A stretch of 64,000 nt of DNA from Octopus vulgaris (Eukaryota): assembly GCA_951406725.2 (NCBI GenBank), contig OX597815.1, forward strand, positions 151,900,001 to 151,964,000. Reading direction: 5' to 3'. Below the pieces are notes generated by a model. It was not told the origin of the DNA. It made no database searches and saw only the letters and a list, made by a program, of their open reading frames with translations. Both the position numbers and the translations under genes were made by a program. Below, piece after piece: positions 1 through 64,000 of this stretch. Within the stretch, counting starts at the first letter, position 1; every line of letters starts with the position of its first letter.

Positions 1-39
1 TCTGAATTACTTAAAAAACATGTGATTTCAGGCTCTCAA

Positions 40-923
40 TCATCTTCTGCTGCAGACCAGTAAAAGATCTTTCCAGGCCTTCTTTATTGTCATTTTGAGT
101 TCACCAACAGATGAATACTGTTTGCCTTCACTGTACACAACGTTCATGAGATAACCCCAGGCATTCTCTAGGGGATTAAAGTCAGGACTTCTTGCTGACC
201 ATGTCATGACTTCAACCCCGATTGCATGAAGGATGTCTAGAGATGCCTTTGTTTTATGAATAGGAGCGTTGTCCTCTTGAAATATGAAGTTTTCTCCACA
301 CAGCTTTCTTCCTTCTTTGTCGATGTCAGCTCCGTCCAACATATCGATGTATCACACAGCATTGAAATGGCCATCCTTGATGACAAGTGGCAGCTTCCCA
401 GTGGCAGCTATTGCTCCCCATACCATAAGATCTCCTCCAATACATTTACCTGCCCAGTAATATTTATAACCGTCATCGCTGTCCAAATTCCATTTTTTCT
501 CACCAGAGAACAGAACCCTGGTCCATTTACCATCCCACTGATGCGGCCTAGCAAACTTCAGTGTAACAGCTTTGTGGGAAGGGGACAATAACGGATGTCC
601 TAACCACTTATATGGGTGGAAACCACGGTTCAAAATCAGTCTTCATATGGTGGATATCAAGGCTGATGTTTTGATTTTGAAAACAGAAGAGCAGCATGAC
701 TTCTTCACAACTCTGACAATAACCCTTTCATCCTTTTCCGATATAGCCTTGGGAGGTCCACCAGCATGAACCTTGTAGTAGCTATCAGGATCTTCAGAAA
801 ATTGTCCACTAGTGTTCTGCTTTGCTGAATCTTCTCGGCAATCTTCCGGTTACTCATTCCTTTCACTTTCAGAGCAAGGATCTTCTCTTGTTTAATTTCA
901 GAAAGCTTTGTAGCTTTAGGCAT
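40..923 (-). mobile_element. Degenerate Tc1/Tc3-like transposase (frameshifted relic)
   Basis: Three frameshifted pieces: N-terminal HTH MPKATKLSEIKQEKILALKVKGMSNRKIAEKI, a middle piece W..VLFSGEKKWNLD..DG, and a catalytic piece FQEDNAPIH...WSARSPDFNPLENAWG. These are typical Tc1 DDE motifs. Confidence 0.85.
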
Positions 924-1239
924 ACTGGAAATGTCATCTGGATCATGGGGAATATGATTGAGTTGAATATTTTCCAAAGGAATCTGGAATGGTAGCTTTA
1001 TAGTTTTGAAGAGTTGATATGCTAGGGATAAAACATCATGGTCATATAAGTGGTGTTCTTTGTTTCCAGTTTTGCATGAGGACATGTCTAGCCACAAGGA
1101 AAGACTACCTTGTTTGAAACAAGAGAGGCTTATCAACTGGAAATCAGGCTCAAGGAATCCTGCCTAGCCTTTGCAAGCATAGAAAAATGAATCTTAAAAC
1201 AATGTTGACATTATATGCTTTTATATGTGCATGTGTGTG

Positions 1240-1275
<36 letters not shown>

Positions 1276-1965
1276 CCTGTGTGTGCCTGTACCTGTGTTA
1301 GTGTGAGAGAGGGAGAGAAAGAAAGAAAGAAAGAGAGTGTGGGGGAAAGTGAGTGTGTTTGTGTATGTGTGCATGTGTGTCTCAAAGAAATTTTTCTTAA
1401 GGGACTTGATGTGTTATAACGTAGGGTCCTAATGACAAAATATTATAACTTGACCTATTCTGCATTTGCATTTAATTCATAAATGTTATAAATATAATTA
1501 TTTTACTCTACAGCTGTATCAAGTGTATGTATTGATTGAATTTAAACCCAGCCAACTCCTGAATAAATCAGTGAATGTTTTGTTTGTTGATATATTTATA
1601 TTGGAACAAAGATCCTGAATAAACTAAGGATGTCTTGAGTATTTGTTGCTGTGGGGTCCAAAACAGACCAAAATTCAGATATCAATTGATTTGTTGATGT
1701 CACTTCTGAGTGAGATGTGTTTCTAACACACCAAGTCCCTTACAAGAGGGACAAGTGCTGTTCTGAGTTTGTATATGCATTATTAATGGTACACGTACAC
1801 ACACAGACACACACACACACACACATATACACCTTTCATCATTTTATCATTTGTCTTTTGCTTGTTTCAGTCATTAGTCCACAGCCAGGCACAGCACCTT
1901 AAGAATTCTTTGGTCAAAAAGTGCTGAGTTCTTAGTGTTGGCTACCTTGAAGAATTTTTGGTCAA

Positions 1966-2719
1966 CGACTAAGTGGCTGAGTTCCTTAGTGTTGGGCCTC
2001 ATGGCGAGCTAAGTGGCTGAGTTCCCTTTGAGTGTTGGGCCTCATGGAAACAAAGTCGCTGAGTTCCCTTTGAGCATTGGGCCTCATGGAGACAAAGTGG
2101 CTGAGTTCCCTTTGAGTGTTGGGCCTCATGGAGACAAAGTGGCTGAGTTCCCTTTGAGTGTTGGGCCTCATGGAGACAAAGTGGCTGAGTTCCCTTTGAG
2201 TGTTGGGCCTCATGGAGACAAAGTGGCTGAGTTCCCTTTGAGTGTTGGGCCTCATGGAGACAAAGTGGCTGAGTTCCCTTTGAGTGTTGGGCCTCATGGA
2301 GACAAAGTGGCTGAGTTTCTTTCAGGCATAGGGCCTCATGGAGACAAAGTGGCTGAGTTCCTTTCAGGCATTGGGCCTCATGGAGACAAAGTGGCTGAGT
2401 TCCCTTTGAGTGTTGGTCCTCATGGATACAAAGTGGTTGAGTTCCCTTTGAGTGTTGGGCCTCATGGAGACAAAGTGGCTGAGTTTCTTTCAGGCATAGG
2501 GCTTCATGGAGACAAAGTGGCTGAGTTTCTTTCAGGCATTGGGCCTCATGGAGACAAAGTGGCTGAGTTCCCTTTGAGTGTTGGACCTCATGGAGACAAA
2601 GTGGCCGAGTTCCTTTCAAGCATTGGGCCTCATGGAGACAAAGTGGCTGAGTTCCCTTTGAGTGTTGGACCTCATGGAGACAAAGTGGCCGAGTTCCTTT
2701 CAAGCATTGGGCCTCATGG
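1966..2719 (+). repeat. 42-bp minisatellite, about 18 copies
   Basis: Unit GGAGACAAAGTGGCTGAGTTCCCTTTGAGTGTTGGGCCTCAT repeated head to tail, with variant units. Confidence 0.95.
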
Positions 2720-3080
2720 AGGCAATGACCAAGACCTTTGGCGTTATGTCATGCTTGAGGAGAAGACCCATCAAGCCAAGCAAAATTGCAGTTGTGGCAG
2801 ATGCCAGTGTCACACAATAGGCACCCATGCTGGTGGCATGTAGAAACACCAATTACACTCTCAGAGTGGTTGGTTTTAGGAAGGGCATCCAGTATCAGAC
2901 TGGAGCCTGGCGAATTCTTCAAGTTTACCAGTCCTGGTCAAACCATGCAACCAAAGCCAGCATGGACAATGAACATTATATGATGATGAGGATGATGATG
3001 ATGATGGTGATGATGGTGATAATGTTGATGTTGATGATGGTGATGATGTTGATGTTGATGATGGTGATGATGATGCTGAT
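2700..3080 (+). mobile_element. RTE-tail-derived SINE-like repeat ending in (GAT)n
   Basis: Contains the conserved tail CACTCTCAGAGTGGTTGG..TAGGAAGGGCATCCAG...CCAGCATGGA followed by (ATG)n, the same tail as the RTE copies at 8700-8870 and 21530-21700. Confidence 0.75.
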
Positions 3081-3194
3081 GTGTAAATCGCAGGGCTTCA
3101 TGATATTTGTTCTGTTCTTTGGCCAAACCACTAAGTTACAGGGGCGTAAATACTTCAATGCCGCTTGTCAAGAAGTGGCAGGGGACAAAAACTG

Positions 3195-3570
3195 ACACAA
3201 AGACACACACACAAACAAAACACATGCAACACACACACGTGAAGACACACACATACGCATGCATGCATACTCACACACATGCAACACACACACAGCCAAT
3301 GCACACACACACACACACATATATACATGCATGCACATACACACACACACAACCTGTGCACACACACACAACCTGCACATACACAGTACACACACATGCA
3401 TGCACACAACCTGTGCACACACAACACAGATGCATGCACACACACATGCACACATACACATGCATGCCCATACATACACATACAACACACACACGCATGC
3501 ATGTGCACACACACACACACTCACATGCACATGCATGCACACATGCACACACACACAAACATCCATACAT
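3195..3570. repeat. Degenerate (CA)n/(CATG) microsatellite tract
   Basis: Seen directly; it explains the His/Thr and Cys/Val pseudo-ORFs. Confidence 0.9.
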
Positions 3571-3792
3571 GATAGGATTTTTTTTCAGTTTCCATCCACC
3601 AAATCCACTGACAAGGCTTTGGTTGGCCTGAGTCTGTAGCTGAAGACACTTGCCCAAGGTAGCACACAGCAGAGCTGAACCCAGAACCATGTAGTTGTGT
3701 TATATTAGTATTGTTTCCTCAATTATCAAAAAGTATGAATTCAAGCATTCTTTAATCAGTTTGAAGAAGAATTTCCCATGTTTGTTCCATAC

Positions 3793-3936
3793 CCTGTATA
3801 GTTTATCATTCTCAATGAAGAAAAAAGAAATTCGGGAAATGGATGATTGTTCTTCACTTTTCAGATGTTGAAATAAACTCCTTGGCAATGAAATGGAGAT
3901 CTTCATTGTATCTTCTGGCTGTGAGGAGTTGTATAT
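3793..3936 (-). CDS. Adhesion GPCR exon (GAIN domain), phase 0-0
   Basis: cctttgtcag| ... AGG|gtatgg; 144 nt encoding IYNSSQPEDTMKISISLPRSLFQHLKSEEQSSISRISFFFIENDKLYR. This resembles the ADGRG-type GAIN motif ISLP.SL...R..F.F....LF, and its phase matches the upstream exon. Confidence 0.8.
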
Positions 3937-3996
3937 CTGACAAAGGAAAGTGAAAGGAAAATCGAAATTAATAAATAACTACTACTGCTGCTGCTG

Positions 3997-4046
<50 letters not shown>

Positions 4047-4384
4047 GGAGAAGGAAAAGATGCACAGAGCTAGAAATGGAGGCGAGAGGTATGTTAGGGG
4101 TAGATATAGTGGGTGACAGAAAGAGGTAGGGGGATGTCGGTGAGAGATACGAGAGGATTTTTAGAGGAAAATAATAAGTGGTAAAAGATGATGTTAAGAG
4201 TGCTAGATGGGTGACAAAGGAATTCTGCTCCCGTATAATTACAGCATCTGAGGAAATAGTGCTATAGCTATGAGATTATGGGGGATGGATGTAACGATGA
4301 TGAGCTGTGAGGGGGCATAGACATTAATGACTTGCTTTTAGGACCTCATTTTAGCTGATATTGACAGGTCTTCTTGACCCCAAT

Positions 4385-4795
4385 GCATTTATTTCTTTAT
4401 TGCCCACAGGGGCTAAACATAGAGGAGACAAACAAGGAATCAGGTCAATTATATCGACCCCAGTGCGTACCTGATACTTATTTAATCGACCCCGAAAGGA
4501 TAAAGGCTAAGTCGACCTCGGCGGAATTTGAACTTAGAAAGTAGCAGCAGACGAAATGCCTGTTTCTTTATTACCCACAAGGGGTTACACATAGAGGGGA
4601 CAAACAAGGACAGACATAGGTATTAAGTCGATTACATCGACCCCAGTGCGTAACTGGTACTTAATTTATCGACCCTGAAAGGATGAAAGGCAAAGTCAAC
4701 CTCGGCGGAATTTGAACTCACAACGTAACGGCAGACGAAATACCGCTAAGCATTTTGCCCGGGGTGCTAACGTTTCTGCCAACTCCCTGCCTTGA
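4385..4795 (-). mobile_element. tRNA-derived SINE with duplicated 3' body
   Basis: The minus strand reads GGCAGGGAGTTGGCAGAAACGTTAGCAC...GAGTTCAAATTCCGCCGAGGTTGAC (A/B-box-like) with a repeated core. The same family occurs at 45750-46170 and 59891-60105. Confidence 0.75.
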
Positions 4796-5332
4796 GCATA
4801 ACACATTGCTAATCATCCAAATCCTTTGTCATTGTTCTTTGTGCCATTTATCCTTTCCCTTCATTCTTACCTTCTCTTTTCTTTCTTCTCTCAGCTAAAT
4901 ATGGTATTTTTGTAATCTCCGCTGAGTAACTTCCTCTCTATAATAATTAGTAATATCTCCTTAAAAACACTTGTATATTATCTTTGGTAATGCTATTCTA
5001 TTATGCTGGTCACAACCATAAATATTTTAGTTATTTAAATGTTTATTTAAAATAAATAGTGCAGCCTATATTTTAACCCTAAATCCCTTAAACTAAGCTA
5101 ATTAAGTAAGCCAATGAAACTGAATAAATGGTACCTTTGAAAATGCTGTCTACAGAATGCTTAAGAAAATGAAGTAAAACTGATTCGATGCCACTGAAAG
5201 TAGTTAATATACAATTATTCTACAGGATTTCACCATGATCATTGAAACTTTGAAACAAGAATTGCTACTTATCTTTCTCTATTCTTTGCCTTTGAATTTT
5301 TAAATTCTAATCAATAATATTTGGTCCAATAA

Positions 5333-7451
5333 CACTGGTCAACAAAATGAAACTTCTTTTAATCATCAGAGTTGCTGATTGACTTTTCTGAGTTAAATTT
5401 TGATGCTGATTACGAATCTGAAGTCTGATTTCCTCTATCAGGTCACATTTTCATGTTAATGATACCTGCTGTTTTAACTTATAGGATACGTAAAGCATGT
5501 CTATATAAAGTATATTGAATACAAGATATGATAATTTCATGGCTTTTTATCGTACAAAATTAAAATTATTGTGTACAAATAAGTTAGAATACACTTAAAT
5601 TCATAACAACTTAAAATCTTTGGGATTTGGACTTTCTATGGTGTTTTGTCTCAGGTTCATCCCTGTGAAACATTCTTGCATTCTGAAATCCTTGATATCG
5701 TTGTTCATTGATGCAATATCTTGATAAAAGCATTCCCCTTGCTCACCAGACACTGCTCCAAGGTTCTCTGCAAAAAAGTCCAGATGTGAATCAAGGAAAT
5801 GGACTTTTAGTGACATCCAACAGCCCATTGCAGTGTAGGAGTCTAGAAGACATTTCACTCCATTTCTAAACTCTAGAGATCTCTTGTTGCCTAGGAAATT
5901 TTCACAGAGCCATTTGAAGGATTCCCAGGCTTTTAGCTCAATCTCATCCAGTGCTGTAAGGAAGTGGTTGTCCTTCAGAAATTCTTTTATCTGAGGAGAC
6001 CTAGGAATACGCCCTCCTTCAGTTTTGCCTCAGTGATTTTTGGAAATTTGGCCTTCACATATTCAAAACCTTTTGAGCTTTTCCTGGCAAGTGTCTTCAC
6101 GAATTGTTTCATGAGGCCAAGCTTTATGTGATGAAGGAAAAAAAGAACATTTTCTGAGTTTAAAAGTGGCTTACTCTGGACGTTAGAAACTCCTGGCTCA
6201 TATGATTTTCGCAAAGGCCACTCTGATTGCACATAGTGCTTGTTAGTTGCACGCCTGTCCCATAGGCATGAAAAGCAACAATATTTGGTGAACCCAGATG
6301 GCATTCCCATCAACATTCTAATCACCTTCAAGTCTCCACATATTTTCCAGCTGTAGTTTGTATACTTTATGGCATTGAGGAGTACTTTCATGTTTTCATA
6401 ACACTCCTTCATGTGCACTGAATGTCCTATGGGAATGGATGGTTTCTTATTGCTGTTGTGTAGTAGTACTGCCTTGAGGCTTCTCTTAGATGAATCAATG
6501 AATAAGCGCCATTCAGCTGGAACATGCTCTTGGAACAAACAGCGAAATAACTCATCAGTGTTATTACTGAAACAAAGTAGTCCATCAACAGAGAAGCATG
6601 AAGTCAGGTCCCTATTTCTCTTCCTGAAATGAGTAATACAAACATCTTTCTTAAGCAGACACTTTTCTTGTAGGTGAGTTCAGCTTTATCCTTCAACAAT
6701 GACAAGTCTCTAACTAAATCATTTAACTCTCCTTGAGAAAATTTCTGTGGTATGTCTTCATTTTCAATTGTGAAATCTGCATCCACTTCGGTCTCTTCCA
6801 CAGCAGTAGTATTTTCTTCAGGAAACACATCTTCATCAGACATCTGAAGGCCATTTTCTGGTGGTATTGGAATAAGAAGATCATCATCGTTGTGTGGTAC
6901 TGGTCTTCTTGTTGATTCCAAGTTGGGATACACAATCTTATGCTTGGTCTTTACAGTAAACCCACATACATTAACGTTGCAGAAATAACAGTCCAAGAAA
7001 TGATCCTTTGGCTCTCTCCATGTCATAGGTATTGCAAATGCCATTGCTCTCTTCCTCTTATTTAGCCAATCCCTTCGTCCATTTGAACAAACTGAACAGA
7101 TGATGTGCGGGGCCCAACTCTTATCTTGTTCCCCAAGAGAGCAGCCAAAATATAACTGGTGGATCTTCTTGATTTCACTTGTGATGGCATGTTGCTGAGC
7201 TTTGGTGGTAAATGAACCACAGATATGACAAAATATATCAGGACTGTTCTTGCAATGCCTTAACATAGAATTTACCTATATAAGAGGTTTATGTGTAGTG
7301 ATATTGCTGATGGAAGTTATACACCTCTCTTATCTCATCAGAAAAACTGTGCCAGATAGAAGGAAACCGATTATATTTTTGAAATCTGCAGACAAAACTA
7401 CATATAAAACACCATGTAATATCCCTGATGAAAATTGGCTGTTGACCAGTG
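5333..7451 (-). mobile_element. Chapaev3-type (CMC) DNA transposon, both termini present, transposase frameshifted
   Basis: TIRs CACTGGTCAACA...TGTTGACCAGTG are flanked by a TAA/TAA TSD. ORF pieces 6604-7266 (Cys/His Chapa-like zinc finger CKNSPDIFCHICG..WAPHIICSVC..WREPKDHFLDCYFC), 5987-6538 (WRLFIDSS, ICGDLK, HIKLGLMKQFVK) and 5601-5858 (HFLDSH..SGEQGE). Confidence 0.85.
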
Positions 7452-7864
7452 TAATTCTTATACATCTGGTCACTCCTTTTCTGTGATGTCTGTATTCTCT
7501 GACAGCCTAATCAACCTACCTACCTTTCCAGTTAGCATGTTATATTCCAGCTTCTTTCCAGTTTTGGACTGTTGGTTTTCTTTATTTGATTAGCCCATGC
7601 TATTGGGCTACACTGTTTAGTGGCTCATCGATATTTGCCTTATGCAACATGGTAGAACCTGAAGGTTTAGTAGGGTCTCTTTTGTGTTTTGCAGTATCTT
7701 ATACAAGTTGCACTACATACATACCTACAAGTACGATGTTACCATACAATAAAGTCTCCTTATGAAATAGTTGTAATGAAAGAGTATAATCCATTCATAT
7801 ATATATAGTTCATGCTCGACAGAGTGTAAGTTCATACTCGACAGAGTGTAAGTTGTAATGTCAG

Positions 7865-8875
7865 TACTCATACTCGACAGAGTGTAAGTACCTTGAGAGA
7901 AAAGCTGGACCTAAGAAACATCAGATGTGGTGTGCAAGAGAGACGTTTGCGCTGGTATGGGCATGTGGCGAGAATGGATGAAGATAGTTGTGTGAAAAAG
8001 TGCCACACCCTAGCAGTTGAGGGAACCTGTGGAAGAGGCAGATCCAGGAAAACCTGGGACGAGGTGGTGAAGCTCGACCTTCGAACTTTAGGTCTCACTG
8101 AGGAAATGACAAGAGACCGAGACCTCTGGAAGTATGCTGTGCGCGAGAAGACCCGGCAGGACAAGTGAGACCATAACCCGTGGCCTTCTACATGGGATGT
8201 AGCCAGCCCACTTATGCATACCTTCCCTTCTTGGGACACAAAATTCTACTTGTGAAGACCTGTTGAGGCAAGTGAGAATCAGAATCGAAATCGATCAATG
8301 GAAATTGCAGCTGGGTTACCAGTGCCGGTGGCACGTAAGAGAACCATTCGAATGTGGCCGTTGCCAGCGCCGCCCCGACTGGCCTCGTGCCGGTGGCACA
8401 TAAAAAGCACCATCCATTCGTGGCCGTTGCCAGCACCTCCCAGACTGGCCTCGTGTCAGTGGCACGTAAAAAGCACCATCCATTCGTGGCTGTTTGCCAG
8501 ACTCGTCTGGCACCACCATCCATTCGTGGCCGTTGCCAGCGCCGCCCCGACTGAACTCGTGCCGGTGGCACGTAAAAAGCACCATCCATTTGTGGCCATT
8601 GCCAGCCTCGCATGGCCCCCGTGTCGGTGGCACGTAAAAGGCACCATCCATCCGTGGCCGTTTGCCAGCTCCGTCTGGCACCTGTGTGGGTGGCACGTAA
8701 AAAGCACCCACTACACTCACGGAGTGGTTGGCGTTAGGAAGGGCATCCAGTCGTAGAAACACTGCCAGATCAGACTGGGCCTGATGCAGCCTTCTGGCTT
8801 CACAGACCCCAGTTGAACCGTCCAACCCATGCTAGCATGGAAAGCGGACGCTAAATGATGATGATGATGACGATG
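7865..8875 (+). mobile_element. 5'-truncated RTE-clade LINE 3' end with repetitive 3' UTR
   Basis: ORF 7893-8168 (RRLRWYGHVARM...GRGRSRKTWDEVV) is an RTE C-terminus. It is followed by ~60-bp tandem modules and a (GAT)n tail. Confidence 0.85.
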
Positions 8876-8886
8876 ATATATACATA

Positions 8887-8954
<68 letters not shown>

Positions 8955-9054
8955 CATATATATATATATAATTTTGCATTTAAATTGTAAGCTGTGTGAA
9001 ATAATGTATCATAACAGCTCTATATGACAATAAAGATATATTTTGTTCTAATGT

Positions 9055-10327
9055 CTGAGGCTGGCTAAAAGGTTTATAGGCTGACTATAAAGGATTGAGG
9101 CTAGATCTGTGAAACCTTGCATGCATTAATTTCAACCCTTCTTAATAATGGCATTGTTTTTTTTTTGTTTTTTAGGTAAACTGACATCTGACTGTTCAAA
9201 GAAGACTTTGAAAGTAACTAGTTGTGACTTCTCTTGAAAATGGACAAAATTTGGCACCATGGTGACATCATGTACCTGTAGAAAAAGTCTTTAGCGCCCA
9301 AGGACATTCATATCGACATAATTGCTACATATAGGGGATGACACCATGCAAAAGTGGGCAGCTGAATTCAGGATGAACAGGGAGAGTCTTGAAGATGACC
9401 TAAATTCTGAACATTTGTAACTACCACCACCGAGGAAAACATTGATCATGCTTACCACATGCAGACGGATGACAGGCGATTGACTATAAATCAAATAGCC
9501 AATGCTATTAGCATATCCTGTGAAAAAGTTGAGAACATTCTGCTCAACAAACTTTGCAGGATGAAAGTATCTGCTTGGTGAGGGCTACGTCTTCTAACAC
9601 CTGATCAAAAGCACACCAGGTTGATTACATCACAGGAAAATCTGGCACTGTTCAAGGCAGATAGAGCTAGTTTCGTTGAACATTTCCTAAGCCAGGATGA
9701 GTGTTGAGTTCACCACTTTGAGTCAGAGACAAAGAAACAGTCTACACAGGGGAAACACCCTTCCTCATCTGCTCCAAACAAGGCCAAGGTCGTTTCATCT
9801 GCAGGGAAGATAATAGCCTCAGTTTTTTTGGATGCAAAAGACATTGTGGTTATTGACTATCTTCAAAAGGACCATCAATGGAGAGTGTTATGCCAACTTT
9901 CTGAGGGAGTTACAAAAGGCTATGAAAACCAAATGTCCAGGAAAACTGATGAAAGGGGTATTGTTTCATCAGTACAATGCTCCAGTATGCAAGTCCTTGG
10001 TTTTAATGGCTGTTGTTTAATGACGGTGGCTTTGAACTGGTTGATCACCCTCCCTATTTTCCTGATTTGGCCCCATCAGACTATCATGTTTCCCAACATA
10101 AAAAAATCAGTTGACTGAGAAGGAGTATTGCAGTGATGATAATGTCATATCTGTTGTTGCTACTAGTTACTTTTGAAGTTTTCTTTCAACAGTCAGATGT
10201 CAGTTTACCTGGAAAGAAACAATGTAGTTATTAATAAGAAAGCCTGAAATTAATGCAAGCAAGATTTCACAGCTCTATCATGAATTCCTTCATAGTGAAT
10301 GTATGAACTTTTCAGTTCACCCTCATA
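9055..10327 (+). mobile_element. Degenerate mariner element with long inverted termini
   Basis: Decayed mariner motifs (VFLDAKDIVVIDYLQK, KGVLFHQYNAP, HPPYFPDLAPSDY). About 9100-9225 is the inverted copy of about 10160-10275. Confidence 0.7.
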
Positions 10328-10392
10328 TTTTATCAACTTGAATGATTAGAATAAACAGTTAGTTAGAAAGTAATCAGAAAAAAGTATTGTAC

Positions 10393-10564
10393 CAATGTCT
10401 TGGCTTTAGTTTCAGGATTTCCAGGTAAAACACCAAAAGAAGAACCATTGAAAGTGTCGTTTTCCACTTTGATAACACCAATACCAAGATTAGAATATAA
10501 AACTGTGACTTGCTGTTCTTCCAGTGAAATCTGGTCTGGGATTGTTTCTATAATGTCCAGCATT
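10393..10564 (-). CDS. Adhesion GPCR exon (GAIN), phase 2-0
   Basis: ttttcttatag|A ATG CTG ... TTG|gtacaa; 172 nt encoding MLDIIETIPDQISLEEQQVTVLYSNLGIGVIKVENDTFNGSSFGVLPGNPETKAKTL. The donor is weak but phase-consistent. Confidence 0.75.
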
Positions 10565-10882
10565 CTATAAGAAAATCAAGAAAATAACTTTCAGTAAACA
10601 GTATATTTTTCTAATTCAATACAGGTGTAATTACACTAATTTCAATTAACAAATGTTGATATGTTGCTGTTGTTTCCTCTACTTTTGCTTTTGCTATCAG
10701 TATTAATGCAACTAATTTCATTGTTTATGCTGCTGTTATTATGACTGCTGCTGCTGCTTCTTCTTCTTCTTCTTCTTCTTCTTCTTCTTCTTCTTCATCT
10801 TCCTCCTCCTCCTCCTAATGCTGTTCACTGTTGCTGCTGGTGCCACTACAACAACAACAACAACAAGGGATTTGAGTATTAC

Positions 10883-11114
10883 CTGGTGACACTTCTACCA
10901 GCTTGTTCTGCCCCATTCAAAATCCTCTCTGGTGTGTCTTCCATATTGTTAATACTAAGCAGTATATTGTTCAGAGTTATATTTGTGGACACCCTCGATA
11001 TCAATGGCACCATTTTCTCATGAATGTCCACAGCCAAATTAAAATCTTCTTCTTTGAAATACAATGATTTCTCTGAAATATTCCTGAGCTGTCTTGAGAA
11101 CTTTTCGATATTTC
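10883..11114 (-). CDS. Adhesion GPCR exon (helical GAIN subdomain A), phase 1-2
   Basis: ttttccattgcag| ... AG|gtaata; 232 nt encoding NIEKFSRQLRNISEKSLYFKEEDFNLAVDIHEKMV...ILLSINNMEDTPERILNGAEQAGRSVT. Confidence 0.8.
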
Positions 11115-12479
11115 CTGCAATGGAAAATTCAACAGGAAATTTAATGAAATTTGCAGTTACTTTGAGATGAAATATCAGATGTAAATTAAATGCCACAAAA
11201 CAATTAAGGAATCACTGGAAGTTAATTAACAACTTCACTTCATATAACATAGAGATATGTTCAGTTCCTCAGTTGTGAACTCATTGTTATGGGCGGGACA
11301 GTACCACAAGAGCTAGCCAGGCTGAAGCCTGCACCAAAACAGTAACGGAAATCTGGTGCAGGCTTCAGCCTGGCCAGCTCTTGTTGGTACCGTCTCACCC
11401 ATGCTAGCATGGAAGATGGACGTTAAACGATAATGATGATGGTGATAGCATTGGGTGAGTTGAATGAACACTGAAATATAACACTCATCATGGAACTCCT
11501 TGTAGCTGAGTAAGGTATACATTTAGTGGTGGCTGTTTGTATTTAATGTCATTTATGAGTGATGGATAAGGATACACCAACCATCACAAACAGTCATTAA
11601 TTTTAATGAAAGTATTGATGCATTGACAAGGTGAACCTAGATGAAAATAGGTCTAAGAATGAATATTGATCAGTTTTCATGAGGACCATATCACTCAGTT
11701 TGAGAAACCAAAAGGGCAATAGGATGTACTACTTTCAGTTTTTGCAAGCCCCAGATTCTCACAAAGAGACAGAACATCACCAGACAAAGTGGCCACAAGC
11801 TAACAAAATAGGACTCCATTTTTATGATGACACTGACACCATTTTGGAAGTAATGGTTAAGGCTAATGTGTATCATTGATTCAGATGACCACCACCATCA
11901 TTGCTCTAGCAGCTGAGATGTTTAGTCTGGTGGAGAAGAAATAAGTGAATCTGACCTAAATCTTGAGTAACACAGCCAGTAAAATCCATCAATTTGTACA
12001 GAAGCTTAAGAGTTTAAGGTAGATGAAGGTAGAGGTGTGAGAACTTTTTATGGACCTGTTGAGCATTCTCCACAAGAAACTCATAACAATGAGAAGAGCT
12101 ACATGGCACTAGAAATGACGGAAGGAGGGAACCAGGATGCAAGTTGCCTTTCTAGAAAATCTATGTTGATTTATGAAATAACTACTGGAGCAAAGGCACA
12201 GTAGTGAACTACCTGTTTGAAATGAGAAGTCGGCAGTCATTTCAGAACCACCTTCAGTAATAGATATAAGGAACAAGACCAGGGTAACTATCCCACCTGA
12301 TCTTCCTCTCTCTGAAGCTGAGCATTTTCTCTTTATTATGGATCTCAATTTCATGTGTGTCACATTGTCCAGTAACAAGTTTCACACTCATGCTGGTGTC
12401 CAACACTTTGTATACTTTCATAATTCTCCACCTGCATCTAACGGACAAGACTGCTTCACTGACCTGGGTCGCTGACCAT

Positions 12480-14520
12480 CCCGCTGGATGTCAAACACTT
12501 GGCTAGTTCCATGTAGGTGATCAGTTCAAAAACACTTGTTACCGGACCCTAAAACAGTCAACTTCCAAAGCCAAACTTTGATTCCCCACCCCATTCCCTC
12601 TGATGCAATGGGGGATCTCATCATCAAAACGGTTAACAAGGGAGGAGCTGTGGTTATGTTGCATGAAGATCTCTACGGAGCTGAAGTTCTCCACCAAGAT
12701 ACACTTCTTTCTTTCATCATCTGCCCTCCAACCCATGCCTCACTACCAACAAGTTGCATCCTTCACTATTCGCAAACTCATTTCCACCTCCCTTCTATTC
12801 CACGTAATCTCCAACATCATTGTCCAGATCGCATGCACCCCTACCATTTACTTCCTCCCCATTCGGCTGTGCCATTGTCTCAGCCCTACAGAATTAATTT
12901 CCCAATATCTAACATCAACCTCATCCTCACGCCCCTCATCACTTCTCTTCTCTCCCACATTCACAACACCAATCATGCTCTTTATCTCTTTAATTCTTTC
13001 TCTTTTACACCTGAAACTTCCTGACTCCTGTTTACCATCAATATCAAGGCCGTCATAAATAAGGCCTCCTCACTGTCAAACATTTTTCTAGACCTCCGTC
13101 CCCATTCCCACCCAACCACTTATATCCTCATCTGGTGGGCTGAACTTGTTCTCAACTAAATTGCTTTTCATTTGCTAGAGAGTTCTATTGACTGCTCTCA
13201 GAAGTGGTTATAGGAACCTGTGTGGGCCAAAACTACATAAACCTGATTGTCGGCTATGTTGAAGCCCTATCTTGCCCAGGATATCAATCGTCTGGAAGTC
13301 GTTCAGTGACATGCAACCAAAAGAATACCCTCCATCAGGCATTTGCCATATTCTGAACGCCTTACTTCCCTGGGCATGGACACATTGAAACTCCGACGTC
13401 TGGCAGCTGACTTGGCAGACACACATAAAATTATTAACCATATTAAAAACAATAACTCTGAGCACCTTTTCAAACTCCACCCATCTAACACCCGTGGACA
13501 TATTTACAAAGTCAGAAAACAGCACAGCTCCCATGACTTTAGGAAACATTTTTTCACGCTGAGAGTTGCTGAAGCATGGAACAAACTGCCGGCGTCAGTT
13601 GTTAGTTGTCAGAGTACTGCATCCTTCAAAACTTCCATACTTTCTGAGATTCGCCAACACTACACCTGATTTTCTCCCCACCATACACACACAAGCATGT
13701 ATCTGACTCATACATTGTTCGCTTTCTAGACATTTGTACATTACTGCATATACTCTATATGCACTTTCTGACAAGTTGTGGTGCACCTGAGCACTGTATA
13801 CAATAATTTCATTATTATTATTATATTATTAAATACTCTCATAGTTCACTGGTCCCACTCCTGAGCTTTATCGTCGGTATATCAACGATTGCATCAGCAC
13901 CACCTCACTCACAGGCAAAAAACTAAGCTCCTCCCTCTCTTTCATCCAGTCCTTCCACCCCACCCTTGAATTCTCCTGCTCTATCTCCGACACCTCTGTT
14001 AACTTCCTCGATATTTCAGTTTCCATTAACTACCTTACCGCTTCCATCTACAAGAAGGATATGGACTCATGCTCCTACCTCAAATTCACTTCCTCCACCT
14101 CACTCACACCAAATTGTCCGCCTCCTACTTTCAGTTCCTCTCTCTCTCTCCATTGGCACTCTAATGACGGCAATGACTTCCAGACAGTCCCAACTCATGG
14201 CCTGCTACTTCAACTACCATGGATACACCCTCCACCATAATCCATGCTTCCCTCACTTACGCTTGAGTTATTGACCCAGCATCAAACCCCTGTGACTGTC
14301 CTACACTTACCCGCCTCCCCTCACCTATCCCCTCTACTCTTCCTCTTCATCACACTATTTTATGTACTTTCTGTGCACTTTAATCCGACCCCAACACTTC
14401 CTCTTTCTTCCCCAATCCCTTCCTTCAAACACACCCAAAATCTACATGGCTTACTGGTCTGGAGCTTTTCCCCCCTGCTTGGCAGTCAACCTCCACATAG
14501 CACCATATCCACCTTACATT
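12480..14520 (+). mobile_element. Degenerate Penelope-like retroelement, interrupted by a CR1 fragment
   Basis: Decayed PLE RT motifs: DLIIKTVNKGGAVV (for KPADKG), VIGTCVGQNY (for AMGT..GP.Y) near 13210, PELYRRYINDC (for YIDD) near 13860, and SVNFLDI near 14000. Confidence 0.7.
13261..13830 (+). mobile_element. 5'-truncated CR1/L2-group LINE 3' end nested in Penelope
   Basis: ORF 13343-13669 PYSERL..L.LRRL..DL...TRGH.YK...FFTLRV..AWNKLP, ending in an (ATT)n tail. Confidence 0.85.
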
Positions 14521-14969
14521 AAAACAACTCACACATATCAACTAATATACAGTGAATCATTGAAAGACCCTCTAAGTAGTCACCTGATCTACTAGAAATA
14601 GCAACCACACTTCCACTCAAATCACACTCCACTGCATTAGAAAGAAAATGGAATGGTCTTGATTAAAATGCCTATGCTGAGTTGAAGCTGATCTGGGACC
14701 GAACTACTCTTACTAATATTGGGTTGATGCATAATTATTGTGGCTTTTTTTTTCAACAAATTTAATTCAACAAAAACAATGACAACATGTAACAAAAAGC
14801 ATCAAGGAATGGACAGGTCGCAACACAGCAAACCTGCTATGCATGACAGAGAGCAGAGAACAGTGACAACAGTTGACTATAAAAGTAACTAGAGATGCAA
14901 CCCAACAACTGGCAGCATCATTTAAGGGATGCTGATGATGATGATTTCGAAACACAGTTGTTCTCTCAC

Positions 14970-15139
14970 CTTCATCAATGTCTTGTCTGTCGATGTCTTT
15001 GAGTTTCTGAGTGATCCATTCTGTATTGTTACACAGAGACATTTTTGGTTTTTGCCAGACACCAGTAAATGGTTTACACTTTTGTGTTGTGTTCGAGTGG
15101 CTTGTTGGAATTCCTAGATCTAAAGCTGTGCTGTAAGAA
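14970..15139 (-). CDS. Adhesion GPCR exon (HRM C-terminal half), phase 2-1
   Basis: ttatttttcag|T ... GAA G|gtgaga; 170 nt encoding SYSTALDLGIPTSHSNTTQKCKPFTGVWQKPKMSLCNNTEWITQKLKDIDRQDIDE, with the G.W..P..S.C HRM motif. Confidence 0.8.
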
Positions 15140-16668
15140 CTGAAAAATAAAAGTAAAATATTGTCAGTCATGTTTATTTGTGGTTATTTTATCAATCCCA
15201 CAGGAACATAAGGAAAATATTGGTCATGCTTGGATGTGAACTCATACTCTAGCAGGACAAACATAAATACAGAACATGTAAATAGTTTGTCCATCAACCT
15301 GTTGTTTGCACCAATTCACTGTCCACAAAAACCTAACAAAAACATTCCCTATCAAGATTTAACAAAAAATTACTGTCTACATCCATTTACTACTTTATGC
15401 TTTGTTATTTTTTATGATTATCTGATACAAGTTAGGTTTAAGTGGTATAAGTAATTAGGGCAATAGCCTGCTAATTAAAGTTGAGGAATGGGGTCAAATG
15501 TTCATATTGCATCTCTAGCCTTCTGTTACATTCCTAACAATAGATTAGATTTATCATTTAACGGATCTGTATTTGCCTAGCCAAAAAATAAGTGCTCTAA
15601 GTAGTGAAGTAAAGTTGGGTCAATGAATAGGACAGTAAAACATGTATGATGGAATAGAGGAGTTCCCTGCTGAAAAACAACAACTAAAAAAAAAAAAAAA
15701 ATACAATCCACAGTACCAAGAAGAAATAAAGTTTACAGGCAGAAACATTTGACATAGATATTACATAACTAATTAGTGGTTTCAATATAGACATTATATA
15801 AATAATTATCATTATGTTATAGGTATTATATAAATAGTTATTGTTATATTACAGACATTATCTATATTATAATGGAGAAGGCTGTTTATTAATTAGATAT
15901 GCAACAATTACTAAAAGTACTAAAAGAAAGCTATTATTAAAGGGTTGACAGTCTGGAAATATTTTTATAAATTCATGTCCTAAGAAATTTCCTATAATTT
16001 CAATTTCTCTAAGTTTATTGAATTTTAACTCCAATTTCTTACAAATTTAAGTATTCATTGTGTCCAATTCATCACAAATTTAAATATTTATTGTATTCAC
16101 TGTGGAGTATTCCATTTTCATTTACAAAGTCTCTCACTTTCTCTTTTAAGTTTTAATTCACTGTTAATGCAAAAACATTATTTATTGAATGAAAATTTTT
16201 TAAAATACAGGTATGATTTTTGAATGCTCGATAGCTGTGAGAAGAGCATTCAGAAAGCTGGGTAATTACTATTAGAAGACAAGGAGACAAAAAAAAAAAA
16301 TGTTACCGTCAAGTACAAGTAACTTGCACCTTATTCACAGTTTCCAAGCACGACTTCAACAGTGACACACACACACACACACTCGTGTACACACATAGAT
16401 ACAAATACACACAAATGATTAATTAGGATTTCATTAGATTACAGTTCATGCTGAAATCTTCCTCTGAGTAAAAGTACCATGAATGCAATGTTTAAGCAGT
16501 GTTAGGCATGGATGTGAGGTAAGGTGTTTGCTTCCCAACTACATGGTTCAGGGTTCTGTCCTGCTGCGTGTCACCTTGGGCAAGTGCTTTCTACCAAATC
16601 CTTGGGTAACCAAAGCCTTTTTTTTTTGTCTCCTTGTCTTCTAATAGTAATTACCCAGCTTTCAAAAA

Positions 16669-19600
16669 TCTATATATAAAACTGAGAATGTGTGTCTGTC
16701 TGTCTGTCTGTCTGTGTGTTTCCCTAAAACTTGAGAACTACACAACCAGTTTCATTCAAATTTTACACATGCCTTAAGGTCCGGGGAGTGTCATCGGCAA
16801 AATTTTAACTTTTTCCCTGGGGCGACCCCACAGCAATATCATATTTTCTCCACTATTTCAGTATTAAGTGTTAAAAGTGAAACAAAAACATCTTTCTATT
16901 GTAATGCAGACACTTTCATTTTAATACTGAAACTATTAAACTGAAAGTATTATATAACAGGGATGAACCATTAAAAGTGGTCATCCTTTTTGCTAGAAGA
17001 AGATCCGCTATGGTTTATATGCTACACCACTGGTTTTCAATTCATATTAATCAAATTAATATTCAATTTTTAACCCTCATTATGTGTGTGTGTGTGTTAG
17101 CAATTCGTATAAAATTGCAGCAATACCTTGAACTTGAATAAGTGGTTTCACATAAATGGGGATACATTAAAAAGGTTTGTTGTTATTATTATTACTGTTT
17201 GACTATTGTAATCACGTTTGTTGGTTCCTTGTCAGGGAAACGTTGTTGTGTTGCATTTGTTAAATAATTGTAAACCGTAACCCTTCCCCTTTTGGAGAAG
17301 GGGCTTTGGTTATTGTTTAAAAATTGAATTGTGTCCCTGTTTGGGGAAATTGACAATATTTTCACTGTCTTTACGGAAGCATTTTTGTTAAAATGCCTTC
17401 GATAGAAGAAAGTCCAAAAATGAATTTTGCTGCAGCCGTATACAAGAGGGAGGACAAGATCCAATTGATTGAAATTGCAAGAGACGGGCCTACAATTCCA
17501 GTCTGTTATATATTTTGAGTATTGTTATCACTAGCGATATCAAGATATAACTTTGTATTTTGTATTTTATGTGTAGATGTATATATATAGATGTACATGT
17601 AATATGTACACATATATATACACATATATACATGCATAATATATCTACCCATACACACTTACACACACACACACATACATAGGGGAAGGTGTGGCTGTGT
17701 GGTAACAAACTACGTTCCAGATACATGGTCCTAGGTTCAGTCACACTGTGTGGTGACTTGGCATGTGTCTTCTGCTGTAGCCTCAGAACAACAAAAGCCT
17801 TCTCAGTGGATTTTGTACATATATACAGACATACATACATATATATACTTGCATACGTACATATTTGGTATAAACACTCGACCACTACAACTAATAACAG
17901 TTGGGAACACTTTCAAACCTGTCTTACATTTGAATCGGAATTTCCATCTGAAGTTAATCTCTCTCATGGAGCTCATACAAAAAGGGAAAGTCTTTCGGCC
18001 CATACAATGTGACATGTACACAATCGAGTGGCAAAAAAGGGGCCTTCCACATGCTCATATCCTGCTTTGGCTCTCAGCGAAGATCAATTCCAATGACATT
18101 GATAAGATAATCTCTGCAGAGCTTCCTGATCCAGCTTTAGACAAAGAACTATACGAAATAGATAAAGCAAACATGGTACATGGTCCATGTGGGTGTGGAT
18201 TCAACATAAACACACCATGCTTGAAGGACAGCATATGTTCAAAAAGATTTCCAAGGAGGTTCCTACAAGAAACTCAGACAGGTGCTGATGGGTATCCATC
18301 TATCAGATGCAGAAAACCAGAAGACGGAGGTTTCACAGCAACTATCGGACAGCACGATATTGATAATAGATGGATTGTTCCATACTCCCCACTCCTGTCA
18401 AAGATTTTCAATGCCCACATCAACGTTGAGTTTTGCAACTCCATTAAATCCATCAAGTACGTTTGCAAATATGTAAACAAGGGTTCTGATGCTGCAATGT
18501 TTGGACTTCAACAAGCATACTGCCAGGATGAGGTGACGCATTATCAGGTGGGATGGTACATAAGTAGCAACGAGGCTTTCAGGAGCATCTTTGGCTTTCC
18601 AATTCAACAACGACACCCCACCATTTAACAGCTTGCAGTGAACCTGGAAAATGGTCAAAGAGTGTACTTCACTGATGCTAATGCTTCTCTGTTGGCAGAG
18701 GAACCAAGGGACAGCATACTCACTGCATTCTTCAAGCTTTGTCAAGTGGATCCATTCACTCAAACCTTGCTGTATCCACAGATTCCATCGTACAACACTT
18801 GGAATGGAAAAAAATTGGCCCCATAGAAATCAGGTCAAAATGTTCATGGATACTCTGGCATTAAGTTTCACACTTGCCTTGAGCGAGTATACACAGTGCA
18901 TCCCACTCAACAAGAGTACTTCTACCTTCATTTACTACTGCATGAGGTCAGAGGGCCAACGTCTTTCCAGGCCCTAAAAACCGTTCATGGACATGTCTGC
19001 ACAACATACAGAGAAGCCTGCTATCGACAAGGTCTTTTAGAAGATGGTGCACAATGGGATGCAACTTTAGGAGAGGCTGCTTTATCACAATCATCTAAAG
19101 GCCTCAGGGCACTATTTGCAGTATTACTACAGGCATGTGAACTGTGTGATCCGGCCACTCTATGGCTCAAATAAAGAGACAACCTGGCTGAAGACCTTCA
19201 GCGCCAAGCTCAACTGCTCTATCCTGACATGGAGGGTATCAGCAATGAAATCTATAACAAAACTCTCATCGACATTGAAAACAGAATTGCTAAACTGGGT
19301 GGAAATGAATTGTCGACGTATGGCCTGCCACAAGCATTCAGGTTAGGGTCAAATAGCCTTTCCACTGCTGTCATTCGTGAAATAACCTATGACACTCAAG
19401 CGCTTTCAAAGTACATTGTTGAAAATGAGACTAATTTACTTCTGGACCAGCTGCAGGCCTACAGAACTATTCTTAACAGTGTATGCCAATGCGAGGGACG
19501 AATCTTCTTCCTCGATGCTCCTAGAGGGACAGGAAAAACATTTATTACAAAGCTTCTCCTTGCAGAAGTTAGGCAGCATCAGGACATTCCAGTAGCTGTA

Positions 19601-20963
19601 GCCTCCTCTGGCATTGCAGCTACTGTGTTACCCGGTGGCAGGACAGCACACTCAACTTTTAAACTCCCTCTCAAATTAGCAGCATCTGAAATGCCTTCAT
19701 GCAACAGCAACAAAAGCTCAGATCAGGGATAAGTGCTTAAAATTTGTCATCTAATTGTCTGGGATGAGTGTACTATGGCTCACAAGGGAGCTTTGGAAGC
19801 ATTAGATAGAGCCCTGAAAGACATCCGAGACTGTCAGGCTCCAATGGGAGGTGTAACGCCTCTGTTGTCAGGTGATTTCAGGCAAACTCTTCCTCTCATT
19901 CCGAAAGGCACTAGAGCAGATGAAGTCCAAGCATGCCTAAAGTCCTCTACCCTGTTGCATTATGTTACAATCCTCAGTCTCACCACTAACATGAAAGCTC
20001 AGCTACACGGCGACAAAATGCCCACAAAGTTTGCACAGGACATTTTGACACTTGGTGAAGGCAAGATGCCTCTCGATGCTGCAGAGCAGTCATTTTCCTC
20101 TGTTGTTAATTCTGTAGATGTCCTCAAAAACAAAGTCTTTCCCACCTTCTCACAAAACTACCAAAATCACAATTGGCTTTGTGAAAGAGCAATATTAGTT
20201 CCAAAAAACGTTGCTGCTGTTAACAAAATTAATCAACAGCTAATGCATTCTCTTCCCAGCACTATACACACTTACAAGTCTGTTGATACAATTCCAGATA
20301 TAAATGAAGTTGTGAACTATCCTCCTGAATTTCTCAATTCACTGGAGCCTCCTAGACTACCTCCACTCATATTAGCACTTAAAGTTGGAACTCCTGTAAT
20401 GCTACTCCGCAATCTGAAACCACCAAGACTTTGCAATGGAACATGACTGGTGATAAAGAAAATGATTTCACACGTTATCGAGGCGATCATTCTTACTGGA
20501 TGTGGAAAAGGTGATGACGTCTTTATTCCAAGAATTCCTCTTACTCCATCAAGAGCAGAAATTCCATTTACATTCAGAAGACTGCAATTCCCCCTTCGTG
20601 TCAGCTTTGCCATGTCCATTAACAAATCTCAGGGTCAAACCCTCTCTGTAGCTGGTCTTCTCTTGGAAGAGCCCTGCTTCTCGCATGGGCAACTGTATGT
20701 TGGCTGCTCAAGAGTAGGAACCAAAGAAACCTTTTTGTATATGCTCCACAAGGAAAAACAAGGAACATTGTTTACAACGAGGTGTTATAATCTCAACAGC
20801 CAGGAGGTATATACATGATCCCCTTTTTTTTAACAAACTTCATGTACTGTCATGTATTTATATTAATATACATATATGTGTGTGTGTGTATCCATATATA
20901 TATAACAGAAAAGTCTAATTCTTCAACTGAATGTAACCTGGCAACGCCGGGTATTTCTGCTAG
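16669..20963 (+). mobile_element. Helitron with decayed Rep-Pif1 helicase
   Basis: 5' A|TCTATATA; 3' hairpin ACCTGGCAACGCCGGGT followed by CTAG|T. Rep motifs EWQKRGLPHAH and KYVCKYVNKG. Helicase motifs APRGTGKT, WDECTM, GDFRQTLP, QFPLRVSFAMSINKSQGQT and HGQLYVGCSRV are spread over stop- and frameshift-broken ORFs 17900-20790. Confidence 0.92.
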
Positions 20964-21123
20964 TAGATATATATATGTGTGTGTGTGTGTGTGTATGTTT
21001 GTCCACAACACTGCTTGACAACTGGTGTTGGTTTGTTTACATCCATGTAACATAGTGGTTTGACAGAAGAGACCGGTAGAATAAGTAGGCTTAAAAAAAT
21101 GCACTGGGGCTGATTTGGTGGAG

Positions 21124-21165
<42 letters not shown>

Positions 21166-21529
21166 TAAATAAATGGCACAACGAAGTACCGATATTTACT
21201 GGAAAATAGCGAACGTAATAAATACGACGCTAATGTATAGCTTCACTGCTCATGTACTAGTAAAGATGCGTGTGTGCAGCAAACATGAAAAAAATTGTCT
21301 TACCTCTAGGGAGAACATCTGAAAAATGAAATACCTAGCAGTGGATAATGTGGTACGGCTTTCAGATTCTTCAAAATACGTCTGCCAACATATATTTGAT
21401 TTATCCTCATCAGCCACATATACCTCGACACTATTTCAAATGTTGCCACATCTATGCCAGTACACTCGGCTGAACGCCAAAACGTTGACAGAACGAGAAC
21501 AGTGAAGAAGTTTCAATGAAAATAGTATT

Positions 21530-24500
21530 CATCATCATCGTTTAACGTCGGTTCTCCATGCTAGCATGGGTTGGACAGTTCGACCGGGGATCTGGGAAGC
21601 CAGAAGGCTGTACCAGGCTCCAGTCTTATCTGGCAATGTTACCTACAGCTGGATGCCCTTCCTAACACCAACCACTCCGTGAGTGTAGTGGGTGCTTTTT
21701 ACGTGCCACCCGCACAGGTGCCAGGCGAGGCTGGCAACAGAAGCCAGTCGAGGCGGCGCTGGCATCGGCCATGAGTCGGATAGTGCTTTTTATGTACCAC
21801 CAGTCCAGGGGTCCTGGCATCTGCCGGGTGCCAGTCAATAGGATTGGTTCAATTCGATTTCGATTTCGATTTCACTTGCCCCAACATGTCTTCGCAAGCA
21901 AAGGGGGTTGGCATGGGTGCCTGTCGTCGGATGAGGTTCTATATCGACTTTGCTTGCCTCAACAGGTCTTTGTGTCCAAAGGAGGAAAGGCATGCATTTG
22001 TGGGCTGGGCTCACTTGTCCTGCCTGGTCTTCTCACGTACAGCATATTTCCAAAGGTCTCGGTCGCTGGTCATTTCCTCAGTGAGGCCTAAAGTTCGAAG
22101 GTCATGCTTCACCACCTCGTCCCAGGTTTTCCTGGGTCTACCTCTTCCACGGGCTCCCTCAACTGCGAGGGATTGGCACTTTCTCACACACCTATCTTCA
22201 TCCATTCTCGCCACATGACCATACCAGCGCAATCGTCTTTCTTGCACACCACAACTGATGCTTCGTGGTACAACATTTCTCTCAAGGTACTAACGCTCTG
22301 TCGAGTATGTACACTGACATTACACATCCATCGGAGCATACTGGCTTCATTCCTCGCGAGCTTACGCATGTCCTCAGCAGTCACGGCCCATGTTTCACTG
22401 CCATGTAGCATGGCTGTTCGTACACATGCATCATACAGTCTGCCTTTTACTCTGAGCGAGAGGCCTTTAGTCACCAGCAGAGGTAAGAGCTCCCTAAACT
22501 TTGCCCAGGCTATTCTTATTCTAGCAGTTACACTTTCAGCGCACCCACCCTCACTACTGACTTGGTCACTTAGATAACGGAAGCTATCAACTACTTCTAG
22601 TTTTTCCCCCTGGAAAGTGACGGAAGTTGTTTTCTGCAGATTTTCGGAGGTTAATGCTCCCGAGCATCTGCCACATACAAAAACTATCTTCCCAGTTAGC
22701 CTACCTTTGACATTGCTGCACCTCTTATGTGTCCATAGTTTCTTACACTGGGTACATCTTATAGAGTTTCTACCTACACCTTTTCTACAGATCGAGCAGG
22801 GCCATCTACCTGAAGATATTTGTGGATTGTCTACCTTCCTACTTATTAGGACTTTGGTTTTAGCTAGGTTGACTCTAAGGCCCCTCGATTCTAAACCCTC
22901 CTTCCACACCTGGAACTTCTCCTCCAGTTCTGATAGTGACTCAGCAATTAGAGCAAGGTCGTCAGCATAGAGGAGCTCCCAGGGGCAACCTGTCTTGAAT
23001 TCCTCCGTAATTGCCTGGAGGACTATGATAAATAGGAGGGGGCTGAGTACTGAACCCTGGTGGACTCCAACCTCTACTTTGAATTCTTCTGTGTACATGT
23101 TGCCAATCCTAACCTTACTTACGGCATCTCTGTACATGGCTTGCACAGCCCTCACCAGCCATTCATCGATCCCTAGTTTCCTCAGTGACCACCAGATAAG
23201 GGATCGGGGGACCCTATCAAAGGCTTTCTCCATGTCAACGAGAGCCAGGTACAGGGGCTTATCTTTGGCTAGGTATTTCTCCTGCAGCTGCCTTACCAGG
23301 AATATAGCATCAGTGGTACTTTTCCCTGGCACGAACCCAAACTGCATCTCATCTAAACTCTCTCTCTAATTAGTTGGGCTATGACCCTCTCCGTAACCTT
23401 CATTACCTGATCCAACAGTTTGATACTTCTATATTTATTTGTATCTAGGGCGTCACCTTTACCTTTGTAGCAGTTGACTAGTATGCTGCTGCACCAGTCA
23501 TTGGGTATGACTCCTTCGTGTATCACCTGGTTGACTATATGGGTGACTAGGTTATAGCCGACACTGCCAGATATTTTGAGCATCTCTGCAGTAATTCCTG
23601 ATGGGCCTGGGGCTTTCCCTGTCTTCATGCTTCTAATTGCTTTAACTACCAAAGAATTTTCAACTCGGATAGCTGGTCCCTCTGTTGGGTTGACATTCGG
23701 CAGACTCTCTTTATCCCATTAATTTTCTTTATTCAGCAACCTTTCATAGTGGCATCTCCAAACCTCTCTCTTTGCATCCTCATTTAGCGCAAGTGAACCA
23801 TCATCCATGTGAACACACTTCTCTCCTACCACATCACGATTCTCTCTCACACACTGTCTTGCAACACGAAATACCTCAAGTCTTTCATCCTCACGGCTCA
23901 GAACATTGGCAAATTTTTTTTTATCCACTTCCCCTCTGGCTAAATAAACTTGTCTCCTAGCTTCCCTCCTGGCTGTCTGATACAATTCCCTGCTACCACC
24001 GTTCTTCCAGTCCTTCCAAGCCTGTCTCTTTTGTCTAAATGCCCTGTCAACCACAGTGTTCCACCACCACGTTACTCTGGGTCGAGATGGTACTTTGCTC
24101 CATCCACAGATCTGGTCCAGTTGTCTTCCACATTAAGTGAAGCTATATCTCCTTCTATTTCGTCAAAGGCTTCGAGTAGTATGACTCTAAATCTCTGTCC
24201 ATTTGCAGGATCTTTAAGCTTCCAGACCCTTCTCCTCCAAGCTGGTCTTCTTCTGGGCAACCATTTAGCTCTGATCCTGAAGTCGCTAACTACTAATCTA
24301 TGTTGAGGAGTACATTCTTCGCCTGGAAAGGTTTTGGCATTTATAAGCAGCCCTCTTTCCCTTTTTCTGGCAAGGATGTAGTCAATCTGGCTAGTGTGTC
24401 TGCCAGAACGGTAGGTGACTAGGTGAGAGGTGGGTTTCCTGAAGTTGGTATTGCAGACCATAAGGTCATTTGCATCACAGAACTCCAGCAGCCTGGTTCC

Positions 24501-24780
24501 CTCCTCATTACGAGAGCCAAAACCGTAGCCTCCACGAACGCCATGGAAGCCCCCGACATGCCGTCCAACATGTCCATTGAAATCACCTGCCACGAAGAGA
24601 AGGTCACTGTCATTTGTCAACGAGGTAGTCCGCAATAGGGTGTCATAGAATTCGTCTTTTTGTCCTTCGGGTAGCCCTGGTTGAGGGGCATATGCCGAGA
24701 TGATGGTAGCTGACCTATGGTGAAGGACTAATCTAATTTTAATTACTCTGTCACTTACTATTTTCATTGCATTACTATTT
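21530..24780 (-). mobile_element. RTE-clade LINE, APE+RT, 5'-truncated and frameshifted
   Basis: APE motifs (SAYAPQ, GDFNGHVG, QIDYIL, HRLVV) and RT motifs (QFGFVPGKST, DMEKAFD, QGSVLSP, YADD), an internal Cys-rich finger, the RTE C-terminus and a (GAT)n tail. Confidence 0.93.
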
Positions 24781-24796
24781 TCATATATATATATAT

Positions 24797-25124
24797 CATC
24801 ATCATCATCATCATCATCGTTTAACGTCCGCTTTCCCATGCTAGCATGGGTTGGACGGTTCAACTGGGGTCTGGCAAGCTCGAAGGCTGCACCAGGCCAG
24901 TCAGATCTGGCAGTGTTTCTACAGCTGAATGCCCTTCCTAACGCCAACCACTCCGAGAGTGTAGTAGGTGATTTTATGTGCCACCGACACAGGTGCCAGA
25001 TGAGGCTGGCAGACGGCCACGCTCGGATGGTGTTTTTATGTACCACCGACACAGGTGCCAGACGAGGCTGGCGAACGGCCACACTCGGATGGTGTTTGTT
25101 ACATGCCCTCAGCACGGAGGCCAG

Positions 25125-25127
<3 letters not shown>
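24797..25127 (-). mobile_element. RTE 3'-UTR/SINE-like tail copy
   Basis: Same tail sequence as 8600-8875, in reverse orientation. Confidence 0.75.
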
Positions 25128-25188
<61 letters not shown>

Positions 25189-25639
25189 TATATATTAGGT
25201 AGTGGTAATGTTATGGGAATGTCTGTTGATGACATTTAGTGTTAAATGACCATGTATATATAATCTTATTCAGTAGATGAATGCCTTCCTTTTCTTCATC
25301 CTCTCTTCATTCCATCCCCTCCCTTCTTTTTCTCTTTCTTTTTCTTTCCTCTTCTTTTCATCATCCTCATTATCATCATCGTTGTCATCATCTGTCACAA
25401 CAGCAGCTATACATCCAGTTTTCCATAATTAGACTGGTTTGATTAATTGCACCTGCCGACTTTATCTTAAAACTTATAAATCTCAGCCTCTGAGAGGAAC
25501 AAATTAGGGGATTAGTAAGTGGAATGGTGTGGTAGAAATCAGAAAAGAGTCACCTTGTAACATCATCTATGAAGAGTTAAGTCCCAGGACAACCTGCTTT
25601 CTTTGCTTCCCATCATATTCTATTCTTTATCATAAAATT

Positions 25640-25770
25640 ATATAAAGTGGTGTTATGTTGCCAATTTAATGTGGCAGTCCCATGAAAGGGAAGAATATTA
25701 CTGCTATTTAGCCGTAGGAAACACCATGGGATTGCCACATTTAAGTTGGCAACATAACATCACTTTATCG
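25640..25770. repeat. Palindromic MITE-like hairpin
   Basis: ATAAAGTGGTGTTATGTTGCCAATTTAATGTGGCAGTCCCATG is followed, after a short spacer, by CATGGGATTGCCACATTTAAGTTGGCAACATAACATCACTTTAT. Confidence 0.7.
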
Positions 25771-26145
25771 TGCTGCTACTGTATAAATCTCTCTGAGAGA
25801 TTTAGAAATGCAATATTTCTATTAAATAAAATTACCTTGAAATCAATAGAATTGCTTCATAAATTCTATTGGCTGTATCTTCCCTTACATTTTTTTGTAA
25901 CTTGAGAATCCTGGAATCACATGAATCTTTCCAAATCTTTTAAAGCTTTGTCTAACATTGACAACAAACCAAGCATTGGTAGTTAGACCAAAGCAAAATT
26001 ATGCCATATACCAAGTAAATGTAAAATAGGTGTGTTCAATGATTTGAACTGATGGATATTAATTCTGTCATCTAAATCTCTTGTGAAAATGATGACACAA
26101 TGAAAACTTTGAAATTAGAAAAAGAATAAAACAATACAAACGAAC

Positions 26146-26260
26146 CAGTATCTTGTTGCTATATTCGCATGACATGGAATTGTCACAGAAGTTCTTACTT
26201 TTGTCATTGGCCAGTTGAAAAATATATTGTCAGTAAATATTGTGTCTTCATTACAAATCG
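26146..26260 (-). CDS. Adhesion GPCR exon (HRM N-terminal half), phase 1-2
   Basis: gtttcttttacag|CG ... TG|gttcgt; 115 nt encoding ICNEDTIFTDNIFFNWPMTKVRTSVTIPCHANIATRY-C, the classic HRM C..WP.T.....PC....A.R.C pattern. The split codon TG|T gives Cys with the next exon. This exon is not in the ORF track. Confidence 0.82.
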
Positions 26261-28148
26261 CTGTAAAAGAAACAAAACATGTCTTGGAGAATCCATTAAA
26301 AAAAGCACATCACACAGTTTGATTCTCTCTAGTCATGTTATTCATAGCTCATATTCTACCTTGACAATACAGTTCTCTTACATAAGTCATATCTAGTTCC
26401 ATTACATGACTTTTTGTTCCGAGGTCCTATTCCTTCAATCAAAATTCATAATCTATGCAGCTTTTATTCACAGCTATATTTTACTTTATTCTATCTGAAG
26501 TTCAATATTTCACGTTATCCCAAAGAACATTCTTAAAAGTACAAGTTAAATTTATTTAGGTCTATTACAAATTTCAACAAGTAAAACTCGCAGATATGAA
26601 TAAAAGAGCACTTTTATAATCCAGGCAACTTTCAAAGACAAACACAGCACACTTTTCACTTCCTGAAATCATCAATCAGTTCAGAATAATCAAGCCGAAA
26701 GCTAAGTTTGTGTTCAATAGATATCATAGACAATCCACAAAGTCTGGTACACGTTTGTGGTTCAATATAGAACTTTTGCAGGTACAATGTATTACCATTT
26801 TATTTGTTGAAAATTTCAGTTAACATAGTTTAATTCTTGTTCAACATCTTAACCAAAGTAAATAGATGATGACTAATCTATGCACTTTGATCTCACCGTG
26901 GAGGCCCCCTGCGACCGTAGGGGTTGCAGGGGCTTAGCGACGGCCCTGGTCATCTCTTCCCGTATTCTCAAAATAAAATAATATTTTCAACAGAAACAGA
27001 AATGAAATAATTTTACCTGCAGCAAAAGTGTTTCTAAAAGCTTTTTTCAGCCTAACGGAACTTTATAAGTGAACAGCTCCATAAATGGGGTGGCATCGAG
27101 ACGACTTCAATGTAAAGTTTCATCAAGCCCACACTTCATCAACACTCACATTTTAGTTGGCAAACTGTTTTTAGACTCCAATTCTAGCCCTAAATATCTA
27201 CTATTACTACTACTACTATTAATTTTTCCGACAACAATGCCATTCTGTACTGCACCACCAATTTTCAACCTGTTTGTGCCTCTCTCTGCCCGGTAAAATG
27301 TTAACATTTACTTTTTCTTTTCCTACTTCCATGATTTTTATTTTCTTACAGTTGAGTTAGAGGTCATGTACATCTGATACCTTCTTGACTTTGTTTATCA
27401 TTTCTTGTTGTCTGGCAAAGGAGACTGGTAGAATCAGTATTAGGCTTAAGAAAAACTAAGTTCTGAGGATGATTCATTTAACTAAAGATTTTCAAGATGA
27501 TGCTCCAGCATGGCCACAGTCTAATGACTAAAATGAGTAAGATATAAAAGGTGTATATACATATATATAAATATATATATACACACATATATATATATAT
27601 ATATATATGTATGTATATTATATATATAGGTGCATTACCAACCACATGGTTCCGGGTTCAGTCCCACTGCATGGCACCTTGGGGAAGTGTCTTCTACTAT
27701 AGCCTCAGGCTGATCAAAGCACCCACTACACTCTCAGAGTGGTTGGCATTAGGAAGGGCATCCAGCTGTAGAAACTTTGCCAGATCAGATTGAGCCTGGT
27801 GCAGCCTCTGGCTCACCAGTCCTCAGTCAAATCGTCCAACCCATGCCGGCATAGAAAGTGGACGTTAAACGATGATGATGATGATATGTATGTGTGTATA
27901 TGTTTATGTGTTTGTGTTTGTCCTCACAACATTGCTTGACAAATGATGCTGGTGTATTTACGTCCCCGTAACTTAGCGGTTCGGCAAAAGAACTGATATA
28001 ATAAGTACTAAACTTACAAAGAATAAGTCCTGTCGTCGATTTGCTTGACTAAAGGCAGTGCTCCAGCATGGTCGCAGTCAGATGACTGAAACAAGGAAAA
28101 GAATATATATATATACATACATATATATATATATATATAAATATATAT

Positions 28149-28278
<130 letters not shown>

Positions 28279-28384
28279 ATATATATATACATATATATAT
28301 ACATATATATATATAAATATATATATATACATATATATATATATACATATATACATATATACATATATATATATACATATATAC

Positions 28385-28463
<79 letters not shown>

Positions 28464-28464
28464 T

Positions 28465-29515
28465 ACGTGGCACATAAAAACACCATCCGAAGACCCGGCG
28501 ACGTAGTCAGTCCACCTGTGCATACCTTCCCTCTTATGACACTTGTGAAGACCTGTTGAGGCAAGTGTGTGATACTTGTGAAGACCTGTTGAGGCAGAGG
28601 CAAGTGTGTGACACTTTGTGAAGACCTGTTGAGGCAGAGGCAAGTGTGTGACACTTGTGGAGACCTGTTGAGGCAAGTGTGTGACACGTGTGACACTTGT
28701 GAAGACCTGTTGAGGCAAGTGAAAATCAAACCAAATCAAAATAGATGAACATCAATGGAATTTGTATCTTTGTGGTTCCAGTACCGGTGGCACACAAGAA
28801 AACCATCCGATCGTGGCCGTTCGCCAGCCTCATCTGGCACCTGTGTCGGTGGCACATAAAAACACCATCCGAAGACCCGGCGACGTAGTCAGTCCACCTG
28901 TGCATACCTTCCTACTTATGACACTTGTGAAGACCTGTTGAGGCAAGTGTGTGACACTTGTGTAGACCTGTTGAGGCAAGTGAAAATCAAAATCAAAATC
29001 AAATCAAATCAAATCAAACCAAATCAAAATAGATGAACATCAATGGAATTTGTATCTTTGTGGTACCAGTACCGGTGGCACACAAGAAAACCATCCGAAC
29101 GTGGCCGTAGCCAGTACCGCATCGACTGGCCTCTGTGATGTGGGCACATAACAAACACCATCCGATCGTGGCCGTCCGCCAGCCTCGTCTGGCACCTGTG
29201 TCGGTGGCACATAAAAACACCAACCGAAGACCCGGCAAGACTAGTCAGGCCATAACCCATGGCCCCTACTTGGGATGTAGTCAGTCCACCTGTGCATACC
29301 TTCCTTCTTTCTTGTGACACTTGTGAAGACCTGTTGAGGCAAGTGAAAATCAAATCAAATCAAATCAAAATAGATGAACATCAATGGAATTTGTATCTTG
29401 TGGTACCAGTGCTGGTGGCACACAAGAAAACCATCCGAACGTGGCCGTAGCCAGTACCGCATCGACTGGCCTCCGTGCTGTGGGCACGCAACAAACACCA
29501 TCCGATCGTGGCCGT
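28465..29515 (+). repeat. Tandemly re-duplicated RTE 3'-UTR fragments between (TA)n tracts
   Basis: Repeated modules GACACTTGTGAAGACCTGTTGAGGCAAGTG, (CAAAT)n and GGTGGCACA..AAAACCATCCG. Confidence 0.75.
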
Positions 29516-29572
<57 letters not shown>

Positions 29573-29573
<1 letters not shown>

Positions 29574-29960
29574 GTATATAAGAAAAAGGGGACAGGCAAA
29601 CAGGTTGCTTGACCGCATACCGAAAAAATAGAAATAGCAGTCAAGAATGCTTATTTCTATCAAAGTTGGACTCCGGGCACGACAAACCCTGTAATTCACA
29701 TATGCAAAACAGAAGGAATAGATAACGAAAACGAAGTCTGGCGGTTATCTGTGAACATCATGTTTCTGGCATGATGTTCACAGATAACCGCCAGACTTCG
29801 TATTCGTTATCTATTCCTTCTGTTTTGCATATGTGAATTACAGGGTCTGTCATGCCCGGAGTCCAACTTTGATAGAAATAAGCATTCTTGACTGCTATTT
29901 CTATTTTTTCGGTATCTTGATCAAGCAACCTGTTTTGCCTGTCCCTTTTTCTTATATACA
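29573..29960. repeat. Foldback inverted repeat (~190-bp arms) with a third copy at about 30385-30710
   Basis: 29573-29762 is the near-perfect reverse complement of 29770-29960. 29770-30090 is repeated directly at 30392-30710. Confidence 0.9.
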
Positions 29961-30706
29961 ATATATATACTGAACTTTACAGAAGTTCCTGCCGGTAATC
30001 GGCTATATTTACATACCCGAATTCTACCAGTAAATAATTGGGGTTTTTTTTAAAAGCCTTTATAGAAATTATTTACTCTTATCATAATATTACTATTTGG
30101 ATTTTTCACTCCCTTTGACAACCTATTTTTGTAATGCGCATGGCAGAATTTTGGAGGGAAGATTTATGAATTCAAACGTCTATGTAGATTTAGCCTTTGC
30201 TCACTTTCTTCAAATATTTTGATGTCGCATGGTCAGAAGGTTTGAGGTACGTAGCACATTTGATAAATCTATGATAAATCTTTTTCAATGGAAAGCTGTG
30301 CTGAAGAAGGATGTGAAATATATATGCAATATATATGAAATATATTTCTAAAATATATGGAATATATATTCAATATGTTTATAATCCAGAAACATGATGT
30401 TCACAGATAACCGCCAGACTTCGTATTCGTTATCTATTCCTTCTGTTTTGCATATGTGAATTACAGGGTCTGTCATGCCCGGAGTCCAACTTTGATAGAA
30501 ATAAGCATTCTTGACTGCTATTTCTATTTTTTCGGTATGCGGTCAAGCAACCTGTTTTGCCTGTCCCTTTTTCTTATATACAATATATATACTGAACTTT
30601 ACAGAAGTTCCTGCCGGTAATCGGCTATATTTACATACCGAATTCTACCAGTAAATAATTGGGGTTTTTTTAAAAGCCTTTATAGAAATTATTTACTCTT
30701 ATCATA

Positions 30707-30739
<33 letters not shown>

Positions 30740-30782
30740 CCTCTCTCTTTCCCTGTCTGTCTTGATAGACAATGGGTTGCGC

Positions 30783-30882
30783 NNNNNNNNNNNNNNNNNN
30801 NNNNNNNNNNNNNNNNNNNNNNNNNNNNNNNNNNNNNNNNNNNNNNNNNNNNNNNNNNNNNNNNNNNNNNNNNNNNNNNNNN
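30783..30882. other. Assembly gap (100 N)
   Basis: Run of N characters. Confidence 1.
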
Positions 30883-31990
30883 AAAATTCGAAGCCAATAT
30901 TACTGAAATCACAAAAAGTATCTACAAAGTTTAGTACAGTTGGTAATATGGATAACTTAGAATACAATGAAGTTAATATTGACCAAAAAGGGAAATATGT
31001 TATTATGTTGGCGTAAACAGGTAAGTTAATAGCAATATTTCTGCTTCGTTTTACAGGTGAGTTAATGACAATATTTTTTTTTTTTTAATCTTTACTAGGT
31101 TTACTGATAGTTTATTAATGTTGTTGTTCTGTAGCCAGATATCTTTCGTAATCTGGCAGACTTATGATAAAAAGTGTCCCAAGTGTGTCCATCCTGTCTT
31201 TTTTCACTTACTGTGAATCAGTAAATATATTAAACATATCTTAATATCAAAGTATCAAACTTTGGTTTGCTCTAAGGTAAGCATTCTCTTTCTGTCTTCA
31301 AGATTAGATACAGGCTGCATAATGCAAAATAATAAATACAAAATAATAAATGATAGTGTCATTAACATTCATCATCTGCTTCCATGCTCCCATTGATTAG
31401 ATGCGTCATCAATGTCCAAGTCAGTTCTTATTCAGAATTAACATCCACTTTGACTGCTTGAGGTACAAACACATCTCACTTAAACACTCTGGATTTTAGA
31501 TGACAAGATACCCTTCATAACACCAACCATTTTATAAACAATCTTGTGTATGTTTTATTGTAACACAGGCACTAATAAGATTGTCATCATCATCACCATT
31601 TAACGTCCATTGTCCATGCTGGCATGGGTTGGACAGTTTGACCAGAGCTGGCAAGCTGAGAGGCAGTACCAGACTCCAATGTCCACAATTAGATTGAAGG
31701 TTCCACTCAAAATTACGCTTGCCTCCTCTCATTCACCAATCACTTACAAATGTGTACTGGGGCCATTTTCTCATAGTGCTAGCATGCTGTATCGTGGGCC
31801 AAACAAATTTTCAACTTCTTGCCTAATGTGATCCTGGAGCAATCTCTTAACTCTTACACTATTTCAATATTACTTGTCAAAAGTGAAACAGTAAGATCTC
31901 TATTGTAATGTGAGTTAATACTTTCACTGAGATATATTTATGTATGTATATGTATGTATATATATGCATATATATGTGTGCATGTATATG
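30883..31990 (+). repeat. ~1.1-kb near-identical direct duplicate of 34221-35320
   Basis: Base-by-base match with only a few substitutions and indels. Confidence 0.92.
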
Positions 31991-32441
31991 TATTTTTACA
32001 TTTATATGCATACATACCAGATCAAATTTGAGCCTGGTGCAGCCTTCAGGCATGCCAGCCCTGTCAGACCTCAGCATCGAAAGCAGATATTAAACGACGA
32101 TGATGATGATGATGACAATGATGATGATTTTCTCATAGTGCTAGCACTTGTCAGGTTGTCTTGCATCTCATAATATTATACAATTCTCATTGCTCTCTGA
32201 TGTGGTTTTACAATCATGAAGACATTTTGAATAATTGAGAACTTTAAGTGATAACGGAAGAATAATGAGGATGCAGGGACTGAAAGTTACAAGAAAATGA
32301 GGATAAGAACAATGATGTGAAAGAGAGGTGGAGAATGACATGACCGAATGGTTGAAGCTAAGATAAATATTATTTGTGAGATGATTAATGATTTACTAAC
32401 ATCTTGAGAATCCAATAATCAAAGATAGTGTTACTTATTAG

Positions 32442-32528
32442 AACATCAATGCCAGCCCTCAGTCAATCCTGATGATGATAATGAAGAAGATGATGATAAT
32501 TATGATGAAATTGGTGATGTTGATAATA
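32442..32528 (+). CDS. Candidate acidic linker exon of the Death-domain gene, phase 1-1
   Basis: ttacttattag|AA ... A|gtgagt; 87 nt encoding HQCQPSVNPDDDNEEDDDNYDEIGDVDN. It is phase-compatible with the 41824 exon, and its downstream intron start resembles those of the DD exons. Confidence 0.5.
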
Positions 32529-33124
32529 GTGAGTATAAAACTGAAGTACCAAATTGATTTCTATAAGTTTTCCCTTGAGGACTGACATTGGTCAGTTCTT
32601 CTTGCGTTCCATAAAATTAGACAGTTGTTACTGCTTTTATGATGTTGTTTTTCCATTCAAGGTGATACATTGAGAAATATTGACAGAAGAATAATGAGGA
32701 TGCAGGGAGTGAAAGTTGTGAGAAAACAAGGATAAGAATGGTGATTTGAAAGAGAGGAGGAGAATGACAAGACTGAGTGACTGTCAGTTGTAAGCCTTCA
32801 GAGATGATTAATGATGTTATTAACATCTTGGGAAACTGATTATTAAAGTCAAAAGTACTTATAAGAACATCATTTTCAGCTTTCTAATCTAGGAGATTCA
32901 ATAACAAATCGCAAATGAAAATGTTTTCAACTGGTAAAAATTGTTAAAGATAATTTCATTTGTTTAAAAAATTGTCCTCCAGAAGTTCTTTTTGATTTAT
33001 CATTACATGAAGATGTCTGATTTTTCAGTTGACTGGTGTTTGATATGAGATATCATCTCTCACAGGTGTATCTTCCCAGGATGTCTCAAGTTAGAATATG
33101 TATTATAGTCTATACACACATATA

Positions 33125-33400
33125 TATATATACAACTGAGGATGCATGTATGGGTGCGTGTAAATGTGTGCGTGTCTGTCTGTCTAAAACTCGAGAACTC
33201 CCCATCTGATTTCATTCAAATATCTCACATGCCTTACTTAAGGTCCATGCAGTATCATGGGCCAAACAAATTTTCAACTTCTTGCCTAATGTGATCCTGG
33301 AGTAATCTCTTATCTCTTACATTATTTCAGTATTACTTGTCAAAAGTGAAACAAGAAAATTGCTATTGTAATGTGAGTTAATACATTCACTGTGATATAT
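33125..33400 (+). mobile_element. Non-autonomous Helitron-related fragment (related copies at about 31760-31940 and 35090-35280)
   Basis: Similar to the 5' end of the 16669 Helitron (AAAACTCGAGAACT...TTTCATTCAAA...AAAAGTGAAACA). Confidence 0.6.
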
Positions 33401-33939
33401 TTATGTATGTATATGTATATATATGCATATATATGTATGCATGTATATGTATGTTTACATATATATGCATACATATCAGATCAGATTGTAGCCTGTTGCA
33501 GCCTTCTCCTTGTCAGACTGTCCAATCCATGCCAGCATGGAAAGCAGATATTAAACGAAAGACATCATCATAAATAACAACTCTACTGTGTGTATGTGCA
33601 TGTATGTGTGCATGTATGTGTGCATGAGTGTGTGTGTGCGTGTATGTGTGCATGTGCGTGTGTGGGGGATGAGGGTAAAATATACATGTACTCATACTTT
33701 GAGTTATTTCTTTCCTGTTTGCACCAACGTACCTGTGTGTGTGTGTTTGTGTGTGTGAATGAGTGTATGTTTGTATGTATGTATGTATCTATGTATGTAT
33801 GTATGTATGCATGCAGATTTGTGTGTTTTGTTTTATGTATGCATTTTCATACATATTAGTCACATATTTAGACATGCTCATATAAATTTAAACAATAATC
33901 CTCTGGAAAGTTTTATAGATTTTAACAGTTCCAGTGGAT

Positions 33940-34050
33940 CTATAGTTTTTGAATCAGTTTTCTCCTTTCTGGTTTTGAGAAGCCCAATTTCTCAAGATTG
34001 GTATTTATGCAGTGTGTTACATATCCCAGTGCCCCAATAATTACAGGTAT
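33940..34050 (-). mobile_element. Short relic of an RLE-type non-LTR element C-terminus
   Basis: IPVIIGALG motif, typical of the restriction-like-endonuclease C-terminus of R4/NeSL-type elements. Confidence 0.4.
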
Positions 34051-34189
34051 ATACATGTGTGTATGTATGTGTGGGTGTGTTTGTGGGGGGGGGGGTGAAT
34101 GGGTGGTGTGTGTGTGTGTGTCTATAAGCAGGTACAAATATGTATCTCTATGAGCATATATTTCTATGAGGTCGATGAAAATGACTTAC

Positions 34190-34258
34190 CCACTGGCCTG
34201 AAATTGCTGGTTTTGTGCCAAAATTCGAAGCCAATATTACTGAAATCACAAAAAGTAT
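34190..34258 (-). CDS. Candidate upstream adhesion GPCR exon, phase 1-1
   Basis: aaactttgtag|AT ... G|gtaagt; 69 nt encoding TFCDFSNIGFEFWHKTSNFRPV, joining the 26260 exon in frame. Caveat: its acceptor region also resembles non-coding sequence at 44120-44180. Confidence 0.5.
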
Positions 34259-35370
34259 CTACAAAGTTTAGTACAGTTGGTAATATAGATAACTTAGAAT
34301 ACAATGAAGTTAATATTGACCAAAAAGGGAAATATGTTATTATGTTGGCGTAAACAGGTAAGTTAATAGCAATATTTCTGCTTCGTTTTACAGGTGAGTT
34401 AATGACAATATTTTTTTTTTTTTTAATCTTTACTAGGTTTACTGATAGTTTATTAATGTTGTTGTTCTGTAGCCAGATATCTTTCGTAATCTGGCAGACT
34501 TATGATAAAAAGTGTCCCAAGTGTGTCCATCCTGTCTTTTTTCACTTACTGTGAATCAGTAAATATATTAAACATATCTTAATATCAAAGTATCAAACTT
34601 TGGTTTGCTCCTAAGGTAAGCATTCTCTTTCTGTCTTCAAGATTAGATACAGGCTGCATAATGCAAAATAATAAATACAAAATAATAAATGATAGTGTCA
34701 TTAACATTCATCATCTGCTTCCATGCTCCCATTGATTAGATGCGTCATCAATGTCCAAGTCAGTTCTTATTCAGAATTAACATCCACTTTGACTGCTTGA
34801 GGTACAAACACATCTCACTTAAACACTCTGGATTTTAGATGACAAGATACCCTTCATAACACCAACCATTTTATAAACAATCTTGTGTATGTTTTATTGT
34901 AACACAAGCACTAATAAGATTGTCATCATCATCACCATTTAACGTCCATTGTCCATGCTGGCATGGGTTGGACAGTTTGACCAGAGCTGGCAAGCTGAGA
35001 GGCAGTACCAGACTCCAATGTCCACAATTAGATTGAAGGTTCCACTCAAAATTACGCTGCCTCCTCTCATTCACCAATCACTTACAAATGTGTACTGGGG
35101 CCATTTTCTCATAGTGCTAGCATGCTGTATCGTGGTCCAAACAAATTTTCAACTTCTTGCCTAATGTGATCCTGGAGCAATCTCTTAACTCTTACACTAT
35201 TTCAATATTACTTGTCAAAAGTGAAACAGTAAGATCTCTATTGTAATGTGTGTTAATACTTTCACTGTGATATATTTATGTATGTATATGTATGTATATA
35301 TATGCATATATATGTGTGCATTTATATATATATATGTATATATATATATGTATATATACATATATATATA

Positions 35371-38300
35371 CTTTGATACTTTGATAGGTTTCGGCCATTA
35401 TTAGCCCAGGCCATGTCTAACTTAATAGCACCACCTGGTGAAGTCTTTCAAGTCAGAATTTGGGCACTATGGCCCACTCAAGTAGAGAGTTATTGTTTAC
35501 AGAGACATATCCGGGTGTAGGGGGTTTATCCGGGATTTCTTGAAGGAATCTGTCCAAAGACTTCTTGAACCCTATAGGGTCAGTTTCTGTTTTAATGTGT
35601 TTTGGTGTAATGTTAAAGAGAGCGGGGCCAATTGAGGTGAAATAATTGTGCCGTATTGTTGTTATGAGATGAGAGTGCGATTTTTGTTTTGGGCGGATGG
35701 CACGGGGCCCAAGCCTTGGATATACCTTAAAGGTGATGCCAACATCATTTGGGCAATGCTGATGGAATATTTTCCACATCATGCAGATGATGTAGTGCTC
35801 ACGACGACGTTGGAGAGAATAGAGTTTTAGCTTTTCTAGTCGACCCCAATAGTCGAGGCCTGTCATGCCATCTATCTTTTTTGTGATTGCCCTTTGAGGT
35901 GCTTCAACTTTTATGATACCTTGTATTGTGTGGGGAGACCACAGTGGACAACAGTATTCAAGGTGGGGTCGGGCAAAAGTGGAGAAGAGAAGGATAATGG
36001 TGTGGATATCTCTCGACTGGAAAGTTCTGAGAATCCAGGAACACATTCTGCGGGCCATGTCAACTTTGGTGTTTATCAGCCTGTATCAGCCTGTATGAGT
36101 GGCCCAGCTTATGTTGTTGTCCACAATTACTCCCAAGTCTCTGATGTTGTTGGACGCCGCGAGAGTTTCACCTGAAGGAAGGGAGTATGGGAGTTTCAGG
36201 GCATCCTCTTTTCCAAAGTGGATTAGCTCAAATTTATCCTCGTTCAGCAGCATATTGTTTTTTTCTGCCCATTGGATAACAGCCAGTAGATCTGACTGAA
36301 GGCATGTCCGGTCACTCGCCTCATTTATGACCTTCTGTAGCTTGGAGTCATCTGCAAAGATTTTTATGTTGCTGTGCTTGATGATGTCATTAATGTCATT
36401 AATGTAAATGATGAAAAGAAGTGGGCCCAGCACAGTGCCTTGCGGAACGCCACTACTGACTTTGGCTGGGCTTGATTTTACCCCTTCAACTACAACATGT
36501 TGAGATCTGTCTGTCAGGAAACACTTGATCCATTTCAGTAACTTTCCAGAGACACCAATGTTGGATAGTTTTTTCAATAGGATCTTGTGATCGACCCTGT
36601 CGAAGGCCTTACTGAAATCAAGGTAGATGACATCGGTGTTGGAGCCCTCTCCCAAAGCTCTCAAAATGTCCTCAAAGTGATGCAGGAGCTGCGTTAGGCA
36701 GTCCCTTCCATTACGGAACCCATGTTTGTTGGAGATCAGCCATCTGTTGCTTTCCAGAAATTGGGTTATTCGAGATCTCACCACCCTCTCAAATACCTTG
36801 ATGATATGAGAGGTGAGTGAGATCGGACGGTAATTCACTGCAAGGGACTTGTTTCCCTTTTTGAAAACTGGGACAACAGACTGGGACAGAAGGTTTTTTG
36901 GAATATAGCCAGCATCCAGTGAGTTTCTCCACAGATTAGCAAGGGGAGATGCAAGTTGGTGTCGACACACCTTCAGGACACAAGCAGGGAACCTATCGGG
37001 GCCTACTGCTGAATTGTGTTTTATTTCGTTTATCGCCGCTAAGACATCAGGGGCACTAAACGTTATGTCCGATATAGTGTGTTGGGGGTTGACATCACTG
37101 ATACAGCCCAGATCGGCCATATCAGGATTGCTGAAAACAGAGCAGTATTGTTTCTGCAGTATCTCGGCCATGGATTTGGCATTATCTTGGAGAGTGCCAG
37201 TTTCGTCAATTAGAGGGCCTACAGTGGAGACAGTGACCCTGCGTTTCCTCGCAAATGAAAAGAACACTTTGGGGTTGAGTTTGATTTTTTCAATGGCCCA
37301 CTTCTCCTCAGCTGATCTTTGGTTATTGATGAGGGTCTTCATGCATTGTTGGAGGTTATATTTTTTGGATTCAAGCAGTGCGATAGCCGTCGAATGTGTG
37401 TGTTGCTGTTGGCAGTACTTTAGTTTGTTAATTTTTTTGTTTGTTCTTTTTATTTTTCTGATAATGGCTTTTCTGTTTTGGGGGATTCTGCACTTTTTGT
37501 TCACAGGTCTTGGTGGGGAGTGTTTTGCACATATGTCTGTGACGGTGTCTACAAAGATCTGCCAAGATGTTTTATGGTTGGTGGAGATGTGTGTATGTGT
37601 AAAGGACCAGTCAACATGTGATAGCTCGTTCCTGATTGCATCCCAGTTGGCATTATGGAGATCCATGTTGTCAAATGGGTGGGCTGGAGGAAGGTCACTA
37701 GGATTAGCTTTCGGCTGGTGGAATTTCATGTTACAGAGAACCATGTCATGGTCTGAAAGAAGGGTTTTTTCCACTGTAACGTTATGTATAGTGTTAGTGT
37801 GGTTACTAAACACTAGGTCCAAAATGTTCTGATGTCTTGTTGGTGCAAGGACAAGTTGGGACAAGAAAAACTCATTCGTAAAGTCGAAAAGTGACTCTGC
37901 TGCTTCTTTGTCAGCGGTTGAGGCGAGAGTGCTTGGTTTCAAACAGTTTGTAGTCCAGTCAACACAGGGTAGATTGAAGTCTCCCATCATGAGTATGTTG
38001 CTAGAATGGCACTGTTGAATAAAGCACTTAATGCTGTTGAGGCATTCTTTAAAGCACAGTATGGGTGTTTGGGGCGGCCTATAGAGCCCAATTACTGTCA
38101 GGTCATTGGCTTTGTTGTGCACGGTGACTGATTCACAGTAGCCGTTGGAGAATATACTATTTCCATCTGCCGTAAATGAATCATGCAGGAAAATGGCAGT
38201 TCCACCCTTCCTCCTGCCGATACGATCCGCGCGGATGGTTGTGAAATTCTTCACTCTCACTTCGGCTTCCAAGTGGGAGTTGTCAAGGTGGGTCTCAGTG

Positions 38301-39858
38301 AGAATGAAGAAAGGGATGTGGTGTGAATGGTTACCAACCCAGTCTTCAATGAATTGGACCTTCCATTTTTGTGCATTGATGGAAGGGCTGACACCTTGTG
38401 CATTGAGTAGGAATGTGGAGGTTAGTGTAGTGGCTGGTTTTGACTGTTGCAGGGGCTTGGATTTTTTGTGTGTGTTAGTGGCAGCAATGTGGGGAATTGG
38501 TGCACTGGGGTAATAGCATAGGATGGTGTTGAGTGATGGTTAGAATGTTTTTGTGTATCTCTTTTGCCATGTTCAACATGGCTAAAAAAGAATTTTCCTG
38601 CTTAGGGAGCAGTTTTTGGCTGGAGGTGTGGTTGCACTGTTGGATAGGGTTGTAGTTTCCACTTTTGTTGTTGTTGTTTTTGTGTCTTCCTGAAAAGACT
38701 GGACCAGCATTACTGCAGCATGGTGTGTTTCTATTTTTATTTTTATTCAGGTTTGTGTGTTGGCTTGAAGCCCCGTTTCTGTTTGTGCGTCAGGTCCCTG
38801 GAAGATGAGTGAAGGGACAGTCACTCAGCAGACATGTTCTCTCACGTTGGGAATACCGGCAGATTTTGGGACTCCGAGTTGTGTGTATTTTGAATTTTGA
38901 TTTACTATTTGGTGGTGTTGATGTTATTGTGGGATGCGTGCTTTGGCCTTGGCCGGTAGTGCGTCTAGTGCCGGGTAGATGCGTGAAGATGCAGTCACTA
39001 TTTGTGCAGAGTCTCTGGCGCAGTGAATAGCGGCATATTTGGGGATTTCTTGTTTGTGCCGTGGGGGGCGCATTCTGCTTCCTATGTTTCTTTAAGTTTT
39101 TGTTACTGCAGTAGTATTGAGGTGGTGATGTGGGGGAAGAGGGCAGTAGTTTCTTATTTGGTTTTCTGTTGGTATTTTTGGTGATAGAAGACGATGGTGG
39201 CAGCGGTGGTGATGATGATGATGATAATTGTGGTGGTTGCCGTGAGAGCGGTGAAAAGATACTGGCATTTAGTGAATCATCTAGTAAGCTAGAGTTGAGG
39301 AGTGGCTGTTGTTGTTCTTGTTGCTGTGGCTGTTGTTGTTGTTGTTGTGCTTGACCGATGTTAGGGTCAGCCATTGTGCTGGGAACCAGGAGTGGCTCAT
39401 TCTGTTGTTGTTGTTGTTGTGGCTGCTAATTTTCTAGCTGTTGCTGTTCTTGAACTGTGAAAATATGAAGAAGCTTTTCATAATGGCCTTTTGTCAGTTT
39501 GAAAGATACTTCAATATGTTTCAGCTTGCTTCGAATCTGTTTGACGGATCGTGTGTTGACCACTTGTGATGTTTTTTCGGCAATCTCATTCAAACACAAA
39601 ACATTTAGATTTTCTGTTTGGGAAAGAGAGAACCATGTGTTTATTAAAATATCAATTTCGTTATCAGAGCAATTTCGTCTGTTGCAGGCCTGCAAGTTAG
39701 TCATGTTTGTTTTTCTTTTGTTTGTTTTCCTTTTGATTTTTGAAAATATATATATATTCTTTCTTGGGAGTTAAAGAAGTGCATATATATATAAATGTTC
39801 TCTCTTAAGGGTGTGAGTTTTTGATTATTTGGTTGTTTGAGGATATTAAAAGAAAAAC
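35371..39858 (-). mobile_element. Near-full-length CR1-group LINE (ORF1 + APE/RT ORF2)
   Basis: ORF2 at about 38430-35453 has APE motifs (LTETHL, GLYRPP, GDFN, LDLV, SDH) and RT motifs (NYRPISL, LDFSKAFD, PQGTVLGP, FADD). It is broken by a 10-bp tandem duplication at 36074-36093. The 3' end carries 8-bp repeats (TATCAAAG)2, and the element sits in (TA)n. Confidence 0.93.
38790..39704 (-). pseudogene. LINE ORF1: Myb/SANT-like N-terminus, polyQ and two CCCH zinc fingers
   Basis: ORFs 39426-39704 and 38790-39374 are in the same frame, separated by one TAG in a CAG-rich run. Fingers: CRYSLRQRLCTNSDCIFTH and CRYSQRERTCLLSDCPFTH. Confidence 0.7.
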
Positions 39859-39917
39859 TATATATATAACAATTTGTATATACTTATATATATATATATA
39901 TATATATGCTGTGTGTG

Positions 39918-40065
<148 letters not shown>

Positions 40066-40219
40066 TATATATATATATATATATATATATAAGCATATAT
40101 ATGTATATCAGATCAGATTGGAGCCTGGTGCAGCCTTCAGGCTTGCAAGACCTCACATTCAGACCTCAGCATGGAAAGCAGATATTAAACGACAACGACG
40201 ATAAACATGATGATGGTGG

Positions 40220-40253
<34 letters not shown>

Positions 40254-40779
40254 ACTTCTACTAAATAGATCTGTGCTGAGACATAATCATATTCACTGTA
40301 ATGAAAGTCACTTATTTTTTAGTCAGATTATATACAATTTATATAGATATCTAGTATTGCAATATCAGACAGTGTTTTTTTGTATTGCATATACAACCTG
40401 TTAACATGATAATGAATCAGATATTATTCATTAACTGATTTACATTTGTATGTCTGAAATTTAACATGATTTTATCGTAGCATCATCTTTTACGCTCACC
40501 CAACAGATATATACCTTATTACCATCTGTGTAAGTTATTCTACAGTTTTTCTTGGGCACAGAACCACTTCTCTAAAAACTGGCATTATTGACTTCTATAG
40601 TCCAATAAGGTCCAGATGTTATTGTCTCCTAAAACAATATGTGAAATATTTCTGTATATTTATGATACTATTTAGGTATATTTTATAAAGTATTACTGTG
40701 ACCTTTTGTAATTAGTTGGTCTTAATTAACATCAGTGATAAATGTAGTATAACTTTAGTAACATGAATGGGATTATATA

Positions 40780-41150
40780 TTCCTTTTGATGTTGTTCTTA
40801 TATTAACAATAACATCACCAGATAGTTTCTGTCAATCAGACCCTGCTACACAGGTGTAAGTTCCAAGTCCTCAAATTTTCTGGTTACTTGGTTTCTACCC
40901 TATCAATGTCAACCACATTGATAAAGGAGATATCAAAGGGCAAGGTAACTTTGTTTGATGTATAGATGAGATTTAAATAGAGGTAACCTATATTCTTGAG
41001 AATCCGTTCTTTTGTACCATTCCAGGTACTTTCGTTGCAATATATGGATGATAGGTTATATGTAGTTTATGATGTTGAGTGCAAATGCACAGTATTTTAG
41101 GGCACATTACCACTGTCCATTTCACTTGCGTAGAACTAATCATTGCTCAC
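40780..41150 (-). pseudogene. Decayed Ig-like-domain pseudo-exon
   Basis: After tttcttttcag| it reads ...LEWYKRTDSQEYRLP...ED(L/fs)GTYTCVAG..KLSGDVIVNI, matching the Ig C-strand WY and F-strand D.G.Y.C motifs, but with several stops and frameshifts. Confidence 0.45.
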
Positions 41151-41307
41151 CTGAAAAGAAACTGTTTTTCTAAGGAGGATGAATGACAAGCAAATGTTTT
41201 CAAATATTTCAATAATCAGATGACATTCTGGCGAACTGTAATGTAGGTAGTTAAAATTTAAGATTACCAGTGGCAACCTTTAACAGAGAGAGAGAGAGAG
41301 AGAGAGT

Positions 41308-41343
<36 letters not shown>

Positions 41344-41823
41344 AGTTGTATGATGATCCTAATTGAAGTGGTGTGTCATGTGTTTGTGGCTAGATCTTAG
41401 ATGGCCAAGCCCTGGTTGGCATTGGAATTAAGCAGATGATGAGAAGAATATTGGTTAGTAAAGTCTAGACATCAGAGGACAACGGCATATCATAGATATG
41501 ACAGAAATATAATTAATGAAAGACAAATCTAAGTGATAAAAATCCTTAGCAAGTGGTAAATAAATGAGATAATTGCAACATTGTTAGATTAAGTAGGATG
41601 TCTTAATATAGAGAGGAGATTTAGGAAGTCTAGTTTGCTCTGTTGTGGACCTAGATATCAAGTTATTACATGGTACCACTGTAGAAAGTATAAAAATGTT
41701 GACTAAAATCACAGTGGTCACCAGTTGACCATTAATGATAGGAATATCTCACAACAATAAAATATATATTCTAATAGAGATATAGAAATTTAACTATAAA
41801 GTCTAAAACTTTAAATATTTCAG

Positions 41824-41895
41824 AGGATGTAAGACTCACCGATAAGGATCTCCTAAAGTTGGCTGAAAATTTAGCACAAATGTGGAATCATGTTG
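41824..41895 (+). CDS. Death-domain helix-1/2 exon, variant A (phase 1-1)
   Basis: atatttcag|AG ... G|gtaagt; 72 nt encoding DVRLTDKDLLKLAENLAQMWNHV, matching the DD start pattern LT..DL..LA..L...W...G. It joins 47863 in frame. Confidence 0.8.
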
Positions 41896-42906
41896 GTAAG
41901 TATAAAATAAAAATACTTGATTGTTTTCTATAAGTTTGCTAGAATATCAGTGAACTTGTTCCATTCCTAATTTCCAATTGAAAGATTAACTGTAATGTAA
42001 TTCTATAAGGGGTACTAATATTACTAAAATTCCAACCACGTTGAAAAAGGAGATATCAAAGGGGAATGTAACTTTGTTTGATGTATAGATGAGATTTAAA
42101 TAGAGGTAACCTATATTCTTGAGAATCAGTTCTTTTGAACCATTCCAGATACTTTCGTTGCAATATATGGATGATCGGTTATATGTAGTTTATGATGTTT
42201 ATTGCAAATGCTCAGTGTTTGAGGGCACATTACCACTGTCCATTTCACCTGTGTAGAACTAATCTTTGCTCACCTGAAAAGAAACTGCTTTATTAAGGAG
42301 GATGAATGACAAGTAAATGTTTTCAAATATTTCAAGAATCAGATGACATTCTGGTGGACTGTAATGTAGGTAGTTAAAATTCAAGATTACCAGTGGCAAC
42401 CTTTAACAGAGAGAGAGAGAGAGAGCAGGTGTATGATGATCCTAATTGAAGTGGTGTGACATGTGTTTGTGGCTAGATCTTAGATGGCCAAGTCCTGGTT
42501 GACATTGGAATTAAGCAGATGATGAGAAGAATATTGGTTAGTAAAGTCTAGACGTCAGAGGACAACAGCACATCATAGATATGACAGAAATATAATTAAT
42601 GAAAGACAAATCTAAGTGATAAAAATCCTTAGCAAGTGGTAAATAAATGAGATAATTGCAACATTGTTAGATTAAGTAGGATGTCTTAATATAGAGAGGA
42701 GATTTAGGAAGTCTAGTTTGCTCTGTTGTGGACCTAGATATCAAGTTATTACATGGTACCACTGTAGAAAGTATAAAAATGTTGAGTGAAATCACTGTGG
42801 TCACCAGTTGACCATTAATGATAGGAATATCTCACAACAATAAAATATAAATTCTAATAGAGATATAGAAATTTAACTTTAAAGTCTAAAACTTTAAATA
42901 TTTCAG

Positions 42907-42978
42907 AGGATGTAAGACTCACCAAGGAGAATCTCCAACAGTTGGTTGAAAGTTTAGCACAAAAGTGGAATCATGTTG
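42907..42978 (+). CDS. Death-domain helix-1/2 exon, variant B (phase 1-1)
   Basis: Same splice sites as variant A; encodes DVRLTKENLQQLVESLAQKWNHV. Confidence 0.75.
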
Positions 42979-43929
42979 GTAAGTATAAAATAAAAATACT
43001 TGATTGTTTTCTATAAGTTTGCTAGAATATCAGTGAACGTGTTCCATTCCAAATTTCCAATTGAAAGATTAACTGTAATGTAATTCTATAAAGGGTACTA
43101 ATATTACTAAAATTCCAACCACGTTGATAAAGGAGATATCAAAGGGGAATGTAATTTTGTTTGATGTATAGATGAGATTTAAATAGAGGTAACCTATATT
43201 CTTGAGAATCAGTTCTTTTGAACCATTCCAGATACTTTCGTTGCAATATATGGATGATCGGTTATATGTAGTTTATGATGTTTATTGCAAATGCTCAGTG
43301 TTTGAGGGCACATTACCACTGTCCATTTCACCTGTGTAGAACTAATCTTTGCTCACCTGAAAAGAAACTGCTTTATTAAGGAGGATGAATGACAAGCAAA
43401 TGTTTTCAAATATTTCAATAATCAGATGACATTCTGGCGAACTGTAATGTAGGTAGTTAAAATTAAAGATTACCAGTGGCAACCTTTAACAGAGAGAGAG
43501 AAAGAGAGAAAGAAAGAGAGAAAGAAAGAGAGAGATAGATAGAGAGAGAGAGAAGATTGGTTAGTAAAGTCTAGACGTCAGAGGACAACGGCATATTATA
43601 GATATGACAGAAATATAATTAATGAAAGACAAAACTAAGTGATAAAAATCCTTAGCAAGTGGTAAATAAATGAGATAATTGCAACATTGTTAGATTAAGT
43701 AGGATGTCTTAATATAGAGAGGAGATTTAGGAAGTCTAGTTTGCTCTGTTGTGGACCTAGATATCAAGTTATTACATGGTACCACTGTAGAAAGTATAAA
43801 AATGTTGAGTGAAATCACTGTGGTCACCAGTTGACCATTAATGATAGGAATATCTCACAACAATAAAATATAAATTCCAATAGAGATATAGAAATTTAAC
43901 TATAAAGTATAAAACTTTAAATATTTCAG

Positions 43930-43988
43930 AGAATCTAAACCTGAGCAAGCAGGATCTAAAGTTGGTTGAAAGTTTAGCACGTGTATAA
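43930..43988 (+). pseudogene. Death-domain exon variant C (donor deleted, runs into a stop)
   Basis: The acceptor is intact. It encodes NLNLSKQDLKLVESLARV*; the WNHV codons and the gtaag donor are missing. Confidence 0.6.
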
Positions 43989-45177
43989 AATAAGAATACT
44001 TAATTGGTTTCTATAAGTTTTACCTACAGTTGAACTTTTGTTTTCTAGAATGTCTGTGAACTGGTTCCATTCCTAATTTCCAGTTGAAAGATTAACTGTA
44101 ATGTAATTCTATAAAAGGTACTGATATTACTAAAATTTCATAAAATATCTACAGAGGTTAGCGTGGTTGGTAATACTGATAAATGAAACAACACAATACA
44201 GTTGGTATTGTCTTTTGGAATTGAGAACTGAAATACACCGTTGTGTTGGTGTAAGCAGGTGGATTAATAGTAATGTTTTTGTTTGTTTTACCTTTTTTTC
44301 TGAGTTTGTCGATAAGTTAGTGTTATTTAACCAGATGTCTATTGTCATCTGGCTGACATATGATAAAAAGTCTTCTAAGTGTGAAACCCCTGACTTGTTT
44401 GTGGGAGCATGTTATCAAATGTATCGTTTATAGCACGATAGGGTGTATTTTGAGTGAAATTTAGCTGCTATATCTCATAGCTAAAGTGATCACATGAAGG
44501 CTGCCTCACTGCCTCATCCTGCATTAGCCTATTGTATGGGCTGCTGGTTGGCAGTGATGGAACAACATATCTTCTACTGTCCAGTCTGTTGTTTTGTTGG
44601 TAACTAAAGTGGAGTTGGTCATGGTGGACATAGCCAGAAGATCATAGATATCTGTCTTTAGTATTTTCTTCTGTTAGTGTATATCCCAGGAATAAGTGGT
44701 GGTCAAGGTGGACATAGACAATAAAGCTATTGGTTTGGTGTGTAAATGTTACTTTCTGTTGTAGGAACATTCTGGGAAGTTATAGATGTGTCTGGGTGTG
44801 AAAGTGGTAGGTGTAATGTGTGTTGGATCTTCACACAAACAACAAACTGCATCCACTTTATATTCAACTGCTCTGTTATTTTCAGTACCGTTGTGCTTGT
44901 TGTAGTTGTATAGCCACAACACACAACCTCGATCAAGTAATATATTGTACACATGTAGCTAACCAAATGAGAACAGATGTAAATCACTGATCCATAGAAG
45001 CAGACACAGCATGTCTTCATCTTGTTGAAGTCCACACTTCCCTGACATTCGGTGATTAATTGTATGTGGCGAAATGTTGCTGTATCTGCCCTGTCCAGTC
45101 TGGTTCTCTGTATTTATTGTTGTTCTTTACTCCCAGATCAACTTGTAGTTTCTAGTGTTGATTATATTCATGGGTGT

Positions 45178-45548
45178 GGAGGTGCAATGGCCCAGTGGTT
45201 AGGGCAACAGTCGTAGGATCACGGGTTTGATTCCCAGACCAGGTGTTATGAGTGTTTATTGAGCGAAAACACTTAAAGCTCCACGAGGCTCTGGCAGGGG
45301 GTGGTGGTGACCCCTGCTGTACTCATTTCACCACAACTTTCTCTCATTGTTTCTTCCTGTTTCTCTTGTACCTGTATTTCAAAGGACCAGCCTTGTCACA
45401 CTGTGCCATGCTGAATCTCCCTGACAACTACATTAAGGGTACCTATGTCTGTGGAGTGCTCAGCCACATGCACGTTAATTTCACAAGCAGGCTGTTCCAT
45501 TGATGGCTTCAACTGGAACCCTTGTCATTATAACCGATGGAGTGCCAC
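45178..45548 (+). mobile_element. tRNA-derived SINE (second family)
   Basis: Head GGAGGTGCAATGGCCCAGTGGTTAGGGC...GGGTTTGATTCCCAGACC (A/B boxes) followed by a non-tRNA body. Confidence 0.65.
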
Positions 45549-45747
45549 GTATGTTCATGGGTGGATTCTATTCATTTAATGAAACACCAGTTATAAAATA
45601 ATTATCCTAACTGATGTAAACTCAACTTGATTTTCTTTCTTGGTTGAAATCATTTCACTCCCCTCTACATTAAAATGCAATCTAGAAAGGCATGAAGATC
45701 GCAATATAGCATTTCTCCTTGTCTGAAAGTATAATAGCATACAATAT

Positions 45748-46172
45748 TTATTTCTTTATTGCCCACAGGGTGCTAAACATAGAGGGGACAAACAAGGACA
45801 GACACTGGGATTAAGTCAATTACATCAACCTCAGTGCGTAACTGTTACTTATTTTATTGACCCTGAAAGGATGAAAGACAAAGTTGACCTTGGCACTATT
45901 TTAACTCAAAACATAATGGCAGATGAAATACCTATTTCTTTACTACCCACAAGGGGCTAAACACAGAGAGGACAAACCAAACAAGGACAGACAAATGGAT
46001 TAAGTTGATTATATCGACCCCAGTGCATAACTGTTACTTATTTAATTGACCCTGAAAGGATGAAAGGCAAAGTCGACCTCGGCGGAATTTGAACTCAGAA
46101 CGTAGCGGCAGACGAAATACCGCTAAGCATTTCACTTGGCGTGCTAATGATTCTGCTAGCTCACCACCTTTA
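45748..46172 (-). mobile_element. tRNA-derived SINE with duplicated body
   Basis: Homologous to 4385-4795. Confidence 0.75.
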
Positions 46173-47862
46173 CAGCATAAAATATTATTTATACAATGTT
46201 CCTATTATTTACATCAATATCTTGTACCTCCCTATTGTACCTATCTACATCTAGGTAGACTGCACTATAGAGAGTTGTATTTATCATGGACAGAGAGCAG
46301 TGCTGGGGCTAGATTTGAACTGTTGACCCTTGACACGGGGAATCAATACAGTATCCTCTCAATCAGCTTATATCAATGATTTATCGAAATTATGAGAGGG
46401 CATTATCTATGACATTGTCGACTTGTTATGCTTTTGAAATTGATACAGAATGTACCAGTCATATAATTATCATCATCGTCTTAATGTTCATTTTTCTATG
46501 TTTGTCAGTCTTAGACAACTACTCCAGCATAACTTTTGTGATTAACTTTTGCTATGCTTTTCCATCTCTTCCTCCATCGTTTTCTATTGGTTCTTTCCAC
46601 TTGGAACCTTTATCTTCCATATTCCTTCTATATCTGTACCATCTCTTTTGTGCACTGTCTCTGATTCTTCTGAGATCCACATTTTCTTCCAGCTCATCTT
46701 TGCTCCAGCATTCCTTCATACTAACATACTTCTAGTGAAGTATGCTTACCTTATTTCTTGTCAGTTTTTATACCTCCTCCGCATTCAATGCAACATTACA
46801 CTTTACAAATAAACATCATACAATCTACTCTTCATCTAGGCATGGAATCCCTTAGTTGCCAGTGAACATAATAGCTTTCAGTGCATTCTTCACTTAACTT
46901 TTTTTTCTGTAACTAAAATGTTACATACAAAGTGCTTTCTCTCTGTCAATCTACCTCTGATCCAACTATACCTCTAATGTATAATGGGTATACCATATCG
47001 AATTCCTATCCCCACCCCCACCCACCTTTCTTGCATGTCAAATATGATAACTCTCCAGATGATATAGATACTGATTGATGCAGTGATTCCTTCAGGACCT
47101 AACTGTTGTCGATGTAAGGTCCAGATGTTGGTGACTCCTGTCTTCTTTCCTGTTAACTAAAATTCTTTTCATTGCTTGGTTTTCTTTCAGACCTCTCCAT
47201 TATCAACTTCTCTATAAAACTGTGGCCTTGATCCAGAGCAAAATTTCCTATGAGTCATGAACCCTAGTTCATGTTTATAGCTAGTGTGTTTTATAATATA
47301 TGATGTCTATCTGACAATATTATATTTTGCATTTTGTGTAGCTGAGATTATTCTGGTATCATATTCGTATTTCATTGGTCCTGCTGCAGCCAATATTACT
47401 AGTATTGTTTGATAGTCTAATCCCTGCTGTCTACATGTTGATATGTTATAAATATTAAATAGCCAGAGAATGAGAGGCATTACATATGCCCTTTTCAGGA
47501 ATTGATCATGTAATGTTATCAGGTGATCTTCAATGTTAGGAGCAAATGGTGTAACTGTTAACGATCTATGTTGATTCTTTTGGCTCTGATACACTTTTGC
47601 TTAAACAAACACTTTTCCTTCCATTTGTTTACCAAAAATTTTCCCAAAAGTAATTTTCAATTTGTCTTTCATTTCTTCTCCATCTTCATCCTTTCTTTCA
47701 ACCGCTGATATTTTTATCAACATCTTTAAAAACTGAGAACAATGTCTTATACTGTTCATGTTTCTTAACAATGCTTATTTCTCTACTGATAAAGTTTCTT
47801 TATTATATTTATATTACTGCTAATGTTGTTGCAATTAGTTCTTGTTTTTGTGTCTTTTGCAG

Positions 47863-48068
47863 GTATCTCTCTGGGCATTGCTTCTGACACCCTAGCAAAT
47901 ATCGACAAGGATAATGGTAATAACGATATAATAAAGAGCTTTCAGATGCTAGAAACATGGCTTACGCGCTGCAATAGTAACACAAATACAATTAAAATAC
48001 TCAGAGAAACTCTTGAAAATGCTAACTGTTTGCTTGCACTTGAATATCTACCATCAGGCAAAAAGTAA
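47863..48068 (+). CDS. Terminal Death-domain exon (helices 2-6)
   Basis: tgtcttttgcag|GT...TAA; encodes GISLGIASDTLANIDKDNGNNDIIKSFQMLETWLTRCNSNTNTIKILRETLENANCLLALEYLPSGKK*, with the LG.....I, ML..W and T...L...L DD signature. An AATAAA lies at 48221. Confidence 0.85.
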
Positions 48069-48429
48069 ATTTCTGTGTAAATGCAGATGTTGTTTAGCCC
48101 CAGGCCAATCCTCACCAGACAGAAACCTATGATTTAATGCATTCCAGCCAGAATCGATTTTCACTGATCATTGCTCATTTTTTACATGAAAAAAAAAAAC
48201 TTTGTGAATGTATATTTCAAAATAAATCCATGGATTTAAAATTAAATAACCGTGTTGGAAAATTCTGTCACATAAAAATGATGATACAAGGCACTGGGGC
48301 AATATAATACTTTTTTCTTTTTTTCTGGAGTGGGCAGTACTGTTTGTCTAACACAATGAAAGAAAAGTTTTTCATGTGTGAGTGAATTTGGTAAATGGAA
48401 ATTGAAAGAAGCTCATCATACATATTTTC

Positions 48430-49410
48430 ATCATCATCATTGTTTAACGTCCCGGGTCTTCAAAGTCACAGCATATCTCCAGAGGTCTCGGTCTTTCATC
48501 ATAGCCTCTGTGAGGCCCAACGTATGAAGGTCATGCTTGACCACCTCATCCCATGTCTTCCTGGGTCTACCTCTACAACGGATACCTTCAACTGATTGGG
48601 AGTGGCACTTCTTCACACATCTCTCCTCATCCATCCGTAGTACGTGACCATACCAAAGCAAACGTCTCTCCTGCATGCCGCATCCGATGCTTCTTATGTC
48701 CAACATTTCTCTCAGGGCACTTACATTCTGCTGTGTATGCACGCTGACATTACACATCCAGCAGATCATGCTAGCTTAATTTCTTTCAAGCCTAGACATG
48801 TCCTCCGCAGTCACAGCCCATGTTTCACTGCCATGAAGCATGGCAGTTTGCACACATGCATCGTACAATCTACCTTTCACTCTGAGCGAGAGACCCTTTG
48901 TTGCCAGTAGAGGTAGAAGCTTTCTAAACTTTGCCCAGGCAACTCTCTGAGCATCCACCCCCACTACTATTTTGGTCACCTAGGGAGCAGAAACTATCAA
49001 CTACTTCTAGTTTCTCCCCCTGGAGTGTAATGGAATCTGTTTTCTGAGTATTTGTGGTTTCAATTGCCCCTGTGCATCTGCCGCATACAAATACTATCTT
49101 CTCGGTTAATTTTCCTTTGATGTTGCTGCACCTCTTATGCATCCATAACTTACACTGGGTACATCTTATGGTGTTTCTACCTACACCTTTTATACAGATT
49201 GAGCAGGGCCACCTACATAAGGGGGCGTGTGGTAGTTTGCCTTCCTACTTACTATAACTTTGGTTTTTACTACTTTGACTCTAAGGCCTTTTGATTCTAA
49301 ACCTAGCTTCCTCAGCCGAAATTTCTTCTCTAGTTCCGGTAGTGATTCTGCTGAGGGCTATGTCATCAGCATAGAAGAGCTCCCAGGGGCAACCCATCTT
49401 GAATTCCTAT
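48430..49410 (-). mobile_element. Decayed RTE LINE fragment
   Basis: ORF pieces homologous to the 22011-23000 RT C-terminal region. Confidence 0.85.
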
Positions 49411-49439
49411 GGATATATATATATATATATATATATCAT

Positions 49440-52400
49440 CAACATCATCATCATCATCGTTTAACGTCCGTTTTCCATGCTAGCATGGATTGGACAGTTT
49501 GACCGGGGTCTGGGAAGCCAGGAGGCTTCACCAGGCACCAGTCTGATCTGGCAGTGTTTCTACAGCTGGATGCCCTTCCTAACACCAACCACTCCATGAG
49601 TGTAGTGGGTAAGGCTGGCAGTGGTCATGATCGGTTGGTGCTTTTCACATGCCACCGGCACAGAAGCCAGTCAAGGTGACACTGGCATCGGCCACGTTCA
49701 GATGGTGCTTTTTACATGCCACTGGCACGGGTATCACAACTACAATTTCCATTTGATTTTTTAATTTGATGTTGATGTACTTGACTCAATAAGTCTCCTC
49801 AAGCACAGCAGGTCGCCCTATGATCCAAGCTAAGCACAGCAGGTCATTCTGCGATCCAAGGTACTTTGGATGGGCTGGGGCTGCTATATGAAACCGGTGC
49901 AGGAAACAGCCATGAATTCACGTTATTTGTTGGCTCTTCGCAGTCACAGCATATCTCCAGAGATCTTGGTCTTTCATCATTGCCTCTGTGTAGCCCAATG
50001 TCCGAAGGTCATGCTTGACCACCTCATCCCATGTCTTCCTGAGTCTACCTCTACCCCGGATTCCTTCAACTGTTTGGGAGTGGCACTTCTTCACACAGCT
50101 CTCCTCATCCATCCGTAGTAGATGACCATACCAGTACAAACGTCTCTCTTGCATGCCACATCTGATGTTTCTTATGTTCAGCTTTTCTCTCAAGGCACTT
50201 ATACTCTGTTGTGTGTGCACACTGACATTACACATCCAACGGATCATGCTAGCTTCATTTCTTTTGGCCCTAGACATGTCCTCCACAATCAAAGCCCATG
50301 TTTCACTGCCGTAAAGCATGGCAGTTTGCACAGATGCATTGTACAATCTACCTTGCACTCTGAGCAAGAGACCCTTTGTCATCAGTAGGGGTAGAAGCTT
50401 TCTAAACTTTGCCCAGGCTATTCTTATTCTAGTGGTAACACTCTCTGAGCATCTACCCCCACTAATAACTTGGTCACCTAGATAACGGAAACTAGCAACT
50501 ATTTCTAGTTTCTCCCCCTGGAGTGTGATGGAATCTGATTTCTGAGTATCTGTGGCGTCTATTGCCCCTGTGCATCTGCTGCACATGAGAGCTATCTTCT
50601 CGGTTATTTTTCCTTTAATGTTGCTGCACCTCTTATGCATCCATAGCTTACAGTGGGTACATTTTATGGAGTTTCTACCTACACCTTTTCTACAGATCAA
50701 GCAGGGCCACCTACCTGAAGGGTGGGGGTGATGAGTTCACCTTCCTACTTACTAAAACTTTGGTCTTTGCTAAATTGACTCTAAGGTTTTTTTGATTCTA
50801 AACCTAACTTCCACACCCGAAATTTCTTTTCTTGTTCCCATAGCAATTCTGCTCTGAGGGCCGGGTCATCAGCATAGAGGAGCTCCCAGGGGCAACCCAT
50901 CTCGAATTCCTCTGTTATTGCCTAGAGGACTATGATGAATAAAAGGGGACTGAGGGCTGAACCTTGGTAGACCCCTACTTCTACCCTGAATTCTTCACTA
51001 TACTCGTTGCCAATCCTAACCTTACTAACGGCCTCTCTGTATAGGGCCTGTTCAGCCCTTATTAACCATTCGTCTATCTCCAGTTTCTGCATGGCCCACC
51101 AGATAAGGGATCGGGGGACCCTGTCAAAGGCTTTCTCTAAGTCCACAAAAGCTAAGTAGAAGGGGTTTATCTTTAGCTAGGTATTTCTCCTGCAGTTGTT
51201 GAACCAGGAATATGGCATCAGTGGTGCTTCTACCCAGAACAAAACCGAACTGCATCTCATCTAAGCAGACTCTCTCCCTAATGAGATGGACTATGACCCT
51301 CTCTGTGACCTTCATCACCTGATCCAGCAGTTTAATACCCCTGTAGTTATTTCTATCAAGAGCATCACCTTTACCCTTCTAGCTTGACGTTGTAGATCTA
51401 GGAGATTTGGATCTCCCTCGAACCGAGCCACCCTCGCCCTCTCCACGAGTTCAAGAGTGTCGCCAGAGATCCAGTCCCTATGATGGCAGTGAATAGACCC
51501 GAGATGTTTTCAGGTCACCTCAACCGTTGCCTCCTTCAACACTCGCTACTCCTGCTCCGGCTGTTGTTCCACCACGTTACCAAGCAACTGGAATCGGTTC
51601 CGCAGCTCCAACAGGAAACCATTGCCAGCATCGAGTTTGAGTCGCAAGATGTCAATTCTCTTCTTGCGGTTAGGAGGAGGTTTTGTCTGCAGCCACAAAT
51701 GAAGGGTTGCCCGAACAAGAGTATGGTCTGACCCATGCTACCTGCTCGTATCAGCCCCACAATACGCACATGAGTCCACCACTGAGCTAGCCCAACGGGA
51801 CCTGACCAGTATGTAGTCAATCTGATTGGCTGTTCTACTGTCATTGGACCGAGCTAATCGAAATGCGCACTGGCATGCATTTGCTGAGCAGACAGAGAGA
51901 GCAGCTGCATATGGTGACTCACGGAAACTTTACCAACTGGTGAAGCAGGCCAGCCGAAGCAATCTGGGTGTCAGCGAGATGATTCATGATCGGAACGGCG
52001 TGGTCATTACCAACCTCAGTGACCGGGTGGGCCGATGGCGGGACTACTTCTCCAAGCTCCTCAATCACCTGCCTCCATCTACGACAACCGACACGCAGCC
52101 GCCTGGAGAAGAGTACAGGTGCAACACTGCCCCTCCAACGGTCGAGGAGGTGCGTGGTATCCTGAAAAATCTCCGGAACAACAAGGCCCCAGGTGAGGAC
52201 GGTGTCTCCCAGCTGAGATCTACAAGCCCGAGCCTGATGTCTTCGCAGCCTGGCTCCATCATGTCTTCTGTGCTGTGTGGGTGATGGAGCATTTTCCTGA
52301 TGACTGGAGTGAAGTAACTCTTTTACCTTTCTTCAAAAAAGGTGATAGAAAGCTGTGTTCTAACTATAGAGACATCAGCTCGAGAGATGTGGCTGCCAAA

Positions 52401-53822
52401 ACCTTTGCAATCCTTCTTCTGAAGAGGTTCCAGGCCATCCGTGATGTTCGTACTCGTCCTTCTCAGGGCGGCTTCCATCCAGGGAGAGGGTGCGTTGATC
52501 AAATCTTCAATCTCCGGCAAGTCCTGGAACAGTGGTGGACGCACCAACAACATACCGTTCTCTGCTTCATCGATTTTGCGGCCGCCTTCGACTTGGTGGA
52601 TCAGGAGGCCCTCTGGCGTATTATGCAGGCAGACGGTATCCCCGTGAAGCTGCTAAACCTCATACAGGGTTACTATCATTCAACGAGGGCTCGTGTGAGG
52701 GTCTATGGCAGAGAGACAGAGTTGTTTGATGTCACTACTGGTGTTCGGCAGGGTTGTGCGCTCTCACTAACCCTATTCAATTATGCCATTGATTACATTC
52801 TCAACACTGCACTTCGGGATTACCCAGTCATAGAGGCTGGGAGAGGAGTCGTGGTGATGGACCTGGCCTATGCAGATGACATTGCGCTCTTGGGCTCTAA
52901 CCGGGCAGATTTCCAAGATACTCTCGAAAGAGTGCATGCTGCGGCGGCAGCTGTTGGTCTTCGGATCAATGCTGGCAAAACTAAAGTGATGACGTCTCTG
53001 GTCGCAGCAGATGAATGGCGGCCAATCGTTCTTGAGGGCATGGAGCTGGAGGATGTGGAGTCCTTCGTCTACCTGGGTCCAACAGTGGTTCCAACGGACC
53101 AGGGCGCAGCCGAGGTCGAGCATCGCATAGATGTTGCCAGGTCTGCATTCGTGCGCCTCCAGCAGTGCCTGTGGGACAGAAGAGAGATCTTCTTGGTGAC
53201 CAAAGGGCGAATCTCGCGGGTTGTCATTCGTACTATCCTCCTCTATGGTTGTGAAACATGGCCTATAAGGGTCGCCGATTAGCAAAGGCTGGAGGTGTTC
53301 GACAATGACTGTCTCCGCTGCATTCTTCACTGCCGACGCATTGATCGGGTTCCTACAGCCGGTCTTCATCATCGCCTGAATCTCCGGCCCCTCCCTTTGG
53401 TGCTTTTACAATGGTACTTAAGGTGGTTCAGTCATGCGGCCCGGCGTCCAGAGGATGAGCTGATTCGCGATGTCCTCTTCCCAGCTGGCGCAAATGCACA
53501 GGCGGACAGTTGAAAACCTGGGCAACGATGATAAAGGAGGACCTCTCCGAATTATCAGGTCGGCAGGTGGTCGGTCTGCGCAGATGGAACCTTGTAGCAG
53601 TTGACTATGGTGCTGCTTCGCCAGTCATTGAGTATGACTCCATTATGAACTACCCGGTTTACAATGTGGGTGGCGAGGCCATAGCCTACACTACCAGAGG
53701 CTTTAAGCATCTCAACAGTGATTCCGGATGGGCCAGGGGCTTTTCCTGGCTTCATACCCTTAATTGCTTTATCTACTAGGGAGCTGTCTATTGGGATAGC
53801 TGGTCCCTCAACTGGGTCAACA
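49440..53822 (-). mobile_element. Decayed RTE LINE split by a nested insertion (segments 49440-51382 and 53590-53822)
   Basis: The RT pieces continue across the insertion: KAPGPSGI...TIVNCYK at 53590-53820 and GKGDALD/QFGF/DLEKAFD left of 51382. Confidence 0.85.
51383..53589 (+). mobile_element. GC-rich RTE of a second family, nested, with an inverted 5' segment
   Basis: The plus strand has RT motifs (NNKAPGEDG, SNYR.IS, IDFAAAFD, QGCALS, YADD, LRWFSHAARR). The minus strand at about 51385-51845 encodes the APE end (NQIDYILV...GSDHTLV). Confidence 0.85.
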
Positions 53823-53844
53823 TATATATATATATATGTGTGAA

Positions 53845-54068
53845 GTATACTTGCCATCTCACTATGGCTAACCACTAAGGGTGGGTGTTACTGTAGCTTG
53901 TAGCCCCAGGAGAACATCGTCTCCAGCTGGCTTTAGGCACACTTTGTGTGCCCTTATGGTATTTGCAAAGGGAGGTCACCCTTCCCTCATCAACCTAAGT
54001 GATACGCACGGACTGCAGTTTCTAGGTTTTGACCTGTCATCAGCGTACGACAATCACCGGTTTTCGAT
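53845..54068 (-). repeat. Hammerhead-containing repeat (retrozyme/Penelope-pLTR-like), left part
   Basis: Continues at 59121-59355 beyond the Tx1 insertion, and has an inverted copy at 59355-59665. Confidence 0.75.
54005..54049 (-). ncRNA. Minimal type I hammerhead ribozyme
   Basis: Minus strand CGTACG-CTGATGA-CAGGTCAAAACCTA-GAAA-CTGCAG-TC-CGTGCG: stem I (CGTACG/CGTGCG), conserved core, stem II (AGGT/ACCT), palindromic stem III and a GUC triplet. Confidence 0.75.
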
Positions 54069-57000
54069 TAATTCTTTATTACGATTATAAAATCAGTACA
54101 TAGAAGAACAATACAGGACATACATACAAAAAACAGTTAAGTGGTTCGTTTAAAAATTTCCACAATATATGGATTACTCATTATACAAAAAACTGTATTT
54201 AAATTGTCCTTTGCATTGACTAATATAACATTACATTAGATTGAAATCTTACCGATATATTTTAAACCCCGGCAACCTATAAGGCCCCGCAGCTTTCCTT
54301 TCCTCTTCTCCATCCTTAGTTAAACTGGGTTTCTGACACCCACCTTTTTCGCCACTTCCTTCCATCTATTTTCATACACACCTCGTGGTAAGGTCTTCTT
54401 TTCCAGCCCCATTTTGCTCTTCAGATGATATCTGAAGTAAGTGAGCAAGCCGGGGCCTGGGACAAAGGATCCTATTGCGACTCCATCCAGTCTTGTACGC
54501 CACATGCATTCTTTTACTACTGCAACCGTGCAGTGAAAACATGCCTCACCTTCCTTCGAGAGTCCAGTTGGCGGTATCATCTTAATCATAGACTCGGCCG
54601 ACAGCTGTACTCGTCCCAGATGCGATAACACGTGTTCTGCGTAACTTATCAAGTATGACAACTGCCGACAGTGTACAAAAGCGTGCTGGACGGTTTCATC
54701 GTCCAACCCGCATCTTGGAGATGTCGGTGGCACTGAAATTCCGTGCCGCGATAACTTCTTGCGAACAGGTAAGGCATTCCTATAACACTGCCAGGCCAGG
54801 GATCTTTGGAAATTATCCAAATACCCCGTCCTGAAAGTCTTTTTAAACAGGTTGGTAAGCTGGTCCTCGTCGAACCCCAGAGCCCCTCCTAGGACGTCGT
54901 CGTTCTTTGCCTCTACCAGCCTGCTATAAAATACCGAGGTGGTATTTCCGCAGCCGGCCTTGCCCGCCTTGTGGATCAGCGTGAGTGCCTGTTGGCACTC
55001 CTTTTGCCATAAAGTCAGATTCCGTCTTTTGATGCAACCGGGTTTAAAATTCACTAAGAAAGCCGGTCTCGGGAAAAATTCCCCTGCCAGCGGACTCCAC
55101 CCCTTATCACCCTCCAGGTGGTGCCAGAGATGCTTCAGCCTCAACGCATGTCTGCGCATCATCAACCAAGGCATTCCTAACCCACCCATTAACGGTTCCT
55201 GGCAGCAAACGGAGCGCTTCACAAGTGGCTTTCCTCCCTTCCACAAAAAGCGGAAAAGGATTCGCTACAACTTGCTAAGCCATGAATCGGGGAAAGGGAC
55301 AACGGTCAGGCGGTAAGTGATTACAGATGCAATAAACATCTGTACCACCTCCGCCCTTCCTTTCAAGGACAGAAACCTTCTGGACCAGGTCCGTACTATG
55401 GCCTCCACCTTGTCCGTCACCTCACTCCAATTCCTCTCCGTTTGAGAGTCTGGCCCAAACCAAACTCCTAGCAACTTAACAGGACCATCTGTCCAGTGTC
55501 CCACGGCACTGGACGATATCGACTTGCTCCTCCTGGTGCCGAGGCGTAAGCCAATCGACTTGTCCTTGTTAACTTTTGCTCCGAAATTCAGGGCCCAGTC
55601 CAGCCGCTTCGAGGACCGTCGCCAGGTACTTATGGTCTACCCTATCGAACGCTTTACTTTGGTCTAAATGGACCATTACCACGCCCTTGCCGGTTAATTT
55701 ACCCACCCTATCTAAGGTGTACCGTATAAGGTGAAGATTGTCCTGGATCGATCTGCCTGGAATTGCACATGTCTGTGCTTTCCCTACAAGTTTCTCCACG
55801 ACAGTCGTCAACCTTTTTGCCAACACCTTGGCCAAAATCTTTAACTCTACATTAAGTAGAGTTATGAGCCTGTAGTTACTAATGTTATCTCCCTTGCTCG
55901 GGTCTTTCTGGATTAGCGTCACCACTCCCCGGCTTACAGAACTGGGAATTCTCCCGTTCTGCTGCCAGTTCGCGTAGACGCCTGCCAGTATTCCCCCGAA
56001 CAAGTCTGGCATACTTTGATAAAACTCGTAGGGCAGACCATCCAACCCTGGCGACTTCTCCCCGGCGCACCTGGCCAGTACCCCCTCTATCTCCGCAGGA
56101 GTGATCGCTCCTTCACAGCACTCCACCTCACGCCCCGAGAGCCGCGGTCCGCCGGCTAGGAAGTCCTTTAAGGCCCTCCCCCACTCCAGCGAACCACCAC
56201 CCCCGAACGCGCGGGCGAAATGCTGGTGAAGAAACTTTTGCATCTCCTCCTGTCCATAGATCTTGTGTCCCTGTTCGTCAGTTAAGGACTTGATTGAAGC
56301 TTTGTTGCCTCTCTGACTCTCCACTCGACGGGCCCATCGGCAACGTTAATACCTTCTCGTTTCCCTGCGCGTAGCTTAGCTCTAACTCTGCAACCTTCGT
56401 GTTTGGAGTTAAGGTGACGGTACAATACCGTCCTTGCCGCCATCACTCCGGATGCAGAGCCAGATTCCATTGCCTCGTTTAGATTCTTAACTAAATCGTC
56501 CTCTATCCTAGACCTATCTAACCTTAGCTGATTGCTAAATCTAATGGACTCTGAACGAATGGCTTTTTTGAGGGAGTTCCACCATCTATTGTTAATGATG
56601 GTGCCACATAATGCCCTCTGTACTAACACCTTAATCCGGGTACGGAAGTCTTCACAATTCAAAATAGACTTGTTCAGCTTCCAGTACCCGGGTCCCTGTC
56701 TATGACACTTATCTAATTGCACCCTACAAGTCACAAATTTGTGATCCGTGTAAGGCACAATGTGAAACTGTGGACAACTAAACGAATCCTTATCTCTTTT
56801 CCTAACGAATATCCTATCTATATACGATCTGCGTGAGCCGTCGTTCTTACTCCACGTCCACTGTGGAACGCTCGGCTCATCCAGTCGATAACGGTCTACT
56901 AGATTAAAGCTCTCTAGTAGACCCTTGAGGCTAGGGTTCCCCTTCCTATTGGTTGAGCCAACACTATCGACCCGCGCTTCGAGGACAGTGTTAAAGTCCC

Positions 57001-59120
57001 CTACTAGGACTACCGTTTTCGACGTCACTAAAAAGTGCTCCAGATTCCGAAAAAAACCCGACTGCCTACACTCATTCGGAGCGTAGACAGCTACCAACCT
57101 GAAGGACTGTTTACTTACGTGAGTCACATCCAGAACGACCAGCCTGCCTTCTGGGTCCAGAAAGACAGTACTTACCTGCAAGTCCAAGCTCTTCCTGATA
57201 AGGACTGCCGCGCCCCTTCCTCCTCCTCGGCTAGGAGAAATAAATTTCTCGAAACCATTTAGAAGAGGCGAGAACGCTTGGGCCCCGTTCATCTTGGACT
57301 CGGTTACAATAGCTACGTCCACTCTGTGTGTCGTGAGGTCGTTCAGGAGACAAATTTGTTTCCATTTCGACCCCATTCCACGCACATTCACACAACCCAG
57401 CTTTACCATTGTCGGAGAGAGAGAGAAAAAAAAATAAACTTACGGTTGGGACAGGGAGCATGACAGTTTAAATCTGCATGCTTCCCCTTCTTCCTCCCTT
57501 GTGGTCGTAGCTGCAGGGCTCTTAACCGGCGTTGCCATCGGGCTCTGGGTAGGTGTGGTTGCCGGGGTTATAGTAAGTTTGCCCTCCAGTATTTCGTTAG
57601 TTACGTCTCTGATAAGGTTATTTTTTAAATGTTCTTGGAGTGTTTTTTCCTTCCACTCGTCTTCCTTTATTTTTGCAAAACGAGTGGTCGACTTAGTGTC
57701 TACAGACTTACTGAATAATTTCAGTTTTGAAAATTTTAAATATTTAAACACTCTATCGTTCCTCTCGTCGAATGCTACAATCTTTTCATTTTTTTTAAAT
57801 CAATTTTTTCCAATCTTGTTTTATGGGGAGGGGCTTGGCGAACTGTGTTCTAATGAATACAGTGCCGTGGGGGTAGGGCTGGGGAATTTGTTTTGTATGT
57901 ATCTCTGTGGTGTTTGCTGATTTTTTCTTTGTTTGGGGAGGGGAGTCCAGGGTATTTTCTTTTTTTCTTTTGTGTGTCACCTGTGTAAATTCCATTTGTT
58001 CATTTTTATCTTCCGTTTCGATTCCCTTCCTTGTCGCAGTCTTGGGGTCTTTTTCCGCCTTTTCTTTTTCTGTGTTTGAAACACTTTGAGGAGGGGCTTT
58101 GCTGTTTTTCTTTTTTTTTATGCAGTTCGAACGGACGTGACCCTTTTCACCACATTTGAAACACCTAGGTCTGCGCCCCTCCACTGACACTCTCATTGTA
58201 ATTCCCTCCTCAATAAATACCCTATCGGGTAAGTTTTCTAGCACATTATTTTCTGCTTGAACGAGGAGTTCGAGCGCTTGTCCCTTCCAGTTTACCTCCT
58301 CTTTCCTTTTCATCATCAGAATTGAGACTTTCTGCTCTACGTCGTGCAGAACCGCCGCTGCTACCCACATTATATCATATCCTCTTGGAATGTCTTCCAC
58401 ATATAGTTTTGCAGTTCTTTTGCCCATATAGGTAGGTAGTAGCATGATGTCCTCACTTTTTAAGGTCATCGATGAAATCTCTCTTGCCACATCAGCCGAG
58501 TCGAAATGTGCTTCAACGGTAGCGCTGCGGGCACCTCGACTGACGTAGCGAATTTTGCTCCACACCGGGGACAAGCACTTCTCTACTATTTCGTTCTTCA
58601 CGTCCATTATTTTTTTCTCTTTGTTACTGTAAACCTTGTACACGACTGTCTTGGCCTTTATTTCCTGTAATATCGCTTGCGGCGGTACCAGTTTTATTTC
58701 GTTGCCTTCCTTTTTGACCAAGTTCCGGTATTCGAACAACTGTTCTATTTTGAATTCCACTTCCGTTACGGTTCCGCCCACTGCGGCCGAAAAAGACTGT
58801 TTTCTAACCTCGATATCCTTCTGTTCGCCTTTTCCCATCACGGGAAAGTCGCTCCTCGACGCCAAGTCGAACTCCATTTCTCAAATTATGAGAACCAATT
58901 TTTCAATAAAAAAAAAAAAAAAATTACCCCGAAGGTAATAACAATGTTTATACACAGAATTTTCAGCCCCGTAGGGCGAAAATTACTGTCACGCAACGGA
59001 CAACTGTTCAATTCACGAGCAAACACAAACAACGACGAACAAAAAACGAACTCACTCAACAAAATAGGCAGCTAACTTCTCAATACGCAGATGAAAGAGG
59101 GGTCCCTAGACGAGTCAAAA
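54069..59120 (-). mobile_element. Tx1/L1-clade LINE, both ends present, with 14-bp TSD
   Basis: ORF1 57795-58877 has a CCHC knuckle (CFKCGEKGHVRSNC). ORF2 pieces are 56282-57409 (APE; GPGYWKLN), 55569-56324 (KSPGLDGLP, LDQSKAFD), 55265-55504 and 54320-55246 (GGLGMP, zinc-finger-like end). The RT core (QG/YADD) is deleted. There is an AATAAA at the 3' end, and the TSD CACCGGTTTTCGAT is at 54055-54068 and 59121-59134. Confidence 0.92.
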
Positions 59121-59665
59121 CACCGGTTTTCGATGAAAAGTTGTTCCAATGCAAATCCTTATATCGTTTTTCCAGTAACTTTTCGTCACTGATCTCGAAA
59201 AACTGTATGCAAGCAATAATAAATTTCTGAACGAGGTATAAACAGTAACAGCACGACAATGTGAGGTATACTTGCCATCTCAATATGGCTAACCACTAAG
59301 GGTGGATGTTACTGTAGCTTGTATCACCAGGAGAACATCGTCTCCAGCTGGCTTGTGGTTAGCCATATTGAGATGGCAAGTATACCTCACATTATCGTGC
59401 AGTTACTTTTTATACATCGAAAACCAGTGATTGTCGTACGCTGATGACAGGTCAAAACCTAGAAACTACAGTTCGTGCGTATCACTTAGGTTGACGAGCA
59501 CACGAAGTGTGCCTAAAGCCAGCTGGAGACGATGTTCTCCTGGGGCTACAAGCTACAGTAACACCCACCCTTAGTGGTTAGCCATATTGAGATGGCAAGT
59601 ATACCTCACATTGTCATGCAGTTACTGTTTATACCTCGTTCAGAGATTTATTATTGCTTATATAT
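59121..59665. repeat. Hammerhead-containing repeat, right part plus inverted copy
   Basis: 59266-59355 directly repeats 53845-53932. 59355-59665 is in the opposite orientation. Confidence 0.8.
59435..59479 (+). ncRNA. Second hammerhead copy (mutated stem III, GUU triplet)
   Basis: CGTACG-CTGATGA-CAGGTCAAAACCTA-GAAA-CTACAG-TT-CGTGCG. Confidence 0.6.
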
Positions 59666-59844
59666 AGTTCTGTATAGAAAAAAAATTGCTCTTTCTAAGG
59701 ATGTCTTACATCCAAGTGTCCACTGGTTTATCTCTATATCGATTAATGTTTTCATCTTTTAGATATATGAGAACAGAATTTTTGTAATATAATATTAAAA
59801 AAATGGAGTGCTTGAACACAGCAAAATCAATTTCTTTACATAGT

Positions 59845-60295
59845 TGTCAATTTCATAATGCCTACGCATGTTTCAATATCTACCTTCATTTAAGGTGGTG
59901 AGCTGGCAGAAACATTAGCAGGCCAGGCAAAATGCTTAATGGTATTTCGTCTGTCTTTACGTTCTGAGTTCAAATTCTGCTAAGGTCAACTTTACCTTTC
60001 ATCCTTTCAGGGTCAATATATTAAGTACCAGTTGCATACTGGGTCAACCTAATCAACTGGCCTCCTCCCCTAAAATTTCAGGTCTTGTGCCTAGAATAGA
60101 AAAGAATATCTACCTTCATTCATATTTTACAGTAAAAAATTGCATTATGAATTTAGAAGGTAAAAATCTCTTCCTGGCAAAAATTTTTCTTTTGAAGTAA
60201 TTTTTACTTTCTAAATTCATAATGCAATTTTTTTTATTGTGAAACATGAATGAATGTAGACATTGAAACACGTGTAGGTGTTATGAAAATGACTG
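59845..60295. mobile_element. Palindromic MITE-like element carrying a tRNA-SINE insertion (59891-60105) with 16-bp TSD
   Basis: AATATCTACCTTCATT flanks both sides of the SINE. With the SINE removed, the arms are reverse complements. Confidence 0.75.
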
Positions 60296-60361
60296 CTATA
60301 TGTGTATGTTTATGAATTTGTGCTTCAAGATAACTGATGTGAAATTGTGTGTTGAAACAGA

Positions 60362-60680
60362 TAATGTTATATTTCAGGAAGGTCATTTTAATTTTCTTTT
60401 TTTTTTTTTGTCAAATAAACACTCACACTACATATTCGTTCTTCCCTCATTTATCATTGTTCTTATTTTATCTTATATCCATTGTCTGCAAATCTTTCAT
60501 CACACATCTGTGATCTCTCATGGAAAGGTCACTGAAGAGATCGCAAATGTGTGACAAAAGATTTGTGCACAATGGACATCAGATAAAATAACAACAGTGA
60601 TAAATGAGTGAAAGACAAATATATAGTGCGTGTTTTTATTTGGCAAAAAAAAAATGACCATCCTGAAATATAGCAATATA
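60362..60680. repeat. Second palindromic MITE-like element
   Basis: ATATTTCAGGAAGGTCATTTT...GATCTC and GAGATC...AAAATGACCATCCTGAAATAT form imperfect ~150-bp arms. Confidence 0.7.
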
Positions 60681-61254
60681 TATATATATATATATATATG
60701 TATTTTTCTTTTGCCCTTGTTCATAATTGTTTATAATTTTCACCTTTAAAGGTATTTTAATATGCTGGCCCCTGATGAAATTTTTTATGGAAAAAAAAAT
60801 TTATCCTATATTAGAAGTAAATTTATTACCATTCACTTTGGGGCTGGTAACAACTCTTAGTTTTGGCTCATGACCGATCACACGTGTGCTGAGGCTTGCT
60901 AAAGGATTTTATATTTAGATATATCTGGGCTACTTATGTGTACTCATGACTCTTGTATCTGCTTTTTTCCATGGGTGCTTGTAAGTATTTCATTTATTTC
61001 TTATCGTGTTCTCTACTGAAGAGGGAAAGATCTGCTGGATTAATTCCGAAATTTATTCAATAGAGAGATAACGAATTTATTAAAAAATTCTGTTAGCTTG
61101 CCTTCCTCGATTTCAGCACGACATGTATTCAGAGTGATGTATATTGTATGTGGTGATCGACAATTTAAAGTCTATTTTCACCATATTGGCATAGAAATCT
61201 TTTTTCTTTTGCCCTTGTTTATAATTGTTTATATATATATATATATATATATAA

Positions 61255-62365
61255 AAGGGACAGGACTCTACTCCCATCAGGTAGGTGGCCCTGTTCAGTT
61301 TGTAGGAAAGATATAGGCAAGAACCCCATACAGTGTACCCAGTGTAATCTATGGACACACAAGAGGTGCACTGGGTTAATAGAAAGGCTATCAGAGAAGA
61401 TAATTTTCATATATGGAAGATGCACAGGATCCATAAAAACTTTAGAGACTCAGGAAATTGATTCTATCAAGTGCCCTGGTGACTCATTAGAAGTAGTAGA
61501 TAATTTCTGCTATCTAGGGGACCAAATTAGTAGTGGAGAGGTTGCATGGAAAGTGTGATAGTTAGAATAAGAATAGGATGGAGGAAATTCAGAGCGTTGT
61601 TACCTCTGTTGACCATAAAAGATTTCTCTCTCCAAATGAAAGGAAGATCGTATGATGCATGGACAGCAATTCTACATGGTAATGAGAAGTGGGTCCTGAA
61701 TGCAGAGGACATCCAGAGGTTAGAAAGGAGTGAGGCTTGTATGCTCCACTGGATGTGTAATTTAAGTGTACATGTTCAACAGATTGTTAGTATTTTGAGA
61801 GAGAAGTTAGGCATAAGAGGAATTGGTTGCTGTGTACAAGAAAGAAGACTGCACTGGTTTGGTCCTGTGATGTGGAAGGATGATGAAAGCTCCATAACGA
61901 AGTGCCAATCTTTCAATGGAACACATAGAAGTGGGAGAACAAGGAAGACATGGGATGAAGTACTGAAGAAGAACCTCAGGGCAATGAACCTTTCAGGCAA
62001 GGTGACAAAGGACTGAGATGCATGGCACCTTGCTCTACTCCAAGAAGACCCATACTCAGCAGCAGAAGTGTTAAGACCAGTCCCTACTAGTGGTGAAAAG
62101 CACATGTGGCTGTGCTGCATAAAGGTGTCCATGTGGTGCTACATAAAAGCATGCTGTGCAGTCATGTAAAAGCACCTGTGCAGTGTCACACAAAAGCACC
62201 AAGCACACTCTGTAAAAATGGTTGGCATGTTTGGAAGGGCATCTGGCAGTAAAATTCTATGCCAAATCAGACTGGAGCCTGGTGCAGCTCTCCAGCTTGC
62301 CAGCTCTGGTCAAACCATCCAACCCATGCCAGCATAGACAACGGATGTTCATTGATGATGATTAC
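61255..62365 (+). mobile_element. Old RTE LINE 3' fragment with tail
   Basis: ORF 61546-62016 (WRKFRALLPLL, ERRLHWFG, GRTRKTWDEV) plus the shared tail. Confidence 0.8.
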
Positions 62366-62395
62366 AATGATTGATATATATATATAAATATATAC

Positions 62396-62447
<52 letters not shown>

Positions 62448-64000
62448 CCATCATCATCATCGTCCACAGCATGATGTATGTATTAGCAATAATTATAACA
62501 GTATAGAATATGGAGACCTACTGAGTCAAGTAAAATCAAAAATCAAAATCAAAATCAGAATCTCAATCAAATCGAAATCAAAATGGAAATTTTAGTTGGG
62601 GCTGATACCAATGCCACCTGACTGGTGGCACACAATAAGTACCATTCATGCATGGGTCATTGCCAGTGCTGCTTGATTGGCTCACCGTGCTGGGGGCACA
62701 TAAAAAGCACCATCTGAATGTAGTCGATGCCTACAATCTGATCTGGCAATGTTTCTACAGCTGGATGCCCTTTTATGTGCTTTTTATGTGCCACCTGCTC
62801 AGGTTTGTTGGACACAATGTGAGACAACTGTTGTTATCGCTAGGCCTAACTCATCGTAAAGTAAATACCACCATGACCGATATCCAAACTACAGTGGATT
62901 TGGTTTAAAAAAATGATGAGCGATGGCTAGAGGAATACTGGGCTTTATTTAATAACCAGTTGATCTAGCAAGCAGGGCCTCATATCAGTGAGTGGAACTA
63001 GTGTGCATTGATGCCGTCGAGAGGTAGGCACCGAAACGGTGCGCATTCTCTCCTGTGACCCCATACACTTGCTGGCTTGTGGTATGCAGAGTTCTCGGCA
63101 GGTAGCACTTGCATGTGCAAGTTGTTTGCAAAACCTCCAGCATAATTTTCACAGCTACAAAAATATATAACTAAAAACGTTACATTACATGAACTACACT
63201 TGAAAGTAATGTTATTAAGTAACCAACTACAACAATACACAATGAGGCCTGTCAAAACAGTAACATAAATTTCAACCTATTTAGATAGAATCCTGACTTC
63301 GGGCAGCATCTGGTGTGAAACCATGGTCAACTTGCACAAGCTTACAAACAGATCAGATTTCAGATTCAAAACAAGCTCCCCTCATTTACCCCTGAATCTT
63401 AACCAACAAACAACTAACTGTATTCAGTTCACTTTGAAACTAGATGCTAAACAGACCCTCAACAAAGCTGCGCAGAAAATCATGCCCAAATGCAATGGAA
63501 ACATGTGTAGGTTGTAAAAAGGAATAAATTTTGAAGATGTACCAGTTTCTATATTCCATATCATTATAATTATTGCTAATATACACTTCAGATAATGTTA
63601 ACATCCAGAGAAGCAAACATGGAATTACCCAATAGTGGAATTTACTGCATGAATGACTACTCATAGAAGTCAGAGACATTAAATACTAATTGAAGCAGAT
63701 AGCCATAACCTGGAGCATAACTGAGAGCTATTACAGTATCTGCCCAGATAAATATATCCCTCTAAAGCACATTACTATATATATATATATTCTGTTGTGT
63801 CTGGGAAGAGTCATTTTCTTTTTGTGCCTTATAATGTAACACACTCACAGGTAAAATTTCCACTTTTTTTCTTATTTTTATTTTGCTCTTGAACAGGTTG
63901 CAAGACGCAACGAAAATTTTAGGAAAATAAAAATAAGAAATAAGTGGAAATTTTACCGGTGAGTGTATTAAATTATAAGGCACAAAAAGAAAATGACTCT

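Follow-up and report, generated by a model that had tools for sequence, protein, structure and literature searches.

The locus raises the question of whether a short exon repeated in tandem near the 3' end of an Octopus vulgaris gene is a Dscam-type array, in which alternative versions of part of a Death domain are chosen by splicing, or whether the copies vary in another way. The former was proposed in a preliminary description of the window (the whole stretch of 64,000 nt that was analysed), and this claim of an exon array is partly confirmed here. The variation looks like a gene-level one made by recombination and not like a Dscam-style switch between alternative exons. The Death-domain gene and its repeat units are laid out as follows, with positions counted in the window.

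32442-32528, plus strand: exon U, 87 nt, phase 1-1, acidic, with AG/GT flanks
40910-42032, plus strand: repeat unit A (intron, helix exon, intron)
41285-41342, strand not applicable: AG microsatellite of unit A, with counterparts at 42408-42425 (unit B) and 43491-43553 (unit C)
41824-41895, plus strand: exon A, 72 nt, intact, for Death-domain helix 1 and the beginning of helix 2
42033-43115, plus strand: repeat unit B, a chimera with a C-like distal intron and an A-like 3' flank
42907-42978, plus strand: exon B, 72 nt, intact, with the same peptide as the first helix exon of Octopus sinensis LOC115232413
43116-44137, plus strand: repeat unit C, without the 100-nt mid-intron segment found in A and B
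43930-43988, plus strand: decayed exon C, acceptor kept, Trp and donor deleted, reading to TAA
47863-48068, plus strand: coding part of terminal exon T, which supplies the remaining Death domain from helix 2 through helix 6 and the stop
48069-48246, plus strand: 3' UTR with AATAAA/ATTAAA signals near 48221 and 48241, into which contigs extend as far as 48163-48199

Either A or B joined to T is predicted to form a true Death domain. A profile made from the family alignment matched the RIPK1 Death domain in PDB at E=3.1e-12 over positions 2-85 of 92, the extent of its likeness to Death domains of the RIPK1/ankyrin/PIDD/Fas type (PF00531), and chains of ankyrin, PIDD, Fas, TRADD and TNFR1 were listed next. 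A Death-domain profile built from four relatives that pass Pfam's cutoff gave 95.6 bits for A+T, 94.2 bits for B+T and 69.2 bits for T alone, and in the tandem peptide it assigned the domain to the last helix exon plus T (97.3 bits), the first helix exon being a 7-bit extra. The earlier Death-domain call for the joined exons was thus correct, in view of the RIPK1 match (E=3e-12) and these profile scores. Among six non-spurious distant relatives, five reached E<0.001 when the whole protein was compared with Pfam Death, and four were above the curated cutoff. The preliminary description had also proposed a Pfam Death search and a structure prediction, and these gave a divided answer: the joined exons were recognised by the profile, but T, A and B each alone had no Pfam match (0/3), and the AlphaFold model of the two-exon stretch of the O. 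sinensis homologue showed six helices at low confidence (pLDDT 55.9, pTM 0.40), with which Foldseek found no match at E<=0.001. The homologue itself, at 14.5 bits, is below the 22.6 bits that the PF00531 cutoff requires. The ESM Atlas gave a lead only, namely three Death-domain clusters at 0.87. A search for relatives of T of 36-118 aa gave no candidate. From the separate search with T among 1.84 billion entries, the match P0011 was discarded as a low-complexity repeat protein.

Exons A and B are both 72 nt long, in phase 1-1, and AG/GT-flanked with the donor GTAAGT. They differ at 9 nt in eight codons, every one of which changes the amino acid (0 synonymous), and none of the changes touches six core positions (L4, L9, L12, L16, W20, V23), which were chosen from the RIPK1 alignment and the family consensus after the alignment was seen. 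The two intact copies probably differ in surface amino acids only. Several earlier statements were reproduced in this way: the 9/72 nt and eight amino-acid changes with the peptides as given, the retention of splice sites and hydrophobic core in A and B, and the constant end of the domain at 47863-48068, which is open to the stop. The low intron divergence that had been claimed holds locally, with 5/300 nt differing just upstream of the exon and 3/137 nt downstream, but not in the distal 375 nt of the intron, where 24 differences (6.4%) are found. Likewise, three tandem ~1.1-kb units are present as claimed, but the third copy is not a 72-nt exon. Deletions of 3 nt and 20 nt take out W-N-H-V and the GTAAG donor of exon C, TAA is reached at 43986, and the best alternative donor, a GT in frame at 43981, is weak. 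A private assembly error does not account for the deletions, because a contig of the public run X2 spans 43949-44170 without gaps.

The closest counterpart of the gene is O. sinensis LOC115232413 (XP_036369584.1 and its isoforms; uncharacterized), which has the acidic exon U, a helix exon identical to B and a terminal Death-domain exon in the same order. Exon U is 74% identical (E=3e-14) to the acidic exon that lies directly 5' of the helix exon in isoform X7, and it is the sole upstream exon of the gene detected within the window; the 5' repeat exons of LOC115232413 were not found there, the 5' part of the gene being absent near a 100-N gap. The terminal exon is 87% identical to T, and because 9/67 residues differ, LOC115232413 may be a paralogue. 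Both genes have tandem helix exons, but the second helix exon of O. sinensis (D) is intact and co-included, whereas the last copy of O. vulgaris is dead and there is one unit more. No counterpart of exon A was found in the nine O. sinensis models examined. The O. sinensis protein has no transmembrane stretch (maximum Kyte-Doolittle 0.97). Moreover, MIB2-like ankyrin/RING-Death-domain proteins of octopus (XP_029656683.1, XP_036356145.1, CAI9743466.1, CAI9744465.1; 35-48% identical to T) share the Death-domain subfamily and tandem short repeats in the linker 5' of the domain, though they have their own ankyrin and RING domains and no duplication of helix 1 was seen in those examined. Of 10 relatives scanned, 4 have a Death-domain match that begins at profile position 19-28 with helix 1 absent, which suggests that the helix-1 segment comes and goes as a module.

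Unit B is a recombinant between A and C, which the preliminary description had not noticed. Its distal intron differs from C at 7/375 sites and from A at 24/375, whereas its 3' flank differs from A at 3/137 and from C at 14/134. Informative sites are 18 of the B=C type versus 1 of the A=B type in the distal intron and 1 versus 12 in the 3' flank (Fisher 7e-7), and a max-chi permutation test on 44 intron sites gave p=0.0002. The unit ceases to be purely C-like at or near the AG microsatellite, and on the 3' side of the exon it is A-like; informative sites are mixed in the middle intron and in the exon (5:7 and 4:6), with several switches. The simplest view of A and B is thus that they are one exon in two forms, either alleles or paralogue versions. 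Two units are the ancestral condition, and the first of them is represented twice, by the versions A and B. Their tandem placement would come from unequal crossover or from merging of haplotypes in the assembly.

If the assembly had merged them, as in the mis-assembled haplotypes that the preliminary description named among its own refutations, the animal would be heterozygous for two-unit haplotypes A-C and B-C, between which the assembler switched at the microsatellite or in the homogenised 300 nt. A and B would then be alleles, one helix exon would enter each transcript because C is dead, alternative splicing would not be involved, and the exon-focused difference would be a balanced polymorphism. 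We consider this artefact possible but on balance unlikely. The flanks of unit B are allele-like, about 2% from their nearest counterparts on both sides (7/375 from C, 3/137 from A), and redundancy of the assembly is seen near its gap: at the edge of the gap, 1.1 kb of sequence occurs twice with 98.4% identity (30883-32017 vs 34220-35359), and there is a fold-back at 29564-30710. In addition, the O. sinensis models have two helix exons, not three, and no piece bridges the chimeric junction of unit B among the 32 contig pieces listed, most pieces being outside that list. On the other hand, an identical mosaic is expected from unequal crossover, the several switches in the middle intron and exon point to real past exchange between units, and tandem short repeats are frequent in proteins of this Death-domain family.

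With regard to splicing, constant exons in Dscam1-type arrays flank a tandem series of homologous exons that agree in length and phase. Exons A and B of the octopus are likewise tandem, homologous, 72 nt long and in phase 1-1, but C is not. Moreover, the octopus has two live variants where Dscam has many, and these have a recent chimeric origin. The intron between A and B is 1011 nt long, both introns are GT-AG, and the frame is preserved when A and B are co-included, so neither NMD nor steric hindrance forces a choice. All nine isoform models of the O. sinensis homologue, which are annotation models without X4, read the B-identical exon, the second helix exon and T together. The longest gapless docking/selector stems were 11-15 nt, within 20 Markov controls in 8/8 comparisons, in a scan of gapless stems in four flank segments with LINE and SINE stretches left out. 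With two usable copies only, in-frame co-inclusion, homologue models that all co-include and a null result for stems, the claim of a Dscam-like mutually exclusive array is not upheld. It is very improbable that a dedicated mechanism splices A or B onto T and gives two Death-domain specificities per allele. Such a mechanism would fit the intactness and identical splice sites of A and B, the nearly equal completion of the domain by either exon (95.6 vs 94.2 bits) and the structural oddity of a spare helix 1. Either-or use may in fact exist elsewhere in the gene, because two homologous acidic exons in the O. sinensis models never occur together (one type in 7/9, the other in 1/9, neither in 1/9). 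The models in which the helix exons are always co-included do, then, resolve alternative use of other exons. The flanks at ~2% speak of a recent juxtaposition, however, whereas human tandem-exon substitutions are mostly ancient and most tandem-duplicated exons become constitutive, according to an excerpt of PMC8373072. A literature search found no paper joining death domain, exon duplication and mutually exclusive exons.

As for public runs, the contigs of 4/4 runs examined, out of 24 listed and presumed to be RNA, start aligning at 47862 with 1-2 differences, which indicates that T is spliced. Fifteen joints listed (351 further ones exist) are SINE matches at 45.7-46.2 kb, and A>T, B>T and A>B are not among the joints listed. 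The SINE at this position lies between the helix-exon units and T. As a side observation, contig depth in the exon B bin is 2.43 in run X1 and 0 in X2, X6 and X8, whose animals may lack B; depth of this kind is not evidence. Similarly, the leftover depth of X6 in the exon A bin (686-756) fits a T-bearing contig on A (687), as expected if T followed A directly and B was left out, while X1 covers both bins, and this is not evidence either. The hint opposes strict co-inclusion and fits two units or alleles, though neither contig depth nor a stretch free of contigs can carry a conclusion.

The origin of the Death-domain gene appears to lie in the tail of the LRR adhesion GPCRs, a family expanded in octopus. 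T shares 48% identity with the Death domain of the O. bimaculoides LRR adhesion GPCR LOC106882527 (XP_052821851.1), with E=4e-7 among 1.84 billion entries, and the O. sinensis homologue matches the LOC106882527 tail at E=4e-22 without a low-complexity filter; the LOC106882527 Death-domain alignment crosses the boundary between helix exon and T. A member of this family is also the direct neighbour of the gene.

3790-26264, minus strand: five exons from the middle of the neighbouring LRR adhesion GPCR (26264-26148, 15144-14968, 11115-10882, 10566-10390, 3936-3790)

Taken one by one, these exons have 90-100% identity with O. sinensis LOC115224769 and 88-98% with a protein of O. vulgaris. An excerpt of Ritschard et al. 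(2019; PMC6408891) on the octopus group-3 LRR adhesion GPCRs reports LRRs in 5/22 sequences, one sequence with a Death domain, and positive selection on the group; the excerpt is silent on duplicated Death-domain exons. The likeness to this group is a repetitive tail ending in a Death domain. Among 28 further octopus adhesion-GPCR matches scanned, one had a Death-domain match, which was partial. No 7TM exon linked to the Death-domain exons was found in the window, where the GPCR exons lie on the opposite strand, and a flipped contig could make the Death-domain exons the tail of the minus-strand GPCR. This reading is less needed because the neighbour's O. sinensis orthologue, LOC115224769, has an end of its own, consisting of tandem repeats and a truncated T-like segment (59%).

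The divergence peak on the exon suggests, modestly, diversifying selection. Between A and B, the exon differs by 12.5% (9/72) and all intron by 3.9% (39/993; Fisher p=0.0035), and the contrast with the 300 nt upstream is sharper (9/72 vs 5/300, p=2e-4). The other two pairs of copies behave similarly (11/51 vs 7/300, p=3e-6; 9/51 vs 4/300, p=7e-6), though the three tests are not independent. Among A, B and D, 11 of 23 positions vary and none of these is at the six core positions (p=0.009; p=0.05 for A and B only). An excerpt of PMC3924837 describes a peak of divergence amid gene conversion as a mark of selection, and exon 5 of human red/green opsin there resembles our case in being a diverged exon beside homogenised intron; the octopus units differ in being exon-sized repeats inside one gene, homogenised only over ~300 nt upstream. 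The earlier suggestion of diversifying selection therefore stands as to an exon-centred, amino-acid-changing, core-sparing divergence, but the statistics are moderate and dN>dS alone is not significant (0 synonymous of 9 changes: p=0.145 unweighted, 0.078 transition-weighted).

In neutral birth and decay, one copy would be used while the others drift, and the peak would be an old divergence patch left by conversion tracts. We judge this quite improbable. It would agree with the dead exon C, with p=0.065 for the exon against the most diverged (distal) intron segment, and with a wholly intronic 72-nt window that has 8 differences against 9 in the exon. Moreover, when the differences are placed at random, 22% of the placements contain some 72-nt window with 9 of them, so what carries the signal is the coincidence of the peak with the exon, and the locus was chosen for showing a divergence pattern. 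At four of the exon sites that distinguish A from B, B agrees with C, and part of the peak may thus be old A/C divergence moved by conversion. Against neutral decay, the peak falls on the exon in all three pairs and begins at the acceptor, A and B are free of stops and splice-site changes, and the core is spared. The exon B protein is also identical to that of O. sinensis (0/23 changes) where T has 9/67, though this contrast is not significant (p=0.10).

Diversifying selection on the exon can be placed in a history of the locus. The gene whose 3' end lies here would be an octopus-specific Death-domain gene with kinship to the cytoplasmic tails of expanded LRR adhesion GPCRs, and these tails grow via tandem duplication of short repeats. 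The helix-1 exon was duplicated once, and A-type and C-type units are now 5-10% apart in unconverted intron. The second unit died in O. vulgaris (C) and stayed alive in O. sinensis as exon D, which is probably homologous. An unequal crossover near the AG microsatellite between A-C and B-C chromosomes may have produced A-B-C, the chimera itself being seen in unit B, and would have made alleles or paralogue versions of the first-unit exon adjacent. In the transcript, the last intact helix exon spliced before T would complete the Death domain with no enforced either-or, and the upstream copy would either be retained as a spare helix, which is the arrangement of the O. sinensis models, or be left out in the manner of an ordinary cassette exon. 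In the Death-domain superfamily, helix 1 contributes to interfaces of types I and III. Its surface may be under diversifying or balancing selection, to be held with moderate confidence, and the preference for binding partners would vary by haplotype or paralogue through exon birth and death in the DNA. The shared core of this account (a true Death domain, two old units, a chimeric B, a dead C and the GPCR-tail family) is highly probable, while the whole, with A-B-C as a real haplotype, has somewhat less than an even chance.

Going further, octopuses may have a small and rapidly evolving family of soluble Death-domain adaptors or decoys that split from adhesion-GPCR tails, with the helix-1 surface swapped by exon duplication, recombination and death, and the divergent versions (A, B, D and at least three versions of T) held across species by balancing selection. 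This is speculative and distinctly unlikely. If it were true, three-unit haplotypes could choose between two specificities by splicing, and a Death-domain signalling module would carry a polymorphism driven by allorecognition or by pathogens, inside a single domain. As a splicing system the locus is ordinary, and its three-copy form may fail long-read checking. If the selection signal holds, it would represent an octopus-specific Death-domain signalling module with a diversifying interaction surface, and the unexplained Death domain of the octopus adhesion-GPCR expansion would be tied to a testable role in immunity or self-recognition. The difference between A, B and D lies in one 23-residue helix, and these versions should be exchangeable in binding assays.

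Exons A (41824-41895) and B (42907-42978), joined to the terminal exon T (47863-48068), encode a Death domain (DD), as had been proposed, and the tandem exon duplication is real. With T, A or B each alone, the Pfam search matched no family. Searching with T gave an O. sinensis homologue, represented by 4 clusters out of 62 candidates, together with six more remote proteins from octopus (35-48% identity), four of which passed the Pfam Death cutoff (one extra match was removed as a repeat protein). The joined exons fit a profile built from four of the six relatives, with bit scores of 95.6 for A+T, 94.2 for B+T and 69.2 for T alone. The profile of a nine-row family alignment matched best the RIPK1 DD (E=3.1e-12), followed by ankyrin, PIDD, Fas, TRADD and TNFR1 chains. 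In this alignment the short helix exon corresponds to helix 1 and the beginning of helix 2, with helices numbered as usual for the DD fold. According to the family profile, the DD of a peptide with two helix exons is completed by the last one, the first being extra. Structure prediction was of low confidence (pLDDT 56), and Foldseek on the model gave no match.

A and B are both phase 1-1 exons of 72 nt with the same splice sites, differing at 9 nt across 8 codons with no synonymous change, and three direct repeats of ~1.1 kb surround the helix exons in the window (units A, B and C: 40910-42032, 42033-43115 and 43116-44137). The third helix exon turned out to be a decayed copy (exon C, from 43930), in which deletions of 3 nt and 20 nt have eliminated both the conserved Trp and the GTAAG donor, so that the reading frame meets TAA. 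This decay is real and shared, because a contig of X2, one of four public sequencing runs, spans 43949-44170 gap-free and differs there by five substitutions. The low A-B intron divergence holds for the segments originally chosen (5/300 upstream, 3/137 downstream) but not elsewhere, the distal intron having 24/375; one 72-nt window inside the A-B intron carries 8 differences. One stretch of the homogenised intron segment upstream of the helix exons (41546-41731) has a ~83% match to an abundant contig in all four runs and is probably a dispersed repeat.

Unit B is a chimera of a C-like left part and an A-like right part, because informative sites favour C in the distal intron (18 B=C versus 1 A=B) and A in the 3' flank (1 versus 12; Fisher p=7e-7, permutation p=0.0002 for the contrast). 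Its divergence is ~2%, from C on the left and from A on the right, while A and C, the old pair of units, differ by 5.3% in the distal intron and 9.7% in the 3' flank. A 100-nt segment after the AG microsatellite is present in B and absent from C. The simplest history would start from two ancestral units; B would be unit 1 in another version, added by a join at or near the AG microsatellite. This history fits the O. sinensis models, in which a B-identical exon, a different intact exon (D) and T follow in order. Unequal crossover between an A-C and a B-C chromosome would yield the mosaic A-B-C. The same mosaic would arise if the assembler had merged two haplotypes, A and B being alleles. This draft assembly has a 100-N gap at 30783-30882; the 1.1-kb segment at its right edge is duplicated at 98.4% (30883-32017 and 34220-35359), and to its left, at 29564-30710, lies a fold-back of 97% identity accompanied by a direct repeat of 98%, the fold-back and the duplicate being probable assembly redundancy. 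We consider such merging possible but rather unlikely, and give a nearly even chance to a genuine haplotype of three units whose exons are co-included or used as cassettes. The array is best read as DNA-level variation through duplication, recombination and decay.

The diversifying selection proposed in the preliminary description has moderate support from the exon divergence peak and the sparing of the core; an excess of amino-acid change is not significant (0 synonymous among 9 exon changes, p=0.08-0.15). A-B divergence is 12.5% in the exon versus 3.9% in all intron (p=0.0035), or p=0.065 against the most diverged intron segment, and a window with 9 differences arises somewhere in 22% of random placements. 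Divergence jumps at the acceptor in all three copy pairs, and the 11 positions that vary between A, B and D leave six core residues untouched (p=0.009, with core positions picked after alignment). An exon peak next to homogenised intron is described in PMC3924837 as a mark of selection under gene conversion. B equals C at 4 exon sites, so conversion accounts for part of the A-B gap; a neutral mosaic seems improbable, and the signal of surface diversification is moderate. The net charge of the helix exons is nearly unchanged (-1, 0, -2), a point against selection. In filaments of the DD superfamily, helix 1 contributes to contacts of types I and III, as shown for PYD and CARD (PMC7830601), and by analogy helix 1 of the octopus DD may do so. 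T, regarded earlier as constant, varies across the family, 9 of 67 residues differing from O. sinensis. Over 47863-48199, runs X1 and X8 contain a second T version with Asp-to-Arg near 47925, and a contig lying more 3' differs at 11 positions over 140 nt. Contigs of X2 and X8 match the intron at 40.3-40.8 kb and 42.1-42.4 kb with ~8-10% divergence. There is thus either a close paralogue or a haplotype that has diverged strongly.

Mutually exclusive use of A and B is very doubtful, since both helix exons of the homologue are present in all nine O. sinensis isoform proteins examined (isoforms X1-3 and X5-10) and no exclusion-enforcing feature was found in the window: exon length is divisible by three, the intron is 1011 nt, the sites are GT-AG, and gapless stems of docking/selector type were not above controls in 8/8 comparisons. 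Tandem-duplicated exons mostly turn constitutive, according to PMC8373072. Contigs of all four runs, presumed to be RNA, match T and the UTR with 1-2 differences. Their alignment breaks off precisely at the acceptor, beyond which 2, 33, 33 and 129 letters remain, a sign of splicing. Run X6 hints at A joined to T without B, counter to strict co-inclusion, but from contig depth sums, which cannot carry such an inference. The O. sinensis models do differ from one another outside the helix exons. A better either-or candidate in O. sinensis LOC115232413 is a pair of homologous acidic exons, never together in the same nine models (P0002-P0010; one in 7, the other in 1, neither in 1). In the literature searched, we found no description of duplicated or mutually exclusive DD exons; the general pattern is already known.

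LOC115232413, the nearest protein, has a repeat-rich N-terminus followed by the acidic exon, the helix exons and T, with no transmembrane stretch. Its acidic exon has a counterpart in the window (exon U, 32442-32528), where none of its more 5' repeats was found. The DD shares 48% identity with the one in an LRR adhesion GPCR of O. bimaculoides, and a gene of this type is the neighbour:

3790-26264, minus strand, five exons from the middle of an LRR adhesion GPCR orthologous to O. sinensis LOC115224769

These exons are 90-100% identical to the O. sinensis protein and 88-98% to the O. vulgaris protein; the first ~790 residues had no coding match in the window. In both genes, then, the 5' end is missing on the side facing the gap, and the DD gene may be either a soluble derivative made of the tail alone or the last part of a receptor with its front lost in the gap. 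An octopus-specific expansion of LRR adhesion GPCRs, with a DD in one member and positive selection in the group, is described by Ritschard et al. (PMC6408891). Gain and loss of short modules before the DD is a habit of the family, because octopus MIB2-like proteins have tandem linker repeats before the same DD type, the C-terminal end of LOC115224769 has eleven 12-residue repeat copies and a truncated T-like segment, and the helix-1 part is absent in 4 of 10 DD relatives scanned. The models of four octopus relatives (P0012, P0016, P0022 and P0023) keep only the terminal-exon part, P0012 with two such halves.

Other features of the window, with mobile elements called from translations by eye and without a family scan, are:

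1967-2725, tandem repeat with a 42-bp unit in 18 copies and long ORFs on either strand
35453-38539 (minus), 17735-20818 (plus), 5601-7275 (minus), 52197-53282 (plus) and 54320-58880 (minus), LINE-type reverse-transcriptase ORFs, a Helitron-like helicase remnant and a DNA-transposon remnant

One LINE-type ORF has inserted downstream of exon U, ahead of unit A. An old duplicate of exon U's intron and acceptor (32160-32456) lies at 32601-32880 (71% identical); in it a U-like start meets a stop, which makes it a second decayed tandem exon copy in the DD gene.
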